NCBI GenBank assembly: GCA_010028705.1
Contig: RHAI01000010.1
Span: 5,506 to 37,505, forward strand
Reading direction: 5' to 3'
DNA: 32,000 nucleotides
Origin: a bacterium
GTDB lineage: Bacteria > Margulisbacteria > Marinamargulisbacteria > SXXA01
A program made the translations under genes and the position numbers. The notes under the pieces are model-generated. The model did not search any database. It had not been told where the DNA came from and was given only the letters and a program-made list of their open reading frames with translations. Shown here piece by piece: positions 1 to 32,000 of this stretch. The stretch's first letter is position 1. Each line of letters opens with the position of its first letter.

Positions 1-289
1 ACATACCGTTCCTAGAATCATGAAGGTAAGAACGCCTTTTGAAAAACATTCTGAACGGTTGGGGCACCTCGCTTCCTGACAAATACTGTTCGGGACCTCG
101 GCTTGCAGGAGTTGAGAAAGTTGTCGGGTAGCTTTTAGTTTTCCGCCTGAGTGACGGAACCACTCTGGTAGTCGTTGTTGTGCCATCGGTGATGGGCCTC
201 CTCGATCTTCATTCATTTAGGTCTAAAGCTTACCATTTTTTAGGCATTTTGCGACAGCTTGGGTTCCAATGTATATTGTGTGAATAATT

Positions 290-1330
290 ATGAATCACAA
301 AAACCAGCCATTTTTCAAAAAATGGGGTCTACATGTCGTAATAGCTGCGGTCACAATCGTAAGTTTGGGAGGGGTAATGGGGTGTACCGCATATTTGCTC
401 CGACCGCGATCAACGATTGTGAAATTCAAAGTGTTGTATATTCCAAATGGATACAAGGCGAATGACATTGGGGACCTGTTGGTTAAAAATGGAATTATCC
501 GTAGTCAAGCCGCGTTCGTCATTTGGACCAAGATTTCCCGGAAGGACGCGCATTTGTGGGCAGGATATTATAATCTTAGCCCACACTTTTCAGTCCAATT
601 TATTACTCGGATTTTAACGGAGCATACGCCGTATAGCCGTTTAGTGCGCGTGACAATTCCCGAAGGGTATTCCTTACGCCAAATAGCGGGTACCTTGGAG
701 GACCACCAACTCGTTAATGCAGATGACTTTTTGAGGTATGTGCAATACGACGCTAAGCTGGACCTATTAGCGCAGTTTCCCTGGATGATGATGATCCCGA
801 CGCGAAATCTTGAGGGAGTATTGTATCCAGATACCTATTTATTTCCCCCTTCGGCCTCAAAACGTGTTGTTGTTAAGGCAATGTTGTCGGCATTTTCCCG
901 TCAGATTTTGCCTGTCTGGAATGCGTCTAGCTCAAACGCGACGCTTAATTTCTATGATACGTTGATTTTGGCGTCCATGGTCGAAAAGGAGTCGGTAATG
1001 CCGAACGAAATGTCGACGATTTCAGGCGTGTTCTATAATCGGTTAAAAAAAAATATGCCACTGGCATCCGATCCGACGGTGATATATTCGCTTGGACTGG
1101 ATTGGAAAAAGACAGTCTTCTACCGTGATTTGCGCGTCGATTCGCCATATAATACGTATCGAAGGCGAGGGCTTCCGCCGACCCCGATTTCGGCCCCCGG
1201 TTTGAGTTCGTTTAAGGCGGCCATTGCACCCGAATCAACCAACTACTTATTTTTTGTGGCGGATAAAAACAATTCTGGGAGGCATATATTTTCAACGACT
1301 TATTCCGCACATTTGTCGGCTCAACGGTAG
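290..1330 (+). CDS. mltG: Endolytic murein transglycosylase MltG (YceG-like)
   Basis: N-terminal TM/signal segment, then the family-typical 'MVEKESVMPNEMSTISGVFYNRLKKNMPLASDPTVIYSLG' motif and 'DSPYNTYRRRGLPPTPISAPG' near the C terminus. Confidence 0.93.
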   Translation: MNHKNQPFFKKWGLHVVIAAVTIVSLGGVMGCTAYLLRPRSTIVKFKVLYIPNGYKANDIGDLLVKNGIIRSQAAFVIWTKISRKDAHLWAGYYNLSPHFSVQFITRILTEHTPYSRLVRVTIPEGYSLRQIAGTLEDHQLVNADDFLRYVQYDAKLDLLAQFPWMMMIPTRNLEGVLYPDTYLFPPSASKRVVVKAMLSAFSRQILPVWNASSSNATLNFYDTLILASMVEKESVMPNEMSTISGVFYNRLKKNMPLASDPTVIYSLGLDWKKTVFYRDLRVDSPYNTYRRRGLPPTPISAPGLSSFKAAIAPESTNYLFFVADKNNSGRHIFSTTYSAHLSAQR

Positions 1331-2121
1331 TGGAATTATTGTTTGGCCTCGGTTTCGTCACGTATCTTTTGGTATTTTTAGCCGGAATTGTTGGTGGCTT
1401 AATTAATGCCGCGGCGGGTGGTGGTATGTTCGTTTTATTCCCTATGCTGATTTTTTGTGGGGTGTCATCTGTGTCGGCGAGTGCAACGACATCGATGGCG
1501 GTATTACCGGGGACAATGGCCGCTGCATGGACCTATCGACAGGCGCTGTCGCACTCGAAGCCCGCGGCGGTTTGGGTGGCAGTTTTTAGTGCGCTAGGAG
1601 GAATTATCGGCGGATATTTGCTGTTATGGATCGATAACCATTCGTTTGCACGATTGGCTCCGTTTTTAATGCTATTCGCAACCATTATGTTTACGATTAG
1701 CCCCTGGTTACAGAATTTGACGATGGTCTCAGGTCGACATCCGAGACGAGTGGCCGGTTTGAAAATTGCGGTTCTGTTGTTTTTGTTTGGTAATTTTATT
1801 TATGGTGGTTTTTTCGGTGCGGGAATGGGAATTATGATGTTAGCTGGTTTAACGCTCTATGGAATGACTGATATCCACACAATGAATGCGTTGCGGACGA
1901 TTGCGTCTGTCAGCGCCAATTCAATCGCCGGTATACTGTTCATTCACGCCGGAGTAGTGGATATGAAATTTTTGGCCCCACTGGCATCCGGAACAATTTT
2001 GGGAGGATTGTTCGGTAGTCGTCACTTTAGATCAGTTCGAAATGACTTGATGCGGCGGTCAATTACAATTTTGGCGTGGCTATTAACTGCACTTACCTTT
2101 GCCATGAGGTATTTGCGTTAA
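1330..2121 (+). CDS. TSUP/TauE-SafE family membrane transporter
   Basis: GTG start overlaps the mltG stop (TAGTG). Polytopic, Gly-rich helices ('AGIVGGLINAAAGGGMFVLFPML', 'GNFIYGGFFGAGMGIMMLAGLTL') typical of TSUP permeases. Confidence 0.85.
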   Translation: MELLFGLGFVTYLLVFLAGIVGGLINAAAGGGMFVLFPMLIFCGVSSVSASATTSMAVLPGTMAAAWTYRQALSHSKPAAVWVAVFSALGGIIGGYLLLWIDNHSFARLAPFLMLFATIMFTISPWLQNLTMVSGRHPRRVAGLKIAVLLFLFGNFIYGGFFGAGMGIMMLAGLTLYGMTDIHTMNALRTIASVSANSIAGILFIHAGVVDMKFLAPLASGTILGGLFGSRHFRSVRNDLMRRSITILAWLLTALTFAMRYLR

Positions 2122-2538
2122 TCCTGATAATTATCGAGTAAACATGGCTTGGTATTTGTGGTGCAGTTGCCCAGACTGTACCGAATGGTAATTTCATGGG
2201 TTATTGGAAGTGAGATTGAATCCGTAACTGTTATCGATCGGCACTAGGGCTTCTTGACGCAGGACCTGGATCGCTGGAAGGTTGCAGGCGCCGGTCGGAT
2301 TCCTTTTGCTAGTTTCTCAACGTAGTAGTGCACCGCGTCCGGTGTTTTATTCCAGTGGCATAGCCTTTTGTCATTGCTCGAGATTTTAATCGTACGATTT
2401 TAGCGATGCGTTTGTGACTGTCCCTGGTCATTGGGGAAGTTCAGCGATCCTGGATAGAGGGGGGCACTTTCCTTCTGCACTGAAGGCTACAAAACCATAA
2501 TAGCGGATTTAGTATACGTTGTGGCCATTCGTATGTCC

Positions 2539-2570
2539 CCGGGATATGTTTTCTGTAAAAACCATCCCGG
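2539..2570. terminator. Stem-loop just downstream of the recJ stop; possible terminator or 3' processing element
   Basis: CCGGGAT (2539-2545) pairs with ATCCCGG (2564-2570). Inner arms GTTTT/AAAAC continue the stem across a small internal loop. No clear T-tract, so an intrinsic terminator is not certain. Confidence 0.3.
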
Positions 2571-2588
2571 TGACTAAGGAATATGGCC

Positions 2589-4700
2589 CTATGATTCCGA
2601 TTTGGCGGTGTTTTGTGCAACCGTTGAGTTGGTTTGCTGAGGCGTGGTGCTTTGCGGTTTCTTTTTCTTTTTCCGACGTTTGCGTTTTCGTGACCCTATT
2701 CCTTGAGTATCTTCCGATCGGCGAATATCGAGAACGTTGAGGCGAAGAATATCCTTTGCATAGCGTCCACGACCCTTTTTTACCACTTCGATGAAGAAAA
2801 TAATATCAAAAGTACCGTAAGGATTGGTATTCACTAATTGGGAATATTTTTCCCACAATCCGAAGCCTACCGAATCGAGTCGGCGTTGGTTGGGTTGGTT
2901 TTTCCGTTGAGGACCTTCGGATACAGTAAATTCGACGTGAGGGGTTCGCGCTTCTTGGTATTTATTTCCAAACGCACGGCCACGGCTCAATGAGCAGCCT
3001 TTCAAGTAAAAAATTGGATAATCGAACGCCTGCCCATACGGCACCAACAAGTCTAATTTTTTAACGATTTCAAAGTTAATTTGCCCAAATCGAATCGTAT
3101 CTAGAATTTCATACGAATATTCGAATTGCTCCATCGTTAATTTTGCCATCTCGGTTCGGACTGCCTCAAGAAAGAATGGAACGTTCGACCGGTGGAGTGT
3201 GAACCCACAGGCTTGGGCGTGACCACCGAATGCATTGATGATTCGCTTGCCAAATTGAGTCGATACCTCAGTTTGGAATAATGGTTTCCCGAATTTTGTT
3301 TCGAATTCGTCGCCGACGGAGTCAATGATGTGGTACATGTTAATCGTGGGAATACTTCTAACAGACCCTCGAATGTAATCGCTCCCATCGTACTCGGTTA
3401 AAATCATTGCTGGGCGTAAAAAGCGATCTTTGAGCCGATCGGTGTCAATGCCAATGACGCCGGGATTCCAGTTCTTTCCCTGGACGATGATAATCCGATC
3501 AGTTTGAGGGTCAACTTGATTTTCGATCAATTCATCGATTTCGTCTTCAATTTTACTGGTAATAAATTTCCGTTTTTCATTCACTTCATCGACCACAGCG
3601 GCTTCACCAATGGCATCTCCCGTGGATTGAGTTCGAGCTTTTTTCTCCATGTCGAATACGGAAGTGAATTTTTCTAATATTTTCATTGCCATTTTCGCAT
3701 TTTTTTGGCCCGTTCCGATCAGTAATAGGTCGAGAACGATTCGCGAATCCGGAATGCCTTCATCACGGTCACCAATCCGGCCTGGAGCGTTGAGCCGAGG
3801 AACTATGGTTCGGCCTATCTCACGAGACTTCAATTCTTTGTAGTTGCTACGACTCACTTCTTTGAGTGCACGAAGCCCTTCCATTTGACTTCGATTCAAC
3901 GCATCGACCCCGCGGCTGACCAAGATTCGATTCATTGGATTTAGGAATGACATTCTGTCTGAAATTGTTCCCAGCGCAACGAGTGCCAGTAGGTAGTCAA
4001 GAAACTCCGGGGACGGCGTTTCTCCCATTTGGTCGAATACGGCTAAAACTAATTTGAACGCGACACCCGCTCCGGAAAGCCCTTTGAAGAAACTAGGACC
4101 TTCAAATTTGTGTGGGTTAACCAACGCTAACGATTTTGGGAGATTTCTACCTAAAACGTGGTGATCGCAAATGATGACGTCAAGATCCATCGAGTTTGCG
4201 TAATCGGTGGCTTCAACGTCTTTTGAACCGCAATCGGATGTAATGATGAGTTTGCATCCTAGTTTTTTGGCTTCATCAATAATTCGAGGCTGTAATCCGT
4301 GACCTTCTTTTGCTCGGGTCGGGAAGTCGTAAAAGGCTTCTCCACCCAATTCCCGAATGGACGCGACTAGGATTGTGCCTCCGGAGATTCCGTCAGCGTC
4401 AGGGTCGCCATTCACCATAATTCGCTCGCCATTTTTTAATGCTTCAACAATACGGTTGGTGGCTGCGGTTAGATCGGATTTGGACGTCAAGTCGGCATAG
4501 TCGGTGATCAGTGCCTCGGGCGGGGTGATAAAGTTTAATATTTCGTCATCTAAACCGTCTCCGATATTTCGGACCAATAACAGTCGGGCCAAAAGTGGGT
4601 CGATTTTAAATTTTTCGGCGTATTCCTGAATTTGTTGTTGATCAACCTCAACGATATGCCAACGTTCGCGATGCAAACTTTCTGTGACCTGGTTTTTCAT
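2589..4700 (-). CDS. recJ: Single-stranded-DNA-specific exonuclease RecJ (DHH/DHHA1) with a polybasic C-terminal tail
   Basis: Motifs 'NGDPDADGISG', 'IITSDCGSKDVE', 'DVIICDHHVLG', and DHHA1-like 'GHAQACGFTL'. About 700 aa. Confidence 0.88.
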   Translation of the reverse strand: MKNQVTESLHRERWHIVEVDQQQIQEYAEKFKIDPLLARLLLVRNIGDGLDDEILNFITPPEALITDYADLTSKSDLTAATNRIVEALKNGERIMVNGDPDADGISGGTILVASIRELGGEAFYDFPTRAKEGHGLQPRIIDEAKKLGCKLIITSDCGSKDVEATDYANSMDLDVIICDHHVLGRNLPKSLALVNPHKFEGPSFFKGLSGAGVAFKLVLAVFDQMGETPSPEFLDYLLALVALGTISDRMSFLNPMNRILVSRGVDALNRSQMEGLRALKEVSRSNYKELKSREIGRTIVPRLNAPGRIGDRDEGIPDSRIVLDLLLIGTGQKNAKMAMKILEKFTSVFDMEKKARTQSTGDAIGEAAVVDEVNEKRKFITSKIEDEIDELIENQVDPQTDRIIIVQGKNWNPGVIGIDTDRLKDRFLRPAMILTEYDGSDYIRGSVRSIPTINMYHIIDSVGDEFETKFGKPLFQTEVSTQFGKRIINAFGGHAQACGFTLHRSNVPFFLEAVRTEMAKLTMEQFEYSYEILDTIRFGQINFEIVKKLDLLVPYGQAFDYPIFYLKGCSLSRGRAFGNKYQEARTPHVEFTVSEGPQRKNQPNQRRLDSVGFGLWEKYSQLVNTNPYGTFDIIFFIEVVKKGRGRYAKDILRLNVLDIRRSEDTQGIGSRKRKRRKKKKKPQSTTPQQTNSTVAQNTAKSES

Positions 4701-4861
4701 AAGTCATTTATTCCTTTAGGTGTTAGATAAATATTAAAAGGTGGACCATTCGGGCAGATTTGCTGAATGTATCATTATCGATGGATTCCCGTTGGTTTGG
4801 GTGGATCCCCACCACCAATACGACATTTTAGCGGAGTAGTGTTTGGTTGCTCTCCGTTACT

Positions 4862-7465
4862 TTACTGGCTTAGATTGTAACTACCTTTAATCTTGCTGAC
4901 AACTTCAAAAAGATTTTTTGATATTCCCGGCGTGTCTAAAATTTCAGTAAGGACGGCATCAATTTTCGTTTGACGGGAGTAGTCGCATCGAGCGGCTCGC
5001 TGGAATGCAAGGGCAACCCGTGCGGCAATTTGTGGATTGTGTGGATCAAGGTCTCGAATCTGTTGACCCACCCACTGATAACCTCGCCCTGACGGGCAGT
5101 GAAAATGGGGTAAATTTTGGGCAAAGCTACCGACTAATGCTCGAAATTGATTGGGGATAAGTCGATCGAATTTGGGATGATTCCGTAACACTTCTACTCG
5201 GGCAGGTGTCGATCCATGACTCGAGCTGGCCTGAACGGTAAACCACTTATTCACCACTAAAGGCTCGTGCTGCCATTGAGCGAAATAGCGCTCAACAGCT
5301 TCAAGAGATTTGTCGGATTCGGCCGGGGTATTTAGGAGTGCGGATAAAGCGGCAAGTTGATCGGTCATATTTGATGCTGTTTGAAACTGTATCCAGGCGG
5401 TGTCAGGCGATAATTCAGATAAAAGACTGAGCAGGGTATTCCTAAGGCGTCTGTTGCCGATTTGTTCCGCGGTCGGTTTGTAATCGTCGACGGGGTGTAA
5501 CAACAGGTAACGGTCGTGGATCAACGTGTGAAATTTTTGAGCCACCCACTGGAACAGTTTGCGACGATTGTCGGTGAGTCGTTCGATATCAAATGTCGGG
5601 GTCAGCTCGAGCAATCGGTTGAGTGTGGGGAATTGCAAACAAGCCGCCGCTAACGCTGGGTCAATCGATGGATCCGCTATTAATCGGGCAATCGCGTTGT
5701 CAAGCGACGGGCTGACCGTCATGTCTCCATCGCTAATGAGTAGTGATTCATATAATTTTTGAGATGAATCGAATCGGTTGACCGGGTCGCAATCGTAACT
5801 AAGTAGATGAGCGAGCTGTTCGGTTGAATACGGGTAGTCATAGGTGACGGGAGCGCTTAAATTTTGGAAAATTGAAGTAGAAAAAATCTCTGATTCTGTA
5901 CTAATCGAGATGCTTTGGGTGGTGGTGGTCAGGATGACGATGGGTTGTGTACTGGGTTCTCCGGAATCAATGGTGACTACGCATGCGGCTCCCGATGGGG
6001 TGTAAAACTGCAACGATATTGGAATGACGAATGGTAATTTTTTAGTGGTTTCTGGGGTGTCACGACAGGTCTGGTCGAATGTCAGCCCCCGAAGTCTCGG
6101 CCCCTCGTATATTGGGGTTACGGTCACGTGGGGTGTCCCCGCTTGGTGGTACCATCGTCGAAATTGTGTGAGATCTATCGATGCGCCTTCTTCAATTGAG
6201 GTCACAAAATCCTCAGTGGTGACAGCTTGGCCGTCGTACCGATCAAAATAAATATCGGTTCCCCGACGGTAACCGGTAGTTCCGGCGATTAATGCCATCA
6301 TGCGGATGATTTCTGCGCCTTTATTGTATACGGTAGATGTGTAGAAATTGTTGATTTCGATGTACGACTTGGGCTGGATAGGATGGGCCATAGGCCCGGC
6401 GTCTTCGGTGAATTGAGCCTCTTTTAATGTGCGGACATCCGCAATTCGTTTTATCCCTCGTGAATTCATGTCGGAGGAAAATTCTTGATCTCGATAGACG
6501 GTGAGTCCTTCTTTGAGGGTTAACTGGAACCAGTTTCGACATGTAATTCGATTGCCCGTCCAGTTATGGAAATATTCATGGGCAACAACGCCCTCGATAT
6601 TCATGTAGTCGGCATCTGTGGCCGTTTTGGGATCGGCTAAAATATAGGCTGAGTTAAATATATTGAGGCCTTTGTTTTCCATAGCGCCCATGTTAAAGGA
6701 ATCGATGGCCACAATCATAAATCGATCCAGATCATATTCCCGTCCGTACTGCTGTTCATCCCAAGCCATGGCACGCTTTAAAGACTCCATTGCATAATGA
6801 CATCGGTCGCCAACCCCACGATCGGAGTAAATCTGGAGTAGAATGTTTCGCCCCGACATCGTCGTAAATTGATCCTCGATGACATCAAAATTTCCGGCCA
6901 CTAACGCAAATAAATACGACGGCTTGGGGAATGGATCCACCCAAGTTACCGAATGACGATTATTGTCCAATTCAGTTGATGCAACGGGATTTCCGTTTGA
7001 CAGCAGATATGGGAATTGAACTTTATCTGCAATGACGGTAGTGGTAAATCGGCTCATATTATCAGGACGATCGTAGAAATAGGTGATTTTCCGAAATCCT
7101 TCGGGCTCATTTTGCGTGCAGTAAGTATTTTTTACGAAATACAGGCCGTCTAATTCAGTATTGGTAATCGGGGAGATAATGGTTTCTACCGTGATCGTTC
7201 GGCGATTTGAAAACGGTGAGATGATTAATTCGTCGTTCACTAACTTCCATTCAATCGAGTCCACGTCACAGCTAATTGAACCGAATGTGATTTGTTCTCC
7301 ATTTAACCTCAGTGGCTGATTGTCCCAATGGGGGGATGGTTCGATTGTCATGCAATTAATCACCCGAGTCTGACTCGGATGAAGATAGACCGTCAGTTTC
7401 GTTTCCGGTATTAAGTAGGGGAGCTCTTTATAATCTTCAATGAGTATTGTCGATGGCGTGCTCAC
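4862..7465 (-). CDS. pepN: M1-family aminopeptidase N (E. coli PepN type)
   Basis: 'GAMENKGLNIFN' exopeptidase motif, 'VVAHEYFHNWTGNRITCRNWFQLTLKEGLTVYRDQEF' zinc-binding HExxH..E motif, full length 867 aa. GTG start. Confidence 0.96.
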   Translation of the reverse strand: MSTPSTILIEDYKELPYLIPETKLTVYLHPSQTRVINCMTIEPSPHWDNQPLRLNGEQITFGSISCDVDSIEWKLVNDELIISPFSNRRTITVETIISPITNTELDGLYFVKNTYCTQNEPEGFRKITYFYDRPDNMSRFTTTVIADKVQFPYLLSNGNPVASTELDNNRHSVTWVDPFPKPSYLFALVAGNFDVIEDQFTTMSGRNILLQIYSDRGVGDRCHYAMESLKRAMAWDEQQYGREYDLDRFMIVAIDSFNMGAMENKGLNIFNSAYILADPKTATDADYMNIEGVVAHEYFHNWTGNRITCRNWFQLTLKEGLTVYRDQEFSSDMNSRGIKRIADVRTLKEAQFTEDAGPMAHPIQPKSYIEINNFYTSTVYNKGAEIIRMMALIAGTTGYRRGTDIYFDRYDGQAVTTEDFVTSIEEGASIDLTQFRRWYHQAGTPHVTVTPIYEGPRLRGLTFDQTCRDTPETTKKLPFVIPISLQFYTPSGAACVVTIDSGEPSTQPIVILTTTTQSISISTESEIFSTSIFQNLSAPVTYDYPYSTEQLAHLLSYDCDPVNRFDSSQKLYESLLISDGDMTVSPSLDNAIARLIADPSIDPALAAACLQFPTLNRLLELTPTFDIERLTDNRRKLFQWVAQKFHTLIHDRYLLLHPVDDYKPTAEQIGNRRLRNTLLSLLSELSPDTAWIQFQTASNMTDQLAALSALLNTPAESDKSLEAVERYFAQWQHEPLVVNKWFTVQASSSHGSTPARVEVLRNHPKFDRLIPNQFRALVGSFAQNLPHFHCPSGRGYQWVGQQIRDLDPHNPQIAARVALAFQRAARCDYSRQTKIDAVLTEILDTPGISKNLFEVVSKIKGSYNLSQ

Positions 7466-7616
7466 TAGGGACTCCTTTGATTGCTGGGTGATTGGATTGA
7501 GATTTTATGCGGTTAGCGACGGTGTTTAAATGCCGCAATAGCCAGATAAATAACAGTCCATGGATGGAAAAGTAGGCGATGGCGCCGCCAATTAATACCT
7601 GACGAGGGGATATCAT
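7437..7616 (-). CDS. Putative 59-aa single-pass membrane protein overlapping the pepN start (not in the supplied ORF track)
   Basis: My reverse-strand translation: MISPRQVLIGGAIAYFSIHGLLFIWLLRHLNTVANRIKSQSNHPAIKGVPSEHAIDNTH*. ATG at 7616-7614, TGA at 7439-7437. One strong hydrophobic helix, and it fills the gap between the glycosyltransferase and pepN. No obvious Shine-Dalgarno. Confidence 0.4.
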   Translation of the reverse strand: MISPRQVLIGGAIAYFSIHGLLFIWLLRHLNTVANRIKSQSNHPAIKGVPSEHAIDNTH

Positions 7617-7676
7617 CGTCGGATTATACCGGGATGTGGGGCTATTCTTAAAGGGCTCGTCCGAGGTGCGGGGTGG

Positions 7677-8567
7677 TTATGTCGACGATCCGATGAGTCC
7701 GCTTAAGTAGTAGTATTCCTTTAAAAACCACACGGCGAATTGGTGCTTGGCGGGAGTTCTGGATTGCCGCCACGAGTCCATTTGTTTAAGCCACTTACCC
7801 TCGGCCGATGTTAACCGAAAAATAAGCTGCGACAACGGGTTTATTCCTAGAAATGTTTTTAATTCAGGATGTTTTTTGAGCATGATTCGTGCGGATTCAC
7901 CTTTTTTTACGTTTCGGTGAATTTCCTCGATTTCCGACACCACATGATAATGAAAATTAATCGCGTCTTTTAAATACACTAGTGGATGTCCACCTTGGGT
8001 TAACCGGTAGCCTAATTCAAGGTCTTCCCAGCCATAGCCTTGGAAGTCCATATCGAACCCACCATAAGCCTCAAATAAATGTTTTGGAATGGATAGATTG
8101 CCCGTCAAAAAGTAGTACCATCCCAATTTTGATCGGTCTTTAAAATTGCGATGAATATAGGGTGATAGTTTGGTGTCGACTGGGGGCCAATGTAACTCGG
8201 ACATATTTAAGGTGACGCCCTCAAAGCAGGTAGGAATTGTCGTGGCGTTATGGGCGGCTAAATGGGTACTCAGTAAGTGTGGATTGGGGATCATGTCGGC
8301 ATCGGTAATAAATATGTAATCACCTGTTGCTTCGGAAACGCCGCGGTTTCGTGCTCCAGATTTGCCGTTATTTTCTTGAATCACCGATCTAAATGAAAAA
8401 TCGGGATTAAACGTGCGTAATAGGTCATGGGTTCCATCTGTTGAACCTGAATCGACCACGATTAGCTCAAAAAGATGGGGGGAGAGTGTTTGGCTTTTAA
8501 AGCCATTTAAAACGCGAGAGAGTGCATCGCATTGATTTAAGGTGCCGATTACCACGCTAATCATCAT
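7677..8567 (-). CDS. Family 2 glycosyltransferase (GT-A fold)
   Basis: 'ISVVIGTLNQCDALSRVLNGFKSQTLSPHLFELIVVDSGSTDGT', 'NGKSGARNRGVSEATGDYIFITDADMIP' (DxD) and 'GGFDMDFQGYGWEDLELGYRL'. Confidence 0.9.
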   Translation of the reverse strand: MMISVVIGTLNQCDALSRVLNGFKSQTLSPHLFELIVVDSGSTDGTHDLLRTFNPDFSFRSVIQENNGKSGARNRGVSEATGDYIFITDADMIPNPHLLSTHLAAHNATTIPTCFEGVTLNMSELHWPPVDTKLSPYIHRNFKDRSKLGWYYFLTGNLSIPKHLFEAYGGFDMDFQGYGWEDLELGYRLTQGGHPLVYLKDAINFHYHVVSEIEEIHRNVKKGESARIMLKKHPELKTFLGINPLSQLIFRLTSAEGKWLKQMDSWRQSRTPAKHQFAVWFLKEYYYLSGLIGSST

Positions 8568-8585
8568 CGGGCGATTATACCAGCA

Positions 8586-8615
8586 TTTACTCTAGAATGA
8601 GTAATCCGATATTAT
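8586..8615 (+). promoter_or_regulatory. Candidate sigma-70-type promoter for the purL operon
   Basis: TTTACT (8586-8591), an 18-nt spacer, then TATTAT (8610-8615), in the divergent gap upstream of purL. By-eye match only. Confidence 0.3.
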
Positions 8616-8685
8616 TCTACTGGTTAAAATAAACGGCGTATCATGACCCCATAAATTGCTACCACGAGCTAAAAGGAATATTACA

Positions 8686-10929
8686 ATGAGTCTTTCTCAG
8701 TCGGATTTGGCGGCCATACGAGAGTTATTACAACGGGAACCCACGCCTGTTGAGTATTATATTTTTGACGCGATGTGGTCTGAACATTGCTCGTACAAAT
8801 CGAGTAAAGCGGTGCTTAAGGCTAACTTGCCAACGCAGGGGTCGGAAGTTGCACTTGGAATCGGGGAGGATTCGGGAATTATTCGATTCGTGAGGCATGA
8901 TGGCAAACAGTACTGTCTGGCGATATCACATGAATCGCACAATCATCCGAGTCAAATTTTGCCGATTGAAGGCGCGGCAACCGGTGTGGGAGGGGTGGTT
9001 CGAGATGTGTATTGCATGGGTGCCGATGTTATTGGGGTTCTCAATTCTCTACATTTCGGAATAAGTGACGATCCGCAATCGGTTGTGCATACGATTTCTA
9101 AGAATGTGGTGCTGGGGGTTTCGGACTACGCCAATCCGTTGGGTGTTCCTGTCTTGGGTGGGGAAACGGTGTATCATCCATCCTATAATGACAATTGCTT
9201 GGTAAACGTGGCTGCGATCGGATTGATCGAGGAATCAAAAATTATTCATAGCTACGTTCCCGATAATGCTCAAACAGAGCCATACGACATCATTTTATTT
9301 GGCAAAAGTACGGATGCAACTGGCTTTGGAGGCGCAAGTTTTTCGTCAGCGACCTTGGATAAGGAGAATGATGTTCAAAATGTCGGTGCAGTCCAGGTAC
9401 ATGACCCTTTCCTTAAACGGGTGTTAGTCGAGGCAATTAAAACATTACTTCGGGTGGTTGACGAAAAAAAGGTTCCGATCGGCTTTAAAGACCTTGGTGC
9501 GGGTGGTATTTGTTGTGCGACATCTGAAATTGCAGTCGGGGCGGGAATGGGGGTCGAAATCGACTTAGATAACGTCAACGTTGCATTAACGGACTTGAAA
9601 CCTGAGGTGATTGCATGTTCCGAGACGCAGGAGCGTTTTTGCTTGGCAGTGCCTCGTTGGTTTTCTGGTGAGGTACTTAAAATTTTTAACGACGAGTTTG
9701 CCCTCCCATCGATATACCCCAATGCGGGGGCGGCCGTGATTGGGCAGGTTATTCATGAGAATCGATATCTTGTTCGGCACCGGGGAGCGGTTGTCGCTGA
9801 CTTGCCAGTATCGGCTATTACCACCGAGGTAACTGCCAATCGGGTCGCCGCGCCTCGACCTATTTCTGCCGATGCTGTCGATCCTGCCCCATGGTCTATT
9901 GATCAACATCGTTCAGTTGCCGAGCGGTTAATGGGCCTCCCAAATATGATGTCCAAACGCTTCGTGTTTCGGCATTTTGATAACGCCGTTCGCGGTGATA
10001 CGGTGGTGTATCCCGGCGAGGCTGATTCAGTGTTGGTTACCCCCATTGAGGGGTGTCCGGCTGCGGTTGCCGTGAGTATGGATTCAAATTTATATGGCAA
10101 GTCGGATCCTTATGTGAGCGGCGCCTATGCCGTAGCTGAAGCGGTTCGTAATGTAATTGCGGTGGGCGGCCGACCCTTATGTGTCACCGATTGCTTGAAT
10201 TTTGGAAACCCTGAAAACCCAGATGCATTTTTTGAATTTTGCGAAAGTGTTCGCGGCATTGGAGATGCCTCTCGAGCGTTTGGATTTATACCCAACGAGC
10301 CTCTACCGGTAATATCTGGGAACGTTAGCCTTTATAACGAATCCAAGACGGGAAGCGCGGTTATCCCATCGCCTGTTATTGTCGTCATTGGCCGAGTCGA
10401 TGATTATCGGAAAGCCACGGTGATGTCGTTCCCAGCCTCGGGGCTAAATGTGATTCGAGTGGGTAAAATGTACCCGGAATTTGGTGGTACACAAATTCAA
10501 AATTTGGTCACTGGTTTAAACGACGTTGCTCCCCAGGTTCGGTTTGATCCCGAGTCTCGCTCAAATATGGCGATATTTGCTGCGATCGACCAGTCCCTGG
10601 TGGCTGCGGCACACGATATTTCTGGAGGCGGAACCCTCGGGTGTATTTTTGAGATGTGTTTTGGATTATTAGGTAACGACGCCTTTGGCGCGACTTTATC
10701 TGTCCGGGGTAATGCAGTGACTGAATTGTACGCTGAAAATGGGGGCTATATTGTGGCCGTTCATCCGGACAACCTAGACCAATTTGAACAATTAATGATG
10801 TCTCACGGTGTGGAGTGGACGCATTTAGGAGAAACAACGGATGCCCAATCGGTGGATCTCACAACTGACGACGGCCAGTTTGTTATTAATCTGTCCAGCA
10901 TTCGTGACGTGTGGAATCCTGAACTATGA
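8686..10929 (+). CDS. purL: Phosphoribosylformylglycinamidine synthase subunit PurL (small form)
   Basis: 'PVEYYIFDAMWSEHCSYKSSK', 'GIGEDSGIIRF', 'ESHNHPSQILPIEGAATGVGGVVRDV'. The listed ORF starts at 8656 (TTG), but ATG 8686 preceded by AAAAGGAA (8671-8678) is the better start. Confidence 0.96.
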   Translation: MSLSQSDLAAIRELLQREPTPVEYYIFDAMWSEHCSYKSSKAVLKANLPTQGSEVALGIGEDSGIIRFVRHDGKQYCLAISHESHNHPSQILPIEGAATGVGGVVRDVYCMGADVIGVLNSLHFGISDDPQSVVHTISKNVVLGVSDYANPLGVPVLGGETVYHPSYNDNCLVNVAAIGLIEESKIIHSYVPDNAQTEPYDIILFGKSTDATGFGGASFSSATLDKENDVQNVGAVQVHDPFLKRVLVEAIKTLLRVVDEKKVPIGFKDLGAGGICCATSEIAVGAGMGVEIDLDNVNVALTDLKPEVIACSETQERFCLAVPRWFSGEVLKIFNDEFALPSIYPNAGAAVIGQVIHENRYLVRHRGAVVADLPVSAITTEVTANRVAAPRPISADAVDPAPWSIDQHRSVAERLMGLPNMMSKRFVFRHFDNAVRGDTVVYPGEADSVLVTPIEGCPAAVAVSMDSNLYGKSDPYVSGAYAVAEAVRNVIAVGGRPLCVTDCLNFGNPENPDAFFEFCESVRGIGDASRAFGFIPNEPLPVISGNVSLYNESKTGSAVIPSPVIVVIGRVDDYRKATVMSFPASGLNVIRVGKMYPEFGGTQIQNLVTGLNDVAPQVRFDPESRSNMAIFAAIDQSLVAAAHDISGGGTLGCIFEMCFGLLGNDAFGATLSVRGNAVTELYAENGGYIVAVHPDNLDQFEQLMMSHGVEWTHLGETTDAQSVDLTTDDGQFVINLSSIRDVWNPEL

Positions 10930-11873
10930 TCGCTGTCCTGCGGGCTGTAGGAATCTTTCTCGTTAGTGCGACACTCTGTGCAGGGCTTTCGGCGGCGGAC
11001 CCGGTGGACGGTCGAAAAATAATTCAGCCGAGAGATGAGCTCGAATTACGCTTTAAAGATGGATTGCAATTGGAACAATCTCGCTTATTTGCTCAGTCAA
11101 AAATTCAGTATTCTGAAATTATTCGGCAGTACATTCGTGCATCGGATGCCGGCCGATCGAAAGAAATCCTAGCATCTCAATTGCCCGTGATTTTAGCCAG
11201 CTCCTATCGATTAGTTATCGTTACGGCACGTGATAATTACTCTAATCCCCATCCATTGGTCGTTCAATTGGATTCATTTCAAGATGCTCAAACCTTAATT
11301 GATCGCGTCTTTACGATTGTAGGGGACCTTCGCAAATTGGGGCTTGTGCATCGGCCGGTATATGAGACGTTATATTTTTCACGAGCCATCAATCGATTGG
11401 CATGGGCCAACAAATTATTACTGGGTGCGGCTTGGAAAAATTACTTAATTTGTCCTCCAGCCGACATTGTCGGAATGGTTTACTTGGCCCAGACTGATTT
11501 GGAACAAGTGCTTACGTTTCAAGATCTGCCGATCAATAGCAAGGCATTAATCGGCGGCAAATCGTCTGACTTGGGGCAGATTCTCTCGGATAGATTTTTA
11601 GAAAAATATAAAGCAATGGGAAAAGATTCCGCCGAAGTGAGGGCGGTGAGGCTGATGAATTCAGAGGATGATTTAGTACTTACATCGCGAGTTATGGCTC
11701 GACGGACCTCATCTCAAATTTACGATACATTGGAATTTTTAGACCTTCCGGACACCCAACGCATACTGGCCGCCGGTAAATCGAGTTATTCGCTGGATCG
11801 ATTGCTATCGAAAGAGTCTGAACCACTATTTAAAACACTGGATCATCTGGTGGGACTGGTCGGTATTTTTTAG
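10926..11873 (+). CDS. Uncharacterised exported or membrane-anchored protein, 315 aa
   Basis: ATGA overlap with the purL stop. N-terminal signal-like 'MIAVLRAVGIFLVSATLCAGLSAADP'. No family recognised. Confidence 0.75.
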   Translation: MIAVLRAVGIFLVSATLCAGLSAADPVDGRKIIQPRDELELRFKDGLQLEQSRLFAQSKIQYSEIIRQYIRASDAGRSKEILASQLPVILASSYRLVIVTARDNYSNPHPLVVQLDSFQDAQTLIDRVFTIVGDLRKLGLVHRPVYETLYFSRAINRLAWANKLLLGAAWKNYLICPPADIVGMVYLAQTDLEQVLTFQDLPINSKALIGGKSSDLGQILSDRFLEKYKAMGKDSAEVRAVRLMNSEDDLVLTSRVMARRTSSQIYDTLEFLDLPDTQRILAAGKSSYSLDRLLSKESEPLFKTLDHLVGLVGIF

Positions 11874-11894
11874 GTTGAGGCGCATTCAGGCACG

Positions 11895-13958
11895 ATGAAT
11901 TCTACCTTGGGGGACCCCATTCGAGTGGATGATTATACGCGGCGACAGCTGCTTCGGTTGGGTATCGAACGAGTGTCTGACGCGTTATATTATTTTCCTC
12001 GCTCCTATCAAGATCGGCGCAATATCCCCTTGATTTCGATGCTGGTACCGACACAGTCTCAGTTTGCGACCGGCGCGATTGAGGCCGTCCAAGAAGAAAT
12101 CGCCAAAAATCGATTGTCGATAATCAAAGTACAGATTCGGGATTCGAGTGGTCGACTGGAACTGGTGTTTTTTAATCAGGCATATTTGATTAAGATTCTA
12201 AAAGTGGGTCTATGGGTCGTGGTCTCCGGTAAATTAGATGTACAACCATTCACTGGGACACGGCAATTTATCGTGGCGGAGTTGGATGTCATTCGTAATG
12301 AATCGGATCGGTTAAGCTCGGTGGGTTGTATTGTTCCCATTTACGGCTTAACCCAAGGGGTGTATCAATCGGTTGTTCGGTCGGCAATTGCGAATATCCT
12401 CGCGAAGGTTGACCACCACATCCCAGACCATCTTCCTCAAACCGTACGGGACCGACTTAATCTTATGCCGTTGAGTCAGGCAATAATAGAGCTTCATCGT
12501 CCGTCTCGACCTGAAATGGCGTCAGCTGCCCGTCAACGTATTGTTTTTGATGAATTTTTGAGATTTCAAATGGGTATGGTTGAAAAACGTCAAGTGGCTC
12601 GACGCGAAGTCAGCTCTGTGCATTTGTCGGGCCAGAATGAGTTGACAGCTGCGTATATTAACCAATTGGCGTATCGGTTAACTGACGCGCAATCTCGAGC
12701 TATTCGGGAGTTAGTGAGTGATGTGACGAGCGGATATCGAATGAACCGATTGCTCCAAGGCGATGTCGGAAGTGGGAAAACCGACGTGATTGCGGTCGCT
12801 TTGTTAATGGCGGTTGGCTCGGGCTATCAGGCGGCTGTTATGGTCCCGACGGAAGTTTTGGCTGAGCAGCATTTTCGGCGGTTTTGTGGGCAACTTTCGG
12901 CGATAAATGTTGAGGTCTTTTTGCTGAAGGGGGGGCAGCGAAGTAAAGAACGTCGAAACGTATTGGAGAAATTAGCAACGGGGGATCCATTGGTTGTTGT
13001 TGGCACCCACGCGTTAATCGAAGACGCTGTGGTCATTCCCCGATTGGGGATGGTTGTGGTGGATGAACAGCATCGATTTGGCGTTGTTCAGCGGATGAAA
13101 TTGCAGCAGAAATCAACGGCCCCACATTGTCTGTATACGACCGCTACGCCTATTCCTAGGTCATTTATGTTGAGTGTGTTTGGTGAACTTGAAAAAACAA
13201 TTATTGATGAGATGCCGCCGGGGCGTTTGCCGGCAGACACACAGTATTTCCCGCTCAGTAGTCAGCGAGATGTGTGGAATTTATGTCGATACCAATTACA
13301 ACTTGGTCGGCAAATATATGTCGTTTATCCATTAGTTGATGAATCTGAGAAAACTGATTTGCAGTCGGCGATTCAAGGATTTGAATTGCTAAAAGGTATG
13401 TTTGATGACGTCGAGGTAGGGTTGGTTCATGGTCGAATGACTGGGAACGACAAAAACGATCGCATGACACGCTTTAAGCAAGGTGTAATAAAAATTCTGG
13501 TGTCGACGACAGTCATTGAGGTGGGAATCGACGTTCCCAACGCGTCAGTCATGATTATAGTCAATGCGGAACGTTTTGGATTATCTCAGTTACACCAATT
13601 GAGGGGGCGAGTGGGTCGTGGCGCGTACAAAAGCTATTGTATTCTCCTTGGTGAAAAAACGACAAAAATGGCACGAGAACGAATTAACGCAATGGTGACT
13701 ACACATGATGGGTTTAAGTTAGCCGAGCTGGATTTGAAATTGCGAGGGCCTGGTGAAATATTGGGAACGAAACAATCGGGGTTGCCGGAGTTTAAGCTGG
13801 GAGATCTTGTTAATGACGAGCCATTGTTGCATTTGGCCTATCGTGTCGCTCGGAAAATTTTTGAACAGGATCCGGAATTGTCCGCGTCTGACCATCAGCC
13901 ACTCGCACAGTGGTTTCGCCGGTATCAATCGTTTTCGCCTGAGGAGGTATTAAACTAA
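11895..13958 (+). CDS. recG: ATP-dependent DNA helicase RecG
   Basis: N-terminal wedge/OB 'DALYYFPRSYQDRRN', Walker A 'LLQGDVGSGKTDV', 'VVDEQHRFGVVQR', 'LYTTATPIPRS', 'QLHQLRGRVGRG'. Confidence 0.96.
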   Translation: MNSTLGDPIRVDDYTRRQLLRLGIERVSDALYYFPRSYQDRRNIPLISMLVPTQSQFATGAIEAVQEEIAKNRLSIIKVQIRDSSGRLELVFFNQAYLIKILKVGLWVVVSGKLDVQPFTGTRQFIVAELDVIRNESDRLSSVGCIVPIYGLTQGVYQSVVRSAIANILAKVDHHIPDHLPQTVRDRLNLMPLSQAIIELHRPSRPEMASAARQRIVFDEFLRFQMGMVEKRQVARREVSSVHLSGQNELTAAYINQLAYRLTDAQSRAIRELVSDVTSGYRMNRLLQGDVGSGKTDVIAVALLMAVGSGYQAAVMVPTEVLAEQHFRRFCGQLSAINVEVFLLKGGQRSKERRNVLEKLATGDPLVVVGTHALIEDAVVIPRLGMVVVDEQHRFGVVQRMKLQQKSTAPHCLYTTATPIPRSFMLSVFGELEKTIIDEMPPGRLPADTQYFPLSSQRDVWNLCRYQLQLGRQIYVVYPLVDESEKTDLQSAIQGFELLKGMFDDVEVGLVHGRMTGNDKNDRMTRFKQGVIKILVSTTVIEVGIDVPNASVMIIVNAERFGLSQLHQLRGRVGRGAYKSYCILLGEKTTKMARERINAMVTTHDGFKLAELDLKLRGPGEILGTKQSGLPEFKLGDLVNDEPLLHLAYRVARKIFEQDPELSASDHQPLAQWFRRYQSFSPEEVLN

Positions 13959-14530
13959 TGCGTATTACATCGGGTTTATTTAAGGGCTACCCGTTGGTCT
14001 ATCCCAAAACAAAATCATTTCGGCCGACTCAGGAAAAAGTGCGGTCTGCGGTATTTGACTCGATTCGTAATGAATTGAATGGCGCTCATTTTTTGGACTT
14101 ATGTTGCGGAACTGGTGCGATAGGATTTGAGGCCCTGTCCCGAGGGGCAAATCATATTACTCTGGTCGATATTGATATCCATTTTGCTGGACGAAATCGC
14201 GATGCCCTACTGGCCCGCGTTCCAGATTCGGACCGTGAGGGTATATCTAAAAAAATTACGTTGATTCGTTCAAACGTTCGGGATTATGCCCGTCGATGGC
14301 GGACCCACTTCGATGTTGTATTTGTTGATCCGCCATGGGACCGTGATGATATCTACAGGGACGTAGTTGATCTTGTCGACGGGTCGGATATGCTACGGCC
14401 TGACGGAATCCTTGTCTGTGAACACCGATGTCGACGTCCGGTCCCAATTCCTGAAACGTTGTCATTAGTGTCTCATTATTCATATGGACAAACTGAAATT
14501 TCGATTATTTCCAGAAAGGAGTCGGTATGA
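13958..14530 (+). CDS. rsmD: 16S rRNA (guanine966-N2)-methyltransferase RsmD
   Basis: 'FRPTQEKVRSAVFDSI', 'FLDLCCGTGAIGFEALSRGA', 'FVDPPW' (DPPF/W motif). TAATG overlap with recG. Confidence 0.93.
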   Translation: MRITSGLFKGYPLVYPKTKSFRPTQEKVRSAVFDSIRNELNGAHFLDLCCGTGAIGFEALSRGANHITLVDIDIHFAGRNRDALLARVPDSDREGISKKITLIRSNVRDYARRWRTHFDVVFVDPPWDRDDIYRDVVDLVDGSDMLRPDGILVCEHRCRRPVPIPETLSLVSHYSYGQTEISIISRKESV

Positions 14531-15006
14531 AAACGGCTATTTACCCGGGGAGTTTTGATCCAATTACCAACGGACATATCGACGTCATTTCTCGGGCCCT
14601 CGCTATTTTTGACCGTGTTGTCGTGGGTGTTATTCATAATCCCTCAAAAGCCCCATTATTTGAGCTCAATGAGCGAATGGCTATGATTCAAGAGTTGTTT
14701 GTTCACGAACCCCGGCTCAGCGTAAATACCTTTAATGGCTTGTTAATTGATTTTGCTAAAGAGCAGAATGTTTTTAATATTATTCGTGGGCTTCGGGCGG
14801 TGTCAGATTTCGATTATGAGTTCCAAATGGCGATTACCAATCGACACTTAAGTCCTCAGTTGGATACTATTTTTTTAATGACCGATGTAACCTATTCTTA
14901 TTTAAGCTCTAGTTTGGTAAAACAAGTTGCAAAATACGGTGGCGATGTATCTACTTTTGTTCCCCTGTTAGTAGAGTCGCATTTGAAGGACAAATTAAAT
15001 GAATGA
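14527..15006 (+). CDS. coaD: Pantetheine-phosphate adenylyltransferase
   Basis: 'AIYPGSFDPITNGHIDVISRA', 'NIIRGLRAVSDFDYEFQMA', 'YSYLSSSLVKQVAKYGGDV'. Confidence 0.97.
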   Translation: MKTAIYPGSFDPITNGHIDVISRALAIFDRVVVGVIHNPSKAPLFELNERMAMIQELFVHEPRLSVNTFNGLLIDFAKEQNVFNIIRGLRAVSDFDYEFQMAITNRHLSPQLDTIFLMTDVTYSYLSSSLVKQVAKYGGDVSTFVPLLVESHLKDKLNE

Positions 15007-15433
15007 AATATTGGGCATCATCGATTCGATTGAAGCTACGGTTCTCGACGGGAAAAAAGTGCCGTTTTCGGACAAGGTACTAATGGACGAGAAGCGCCTT
15101 CTCAATTTATTGGATAAATTGAGATATGTGATAAAAAACGATCCCGAATCGATTCGGCGGTCGATCGAGACGGGTACAATGACACCATCGACGCCAGCCC
15201 CGACGCCAGTTGTTATTGAGACTCCAGTGGCGATACATCCGGATGTGTTGCGTCAGGCTGATGACGAAAGTCAACGCCTTCGCAGAAATGCCGACGAATA
15301 TGCGGACAATGTACTCGCCCATCTTCAAATGCTTGTAACTCGCGCGCAAAAGAATTTGATCAAGCTGGAGCAAAGTATTGATTCTGGGAGACAAAATCTT
15401 GAAAACCGTCGCGCTGAAAAGGAGCTAGGATGA
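14999..15433 (+). CDS. DivIVA/ATPase-like coiled-coil protein, the type often found next to coaD
   Basis: N terminus 'IIDSIEATVLDGKKVPFSDKVLMDEKRLLNLLDKLRYVI' resembles the coaD-linked coiled-coil proteins of Clostridia-type genomes. Pro-rich linker, then a helical C-terminal half. Overlaps coaD by 8 nt. Confidence 0.65.
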   Translation: MNEILGIIDSIEATVLDGKKVPFSDKVLMDEKRLLNLLDKLRYVIKNDPESIRRSIETGTMTPSTPAPTPVVIETPVAIHPDVLRQADDESQRLRRNADEYADNVLAHLQMLVTRAQKNLIKLEQSIDSGRQNLENRRAEKELG

Positions 15434-16152
15434 CACCACGGTTAGACGGGCGAGCATGTCACGAGGCCCGATCAATTAGTGTCGTCAAACATTTTACCAA
15501 ATACGCGGCCGGTTCAGTTTTGATTTCATGTGGGGATACGAGGGTGCTATGTACCGCATCAATCGAGGAAAAAGTGCCCCATTTTCTAAAGGATTCTGGG
15601 CAGGGGTGGTTAACCGCCGAATATTCCCTATTGCCATCCTCGACATTAACGCGAGTGCCTCGGGAGATTAATAAAGGGAAACCGACAGGGCGTACGAGCG
15701 AAATTCAGCGTATTATTGGGCGTAGTTTACGGGCGGCAGTGGATCTGAAGCGTCTGGGGGAGCGTACGATTCATATCGATTGCGATGTGTTACAAGCCGA
15801 TGGGGGAACTCGGACGACATCCGTTACGGGCGCCATGATTGCATTGTCAGATGCGATTCAGTCCTTGATCGTCAATGGCGATCTGAGGCAAACCCCGATT
15901 GTTGGGATTGTTTCTGCGATTAGTGTTGGCATTGTTAATGGGGATGTGATGTGTGATTTGAACTATTCTGAAGATTCTAGAGCCGATGTGGATATGAATG
16001 TTGTCATGTTGAATGCGGAGACTTTTGTTGAAATCCAGGGAACCGCCGAAAACCGACCGTACACGCGGGCTCAGTTAGACGGTATGCTGGGCGTGGCTCA
16101 GGATGCATTAACAACCACTAACGCCATCATTCAGCCTCTGTTATCGATTTAA
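15430..16152 (+). CDS. rph: Ribonuclease PH
   Basis: 'GSVLISCGDTRVLCTASIEEKVP', 'GWLTAEYSLLPSST', 'EIQRIIGRSLRAAVDL', 'DCDVLQADGGTRTTSVTGA'. ATGA overlap with the previous gene. Confidence 0.96.
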   Translation: MTPRLDGRACHEARSISVVKHFTKYAAGSVLISCGDTRVLCTASIEEKVPHFLKDSGQGWLTAEYSLLPSSTLTRVPREINKGKPTGRTSEIQRIIGRSLRAAVDLKRLGERTIHIDCDVLQADGGTRTTSVTGAMIALSDAIQSLIVNGDLRQTPIVGIVSAISVGIVNGDVMCDLNYSEDSRADVDMNVVMLNAETFVEIQGTAENRPYTRAQLDGMLGVAQDALTTTNAIIQPLLSI

Positions 16153-17063
16153 TGCGTCGCCAGTTGTTGTGGGGTGGGGCAGGGGTTGTTTTGGGAATGA
16201 CGATTGTGCTGATCGTGGGATGGGCGCCTGTACATCCCTTCCCCGTGCTAAACCGTATCGATGTGTTGGTCAGAACTGAATATGTCAATCCGTCGATTAA
16301 CCGGGAACGGTTAGAGGCTGGGGCGATTCGTGGATATTTGGACGCGATTAACGATCCGTATACTCGATGGATTGACGCTAATACATTTCGGCATATAAAA
16401 CGTCGAATGTCTGGCCAGGACGATTCGGCGACGCCGACATCGACTGTTACTGCGATGAAATTAATCCATTCTACTGGCTATATACGGATTGGTGCGTTTG
16501 ACAGTATATCTGGGGCCCATGATGTTGAAGTTTCGGTTAAGGCGTTAACGCAGCAGGGAGCCCAAGCGTTAATTGTGGATGTTCGAAACAACTCGGGGGG
16601 GCTTTACATGACGGCAGCAAATGTTGCTCGGTTATTTTTGCAGACTGGAGTGGTTGTGCAAATGATAAATCGGTCCGGAAAAATATCGATTGAGCGGGTA
16701 AGATCTCCTGGAAAATTTGTCACGATTCCAATGGTGGTACTCGTGAATGACCGTTCGGCTTCCGCGGCGGAGATATTTGCGGCGGCAATTCAGGAAAACG
16801 GGCGGGGTAAAATTGTGGGTAATCCAACCTACGGTAAGGCGGCGATGCAACGATTATTTCCACTGCCTGGAGGATCGGCTTTAATGCTGACTACCGCACG
16901 ATATTTGACTCCGGGTGGGAGAGATATTTCCAAAGTGGGGATCATACCGAACAATATGGTAGCTAAATTGGTGGATTCGGATGTCAATGGCGAGGATCCC
17001 CAGTTGGAGATCGCGATTCGCCTATTGGGAGGGATAGGTGACGGCTTGGGGTCGGTTCGTTAA
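16152..17063 (+). CDS. S41-family C-terminal processing peptidase, apparently without a PDZ domain
   Basis: 'IRGYLDAINDPYTRWID', 'ALIVDVRNNSGG', catalytic-Ser region 'VLVNDRSASAAEIFAAAIQENGRGKIVG', catalytic-Lys region 'TYGKAAMQ', 'TARYLTPGGRDISKVGIIPN'. TAATG overlap with rph. Confidence 0.88.
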   Translation: MRRQLLWGGAGVVLGMTIVLIVGWAPVHPFPVLNRIDVLVRTEYVNPSINRERLEAGAIRGYLDAINDPYTRWIDANTFRHIKRRMSGQDDSATPTSTVTAMKLIHSTGYIRIGAFDSISGAHDVEVSVKALTQQGAQALIVDVRNNSGGLYMTAANVARLFLQTGVVVQMINRSGKISIERVRSPGKFVTIPMVVLVNDRSASAAEIFAAAIQENGRGKIVGNPTYGKAAMQRLFPLPGGSALMLTTARYLTPGGRDISKVGIIPNNMVAKLVDSDVNGEDPQLEIAIRLLGGIGDGLGSVR

Positions 17064-17082
17064 CACGGCGTGAGTGTAAACC

Positions 17083-17457
17083 TTATGTGGTGGGTCCGGA
17101 GGGTTTCCCACGTTTAGATTTGGCCATTTTATCGAGCTGATATACAAAAGCTAAAACTTCAGCAACCAACGTGTAAAGCTCGGCAGGTATCTCAGAATTG
17201 AGGTCAAGTTTAGCTAGCAAGTCCGTCAGCGTTTCGTCTTCAAAAAACGGAATTCGATTTTCTTCCGCAAGTTCAAGTATTTTTTCAGCGACAGTTGCTT
17301 TGCCCGTAGCGACAATTTTGGGCGCTTTGTCTTTTCCTACCTGATATTTGATTGCAATCGCTTTGAGGTCTTTTTTCTCGGGAAGTTGCAATTCGTCAAG
17401 GTGACGTTTTAATTTGCGAGCTTTTTTATTTAAAAGGGATTGCGGTATTTTTTTCAT
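17083..17457 (-). CDS. FhlB-like protein (FlhB/YscU C-terminal-domain homologue, similar to B. subtilis YlqH)
   Basis: 'AIAIKYQVGKDKAPKIVATGKATVAEKILELAEENRIPFFEDETLTDLLAKLDLNSEIPAELYTLVAEVLAFVY' matches the FlhB cytoplasmic C-domain. There is no TM domain. Confidence 0.85.
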   Translation of the reverse strand: MKKIPQSLLNKKARKLKRHLDELQLPEKKDLKAIAIKYQVGKDKAPKIVATGKATVAEKILELAEENRIPFFEDETLTDLLAKLDLNSEIPAELYTLVAEVLAFVYQLDKMAKSKRGKPSGPTT

Positions 17458-18743
17458 ACTTCGGTATTGATCCTTGATAAGTTATCTAAATTAAGTTTAG
17501 GAAGTATCAAATTGCGGATAGAAATTGGCTTGTCGGAGGTTTGTAACCCAGCGAGTTCATAGTTTTGTACGGATAATTGTTCTTTGAATTCACCAATCCA
17601 TTGTGTGAGCAACATCCGGCTGTCCGTTTTGGATGTGTTGACTTGCATCCAAACCTTTTTATCCAATACATCAAGCGTGATGCACATTTCGCCTAGATCT
17701 TGAGTTTCAAATTTTATTATGACACGGGTTTTCTGTGGGTTGTATTCAGTTTTCTTTTTCAGAGGATCTTTTCGAATTAGTAATTCGATCGATGATTTTC
17801 CGTTCATCCAGGGATTAGGGAATTGCCAGTATCCAAATCGATCAGTGATTCCTGTTTGGGCGATTTGTTCGGACATTATAGCTTGGCTTGTTAACGCTTC
17901 TAGAAATCCGCTAATGTCATGTTGTAATTGCTGAGATGCTTCGAGGATCCGTTTCGCGGAGGGCGAATCGCCATGATCCAGACCAATTTTTTGACGCAAA
18001 CCGCCTAAAAACTCAAGCATCGATTTGAAGTCATTGATTAATTCGGTCCGCGACGCGGGATTCCAGTTCGCCTTTTCCTTCGAAGATTTTGAGAACTTTT
18101 TAAGCGACTCATCTAAATCGCCGAGAATAGATGTCAGCCCTGTGAGTAGCCCTGTGGTAAATAATTCGCTGCTCCAATTCAAGTTTAATTTAAAGTTTGC
18201 CATCGCGTTTTGGAGTTGTTGAAATTGTTGGCTAATTTCAAGCTGGTTGTTAAGAAAATGGCCGATTATATCCACGCTTCTGGGTGCTTCGGCCAGGCCT
18301 TTTGATACACTGACGACCGACGATTCTAGCGAGTTATTTGCTTTTCTGCCCTTTAATAATGTTTGTACTGTCTCAAAATTTTGGGCAGATGCCTCTAAGC
18401 CAAATTGTAATATCGATGACATTATTTGGATGTTTTCCGAGGTGGGGGGATGTTTAATTTGAACAAGTTGATCCACAATGTCGGATCGTGAAATCGGGCG
18501 AGATACCGTCTCTCTGGGTTGTGTTGGGGACGTCGGATCGTTTTTAGTTGTCGGTTTTGATGCCGCCACTTTGGTGGTAGTTTCAACCGATCCAGGGGCT
18601 CCAATATTTTTGTTTATACCCTGAGCTTCCTCGATTGAAAACGTCTTTTTAATGCCCGATGTGTCATCCGCTTTGGTGGTCGGTTTGACCGAAGATTCAA
18701 AGTAACCGCCGCTTCTTCGAGAACTTGATACACCTAAATCCAT
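17454..18743 (-). CDS. FliK-like hook-length-control-type protein (compare B. subtilis YlqG)
   Basis: Overlaps the start of the FhlB-like gene. Low-complexity N terminus. Segment 'VIIKFETQDLGEMCITLDVLDKKVWMQVNTSKTDSRMLLTQWIGEFKEQLSVQNYEL' resembles the FliK C-terminal domain. Confidence 0.6.
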   Translation of the reverse strand: MDLGVSSSRRSGGYFESSVKPTTKADDTSGIKKTFSIEEAQGINKNIGAPGSVETTTKVAASKPTTKNDPTSPTQPRETVSRPISRSDIVDQLVQIKHPPTSENIQIMSSILQFGLEASAQNFETVQTLLKGRKANNSLESSVVSVSKGLAEAPRSVDIIGHFLNNQLEISQQFQQLQNAMANFKLNLNWSSELFTTGLLTGLTSILGDLDESLKKFSKSSKEKANWNPASRTELINDFKSMLEFLGGLRQKIGLDHGDSPSAKRILEASQQLQHDISGFLEALTSQAIMSEQIAQTGITDRFGYWQFPNPWMNGKSSIELLIRKDPLKKKTEYNPQKTRVIIKFETQDLGEMCITLDVLDKKVWMQVNTSKTDSRMLLTQWIGEFKEQLSVQNYELAGLQTSDKPISIRNLILPKLNLDNLSRINTEV

Positions 18744-18829
18744 CTGTCACCTCGGCACATTTTTTCCCATAACTTCCTCAAGTTAATCATCGATCGGGTG
18801 TATCGTACACACACACGAAAAAGTTGTAT

Positions 18830-19702
18830 CTAAGTCGGTCCATACTTCGGCGCTTTTGGAAGGATTGGAATGTCAAGTGCTAAGTGATATTTCGTCTCGA
18901 TTTCGTCAGTTACTTGGCCGGATTTTAGTGGGTCAAATTTTTCGATTTTGTCGACTTTCACAATACCCTTAAGGGAACTCGTTAAGAATATTTCATCGAA
19001 TCCATTTAAGTCCGCCAGTTTAATTTCGGTGGTCACTGTTGAAAATCCAAAGTCGGTACTTTTTTCCAAAATAAATCCACGTGTGACTCCCGGTAATATA
19101 AAATCTGATTTCGGAGTAAAGAGGGTTCTGCCGCGAACGAAAAAAACATTCGCGGTTGGGGTTTCTAAAATGGCGTGGGTTTCACTGAAGAGGAGCACGT
19201 CGTCGTAAGGATCGCAGAGGGATTTTTCGAGTATGTTTTTGACGTATGACAACATTTTGAACTGATCAAGCTGAATACGTTGAAAGGACTCTTGACGTAT
19301 GCCCAGATGAATTCCGACATTATACTTTGTCCGTGTGTGAGGTCGCATTACAATCAGTACCATTGGCTTTCCCATCACAATTCGGTTGGTGCCAACGGGT
19401 CGATCGCCGGGCGTGATGTAGATATTCAAGATGGCGTGGTCGGAAATGGGATTTCGGTTCATTAATTCATTGGCGATAGCGGCGACCCGGGCGAAATCGA
19501 TTGTCAATTCGATTCCCAAAATAATCGCGGAGGATTCAAGCCGGCTCCAATGCCGATCGAGCAGAATTGGGGTTTTATTGACGACCCGAACTGTCTCAAA
19601 TAATCCATAACCATACAAAAACCCATAATCATCGAATGGAAATGGAATTTTGTTTCCGGGAACGAATGCGTCATTATAGTAGACGATTGGATAGATATTC
19701 AT
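18830..19702 (-). CDS. Class-IV PLP aminotransferase / aminodeoxychorismate lyase-like
   Basis: 'DDYGFLYGYGLFETVRVVNKTPILLDRHWSRLESSA', 'QFKMLSYVKNILEK' (catalytic-Lys region), 'ILETPTANVFFVRG', 'LPGVTRGFILE'. Confidence 0.87.
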   Translation of the reverse strand: MNIYPIVYYNDAFVPGNKIPFPFDDYGFLYGYGLFETVRVVNKTPILLDRHWSRLESSAIILGIELTIDFARVAAIANELMNRNPISDHAILNIYITPGDRPVGTNRIVMGKPMVLIVMRPHTRTKYNVGIHLGIRQESFQRIQLDQFKMLSYVKNILEKSLCDPYDDVLLFSETHAILETPTANVFFVRGRTLFTPKSDFILPGVTRGFILEKSTDFGFSTVTTEIKLADLNGFDEIFLTSSLKGIVKVDKIEKFDPLKSGQVTDEIETKYHLALDIPILPKAPKYGPT

Positions 19703-19758
19703 AGTGACTCTTTTAAATTAGAATACACATGAACAGGCTTCAACGAAAGTAGCGGGAA

Positions 19759-21060
19759 ATGGAGAAAATGATGGTTTTGTCTGAACAAATGTTTCAATCT
19801 GCTCGCCGGATATTAGTCGGTGGGGTAAATAGCCCGGTACGAGCATTTAAGAGTGTGGGTGGAACCCCTGTCTTCTTTAAAGAAGGTTACGGGTCTCGGT
19901 TAGTGTCCGTTGATGATCATGAATTTATTGATTACGTACTCTCGTGGGGGCCAATGATTTTGGGTCACGCATTTCCTCCGGTTGTCGAGTCGATTGTATC
20001 TGCGGTTCACCGAGGCCTGTCGTTTGGAGCTCCGACTGAAGCGGAGACAATTTTGGCCGATTTGATTCACGAATTTTTCCCCTCAATGGAGCGAGTGCGT
20101 TTTGTCAATTCCGGAACCGAAGCCTGTATGAGCGCGATTCGTTTAGCTCGGGGTGTTACGGGGCGCCGCCGAATACTAAAATTCGAAGGGTGTTACCATG
20201 GTCACGCCGATGCGTTATTAGTTAAAGCCGGGTCCGGTGGACTGACTCTTGGGTGTCCGGATAGTGCGGGGGTGTTAAGTGAGTGGGCGCAGTGGACATC
20301 GATCGCGCCTTACAACGATTTGGAGTCGGTTCGTAAGTTGTTTGCGAACGTTGGGGATGATATTGCTGCAATTATTGTGGAGCCAGTTGTTGGAAATATG
20401 GGTGTGGTGCCGCCCAACCCAGGATTCTTACAAGGCCTCCGTGACATCGCGAGTGCTCATGGGACTCTGTTAATTTTTGACGAAGTGATGACCGGATTCC
20501 GAGTCGCGCTGAAAGGGGCCCAACATAAGTATGGGGTAGTGCCAGATATTACGTGTTTAGGAAAGGTGGTTGGGGGTGGATTGCCATGTGCTGCATACGG
20601 TGGCCGGGCCGAATTCATGGAATATTTGGCGCCTGTGGGCCCGGTCTATCAGGCTGGAACGTTATCGGGCAATCCCGTCGCAATGGCAGCGGGCATTTCG
20701 ACGCTTACAGCATTAAAGACGAGTAATCACTTTGAACGAGCGGAATCGCATGCATCACATATTGTTGCCGGGATGCGCCAGTGGATAACGGCTCATGGTT
20801 TGCCGTTGACTGTTAGTCAGGTGGGGACGATGTGGACTCTGTTTTTTTCAGATACGACGGTTTTTAATTTAGCCACTGCACAACGGTCGGATACCAGACG
20901 GTTTTCGCTATATTATCGTGCAATGTTAGACCGGGGCGTTTACCTTGCACCCTCACAATTTGAATCTAATTTCACCTCGTCTGCCCACACGCTCACTGAT
21001 GCGGACTTTTTTATTAGTTCATTTGAGAAGAGTTTGGATTTGGAAATATTCGGGAAATAA
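19759..21060 (+). CDS. hemL: Glutamate-1-semialdehyde 2,1-aminomutase
   Basis: 'GGVNSPVRAFKSVGGTPVF', 'RFVNSGTEACMSAIRLARG', 'KFEGCYHGHADALLVKAGSG', 'LIFDEVMTGFR', 'CLGKVVGGG'. Start may be ATG 19768 or 19771, since GGAG lies at 19761-19764. Confidence 0.95.
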   Translation: MEKMMVLSEQMFQSARRILVGGVNSPVRAFKSVGGTPVFFKEGYGSRLVSVDDHEFIDYVLSWGPMILGHAFPPVVESIVSAVHRGLSFGAPTEAETILADLIHEFFPSMERVRFVNSGTEACMSAIRLARGVTGRRRILKFEGCYHGHADALLVKAGSGGLTLGCPDSAGVLSEWAQWTSIAPYNDLESVRKLFANVGDDIAAIIVEPVVGNMGVVPPNPGFLQGLRDIASAHGTLLIFDEVMTGFRVALKGAQHKYGVVPDITCLGKVVGGGLPCAAYGGRAEFMEYLAPVGPVYQAGTLSGNPVAMAAGISTLTALKTSNHFERAESHASHIVAGMRQWITAHGLPLTVSQVGTMWTLFFSDTTVFNLATAQRSDTRRFSLYYRAMLDRGVYLAPSQFESNFTSSAHTLTDADFFISSFEKSLDLEIFGK

Positions 21061-21078
21061 TGGTCCATTCATTCATTT

Positions 21079-21092
21079 CACATTCGAATGTG
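21079..21092. promoter_or_regulatory. Perfect 14-bp palindrome CACATTCGAATGTG, candidate operator for the motor cassette
   Basis: Exact inverted repeat in the hemL to TPR/SPOR intergenic region, about 34 bp upstream of a TATAAT at 21126-21131. Confidence 0.35.
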
Positions 21093-21159
21093 TTGATGCC
21101 TATTTCGATATTGCGCTTGCTCGTTTATAATGAGGCAATCGCGAAGGGAGTTTGAAGTT

Positions 21160-22191
21160 ATGGGTTCTGAAATTAAGGGTAGTTTCAATACCGTTTTGAT
21201 ACTTGCGTGGTCCGTGGGGTTCCTAATCGTGGGTTCTCCATTATTGCTTGCTCAAACGGCGGTTTCGTCTCCTTTGAAGCAATCGCAAGCTGCCGCTGCA
21301 TCATCGCTGAAGAAAGAGGCTCCCCTGACGGATGATGAAATTTTCCAGTTTCAACAAAAATACAAAGACGCCCTGGCCGCCAAACGATTTGACGAGGCCT
21401 TGATTTTGGTCCGTAAGTTGCCTGATTCAAGCCTGTCTCGGCCTCAGCGCAAAGAAATGACATCATTGCTACTGTTTGATTCAGTCGAACAAAAAGTGGC
21501 GAGTTCATCGTCCATGTTTGCCAAAGAAGACGAGTTGGATGATGCGACAAAAAAGATGGTTCAGAAGTTATATAAAGAGGCGGAATCAGCGTTTATTACG
21601 AACCAAACGGAATTGTCCCGTGATATTTTGATTCATATTTTATTCCTGCATCGTCAGAATCTCCGGGCTAAATTTTTGTTAGAAGAAGGGCTTGATTTGA
21701 AAGCAGGGTCATACAAGATTGAAAATATGGAGGCGAAATACTGGAATAAATCCTCTATTAGCTTTTATGGTGGAAATTACCAGCAGTCTGTTGATTGTCT
21801 CCAAGCATTGTCCTTTTTCGACAAGGATAACCCAACTGTTTATGAACGTATGGGCTCGGCGTATTACATGATGGGCGAAAAAGAGCGTGCGATTAGCGCC
21901 TGGAACACGGTGCTTTTCTTGGATCCAGGAAACGCTGAGATTCAAGAGATAATTAAAAAAACTCAAGAGATGATTGCCGAGGATAAGGAAGAAGCTAAGC
22001 GGGACCGAGCCAAGCCAAAGGCGGCGCAAAATGTTAACCTTGCAGATACTCAATTAATGGGGAAGTTTCCGAAGCAGGATCAAGCGTATGAGTTTGCTAA
22101 CTCATTACGTAAGCAAGGGGTCGATGCAATCGTTACGGAAGAAGATGATGGGAAATGGGCCGTTCGGACCCCCAAAAAAGGATCGAAATAG
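21160..22191 (+). CDS. Exported or anchored TPR protein with a C-terminal SPOR-like segment
   Basis: ATG 21160 preceded by GAAGGGAG (21143-21150), better than the ORF-track start at 21130. Signal/TM 'VLILAWSVGFLIVGSPLLLAQT'. TPR-like 'NYQQSVDCLQALSFFDKDNPTVYERMGSAYYMMGEKERAISAWNTVLFLDPGN'. C-terminal 'GKFPKQDQAYEFANSLRKQGVDAIVTEEDDGKWAVRT' has a SPOR-like pattern. Confidence 0.75.
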   Translation: MGSEIKGSFNTVLILAWSVGFLIVGSPLLLAQTAVSSPLKQSQAAAASSLKKEAPLTDDEIFQFQQKYKDALAAKRFDEALILVRKLPDSSLSRPQRKEMTSLLLFDSVEQKVASSSSMFAKEDELDDATKKMVQKLYKEAESAFITNQTELSRDILIHILFLHRQNLRAKFLLEEGLDLKAGSYKIENMEAKYWNKSSISFYGGNYQQSVDCLQALSFFDKDNPTVYERMGSAYYMMGEKERAISAWNTVLFLDPGNAEIQEIIKKTQEMIAEDKEEAKRDRAKPKAAQNVNLADTQLMGKFPKQDQAYEFANSLRKQGVDAIVTEEDDGKWAVRTPKKGSK

Positions 22192-22203
22192 AAAGGGATT
22201 ATT

Positions 22204-23664
22204 ATGCTCAAGTGCTTGTCTCGGTTGTTTGTAGTATTGGTTAGTCTAATTCTTGCAATTCCGATTTTTGCGAGTCCAGACCAAATTGCCATTGAAGAGC
22301 AGTTGGCAACACGCTTACAGAGGTCATTAGATTCTATTTATGGACCGAACAACTTTGTTGTCCGAGTTGATGTTTCGTTGTCGGCCCCGAGTTATCAGGT
22401 TCGTTATACGGCTCAATCGAAAGCCGCTGTTTCTGGCGAGTCAAAGACTTCGGCAAAAGTTAACATTATGCCTGGATATCCGGTGATTAGAAATTTAGGT
22501 CCCGAGACGATGAAACAGCTTCCGTTTGATTCGGTTACTACCTATGCGACTCCGGCGTTGCAATCGATTACTGTGCACCTGCTCATTAACAAGTCTTTCC
22601 CCAAAAGTCAGGCTGGTCGGGCCCAAGCTATTGTCAAAGAACTTCTAAATTGGAAAGATGGTCGCGATAAAATTGAGGTTGCCTATAAGCCGTTTATTGA
22701 TCAAGCGGCACCCGTTCAAAAAATCGAAATCGAAAATCAAGGCGACAAATTGTTTTCGACTCAAAATATTTTCTACATGATTTTCGCCGGTTTGGCACTA
22801 GTTTTTATGATGCTTTATGGGTATTTTTCGGGTCGGACATCGAAGACGCTCAATGCTCTGTCCGTGGCCGGGCCGGCTAGTTCTGGCGGTGGAGGTGGCG
22901 CCGCTCCAAGCGTAACCGTCAGCCCGTCGATTGAGCTTCCCAAGGGTTCCGGAGGTGGTGGCGATATTAAAATTTCGAACGCACCCCCCGTTAAGCAATA
23001 TTTCGATTTTATTAGTGACGATACGTTGGATAAGCTCACCTATCTCTTAAAAAAAGAGAATGTTGGTCCTGATAATCTTAGCCTAATCGTTGGTTTTTTA
23101 CGTCCCGATTTGGCGGCTAAGCTATTGACCCAATTTGATGTGAAGATACAGGCCGCAATTGCCTTGAATATTATCGATCAAAAAATGATTAATCGGGCGG
23201 TACTCGATAAATTAGAATCTCAAATAAAAGGAGCAATCGAGTGTCTGAGCGGTGGCGAATTATCATTCAAATCGATTTATTCAACAGTCTCTAGCTCAAA
23301 TAAAAAACAGCTGTTAGCCCTTCTCGAAAAATCCTCACCCGAAGGATTTAAGAAAGTTCGGAATAATATCGTGCTGTTTGATGATTTAGCAGTTCTTGAT
23401 GACGAAGAAATTAAATTATTGTTATCTGAGGTCCGTGCCGAATTGTTTGCTGTAGCTTTGGCCTCATCGGATCCTAATCTGTACGATCGGTTTGATCGCA
23501 ATATGACCCGAAACGCCAAGGAAGTTATATCCCAGTTTTTAGAGATTCGAGGCGCCAATATTGGTGTTGATGAGATTGAAAAAGCACGCACCAATATTTT
23601 AGATATTGCACTGCGGTTGGAGCGAGACGGACGAGTTCAGATCTCCGCTAAATTGCGGAAGTAA
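22204..23664 (+). CDS. FliF(RBM3)-TM-FliG(M+C) fusion-type rotor protein
   Basis: Signal peptide (aa 1-24). FliF RBM3-like 'IEEQLATRLQRSLDSIYGPNNFVVRVDVSLS' and 'LQSITVHLLINKS...AQAIVKELLNWKDGRDKIEVAYKPF'. TM 'NIFYMIFAGLALVFMMLYGYFSG' (about aa 188-210). Gly-rich linker. FliG-M-like 'NVGPDNLSLIVGFLRPDLAAKLLTQFD'. FliG-C-like 'IVLFDDLAVLDDEEIKLLLSEVRAELFAVALASSDPNLYDRFDRNMTRNAKEVI' and 'EIEKARTNILDIALRLERDGRV'. Confidence 0.82.
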   Translation: MLKCLSRLFVVLVSLILAIPIFASPDQIAIEEQLATRLQRSLDSIYGPNNFVVRVDVSLSAPSYQVRYTAQSKAAVSGESKTSAKVNIMPGYPVIRNLGPETMKQLPFDSVTTYATPALQSITVHLLINKSFPKSQAGRAQAIVKELLNWKDGRDKIEVAYKPFIDQAAPVQKIEIENQGDKLFSTQNIFYMIFAGLALVFMMLYGYFSGRTSKTLNALSVAGPASSGGGGGAAPSVTVSPSIELPKGSGGGGDIKISNAPPVKQYFDFISDDTLDKLTYLLKKENVGPDNLSLIVGFLRPDLAAKLLTQFDVKIQAAIALNIIDQKMINRAVLDKLESQIKGAIECLSGGELSFKSIYSTVSSSNKKQLLALLEKSSPEGFKKVRNNIVLFDDLAVLDDEEIKLLLSEVRAELFAVALASSDPNLYDRFDRNMTRNAKEVISQFLEIRGANIGVDEIEKARTNILDIALRLERDGRVQISAKLRK

Positions 23665-23685
23665 TTTAGAGGAAAGGAGTAGGGC

Positions 23686-24459
23686 ATGATAGGACTGTAT
23701 GTTGGGTTTTTAGTTGTATTATGGATTATGTTTGAGTTAATCGGAGTCGATGCGAACGCCAAGCTGTTTTTGAGTAAAGAAGCCTCGGTTGTCGTTGTGG
23801 GGGGGTTAGTTAGTGCGACGTTAATTAATTTCCCAATTACCCAGGTCAAAAAAATTGGAAGCTGGATGAAGGTCGTATTTAAGGCTCCCAAAAAAGATTT
23901 TTTGGAGGAAATTGCCTTATTGCTTCGCTTATCGCAAAAGATGAGTCGAGAGGGTAGACAATCGTTGGAGCCTGAAATTGAAAAGATAAATGACGGGTTT
24001 TTGAAGGCGGCGATGACTCTAGTCATGAATCGCGTGGAACCCCGTGAAATTAAAAGCTTGCTTAAAGAAATGATTGAACAGTCAGGAAGCCGTCACGAGC
24101 AGGGTATTCATTATTTTGAACAAATGGCCAAGTATTCTCCTGGATTAGCATTGATTGGTACGCTTTCCGGGTTGGTAAAATTATTGGCCAACGTATCTGA
24201 TCCGAAGACAATTGGTCCGAACATGGCTTTGGCACTGGTGTGTACATTTTATGGTGTAACATCGGCTAATTTGATATTTTTACCGATGTCTGGCCGATTA
24301 AAGGTCTCAAGTCACGTTGAAGCGATTCATAAGGAGCAACTTGTTGAGGCGGTTGTCGCAATGGCATCGGATGAACTTCCGATTGTTGTTCAAGAGAAAC
24401 TTTACATGTTGCTAACCTCCAAAGATCGCACCTTGGTAAGTAAAAAGCTAGGAGTTTAA
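23686..24459 (+). CDS. motA: MotA-type flagellar stator protein
   Basis: Strong SD (GAGGAAAGGAG). 'EASVVVVGGLVSATLINFPITQVKK', 'GRQSLEPEIEKINDGFLKAAMTLV', 'YSPGLALIGTLSGLVKLLANVSDPKTIGPNMALALVCTFYGVTSANLIFLPMSGRLK'. Confidence 0.93.
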   Translation: MIGLYVGFLVVLWIMFELIGVDANAKLFLSKEASVVVVGGLVSATLINFPITQVKKIGSWMKVVFKAPKKDFLEEIALLLRLSQKMSREGRQSLEPEIEKINDGFLKAAMTLVMNRVEPREIKSLLKEMIEQSGSRHEQGIHYFEQMAKYSPGLALIGTLSGLVKLLANVSDPKTIGPNMALALVCTFYGVTSANLIFLPMSGRLKVSSHVEAIHKEQLVEAVVAMASDELPIVVQEKLYMLLTSKDRTLVSKKLGV

Positions 24460-24462
24460 TTC

Positions 24463-25209
24463 ATGGGACAGAAATTCCAAACGGAAGTAGAAAATTTTTA
24501 TGTTTCGTTTTCGGACTTGCTGTCTCTTCTATTAATTTTTTTCGTATATCTGTTTTCGATGTCGTCTATTGATTCCGAAAAGTATACCCAGGCGTCAGAG
24601 TCCATTAGCCAGGAGTTTTCAAGCGAGCAAAAAAATAGTGGTAATATGCCCTATAGTATACCAGTTCCCCCGGGGGGGCAGGCGGATAAACGAATGCGGA
24701 GTGCAGAAGGTATACTGGTGTCTAAGTTAAAAGCCCAGATTGAGAGTGAAAAACTTGACGGCCAGGCCAAATTAGAGATTTCCCCCAAGTCTGTTAAGGT
24801 GGTCTTATCCTCCCCGGTGTTGTTTGCGTCCGGGAGTTCCGATCTTAGTGCTGAAGGTGCTGTATTGCTTGGAAAATTTGGTCCCATTATTAAGCAAGTC
24901 TTGAATCCTGTTGTTATTGAAGGATTCACTGATAACGTTCCTATTCACAATAGTCGCTTCGACAGCAACTGGGAGTTGTCGTTTCAACGGACCTTGTCTG
25001 TAATGAGGTATTTTATCGACAAGTTTTCCTTCAGTCCCGAACAATTGTCCGGGACAGGTTTTGGTCAGTATCGCCCTTTAGTACCCAATACTTCGGACGA
25101 AAACCGAGCCCGAAATCGTAGGATTGAAATATCTATAATTAGAGACTATAACCTTCCGGAGATAGCCCCTGATAAGGTCCTTGAAAAGGATCCTCCCAAA
25201 TCTAAATAA
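24463..25209 (+). CDS. motB: MotB-type flagellar stator protein (OmpA-like peptidoglycan-binding domain)
   Basis: SD AGGAG. 'FYVSFSDLLSLLLIFFVYLFSMSS' TM with the ion-binding Asp (D18). PG-binding 'IEGFTDNVPIHNSRFDSNWELSFQRTLSVMRYF...GTGFGQYRPLVPNTSDENRARNRRIEISI'. Confidence 0.94.
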   Translation: MGQKFQTEVENFYVSFSDLLSLLLIFFVYLFSMSSIDSEKYTQASESISQEFSSEQKNSGNMPYSIPVPPGGQADKRMRSAEGILVSKLKAQIESEKLDGQAKLEISPKSVKVVLSSPVLFASGSSDLSAEGAVLLGKFGPIIKQVLNPVVIEGFTDNVPIHNSRFDSNWELSFQRTLSVMRYFIDKFSFSPEQLSGTGFGQYRPLVPNTSDENRARNRRIEISIIRDYNLPEIAPDKVLEKDPPKSK

Positions 25210-25216
25210 TTCCCTT

Positions 25217-26515
25217 TTAGTTGAATATTCCCGAGTCTAAGAATTCTTTATTAGACTTGGTGTGCCTCAGTATTTTGATAAGCTCTTCAATCGCACTTTC
25301 GGAGTCGATATTTTTGCGGAGAAGGTATGCTTTTTTAAGCGTTTCTTCGTTAAGGAGGAGCTCTTCTTTTCGAGTTCCGGAATTGATGATGTCAATCGCT
25401 GGAAAAATGCGCCGATTCGCTAGCTTTCGGTCAAGATGGAGTTCCATGTTACCTGTACCTTTAAATTCTTCGTAGATAATGTCATCCATTCGGGACCCTG
25501 TATCTACTAGAGCTGTTGCGATGATTGTCAGACTTCCTTCTTGCTCGATCTTTCGAGCGCCTCCGAAGAATCGTTTTGGTTTATGGAGCGAACTAGGGTC
25601 TAATCCGCCCGATAGTGTTCGTCCCGACGGTGGGACGACCAGGTTGTACGCTCGTGCTAAGCGAGTGATACTGTCGAGTAGGATTACGACATCTTTGCCG
25701 CATTCGACAAGGCGTTTGGCGCTGTCGAGTACTAGTTCTGAAATTCGTACATGTTGTTCCGGGGGTTCATCAAAGGTGGAGTAAATAACTTCTCCTTGGA
25801 CCGACCGCTCCATATCGGTTACCTCTTCGGGGCGCTCGTCGATCAATAGGACTTTGATTATAACTTCGGGATGATTGATTGAAATCGCATTAGCGATCTC
25901 TTTCAGTATTGTTGTTTTTCCCGCTTTCGGTGGGGATACGATTAGTGACCGTTGCCCTTTTCCGATTGGCATCAACATATCCATTAATCGGCCGGATATT
26001 GGCACGCTATCTATTTCAAGCTTTAATTGTTCATAGGGATATACCGGAGTTAGATTGGAAAATAGAGTCCGCTCTTTAATTTTTTCCGGGTCCTCCCAAT
26101 TTATTGCCTCAACTCGTAGCAATGAAAAATATCGTTCACCATCCTTGGGTGGGCGTACCTGCCCCGATATCGTATCTCCGGACGAAAGACCAAACCTGCG
26201 GATCTGAGTTTGTGACACATATATATCTTCCGAGCTTGGTAAGTAATTGTTGGTTCGTAGAAACCCATAACCATCGGCAAGTATTTCCAGAACTCCCCGA
26301 GCGAATATGAGTCCATTGGATTCGGTTTTTGCTTGTAATAATTTAAAGATAAGGTCATTTTTTTTGAGTAGCTTGTGTTCCGGGATATTTAATTTTTGAG
26401 CTAAAGTATGTAGGTCTTTTAAGTGTGACTTCTGAAGTTCGACAATATCGAGTGATCCATCGTTTTCGTGAAGTGCTTTTATCTCTTCGTCGGTTTTCAG
26501 TTTGCGTTTTTCCAT
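25217..26515 (-). CDS. rho: Transcription termination factor Rho
   Basis: '[18 protein letters not shown]', '[13 protein letters not shown]', '[16 protein letters not shown]', '[57 protein letters not shown]'. Start at 26515 (MEKRKLK) is more likely than the track start at 26542. Confidence 0.97.
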
Positions 26516-26618
26516 AATCTGGATAGCTCTCCTAGGCGCCACTATTAAAGGGTGGATTTTCCATTAAAAATAGCGTGAGTTGTGGGGTAGTGAATCGGGG
26601 TTAGAGCGAGACTATACC

Positions 26619-27596
26619 TTAACTACTTAGTATTCTCAATATATCTCTAGCGGCGTAAGTAATAATTAGGTCGGCGCCGGCACGTTTAAGCGAAATTACG
26701 GATTCCATTATTATGTCGCGATCGTTGGCTAAATTATGTTTAATGGCGAGCTGGAGCATCGAGTATTCTCCTGATACCTGGTAGGCAACAATGGGTGTTT
26801 TTATCTGATCCCGGAGTTCACGTATAATATCAAGGTACATCATACCAGGCTTAACCATGACTAAGTCGGCACCTTCGGAAATATCCTGCACGGTTTCTAG
26901 TATCGCTTCTCGCCGTTGTGTGGGCGCTATTTGGTGGTGCTTTCGGTCGCCTATAAATTGGGTACCCGATCCCGCGGCATCGCGAAACGGACCATATAGT
27001 GAACTTGCATATTTTGCCGAGTAGGCGAGTATTCCAGTGTGATTATGACGGGCGTCGTCCAATGATTGGCGTATCGCCTGGACGGCCCCGTCCATCATGC
27101 CAGATGGTGCAATAAAGTCGGCGCCAGCATTCGCATATGAGAATGCTATTTTTTTCAAGCAATCGAGGGTGGCGTCGTTATCGAGACCTCGGGTGGTTAA
27201 TATTCCGCAATGTCCGTGGTTGGTATACTCGCACAAACAACAATCTGCAAAAATCACGATATTTGGCACCCGTTGTTTAATCCCTTTAATTACTGTTTGG
27301 ACGCCACCCTGCGGATTCCATGCTGAGGTGCCATGCGCGTCTTTTTGCCGAGGAATTCCAAAAATTAATACGCCTCTTAGGCCTGAGCGGTATGCCGTTT
27401 CCACTTCATTAATCGCGATATCGGGCGGGTATTGGAATACTCCAGGCATTGATGGTACTGGGACAGGGGCGGCGATGTCTTCCCGAATAAATAATGGCCA
27501 AATTAGGTCGCTTGGATCGATTCGTGTTTCAGCGAGTAATTCGCGAACGCCGAGGGTTCTGCGGACTGTATGAAATCGTTTAATTTTTTGCTGCAT
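26619..27596 (-). CDS. hemB: Delta-aminolevulinic acid dehydratase (porphobilinogen synthase)
   Basis: 'DLIWPLFIRE', 'MPGVFQYPPD', 'VIFADCCLCEYTNHGHCGI', 'GADFIAPSGMMDGAVQAIRQSLD', 'MVKPGMMYLDIIR', 'PIVAYQVSGEYSML'. Confidence 0.96.
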   Translation of the reverse strand: MQQKIKRFHTVRRTLGVRELLAETRIDPSDLIWPLFIREDIAAPVPVPSMPGVFQYPPDIAINEVETAYRSGLRGVLIFGIPRQKDAHGTSAWNPQGGVQTVIKGIKQRVPNIVIFADCCLCEYTNHGHCGILTTRGLDNDATLDCLKKIAFSYANAGADFIAPSGMMDGAVQAIRQSLDDARHNHTGILAYSAKYASSLYGPFRDAAGSGTQFIGDRKHHQIAPTQRREAILETVQDISEGADLVMVKPGMMYLDIIRELRDQIKTPIVAYQVSGEYSMLQLAIKHNLANDRDIIMESVISLKRAGADLIITYAARDILRILSS

Positions 27597-28314
27597 TTTG
27601 TTTTCTATGGTCGATTATTTTTTTAATGATGTCTCGTTGAGTCGGTGTGTCTGATATCAATTTATTTGAGCATTTCAAATAGCGTAACGTTTGTTGGCCA
27701 ATCGCTAGATGAACTTGTTGAGGGAGGTCCGTTGGAAATTGATTGAAAAAACTTCGAGCAACGGAGCCGCTAAAATGAATGACATAATCATACTCAAGCG
27801 GTGAATTAATCGCAATCGTTAGGGGTAGAGTCGTATAAATTGCGATTGGATATACTGAGCGACATGATCCTAGCCAGTCGGTAGTCGATAGCTCTGAGCG
27901 AGGATGAATCCATAGTTCGGATGTCAGTTCAGTTGAGAAGTCCTCCATGATGGCGGCCGAAGTGGGGGTCGATGGAAATCGTATGTTGTGCGCTGGGTAT
28001 CCCGCGTTCAGAAATGGAGCGGCTGTTTTTGGTCCGATGCATATGATTTTTTTGTCGCATATTTTTTGGTAGATTTCTCGAGTTGCCAATACTATTTCAG
28101 TCGCATAGTGACTCGTAAATATGATTCCGTCAGCACGAGTTAATAGTGCATTGGAAATTGACCGTTCCCATTTCGGTAAGGCGATCGTGGTGATCGCGGG
28201 CACAGCGTCAAAGTGTCCGCCTTCGGATTCAATTCCAATCTGTAACTCCCGTACTGTCGCTATGTCGCGAAGAGCGAGAACTCTGGCGCCTAGTAGAGCG
28301 GGTTGAGTTTCCAT
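27580..28314 (-). CDS. hemD: Uroporphyrinogen-III synthase
   Basis: 'ADGIIFTSHYATEIVL', 'CIGPKTAAPFLNAGYPAHNI', 'YDYVIHFSGSVARSFF'. Sits between hemC and hemB and overlaps both. Confidence 0.85.
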   Translation of the reverse strand: METQPALLGARVLALRDIATVRELQIGIESEGGHFDAVPAITTIALPKWERSISNALLTRADGIIFTSHYATEIVLATREIYQKICDKKIICIGPKTAAPFLNAGYPAHNIRFPSTPTSAAIMEDFSTELTSELWIHPRSELSTTDWLGSCRSVYPIAIYTTLPLTIAINSPLEYDYVIHFSGSVARSFFNQFPTDLPQQVHLAIGQQTLRYLKCSNKLISDTPTQRDIIKKIIDHRKQNAAKN

Positions 28315-29183
28315 TCAGTCGCTTTTTTTACCAGTTCGCTCGCTGCTAAATCGAGGGATGATCCCACATCTTCGATCTCCAATCTTGAAAAATCAGGACT
28401 GGACCGAAATAGTCGAGTACGGGTGGCGTCCCCCTTAATTTCGGTTAGCATTCCTAACGGTAGTTGACAATCAAATCCTACCGTTCGTAAGAAGCTCAGC
28501 TGCAATGATGAAATGGTATATTGATTGGCGTTACTTATAGATTTCGCCAGCTGCCTAAGCTCAGGATCATTTATCCGTGTTTCAAGGCAAATGACACCCT
28601 GGCCTGGCGCTGGGATGAATTGATGTGGCGGTAGAACCGCGTACGTCGTGTCGAGATGCAATCGCATCATACTCACCTCCGATAGCATAATGGCATCGAG
28701 ATGGTGCAATGCATTTAAACGTGTGCCAATATTCCCACGAATATCCCGGGTAATAATATCCGGCCGAATCATTTTCAAAAGGGCTTTCCTGCGCATCGAT
28801 CCGGTCCCCACGGTGGCATTTCTAGGGAGTGTATCGATGGTGTACTGGAAATTAGATACGAGGCAATCACATATCGATTCTGCCGCTAAAAAACCGGTTA
28901 ATTCAAGCGTATCGGCCGTGTTGGCTGTGACATCTTTCAGCGAATGAACCGCAATGTCGATTTTCTTGTCGATGAGAGCGACTTCCAGTTCTCGAATAAA
29001 AACGCCTTTCCCCCCAATTTCAAAGAGCGGCGATTTTTGGTTAATGTCACCGGTAGTCTCGATACCAATAATTTCAGTCGGTTTTTTGGGAAACGTTGCC
29101 CTTATTTTTTCTTCAACGATCTTCGCTTGTGCCATGGCTAAAGGGGATTTGCGTGATCCTATACGAATGGGTTGGAATGTCAT
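28290..29183 (-). CDS. hemC: Hydroxymethylbilane synthase (porphobilinogen deaminase)
   Basis: 'IRIGSRKSPLAMAQAKIV', 'GVFIRELEVALIDKKIDIAVHSLKDV', 'VGTGSMRRKALL', 'DIRGNIGTRLN', 'PAPGQGVICLE', 'FLRTVGFDCQLPLG'. ATG 29183 overlaps the hemA stop (TAATG); the track start at 29213 is inside hemA. Confidence 0.96.
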   Translation of the reverse strand: MTFQPIRIGSRKSPLAMAQAKIVEEKIRATFPKKPTEIIGIETTGDINQKSPLFEIGGKGVFIRELEVALIDKKIDIAVHSLKDVTANTADTLELTGFLAAESICDCLVSNFQYTIDTLPRNATVGTGSMRRKALLKMIRPDIITRDIRGNIGTRLNALHHLDAIMLSEVSMMRLHLDTTYAVLPPHQFIPAPGQGVICLETRINDPELRQLAKSISNANQYTISSLQLSFLRTVGFDCQLPLGMLTEIKGDATRTRLFRSSPDFSRLEIEDVGSSLDLAASELVKKATEWKLNPLY

Positions 29184-30196
29184 TAGTGGTACACCGACCG
29201 ACGGTCGAGCCACAGATGAAATCGGTTCTGTTCCTCAGTTAATATTCCCGTTACTTTAGCTGATTCTTTTTGACGCTTAAGAACATTCTTGTCGGCAATC
29301 GCCTGGAGCCCACCGACTCCAATAATTCGACACGTGGAGGACTCAATTAATGGGTCCACATTACGGGGCACTGCCAGGTCAATAATTAATTCGGTGACGG
29401 CATGCTTTGTAATGTTCCCTTTTGAAAGGATGAAGTCGGATGATCCGGTGGCAACGATTATTATATGGAAGTTGGATGCGACGCTCCGAATCGTATCAAA
29501 TGGAATGACCTGACAATTTGACTCGGTTCCGACACGCATAGCGGTCATGTGAGTTCGGTTAGAGACGTAAAGATTAGGATGTCCAATGGCGGCGAGTTTT
29601 TTAACGGCTCGGTTCCCAATTTTTCCGGTTCCAATGACTATAATTGACTTATCAAAGTAATCGAAAATAGTCTCCCGAATAGCGTCAACGGCGATGGAGC
29701 TCACTGAGTAGGACCCTCTTGAGATTTCGGTTTCGTGCCGTACTCGTTTTCCCGTCGCGATGGCAATTTGAAATACTTTGTTGAGTATTGGCCCCGTTGA
29801 ATTTAACGACGAAAATTGGTGGTAGGCATCTTTGACTTGAGACAATATTTCATCTTCCCCAAACACCATCGATTCTACACCTGCGGCGACATTTAATAAG
29901 TGGCGGAGAACCGCATCGCCTTCAAGGGTATACCCAATAGAACGGAGTGTTGAGTGCGGGATTTCGCCCCATCGACTGATAAAATTGACGATCCACTGGG
30001 TCGCTTCCGAAGTGTTTTGGCTGACGTAATACATTTCAAAACGGTTGCAGGTCGCAAGGATAACAAGCTCATCAATAGGGCTGTCGTGAACTACGTCGTG
30101 TGTAACCGACGGCCAAGATTCTTTGTTGAGATAAATGAGTTCCATCTCTTGAATCGATGTGCGTTTGTAATCTGTTCCAAAAAATCCTAAATTCAT
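29183..30196 (-). CDS. hemA: Glutamyl-tRNA reductase
   Basis: 'LATCNRFEMYYVS' (catalytic Cys), 'HLLNVAAGVESMVFGEDEILSQVKDAY', 'IIVIGTGKIGNRAVKKLAAIG', 'ELIIDLAVPRNVDP'. Confidence 0.94.
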   Translation of the reverse strand: MNLGFFGTDYKRTSIQEMELIYLNKESWPSVTHDVVHDSPIDELVILATCNRFEMYYVSQNTSEATQWIVNFISRWGEIPHSTLRSIGYTLEGDAVLRHLLNVAAGVESMVFGEDEILSQVKDAYHQFSSLNSTGPILNKVFQIAIATGKRVRHETEISRGSYSVSSIAVDAIRETIFDYFDKSIIVIGTGKIGNRAVKKLAAIGHPNLYVSNRTHMTAMRVGTESNCQVIPFDTIRSVASNFHIIIVATGSSDFILSKGNITKHAVTELIIDLAVPRNVDPLIESSTCRIIGVGGLQAIADKNVLKRQKESAKVTGILTEEQNRFHLWLDRRSVYH

Positions 30197-30268
30197 TTTT
30201 ATTAACTCTGTTCAAAAAATTGTATCGGTACTGTGCCCCGTTTTGCAACGCGATAAATCTGATTTTGG

Positions 30269-31147
30269 TTGAAATATTGGGCGGTTTTCGTTAGTATCCT
30301 CCCCGTGACGCGACCAAAATTTTCAATCCAAACGATTAGTTCGACCCCCATTCCATCCGTTGTCACGGTGTTTCTTTTTTTTGTGATGTTTGTAATTTTG
30401 CTCTCTGGGGAATCATTCGCTGTGTTCAATGAAAATTACCAAGAGTTTCAAGATCCATCGATCCGAACCGTGGTTCAGAGCATGCGTGCTACTCAGATCC
30501 ATTATAACAACGCGTTATTATACACCATGAATGTCGACACGCCCGGTTATATTGAGATCGGTGGATACAACTCCCTCGACCGTGACGGAGTCATCCAAAT
30601 GATCCCGTTTTATCGATGGCGGGCGGGGCCTGTAGTCGAAACGTTGCGCCCACTCGATTTTTATATCGATGCGGTAGGCAAAGGTTTTTTTCAGGTGTCG
30701 TTGCCGACCGGATTGGGCTTTACTCGCGATGGTCGATTTACGTTGGATTCTCGGCGAAAATTAGTTATGTTAGCGGGAAATTTCCCGGTGTTGGGTGAAC
30801 GAGGAGAAATTTTTTTGCCGGAGGGGGACGAGATTGCCGTATCTAAAACCGGCTTGATTTTTGTGGATGGGGCACCCGTTGACAGAATGAAGGTCGTTGT
30901 TTTCACCGAAAAAGGGATCAATCAATTGGACACAGTGAACGGTAGCATTTTTATTTTAAGTGGCGAGGGAGAATTGAACTCGGCCGCCGATTATTCTGTT
31001 CGGCAGGGCTTTATCGAACAGAATAACATTATAAAGGCCTTAATTGGGGATATTTCCTCGGCAAAAAACACCTATGAAGCTTCGGCGAAAGCTGGGAAAG
31101 CGATTATTAAAGAGATGAATTCAGCCATCCAATTGGGTGCGCCTTAG
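30269..31147 (+). CDS. FlgF/FlgG-family basal-body rod-like protein with an N-terminal hydrophobic/signal segment (start uncertain)
   Basis: 'SMRATQIHYNNALLYTMNVDTPGYIE' is a diverged rod N-terminal motif. 'DFYIDAVGKGFFQVSLPTGLGFTRDGRFTLDSRRKLVMLAGNFPVLG' is the FlgG/FlgF core. C-terminal 'GFIEQNNIIKALIGDI'. The real start may be the downstream GTG of 'VFLFFVMFVILLSGESFA'. Confidence 0.75.
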   Translation: MKYWAVFVSILPVTRPKFSIQTISSTPIPSVVTVFLFFVMFVILLSGESFAVFNENYQEFQDPSIRTVVQSMRATQIHYNNALLYTMNVDTPGYIEIGGYNSLDRDGVIQMIPFYRWRAGPVVETLRPLDFYIDAVGKGFFQVSLPTGLGFTRDGRFTLDSRRKLVMLAGNFPVLGERGEIFLPEGDEIAVSKTGLIFVDGAPVDRMKVVVFTEKGINQLDTVNGSIFILSGEGELNSAADYSVRQGFIEQNNIIKALIGDISSAKNTYEASAKAGKAIIKEMNSAIQLGAP

Positions 31148-31196
31148 GTTGACATTGAACATACGGATATCGTCTGAAATTACAGGAGGTTAATTA

Positions 31197-32000
31197 ATGA
31201 TTTCACAATTATTTATGGCAAAAAGTGCTTTGATCGCATACCAGCGGAAAATGCAGGTAGTCGTTAATAATATTTCAAACGCTCAAACGGTTGGCTACAA
31301 ACGTCGGTCAGTTGAAATGGAAAGTTTGTTCCCCTTAGTGTTTGAATCGGTAATTAATGATGGCGACGAGAGTACGGCAGGGACATCGCGAAGCCGGAAG
31401 CGTTACCTCGAGTATGGACAAGGTGTGCGGGTGGCGGACATTCGGAAGGATATGAGTCCCGGAAGTATTGAAGTGACCAATCAAGATCTTGATATGGCGA
31501 TTGATGGGGCGGGCTTGTTCCAGCTTCGGTTGAGTGATGGAACTGTAGCTTACGGCCGTGCCGGCAATTTTCATGCTGATCCGGATGGGAATGTAGTGGA
31601 TCCAAATGGTAACCCTCTTGAGCCGAATCTGAAATTGCCCCGGGAGTATTCGGATGTCATTATCAATGAAGAAGGGAAGGTGTTTGTTCAGAGTAATGGC
31701 GATCCAAATCCGAGAGAAATTGGTCAGGTGACCCTTGCAATTTTCCCAAATCCGGCGGGCTTGAAAGATATCGGTCAAAATCTATATGTTCAAACCGCTG
31801 CTTCGGGAGACCCTAGTTTTCAAATTCCTGGACGCGGATTGGCGGGGTCGTTACGGCAACGTGCACTCGAATTTTCGAATGTGAATGTGATTGAAGAGAT
31901 GATGAATATGGTGTTAACCCAGCGCGCGTTTGATTTGACGATTAAGTCAATTAACTCTGGCGATCAAATGTTGAAGAGCGGTAGTGATTTGGGTAAATAG
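31197..32000 (+). CDS. flgG: Flagellar basal-body rod protein, FlgG-like
   Basis: SD AGGAGG at 31184-31189. 'MISQLFMAKSALIAYQRKMQVVVNNISNAQTVGYKRRSVEMESL', 'DLDMAIDGAGLFQLRLSDGTVAYGRAGNFHADPDGNVVDPNGNPL', C-terminal 'LEFSNVNVIEEMMNMVLTQRAFDLTIKSINSGDQML'. Stop TAG at 31998-32000. Confidence 0.88.
   Translation: MISQLFMAKSALIAYQRKMQVVVNNISNAQTVGYKRRSVEMESLFPLVFESVINDGDESTAGTSRSRKRYLEYGQGVRVADIRKDMSPGSIEVTNQDLDMAIDGAGLFQLRLSDGTVAYGRAGNFHADPDGNVVDPNGNPLEPNLKLPREYSDVIINEEGKVFVQSNGDPNPREIGQVTLAIFPNPAGLKDIGQNLYVQTAASGDPSFQIPGRGLAGSLRQRALEFSNVNVIEEMMNMVLTQRAFDLTIKSINSGDQMLKSGSDLGK

What the first reader, a model, noticed from the sequence alone, without database searches (positions are those of the whole stretch)
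21160..25209. Four-gene rotor/stator cassette: TPR-SPOR, FliF/FliG hybrid, MotA, MotB
The genes are co-directional with gaps of 12, 21 and 3 nt, and the last three have clear SD sites (AAAGGGA, GAGGAAAGGAG, AGGAG). The unit holds both halves of an ion-driven rotary motor: a membrane ring/torque protein and a MotA/MotB stator. It also has an exported TPR/SPOR-like protein that could tie it to peptidoglycan. In ordinary flagellar loci fliF and fliG sit with fliE/fliH/fliI, not as a fusion with motAB. The unit could be a stripped-down main motor, or a second motor driving something other than a flagellum (envelope transport, gliding, cell-surface rotation). The 'second motor' idea is inference. 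FhlB/FliK-like and FlgF/FlgG-like genes lie nearby, so a flagellar role is also fully possible.
Basis: partly seen in the sequence, partly recalled or inferred. Interest (0 to 1): 0.8.

Follow-up and report, generated by a model that had tools for sequence, protein, structure and literature searches.

The report
Membrane-anchored FliF/FliG rotor protein with stator
Next to an ordinary MotA/MotB ion-driven stator, this uncultured Margulisbacteria genome encodes a protein that joins a ring-building piece of the flagellar membrane ring (FliF) to the torque-receiving part of FliG, probably a new way of building the flagellar rotor.

Summary
The four co-directional genes exist as described, with gaps of 12, 21 and 3 nt and the stated SD sites.

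- **Gene 1** is an exported TPR protein. A SPOR domain is not confirmed.
- **Gene 2** is signal peptide, FliF-RBM3-like ring-building domain, TM helix, Gly-rich linker, then FliG middle and C-terminal domains.
- **Genes 3 and 4** are a flagellar-type MotA and MotB (plug, Asp18, OmpA domain).

The window is from Margulisbacteria. The order hemL–TPR–hybrid is kept in all 12 distinct loci examined, and motAB follows in 7. A canonical fliF is present in relatives. The gene after fliF is a 214–271-aa FliG remnant with no FliG_C in 5 of 5 loci.

I therefore read the cassette as the torque module of the flagellar motor, with FliG's torque domain tethered to its own membrane ring (confidence about 0.55). 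No whole genome could be checked for a full-length FliG.

The architecture is widespread: about 200 clusters at 50% identity. This includes a distant clade with TPR-outer-membrane protein, hybrid, (FlbD), MotA and MotB, and no core flagellar genes nearby. An autonomous second motor is therefore not excluded.

The closest precedent is the Chlamydiaceae FliF–FliG(M) fusion. I rate it a new variant of a known kind.

The parts
21160..22191 (+). Exported TPR protein (343 aa from ATG 21160; alternative ATG at 21130). It has an N-terminal signal-like hydrophobic segment, a helical region, a two-TPR unit (about res 200-275), a charged coil, and a conserved C-terminal alpha/beta module of about 45 aa and unknown fold.
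   Evidence: Pfam TPR_2/TPR_11. Family alignment A5 of 14 orthologues, always directly upstream of the hybrid. No SPOR hit. Fused to the hybrid in about 890-aa proteins P0254/P0282.
22204..23664 (+). FliF(RBM3)-TM-FliG(MC) hybrid protein, 486 aa
   Evidence: Pfam FliG_M and FliG_C. AF2 models. Foldseek matches to FliG and to FliF RBM3. 35 close clusters and about 200 clusters at 50% identity.
22204..22275 (+). Signal peptide / N-terminal hydrophobic segment (res 1-24, ...IPIFA|S)
   Evidence: Read from the sequence and a hydrophobicity scan. Cleavage is inferred.
22276..22698 (+). Periplasmic ring-building domain like FliF RBM3 (res 25-165), alpha-beta-beta-[insertion]-beta-beta-alpha-beta. 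The 40-residue insertion (res 69-109) carries invariant N87, P90, G91, P93, P107, S110 and T112. It sits at the position of the FliF beta-collar.
   Evidence: Foldseek top 18 hits are all FliF RBM3/S-ring (E about 1e-7, prob 1.0), followed by SpoIIIAG and PrgK. PF08345 YscJ_FliF_C hits in family members P0031, P0033, P0231, P0236 and P0290. Invariant columns.
22759..22848 (+). Transmembrane helix (res about 186-215)
   Evidence: AF2 helix 186-219. Hydrophobicity scan across the family.
22849..22986 (+). Gly-rich, predicted disordered cytoplasmic linker (res about 216-261)
   Evidence: pLDDT below 50 for 217-261. Alignment A1.
22987..23661 (+). FliG middle and C-terminal domains (res 262-486), with a Gly-Gly hinge (G350, G351), an [LI]F-D-D motif (F392, D394), and a torque helix without the canonical charges (N-M-T-R-N-A-K-E-V-I-S-Q444-F)
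   Evidence: Profile match to T. maritima FliG-MC 1lkv/3ajc, E 1e-28. FliG_C TMt 0.85-0.94 to 1qc7 and 0.84 to 8ucs_H. Residue mapping.
23686..24459 (+). MotA, flagellar-type stator A subunit (257 aa)
   Evidence: PF01618. Full-length alignment to C. sporogenes MotA 6ysf/8ucs, E 3e-40, including the cytoplasmic loop. Best NCBIfam hits are MotP/MotA/PomA, all below cut-off.
24463..25209 (+). MotB (248 aa): TM helix with Asp18, plug, OmpA-type peptidoglycan-binding domain
   Evidence: PF13677 and PF00691. Alignment to C. sporogenes MotB 6ysf_A, E 5e-36, with the Asp conserved.
17083..18743 (-). Context: FliK-like gene (17454-18743) and a FlhB C-terminal-domain-only gene (17083-17457)
   Evidence: Pfam Flg_hook and Bac_export_2; TIGR00789. 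The same pair lies directly after motAB in L008.
30269..32000 (+). Context: FlgF-like (30269-31147) and FlgG (31197-window end). In relatives these continue into flgA-flgH-flgI-fliA-...-fliE-fliF-short fliG.

Best explanation
The cassette is the torque-generating module of a Margulisbacteria flagellar motor in which FliG has been taken apart.

Shown:
- Gene 2 joins a FliF-RBM3-like periplasmic ring-building domain and one TM helix, through a flexible linker, to FliG's middle and C-terminal domains.
- MotA and MotB are flagellar-type stator subunits.
- Relatives have a normal FliF, followed by a FliG remnant without FliG_C.

Inferred:
- The hybrid oligomerises through its RBM3-like domain into, or around, the FliF MS-ring.
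- This places a ring of FliG_C domains under the membrane.
- MotA pentamers, powered by ion flow past MotB Asp18 and anchored to peptidoglycan by the OmpA domain, push on the hybrid's torque helix.
- The short FliG, bound to the FliF C-terminal tail, links the two rings.
- The exported TPR protein is the hybrid's periplasmic partner or scaffold.
For: - **Domain architecture:**
- **Lineage:** Margulisbacteria.
- **Canonical FliF present:** it has PF01514 and a C-terminal FliG-binding-like helix. It occurs in the same MAG or contig as the hybrid: the EBR96 MAG (P0007 and P0051), the L008/L009 contig, the L017 contig, and the KT_bin-0310 contig of 168,390 nt.
- **fliG position:** it holds a 214-271-aa protein with half a FliG_N and one ARM-like repeat, and no FliG_C, in 5/5 distinct loci.
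- **No other FliG_C:** in six-frame translations of all Margulis loci, the only FliG_MC-like sequences are the hybrids.
- **Contiguity with flagellar genes:** in L008, L016 and L017 the cassette runs on into fliK-flhBc-flgFG...fliE-fliF on one strand.
- **Genomes without adjacent motAB still carry FliF:** hybrid MSR88790.1 and FliF MSR89100.1 are probably from the same EXS67 MAG, inferred from their close accession numbers only.
- **Conserved torque helix:** it is nearly invariant across the family, including Q444.
- **Co-variation:** MotA R90 is S/T/Q where the hybrid has Q-F/Y at 288-289. It is R/K where the hybrid keeps an acidic residue at 289 (E-E or Q-E); L026 (K with Q-M) is an exception.
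- **TPR partnership:** the TPR gene is always directly upstream, often overlapping by 4 nt, and is fused to the hybrid in P0254/P0282.
- **FlbD:** a flagellar stator-operon protein precedes motAB in the distant clade.
Against: - No complete genome could be scanned, so a full-length FliG or a second motAB elsewhere is not excluded.
- All five canonical torque-helix charges (Ec K264, R281, D288, D289, R297) are replaced in Margulis hybrids, and the EHPQR motif is degenerate.
- motAB adjacency is lost in 5 of 12 loci, while hemL linkage is universal.
- 61 distant-clade loci have no core flagellar gene within 10 kb and often sit by giant ORFs and outer-membrane TPR proteins.
- A fusion with an SLH wall-binding domain fits poorly with a rotating ring.
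- The short FliG is very degenerate, and its link to the hybrid is conjecture.
- The co-variation rests on few independent events.
Confidence: 0.55

Rival explanations
1. Accessory flagellar ring. A normal full-length FliG exists elsewhere in the genome. The hybrid forms an additional membrane-anchored ring at the flagellar base, for example an outer torque ring, a stator docking or parking ring, or a brake. With the TPR protein it recruits or regulates MotAB.
For: The non-canonical torque helix and degenerate EHPQR motif. Its own ring-building domain. A TPR partner, by analogy with the periplasmic TPR stator scaffolds PflA/PflB and FlcA (own knowledge). The SLH-TPR fusion suggests a wall-fixed structure. 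A PilZ gene lies near one distant locus.
Against: In 5/5 loci the fliG position holds a FliG without a C domain. No other FliG_C was found in any Margulis locus examined. The co-variation with MotA R90 points to a working torque interface, not just docking.
Confidence: 0.2
2. Autonomous second rotary motor. TPR protein, hybrid ring and MotAB form a self-contained envelope machine that is not part of the flagellum. It drives something else, such as surface adhesin movement, gliding or envelope transport. The neighbouring flagellar genes in Margulisbacteria would then be coincidental synteny.
For: The hybrid has all it needs to form its own membrane ring carrying FliG_C. The TPR-hybrid-MotAB module is conserved across very distant lineages. 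No FliF, FlgG, FlgH, FlgI, FliE or FlhB homologue was detected in 61 distant-clade loci. Those loci lie next to giant ORFs (up to 16,931 aa), TPR/outer-membrane-barrel proteins and T9SS-CTD proteins. In Margulisbacteria the conserved linkage is to hemL and rho, not to flagellar genes.
Against: The stators are flagellar-type, with a full cytoplasmic torque interface. FlbD precedes motAB in the distant clade. motAB operons often lie apart from other flagellar genes anyway. Margulis flagellar clusters lack any other FliG_C. The Margulis groups traced to a genome or contig (EBR96, L008/L009, L017, KT_bin-0310, probably EXS67) also encode FliF.
Confidence: 0.15
3. A non-motor MotAB-like system, such as Zorya-type phage defence or a Tol/Exb-type energiser, that happens to carry a FliG-like gene.
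For: MotB matches ZorB models through general MotB homology.
Against: There is no ZorA, ZorC or ZorD match, and MotA is 257 aa without a ZorA tail. MotA aligns end to end with flagellar MotA, and MotB has the plug.
Confidence: 0.02

Closest known systems
Chlamydiaceae FliF-FliG fusion protein (about 330 aa; Bergeron 2016, PeerJ, PMC4768692)
   Same: A natural single polypeptide with a signal/TM segment, RBM-type periplasmic domains, a TM helix and a cytoplasmic FliG-like domain. It replaces the non-covalent contact between the FliF tail and FliG_N.
   Different: The chlamydial protein has an RBM2-like domain plus one further RBM, and only a FliG-M-like region. It occurs in a non-flagellate with no MotAB. 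Here the periplasmic domain is RBM3-like, both FliG_M and FliG_C are present, a stator operon follows, and a canonical FliF coexists in relatives. Direct sequence comparison with the chlamydial protein was not done.
Canonical FliF MS-ring / FliG C-ring junction, and engineered or spontaneous FliF-FliG fusions (Vibrio fusion structures 8z4d/8z4g, PMC11481574; Salmonella fusion mutants, own knowledge)
   Same: The same two folds are joined in the same order: RBM3, TM, then FliG. The FliG_C fold is that which contacts MotA.
   Different: RBM1 and RBM2, the FliF C-terminal peptide and FliG_N are all missing. The five charged torque residues are replaced. The protein is a separate gene next to motAB, in addition to fliF and a short fliG.
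MotAB / MotPS / PomAB flagellar stators (for example C. sporogenes 6YSF and the MotAB-FliG_C complex 8UCS)
   Same: Full-length homology of both subunits, with the MotB plug, the channel Asp and the OmpA domain, the MotA cytoplasmic interface and an E98 equivalent.
   Different: The MotA R90 equivalent is Ser. Scores are below every NCBIfam equivalog cut-off. A second, 32%-identical MotA type sits at the same position in L008 and L016.
Periplasmic TPR stator scaffolds (Campylobacter PflA/PflB, Borrelia collar protein FlcA); comparison from own knowledge
   Same: An exported TPR protein genetically tied to the stator/rotor module.
   Different: No sequence relationship was tested. Here the TPR protein is tied to the hybrid (always adjacent, sometimes fused) rather than to MotB.
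SpoIIIAG and SctJ/PrgK ring-building-motif proteins
   Same: An RBM fold with an insertion between strands. SpoIIIAG (5wc3) and PrgK (2y9j) are the next-best fold matches.
   Different: They score much lower than FliF RBM3, and they have no FliG fusion.

Membership tests
FliG (flagellar motor switch protein) | N-terminal domain (FliG_N) that binds the FliF C-terminal peptide | tested here: not met
   There is no FliG_N hit. The N-terminal half is signal peptide, RBM3-like domain and TM helix.
FliG (flagellar motor switch protein) | Middle domain (ARM_M, PF14841) | tested here: met
   PF14841 at 26.9 bits (cut-off 25), res 280-344. Aligned to T. maritima FliG-MC.
FliG (flagellar motor switch protein) | EHPQR FliM-binding motif in FliG_M | tested here: not met
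   Only the Glu (E285) is invariant. His is replaced by Asn, there is a 2-residue insertion, and the Arg is not conserved.
FliG (flagellar motor switch protein) | Gly-Gly hinge and MFxF-type motif before FliG_C | tested here: met
   G350 and G351 are invariant; F392 and D394 are invariant within (L/I)F-D-D.
FliG (flagellar motor switch protein) | C-terminal domain fold with a torque helix | tested here: met
   PF01706 at E 1.3e-18. TMt 0.85-0.94 to 1qc7 and 0.84 to 8ucs_H.
FliG (flagellar motor switch protein) | Conserved charged residues K264, R281, D288, D289 and R297 (E. coli numbering) | tested here: not met
   They are replaced by A, N, Q, F and G in the window, and by similar uncharged residues across Margulis hybrids. 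The distant clade keeps a basic residue at 264 and an acidic one at 288/289.
FliG (flagellar motor switch protein) | NCBIfam equivalog score (TIGR00207) | tested here: not met
   70.8 bits against a cut-off of 226.7.
FliF (MS-ring protein) | RBM1-RBM2 (PF01514 YscJ_FliF) | tested here: not met
   No PF01514 hit. The canonical FliF of relatives has it.
FliF (MS-ring protein) | RBM3 / S-ring domain followed by a TM helix | tested here: met
   Foldseek top hits are FliF RBM3, E about 1e-7. PF08345 in relatives, down to E 2.7e-11. TM helix at 186-219. The full beta-collar is replaced by a 40-residue conserved insertion.
FliF (MS-ring protein) | C-terminal peptide that binds FliG_N | tested here: not met
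   It is absent. The linker leads straight into FliG_M.
MotA (flagellar stator A subunit) | MotA_ExbB channel domain plus the large cytoplasmic torque-generating interface | tested here: met
   PF01618 at E 8e-24. Residues 2-253 align to C. sporogenes MotA 10-258.
MotA (flagellar stator A subunit) | Charged residues R90 and E98 (E. coli numbering) | tested here: inconclusive
   The R90 position is Ser, with Arg one residue later. The E98 position is Glu.
MotB (flagellar stator B subunit) | TM helix with the conserved Asp, a plug, and an OmpA-type peptidoglycan-binding domain | tested here: met
   PF13677 and PF00691. Asp18 aligns with the Asp of C. sporogenes MotB.
SPOR domain (PF05036) | Sequence match to the SPOR profile in the C-terminus of gene 1 | tested here: not met
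   No SPOR hit at E up to 0.1. A family profile search against the PDB finds only TPR proteins. The fold of the conserved C-terminal module was not modelled.
Zorya anti-phage system | ZorA with a long cytoplasmic tail, plus ZorC/ZorD or other partners | tested here: not met
   Only generic ZorB/MotB matches. No ZorA, ZorC or ZorD.
Chlamydiaceae FliF-FliG fusion | About 330 aa, RBM2-like domain plus an RBM, TM helix, FliG-M-like tail, no stator genes (PMC4768692) | not tested
The architectures differ as described in the paper.

The most novel reading that the evidence does not exclude
TPR protein, RBM3-TM-FliG_MC ring and MotAB form a free-standing, flagellum-derived rotary engine. It would be present in Margulisbacteria and in a large clade of T9SS-bearing bacteria. 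It would turn (or walk stators around) its own membrane ring to drive a non-flagellar envelope process, for example movement of the giant surface proteins encoded next to it in the distant clade.
Probability: 0.15. Interest if true: 0.95.

Novelty: new variant of a known kind. Interest (0 to 1): 0.72.

Why it matters
All characterised flagellar motors attach the torque ring non-covalently: FliG_N grips the FliF tail. In this phylum FliG appears to have been split. Its torque-receiving half has its own signal peptide, its own MS-ring-type ring-building domain and its own TM anchor, and its gene sits with the stator genes.

If correct, this has three consequences.
- It gives a natural experiment on MS-ring/C-ring stoichiometry and on how FliG_C must be positioned relative to MotA.
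- It shows a torque interface that works without the textbook charge pairs.
- It defines a sizeable unannotated protein family (about 200 clusters at 50% identity) that current annotation calls 'hypothetical' or 'FliG C-terminal domain-containing protein'.

If instead the module is autonomous, it would be the first FliG/MotAB rotary motor outside the flagellum.

Tried and rejected
- **SPOR domain in gene 1:** no Pfam or PDB-profile support.
- **Zorya or other defence system:** rejected with PADLOC.
- **Sigma-28-type promoter upstream of the cassette:** the pattern search is at chance, and only weak CGATA-like elements are seen by eye. No claim is made.
- **Sigma-70 promoter and terminator scans:** at or below the shuffle expectation.
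- **Profile-profile comparison of short FliG with the hybrid:** not significant.
- **Direct HMM match of the hybrid's RBM domain to Margulis FliF:** only weak (E 0.03-0.3), although consistently placed in the RBM3 region.
- **Literature:** searches for Margulisbacteria flagella, natural FliF-FliG fusions, and membrane-anchored or split FliG found nothing on this family except the Chlamydia fusion.
- **First genome scan:** the 25-sequence alignment failed for lack of a conserved stretch. It was repeated with 11 sequences.
- **Whole-genome absence of a canonical FliG:** could not be tested with the available look-ups.


Full report
**Observation.** The four ORFs exist on the + strand at 21130/21160-22191, 22204-23664, 23686-24459 and 24463-25209. 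The gaps are 12, 21 and 3 nt. The SD-like sequences AAAGGGA, GAGGAAAGGAG and AGGAG lie before the last three starts, and AAGGGAG lies before the ATG at 21160. Consensus promoter and terminator scans of the region are at or below the shuffle expectation. A single transcript is therefore compatible with the sequence but not shown.

**Surroundings in the window.** Most neighbours are housekeeping genes: hemL directly upstream, and rho, hemB, hemD, hemC and hemA downstream on the other strand. Flagellar genes lie 2-5 kb away on both sides. These are a FlhB-C-terminal-only gene and a FliK-like gene at 17083-18743 (-), and FlgF-like and FlgG genes from 30269.

**Gene identities.**
- **Gene 1** has only TPR hits. 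It has a signal-like N-terminus. Its C-terminal module of about 45 aa is conserved in 14 orthologues, but it matches neither the Pfam SPOR profile nor anything non-TPR in the PDB. 'SPOR-like' is therefore unverified.
- **Gene 3** aligns end to end with C. sporogenes MotA (6ysf/8ucs, E 3e-40), including the cytoplasmic torque interface.
- **Gene 4** has the MotB plug, the channel Asp (D18) and an OmpA domain.
- Both stator subunits score best against MotP/MotS, MotA/MotB and PomA models, but below every NCBIfam equivalog cut-off. PADLOC finds only generic ZorB/MotB similarity and no ZorA, so a Zorya-type system is rejected.

**The hybrid (gene 2).**
- **FliG half:** Pfam sees FliG_M (res 280-344) and FliG_C (res 374-480). 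A family profile matches T. maritima FliG-MC at E about 1e-28.
- **Overall AF2 model (pLDDT 71):** a signal-like helix, a periplasmic alpha-beta-beta-[loop]-beta-beta-alpha-beta domain, a TM helix (186-219), a disordered Gly-rich linker (217-261), then the FliG helices.
- **FliF half:** the N-terminal domain modelled alone gives FliF RBM3/S-ring/collar structures as its 18 best Foldseek matches (E about 1e-7, probability 1.0). SpoIIIAG and PrgK follow.
- **Full model:** it matches FliG first and FliF RBM3 second. FliG_C superposes on 1qc7 at TMt 0.85-0.94 and on the stator-bound FliG_C of 8ucs at 0.84.
- **Sequence support for the FliF link:** several relatives carry a Pfam PF08345 (YscJ_FliF_C) hit in the same region, down to E 2.7e-11 in P0231.
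- **The insertion:** a 40-residue loop at the topological position of the FliF beta-collar is modelled with low confidence. It nevertheless contains most of the invariant residues of the domain (N87, P90, G91, P93, P107, S110, T112).

More precisely, it is the C-terminal half of FliF (RBM3 and TM2) joined to FliG-MC, without the FliF tail and without FliG_N.

**Departures from canonical FliG.** The remembered sequence reproduces K264, R281, D288, D289 and R297 at the right numbers.
- All five conserved torque-helix charges are replaced, by A, N, Q, F and G in the window. The replacements are similar across all Margulis members.
- The helix is nonetheless almost invariant within the family (N433, A438, Q444, L446).
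- The EHPQR motif is reduced to its Glu.
- The Gly-Gly hinge and the MFxF-type motif are kept.

**Lineage and linkage.** The protein is 100% identical to a hypothetical protein of an uncultured 'bacterium' MAG. Named relatives are Candidatus Margulisbacteria/Margulisiibacteriota, UBP8_UBA817 and Marinamargulisbacteria. I examined 12 distinct loci by neighbourhood look-ups and local BLAST.
- hemL-TPR-hybrid is present in every locus. The TPR stop overlaps the hybrid start in several.
- motAB follows directly in 7 loci, including the most divergent one (L023, 34% identity).
- rho follows directly in 4 loci.
- In L017, 0.8 kb of non-coding DNA replaces motAB.
- Two MotA types occupy the slot. The L008/L016 type is only 32% identical to the window's MotA.

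**Relation to the flagellum.**
- **Contiguity:** in L008/L009 the cassette continues on the same strand into fliK, flhB-C, flgF, flgG, flgA, flgH, flgI, fliA, flgC-like, fliE, fliF and a 214-aa ORF.
- **Canonical FliF:** the FliF (about 505-540 aa) has PF01514, and its C-terminus aligns weakly with the FliG-binding helix of Salmonella FliF.
- **The short FliG:** the ORF after fliF was seen in five distinct Margulisbacteria loci (L009, L010, L011, L012, L025) and is 214-271 aa. It has the first about 65 residues of FliG_N, an acidic/Gly linker, one ARM-like repeat with a 'QKPQLIAFILS' motif resembling the start of FliG_M, and an acidic tail ending F-x-F. It has no FliG_C. In three of the five loci a convergent lnt gene follows immediately, so the shortness is real.
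- **No other FliG_C:** an HMM of the hybrid's FliG-MC region, searched against six-frame translations of all Margulis loci, finds only the hybrids.
- **Co-occurrence:** hybrid and FliF occur in the same MAG or contig in the EBR96 MAG, the L008/L009 contig, L017 and KT_bin-0310. A MAG whose hybrid lacks adjacent motAB (EXS67; hybrid MSR88790.1) probably also has a FliF (MSR89100.1), judged from the close accession numbers.

The flagellar clusters of this phylum thus appear to lack a torque domain, and the hybrid is the only candidate seen to supply one.

**Interface co-variation.** E. coli MotA R90 contacts FliG D288/D289, and E98 contacts R281 (as stated in PMC12505986).
- In window-type Margulis MotAs the R90 position is S, T or Q, and their hybrids have Q-F/Y at 288-289.
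- In all 19 MotAs of a distant clade the position is R or K. Their hybrids keep a basic residue at 264 and usually an acidic residue at 289 (E-E or Q-E), with one exception, L026.
- This is what a direct hybrid-MotA torque interface predicts. It rests on only a few independent evolutionary events.

**The wider family.** An exhaustive profile search of 1.84 billion representatives finds 203 proteins at E up to 1e-30. Nearly all complete proteins among the best 150 have the same layout: signal, RBM3-like domain, TM helix, linker, FliG-MC. The variants are informative.
- Proteins of about 890 aa, in a cluster that includes Margulisbacteria GWD2_39_127, fuse an SLH-TPR part related to gene 1 to the hybrid. 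This fusion supports a physical TPR-hybrid partnership.
- Others carry a Glucodextran_B domain, or a C-terminal TPR.
- Others have only a TM anchor before FliG-MC.

**The distant clade.** Two look-ups and 61 metagenome loci show a conserved order: TPR/outer-membrane-barrel protein, hybrid, sometimes an unknown protein of 770-1620 aa, then a 71-80-aa ORF, MotA, MotB and often a second MotB.
- The small ORF is FlbD in L031, the one locus scanned with Pfam (PF06289, E 6e-22). FlbD is a flagellar stator-operon protein.
- A T9SS C-terminal sorting domain protein nearby suggests hosts related to the Bacteroidota group.
- No FliF, FlgG, FlgH, FlgI, FliE or FlhB homologue was detected in these loci.
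- Several loci adjoin giant ORFs, one of 16,931 aa.
- Host taxonomy and flagellation could not be determined.

**Interpretation.** The best-supported reading (about 0.55) is that the cassette is the torque module of the flagellar motor in a lineage that has split FliG. The hybrid would form or join a membrane ring through its RBM3-like domain and present FliG_C to MotA. The short FliG on the FliF tail and the exported TPR protein would be its partners. The domain architecture, the stator identity, the truncated fliG and the linkage patterns are shown. Ring formation, contact with FliF and the short FliG, and rotation are inferred.

Two rivals remain.
- **Accessory ring (about 0.2):** the hybrid is an extra ring alongside an undetected canonical FliG.
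- **Autonomous motor (about 0.15):** the module is not flagellar. This is favoured by the distant-clade context and the universal hemL linkage. It is disfavoured by FlbD, by the flagellar-type stators, and by the missing FliG_C in the flagellar clusters.

The SLH-TPR fusion is hard to reconcile with a freely rotating ring and is left unexplained.

**Comparison with known systems.** The nearest precedent is the Chlamydiaceae FliF of about 330 aa, described as a FliF-FliG fusion with an RBM2-like domain, a further RBM, a TM helix and a FliG-M-like tail (PMC4768692). That protein lacks FliG_C and has no stator. Engineered or spontaneous FliF-FliG fusions are known to form rings (PMC11481574; PDB 8z4d appeared among the hits). 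I found no paper describing the family studied here. I classify it as a new variant of a known kind. Interest is fairly high because it bears on how the torque ring is attached and positioned, and because the family is large and unannotated.

Noticed in passing
window 17083-18743 (-): A 124-aa protein consisting only of the FlhB C-terminal domain (TIGR00789 flhB_rel) overlaps by 4 nt the end of a 429-aa FliK-like gene. The same pair is conserved throughout Margulisbacteria flagellar clusters.
   Followed up: partly
L009:12287-12931, L010:8215-8976, L011:11623-12270, L012:11521-12204, L025:11521-12336: The gene after fliF is a 214-271-aa FliG remnant: half a FliG_N, an acidic/Gly linker, one ARM-like repeat with 'QKPQLIAFILS', and an acidic tail ending in a conserved F-x-F. 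It has no FliG_C.
   Followed up: yes
L017:9640-10590: In a close relative of L008, motAB between the hybrid and fliK is replaced by about 0.8 kb of non-coding DNA with no detectable MotA or MotB remnant.
   Followed up: partly
L008:11517-12287 and L016:2715-3485: The MotA next to the hybrid in these genomes is only about 32% identical to the window's MotA. It lacks both the R90 and E98 equivalents ('AQKTTKQALV'). The stator gene at this position may have been replaced.
   Followed up: partly
L001:12280-13410, L014:12259-14079: MotB orthologues in close relatives carry long C-terminal extensions (376 and 606 aa, against 248 aa in the window).
   Followed up: no
L027:1-8090 (gene continues beyond the locus): A called gene of 16,931 residues with no Pfam hit lies just upstream of the TPR-OMP/hybrid/MotAB module in a distant-clade genome. 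ORFs of 2,100-2,700+ aa occupy the same position in L031, L032, L057, L068 and L079.
   Followed up: partly
L026, L031, L043, L078, L081 and others: Two MotB genes in tandem follow MotA in many distant-clade loci.
   Followed up: no
P0254, P0282 (about 890 aa): Single polypeptides join an SLH-like segment and the TPR unit of gene 1 to the RBM3-TM-FliG_MC protein. P0261, P0264 and P0259 instead carry a Glucodextran_B domain.
   Followed up: partly
P0022/P0083 and L023: Margulisbacteria-type hybrid and FliF proteins are deposited under the names 'Thermoproteota archaeon' and 'uncultured Rickettsiales bacterium'. These are probably binning or labelling errors.
   Followed up: no
window 10926-11873 (+) and 14999-15433 (+): Two ORFs (315 and 144 aa) inside a co-directional housekeeping gene row have no Pfam or NCBIfam hit. 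The 144-aa ORF is conserved at the same position in L001.
   Followed up: no
window 19759-21060 and 26619-30196: The heme-biosynthesis genes hemL, hemB, hemD, hemC and hemA flank the cassette. The hemL-TPR-hybrid order is conserved across the whole phylum, with hemL and the TPR gene overlapping in some genomes.
   Followed up: partly

What the first reader, a model, noticed from the sequence alone, without database searches (positions are those of the whole stretch)
22204..23664. Natural FliF(RBM3)-TM-FliG(M+C) fusion protein
One 486-aa ORF reads as a Sec signal peptide (22204-22275), a FliF RBM3-like periplasmic domain (about 22276-22764), one TM helix (about 22765-22833), a Gly-rich linker (about 22834-22983), and FliG middle and C-terminal domains (about 22984-23661). 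The missing parts are informative. FliF TM1/RBM1/RBM2 are gone, replaced by a signal peptide. FliG_N, the domain that docks FliG onto the FliF tail, is also absent and would be unnecessary once the two proteins are covalently joined. FliF-FliG fusions are known as rare functional mutants in Salmonella. I do not know of a described natural protein with this reduced architecture, and I could not search.
Basis: partly seen in the sequence, partly recalled or inferred. Interest (0 to 1): 0.87.

Follow-up and report, generated by a model that had tools for sequence, protein, structure and literature searches.

The report
Membrane-anchored FliG torque protein with FliF ring domain
A real, conserved gene in uncultured Margulisbacteria joins a FliF-type ring-building domain, through one membrane helix, to the torque-generating part of the flagellar rotor protein FliG, while the normal fliG gene in the same genome is cut down to its front half, which points to a flagellar motor wired differently from any described one.

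Summary
ORF 22204-23664 encodes a signal peptide, a FliF RBM3-like domain, one TM helix, a Gly-rich linker and FliG middle and C-terminal domains. FliG_MC is shown by Pfam and by a PDB profile match (E 3e-29). RBM3 is shown by fold: the 18 best Foldseek hits are all FliF S-ring, and PF08345 passes threshold in relatives.

It is not an assembly join. The architecture recurs in 35 clusters down to 35% identity, and in over 100 more distant 50%-identity clusters. The organism is a Marinamargulisbacterium.

The same genome, about 8 kb past the window, has a full-length fliF. In fliG's usual place sits a 228-aa FliG with only N and M domains. All 28 clusters of this short FliG are 191-253 aa, and they share contigs or MAGs with the fusion.

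The fusion always follows a TPR protein gene, is usually followed by motAB, and in some genomes heads the flagellar cluster.

Best reading (about 0.55): it supplies the missing FliG_C torque ring in trans, on its own membrane ring. I could not exclude a full-length FliG elsewhere in the genome. A Chlamydiaceae FliF-FliG fusion is already described but is built differently. Verdict: new variant of a known kind.

The parts
21130..22191 (+). Partner gene: TPR protein (353 aa) with an N-terminal hydrophobic segment and a weak C-terminal SPOR-like region. It ends 12 nt before the fusion gene.
   Evidence: TPR_2/TPR_11 hits at aa 212-268; SPOR only E 0.43. Only generic TPR matches in the PDB. A homologue lies directly upstream of the fusion in every related Marinamargulisbacteria locus examined.
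22204..23664 (+). The fusion ORF (486 aa plus stop): signal peptide, FliF RBM3-like domain, TM helix, Gly-rich linker, FliG_M, FliG_C.
22204..22272 (+). Probable Sec signal peptide (aa 1-23), with cleavage predicted after IFA23.
   Evidence: Kyte-Doolittle hydrophobic windows at aa 1-21. In the family alignment -1 is A in 27/32 (S 3, G 2), -3 is V/L/A/I, -4 is P in 18/32, and +1 to +4 are polar or acidic. No dedicated signal-peptide predictor was available, so an uncleaved N-terminal anchor is not excluded.
22273..22698 (+). Periplasmic FliF RBM3-like ring-building domain (aa 24-165). It contains a conserved insertion at about aa 60-118 (22381-22557), in the position of the FliF beta-collar.
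   Evidence: AF2 topology. Foldseek top 18 hits are all FliF RBM3/collar. PF08345 hits in relatives. The canonical RBM3 C-terminal motif GRDxI...F is invariant (R154, D155, F164). The insertion holds most of the invariant residues (P90, G91, P93, P107, S110, T112).
22765..22833 (+). Single transmembrane helix (aa 188-210).
   Evidence: AF2 helix at 186-216. Hydrophobic windows up to aa 192-210.
22834..22983 (+). Cytoplasmic Gly/Ser-rich linker (aa 211-260) containing a conserved motif, PSVSVNPxxELP.
   Evidence: pLDDT <50 for aa 213-257. P241 and G253 are nearly invariant.
22984..23250 (+). FliG middle domain (ARM_M, aa 261-349). It is followed by the invariant Gly-Gly hinge G350-G351 (23251-23256).
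   Evidence: PF14841 at aa 280-344. The profile aligns to T. maritima FliG from residue 5 of 1lkv. E285 is invariant and R331 is 31/32, but the HPQ of the EHPQR motif is not kept.
23257..23661 (+). FliG C-terminal domain (aa 352-486), including the VLFDDL (MFXF-region) motif and the torque helix at aa 436-450 (23509-23553).
   Evidence: PF01706, 67.7 bits. The model superposes on T. maritima FliG_C (1qc7) at 0.9-1.2 A and on FliG_C bound to MotAB (8ucs_H) at 1.4 A. The torque helix is [KR]-x-A-[KR]....Q-[FY]-L-[DE]-[LI]-[KR]-G.
23686..24459 (+). motA-like stator gene (257 aa), 21 nt after the fusion gene.
   Evidence: PF01618, 84 bits. Best NCBIfam matches are MotP (176 bits) and MotA (159 bits), all below equivalog cutoffs. 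No ZorA hit.
24463..25209 (+). motB-like stator gene (248 aa): plug plus OmpA-like peptidoglycan-binding domain.
   Evidence: PF13677, 49 bits; PF00691, 60 bits. MotS/MotD/MotB NCBIfam matches.
17083..18743 (-). Other flagellar genes in the window: a FliK-like gene (17454-18743) and a stand-alone FlhB C-terminal-domain gene (17083-17457).
   Evidence: PF02120 (29.7 bits, just under the 29.8 cutoff) and PF01312 (70 bits, profile 262-335).
30269..32000 (+). flgF-like (30269-31147) and flgG (31197-32000) rod genes. The cluster continues beyond the window into flgA, flgH, flgI, fliA, flgB/C, fliE, fliF and the short fliG.
   Evidence: L009 overlaps window 28727-32000 at 99.85%; its gene list is.

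Best explanation
The ORF encodes a type-I inner-membrane protein.
- Its periplasmic head is a FliF RBM3-type ring-building domain with a shortened collar insertion.
- Its cytoplasmic tail is a complete FliG middle plus C-terminal (torque) module.

In this Marinamargulisbacterium it is a component of the flagellar motor, not a stand-alone replacement for FliF and FliG. It is encoded with a periplasmic TPR partner and the MotAB stator.

The genome also has a full-length FliF. In fliG's normal position it has a FliG reduced to a FliF-binding N-terminal piece plus the middle domain, and this short FliG keeps the FliM-binding (E)xxPQ motif.

The most likely mechanism (inferred, not shown):
1. The fusion oligomerises through RBM3 into a membrane ring.
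2. That ring presents FliG_C domains to the cytoplasmic face of MotA, so the fusion supplies in trans the torque-generating domain that the resident FliG has lost.
3. Torque reaches the rod by one of two routes. Either the fusion's RBM3/collar ring carries it in the periplasm, or its ARM_C stacks on the ARM_M of the short FliG bound to FliF.
4. The short FliG keeps the link to FliF and probably to the FliM/FliN switch.
For: Architecture (shown).

Real and conserved (shown).

Flagellar context (shown):
- motA and motB follow within 21 and 3 nt in the window.
- motAB also follows directly in L001/13/14, L005/15, L006, L020 and L025-28.
- In L005/L007 the order is TPR, fusion, motA, motB, fliK, flhB-C, flgF, flgG, flgA, flgH, flgI, fliA, flgB, flgC, fliE, fliF, short fliG, all on one strand.

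Same-genome FliF and truncated FliG (shown):
- L009 is a continuation of the window.
- The short FliG has FliG_N at aa 2-63 and FliG_M from aa 118/146, with no C domain.
- Its profile aligns to Salmonella FliG residues 4-154, including EHPQ.
- All 28 clusters are 191-253 aa. Seven share a contig or MAG with a fusion protein.
- FliF keeps RBM1-2 and a tail alignable to the Salmonella FliG-binding tail.

FliG hallmarks kept in the fusion: GG hinge, VLFDDL, and a conserved charged torque helix.

No other FliG_C-encoding gene was found in the window or in any fetched Marinamargulisbacteria locus. This rests on tblastn with the fusion at E<=1e-5 and Pfam scans of window ORFs.
Against: - I could not scan whole genomes. 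A canonical full-length FliG, for example beside fliM/fliN, may exist elsewhere, in which case the fusion would be accessory.
- Several loci (L004, L017-L019, L021-L023, and the P0023 locus) have hemL, TPR and the fusion but no motAB or flagellar gene within 10 kb. Whether those genomes are flagellated is unknown.
- The torque-helix residues equivalent to E. coli R281, D288 and D289 are not conserved; Q444 is invariant where D288 would be.
- The fusion carries its own FliG_M, so this is not a clean split of FliG.
- Distant family members sit beside giant ORFs rather than flagellar clusters. The family as a whole may therefore have a non-flagellar role.
- No oligomer model, no expression data and no imaging are available.
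Confidence: 0.55

Rival explanations
1. Accessory rotor or scaffold ring. The genome also has a normal full-length FliG elsewhere. The fusion, with its TPR partner, forms an extra ring around the motor that recruits, positions or regulates a dedicated MotAB set. It would be comparable in role to the periplasmic scaffolds of Campylobacter or the spirochaete collar, but with a FliG_C bait.
For: - The TPR partner is always present, while motAB is only sometimes adjacent.
- The fusion keeps its own FliG_M and has an altered torque helix.
- Only about 30-50 kb of each genome could be inspected.
Against: - The gene in fliG's canonical position is truncated to N+M in all 28 clusters found. That is hard to explain if a full FliG also binds the same FliF tails.
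- No second FliG_C gene was seen in any locus.
Confidence: 0.22
2. Non-flagellar rotary or force-transducing machine. RBM3-TM-FliG_MC plus the TPR protein plus MotAB form an autonomous membrane motor that acts on something other than the flagellum, such as an envelope or surface structure. Its position beside flagellar genes in some Margulisbacteria would then be secondary.
For: - hemL, TPR and the fusion are conserved without any flagellar gene nearby in L004, L017-L019 and L021-L023.
- In the distant member P0139 (L031) the order is a 14,454-aa ORF, TPR, fusion, an 800-aa protein, FlbD, MotA, OmpA, MotB.
- L011 and L012 also carry giant ORFs (3521 and 4104 aa) next to family members.
- Some members have other periplasmic heads, such as SLH+TPR or Glucodextran_B.
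Against: - In the window's clade and in the L005 clade the gene is contiguous with motAB and the flagellar cluster.
- The loss of FliG_C from the resident FliG gives the fusion an obvious flagellar job.
- The stator proteins score best against flagellar MotA/MotP and MotB/MotS models.
Confidence: 0.15
3. One reading: a reduced, self-sufficient MS-ring/C-ring protein that replaces separate FliF and FliG.
For: The architecture alone, with RBM3 joined covalently to FliG_MC, makes FliG_N dispensable for this polypeptide.
Against: A full-length fliF (516 aa) and a FliG_N-bearing short fliG lie about 8 kb beyond the window in the same genome. The same holds in other clades.
Confidence: 0.03
4. An assembly or gene-calling artefact that joins two genes, or an anti-phage Zorya-type MotAB system.
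For: MotB matches ZorB models in PADLOC, as any MotB homologue would.
Against: - The same single ORF occurs in dozens of independent assemblies from NCBI, ENA, JGI and Logan, down to 35% identity with conserved length.
- MotA, the fusion and the TPR protein have no PADLOC hit, and there is no ZorC/D.
Confidence: 0.02

Closest known systems
Canonical flagellar rotor protein FliG (Salmonella, T. maritima; TIGR00207; PF14842+PF14841+PF01706)
   Same: - Middle and C-terminal domains are homologous (E 3e-29 to 3ajc).
- The GG hinge, the MFXF-region motif and the six-helix C-terminal bundle are kept; the model superposes at 0.9-1.4 A.
- It is encoded next to motAB.
   Different: - No FliG_N.
- It is anchored in the membrane by its own TM helix and has a periplasmic domain.
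- The EHPQ motif is degraded.
- Torque-helix charges are re-patterned: Q-[F/Y] replaces D288-D289.
- It scores 70.8 bits against the TIGR00207 cutoff of 226.7.
FliF MS-ring protein, RBM3/beta-collar (S-ring) region (PF08345; PDB 6sd3, 7cg7, 8z4g)
   Same: - The periplasmic domain has the RBM3 fold, with an insertion between beta1 and beta2 and the GRDxI...F motif.
- It is the best structural match, ahead of all other PDB folds.
   Different: - No TM1, RBM1, RBM2 or C-terminal FliG-binding tail.
- The insertion is about 50 residues, much shorter than the Salmonella collar as I recall it.
- The window protein itself does not reach any Pfam FliF threshold.
- Profile comparison with the resident FliF's RBM3 region is only marginal (E 0.03, prob 1.7%).
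Chlamydiaceae FliF-FliG fusion (about 330 aa; Bergeron 2016, PMC4768692)
   Same: - A natural single polypeptide with FliF-type periplasmic RBM domain(s), a TM helix and a FliG-homologous cytoplasmic end.
- RBM1 is missing.
   Different: - The Chlamydia protein keeps an RBM2-like domain plus one unclassified RBM, and has two TM helices.
- Its cytosolic part is homologous only to FliG_M, and it occurs in non-flagellated bacteria without MotAB.
- The protein here has RBM3, a signal peptide plus one TM helix, FliG_M and FliG_C, and sits beside motAB in a flagellar gene set.
- The two sequences were not compared directly here.
Laboratory FliF-FliG fusions (Salmonella full-frame and deletion fusions; Vibrio FliF-FliG, PDB 8z4d/8z4g; PMC6079021, PMC10941966)
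   Same: They show that covalent FliF-FliG linkage is compatible with ring assembly (abstracts listed; PDB entry).
   Different: They join full-length or nearly full-length FliF and FliG, including RBM1-2 and, in the full-frame fusions, FliG_N. They are not natural genes.
SpoIIIAG sporulation ring (PDB 5wc3)
   Same: An RBM fold with a beta insertion that forms a large ring. It is the next-best structural match after FliF (E 4e-4).
   Different: There is no FliG module and no motor context, and the match is far weaker than to FliF RBM3.

Membership tests
FliG (flagellar motor switch protein, TIGR00207 equivalog) | FliG_N domain that binds the FliF C-terminal tail | tested here: not met
   The TIGR00207 alignment starts at model position 105. 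There is no PF14842 hit for the window protein. FliG_N is found instead on the separate short FliG.
FliG (flagellar motor switch protein, TIGR00207 equivalog) | FliG_M (ARM_M) domain | tested here: met
   PF14841, 26.9 bits against a cutoff of 25. All 32 members match. Aligned to T. maritima FliG_M.
FliG (flagellar motor switch protein, TIGR00207 equivalog) | FliG_C domain with Gly-Gly hinge and MFXF-region motif | tested here: met
   PF01706, 67.7 bits. G350, G351, F392 and D394 are invariant. Superposes on 1qc7 at 0.9-1.2 A.
FliG (flagellar motor switch protein, TIGR00207 equivalog) | EHPQR FliM-binding motif in FliG_M | tested here: inconclusive
   E285 is invariant and R331 is 31/32, but H-P-Q is replaced by N-[VLI]-x-x-[ED] with a two-residue insertion. 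The short FliG keeps xxPQ.
FliG (flagellar motor switch protein, TIGR00207 equivalog) | Conserved torque-helix charges (E. coli R281, D288, D289, R297; positions recalled from the literature) | tested here: not met
   The equivalent positions are S/N, Q (32/32), F/Y and K/R. Charged residues are present but shifted: K/R436, K/R439, D/E447, K/R449. Alignment is to T. maritima; E. coli numbering is from memory.
FliG (flagellar motor switch protein, TIGR00207 equivalog) | Whole-protein score above the curated equivalog cutoff | tested here: not met
   70.8 bits against a cutoff of 226.7.
FliF (MS-ring protein; PF01514 + PF08345) | RBM1-RBM2 (YscJ_FliF, PF01514) | tested here: not met
   No PF01514 hit in any of the 32 members. 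The resident FliF has it at 150 bits.
FliF (MS-ring protein; PF01514 + PF08345) | RBM3 with collar insertion (YscJ_FliF_C, PF08345) | tested here: met
   By fold: the top 18 PDB hits are FliF RBM3/collar. By sequence, only in relatives: P0033 30.1, P0031 28.1, P0131 44.5 and P0137 34.8 bits. The window protein itself has no hit.
FliF (MS-ring protein; PF01514 + PF08345) | Two TM helices and a C-terminal FliG_N-binding tail | tested here: not met
   There is one internal TM helix plus a probable cleavable signal peptide. The C-terminus is FliG_MC, not a tail.
FliF (MS-ring protein; PF01514 + PF08345) | Assembles into a ring of about 33-35 subunits | not testable with these tools
   No multimer prediction was available. 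The collar-like insertion is low-confidence in the monomer models.
Chlamydiaceae FliF-FliG fusion (Bergeron 2016) | RBM2-like domain plus FliG_M-only cytosolic region; two TM helices; about 330 aa; organism without flagella | tested here: not met
   The features described in PMC4768692 differ from those found here.
Zorya (ZorAB) anti-phage system | ZorA with a long tail, ZorB, and ZorC/D or ZorE/F/G partners | tested here: not met
   Only MotB matches ZorB models. MotA, the fusion and the TPR protein have no PADLOC hit.

The most novel reading that the evidence does not exclude
RBM3-TM-FliG_MC proteins, with their TPR partners and a dedicated MotAB, form a widespread and undescribed class of membrane-embedded rotor that is separable from the flagellum.
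- In Marinamargulisbacteria this rotor would have taken over torque generation from a FliG that then lost its C domain.
- In other lineages it would work with giant proteins of 3,500 to 14,000 aa as a non-flagellar, ion-driven machine. The supporting loci are L031, with a 14,454-aa ORF, TPR, fusion, FlbD, MotA and MotB, and L011 and L012.
Probability: 0.15. Interest if true: 0.9.

Novelty: new variant of a known kind. Interest (0 to 1): 0.72.

Why it matters
In all well-studied motors, as far as I know, the torque-receiving domain FliG_C hangs from the MS-ring through FliG_N bound non-covalently to the FliF tail. In this lineage that domain appears to sit on a separate membrane-spanning protein with its own FliF-type ring domain, while the resident FliG keeps only the FliF- and FliM-facing parts.

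If confirmed, this is a natural dissection of the rotor into an assembly/switch adaptor and a torque ring. It would bear on three points:
- how torque passes from FliG to the rod;
- how the symmetries of the MS-ring and C-ring are matched;
- how modular the FliF and FliG domains were during flagellar evolution.

The family is large (211 representatives at E<=1e-30) and almost entirely unannotated. Some members lie beside giant genes with their own stator genes, so it may also mark a second use of the flagellar rotor-stator pair.

Tried and rejected
Searches that gave nothing useful:
- A sequence-profile search of the N-domain alone against PDB sequences gave only chance-level hits to pentameric ion channels (E >= 0.14), not FliF. 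The link to FliF rests on fold and on Pfam hits in relatives.
- hhalign of the fusion N-domain against the resident FliF's RBM3 region was marginal (E 0.03, prob 1.7%). I do not claim a recent duplication.
- The FliF profile did not align its RBM3 region to Salmonella FliF. The statement that this FliF lacks a collar-length insertion rests on segment lengths and a MAFFT alignment read by eye.
- The promoter/terminator scan found nothing above the shuffled expectation.
- The TPR partner matches only generic or designed TPR proteins.

It was repeated with 8 sequences.
- The last contig look-up, with the window's YceG, found no record. The 10 kb upstream of the window stayed unseen.
- Cluster look-ups gave almost no taxon names for distant members.

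Not achieved:
- I could not scan any whole genome for a second FliG_C gene or for fliM/fliN.

Rejected readings:
- Zorya.
- Assembly chimera.
- Sole FliF+FliG replacement.

Literature searches found no description of this architecture and none of Margulisbacteria flagella.
Full report
**1. The observation**

ORF 22204-23664 (+) is the only long ORF at that position and translates to 486 aa. It begins 12 nt after a 353-aa TPR protein gene (21130-22191). motA (23686-24459) follows 21 nt later and motB (24463-25209) 3 nt after that. Plausible Shine-Dalgarno sequences precede the fusion gene and motA.

The rest of the window is mostly housekeeping: yceG, recJ, pepN, purL, recG, rph, ctpA, hemL, rho and hemB/D/C/A. 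It also holds a FliK-like gene, a stand-alone FlhB C-terminal-domain gene, and flgF/flgG at the right end.

**2. The cytoplasmic half is FliG_M + FliG_C**

- Pfam gives FliG_M at aa 280-344 and FliG_C at aa 374-480, both above threshold.
- TIGR00207 aligns aa 260-481 to model positions 105-329, so FliG_N is missing.
- A profile of 32 family members matches T. maritima FliG_MC at E 3e-29.
- The AF2 model's C-terminal domain superposes on T. maritima FliG_C at 0.9-1.2 A. It superposes on FliG_C bound to MotAB (8ucs) at 1.4 A.
- The Gly-Gly hinge (G350, G351) and the VLFDDL segment (F392, D394) are invariant.
- The torque helix is conserved within the family, but with a charge pattern unlike the E. 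coli one. Q444 is invariant where D288 would be (E. coli numbering from memory).
- The EHPQR motif is only partly kept: E285 and R331 remain, HPQ is lost.

**3. The periplasmic half is FliF RBM3-like**

- The window protein has no Pfam hit in aa 1-260.
- Twelve of 32 relatives hit PF08345 at E<=1, and two pass the threshold.
- Distant members match the full PF08345 model: P0131 at 44.5 bits and P0137 at 34.8 bits.
- The AF2 model of aa 22-186 has an RBM fold with a low-confidence insertion between beta1 and beta2.
- Against the PDB, its 18 best hits are all FliF RBM3/collar structures at E about 1e-7. SpoIIIAG and PrgK follow.
- With the full-length model, all 32 hits at E<=1e-3 are FliG or FliF.
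- The insertion (about aa 60-118) carries most of the family's invariant residues, and the RBM3 C-terminal GRDxI...F motif is invariant.
- The N-terminus behaves as a Sec signal peptide: Ala at -1 in 27/32 and an aliphatic or small residue at -3. An uncleaved anchor cannot be excluded without a dedicated predictor.
- The TM helix lies at about aa 188-210 and the disordered Gly-rich linker at 211-260.

**4. It is real and conserved**

- Thirty-five 90%-identity clusters from NCBI, ENA, JGI and Logan assemblies share the length and architecture down to 35% identity.
- Eighteen species-level genomes carry it. Those with a named taxon are Margulisiibacteriota or Marinamargulisbacteria.
- An exhaustive HMM search found 211 representatives at E<=1e-30. 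Most of the 150 listed match over the whole profile. The architecture therefore reaches well beyond this clade.

**5. Context**

- hemL, TPR and the fusion appear in that order in nearly every related locus.
- motAB follows directly in most loci, but not in L004, L017-L019 or L021-L023. In L016 the slot holds an IS remnant.
- In L005/L007 the fusion heads one long same-strand flagellar cluster: motAB, fliK, flhB-C, flgFG, flgA, flgH, flgI, fliA, flgBC, fliE, fliF and a short fliG.

**6. The same genome has FliF and a truncated FliG**

- L009 overlaps window 28727-32000 at 99.85% identity. It continues into flgA...fliE, fliF (516 aa) and a 228-aa gene, P0076, tagged EB093_03605. The window's fusion is EB093_02625.
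- FliF has RBM1-2 (E 7e-27 to Salmonella FliF 47-222) and a tail alignable to the Salmonella FliG-binding tail.
- Its RBM3-like region shows the RGRDxI...ADF motif, but only about 10 residues lie where the collar insertion should be. This is read by eye.
- The short FliG has FliG_N at aa 2-63, a low-complexity linker, a FliG_M with an (E/K)x(R/K)PQ motif, and a conserved C-terminal VFxF. Its profile aligns to Salmonella FliG 4-154.
- All 28 clusters found are 191-253 aa, and seven share a contig or MAG with a fusion protein.
- No other FliG_C gene was seen in any fetched locus.

**7. Interpretation**

Shown:
- The protein is an RBM3-TM-FliG_MC fusion.
- It is conserved and is paired with a TPR protein.
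- It usually precedes motAB.
- It coexists with a full FliF and a C-domain-less FliG.

Inferred:
- It forms a membrane ring that offers FliG_C to MotA, replacing the lost domain.
- The short FliG retains the FliF and FliM contacts.
- Torque passes on through the periplasmic RBM3/collar ring, or through ARM_M-ARM_C stacking. In favour of the collar route, the resident FliF seems collarless and FliE is twice its usual length.

I put this at about 0.55. The main gap is that no whole genome could be scanned for a second FliG or for fliM/fliN.

**8. Rivals**

- An accessory ring alongside a canonical FliG encoded elsewhere: 0.22.
- A non-flagellar MotAB-driven machine: 0.15. This is supported by loci without flagellar neighbours. 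It is also supported by distant members beside giant ORFs with their own FlbD-MotA-OmpA-MotB.
- Artefact and Zorya are excluded.

**9. Comparison with known systems**

- The protein fails FliG membership on FliG_N, on the torque-helix charges and on the equivalog score.
- It fails FliF membership on RBM1-2, on the second TM helix and on the tail.
- It is best described as a new architecture built from both.
- The one natural FliF-FliG fusion in the literature, in Chlamydiaceae, has an RBM2-like domain plus another RBM and only FliG_M, in non-flagellated cells.
- Laboratory FliF-FliG fusions join nearly full-length proteins.
- Ten literature look-ups found no description of this family, nor of Margulisbacteria flagella.

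**10. Verdict**

- Observation: confirmed.
- Novelty: new variant of a known kind.
- Interest: 0.72.

Noticed in passing
L009 10001-10687 (continuation of the window's genome); also L007 12287-12931 and L008 8215-8976: The gene in fliG's usual place after fliF encodes only 214-253 aa. It has half a FliG_N, a Gly/Ser linker, a FliG_M with an xxPQ motif, an acidic stretch and a conserved C-terminal (V/L)F(F/S/G)F peptide. It has no FliG_C. All 28 clusters found are 191-253 aa.
   Followed up: yes
L009 7733-8419; L007 10001-10642; L008 5921-6610: FliE is 213-229 aa. The Pfam FliE match covers only the last ~85 residues, so the protein carries an N-terminal extension of about 120 aa that matches nothing. 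From memory, FliE is usually about half this length.
   Followed up: no
L009 8448-9998 (FliF, about aa 300-405); alignments A5 and A6: The resident FliF's RBM3-like region has only about 10 residues between beta1 and beta2, where FliF normally carries the beta-collar insertion. The fusion protein has about 50 there and distant family members about 70. This is judged from sequence by eye only; there is no structure model.
   Followed up: partly
window 17083-17457 (-) and 17454-18743 (-): A stand-alone 124-aa gene matches only the C-terminal domain of FlhB (PF01312 positions 262-335). It overlaps the end of a 429-aa FliK-like gene. The pair is conserved next to the flagellar genes in related loci.
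   Followed up: no
L031 1-16306 (GCA_002412545.1, DHVG01000014.1); L032; L011; L012: Distant members of the fusion family lie next to giant ORFs of 14,454 aa, more than 3,521 aa and more than 4,104 aa, none with a Pfam hit. In L031 the order is giant ORF, TPR protein, fusion (with C-terminal TPRs), an 800-aa unknown, FlbD, MotA, OmpA protein, MotB. No giant ORF occurs in the Marinamargulisbacteria loci.
   Followed up: partly
P0164 (890 aa, L012 10001-12673); P0161 and P0153; P0126 and P0137: Family members with other layouts exist. One has SLH + TPR fused N-terminally to TM-FliG_MC, and a cluster mate is from Margulisbacteria GWD2_39_127. Others have a Glucodextran_B-type domain as the periplasmic head, or TPR repeats fused after FliG_C. 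The SLH+TPR fusion hints that the separate TPR partner and the fusion protein interact physically.
   Followed up: partly
window 19759-30196: The TPR-fusion-motAB block and rho sit inside a split haem-biosynthesis gene set, with hemL upstream and hemB, hemD, hemC and hemA downstream on the other strand. The order hemL, TPR, fusion is kept across the whole clade, even where motAB is absent.
   Followed up: partly
window 22924-22962 (aa 241-253 of the fusion): Inside the otherwise variable Gly-rich cytoplasmic linker there is a conserved motif, PSVSVNPxxELPxG (P241 and G253 nearly invariant). It could be a docking site.
   Followed up: no
L016 9640-10590: In one genome of the L005 clade, the slot between the fusion gene and fliK, where motAB normally lies, holds only a short fragment resembling a transposase.
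   Followed up: partly
window 10926-11873 (+) and 14999-15433 (+): Two conserved ORFs (315 aa and 144 aa) have no Pfam match. The 144-aa one is kept in the same position (coaD, ORF, rph) in related loci.
   Followed up: no
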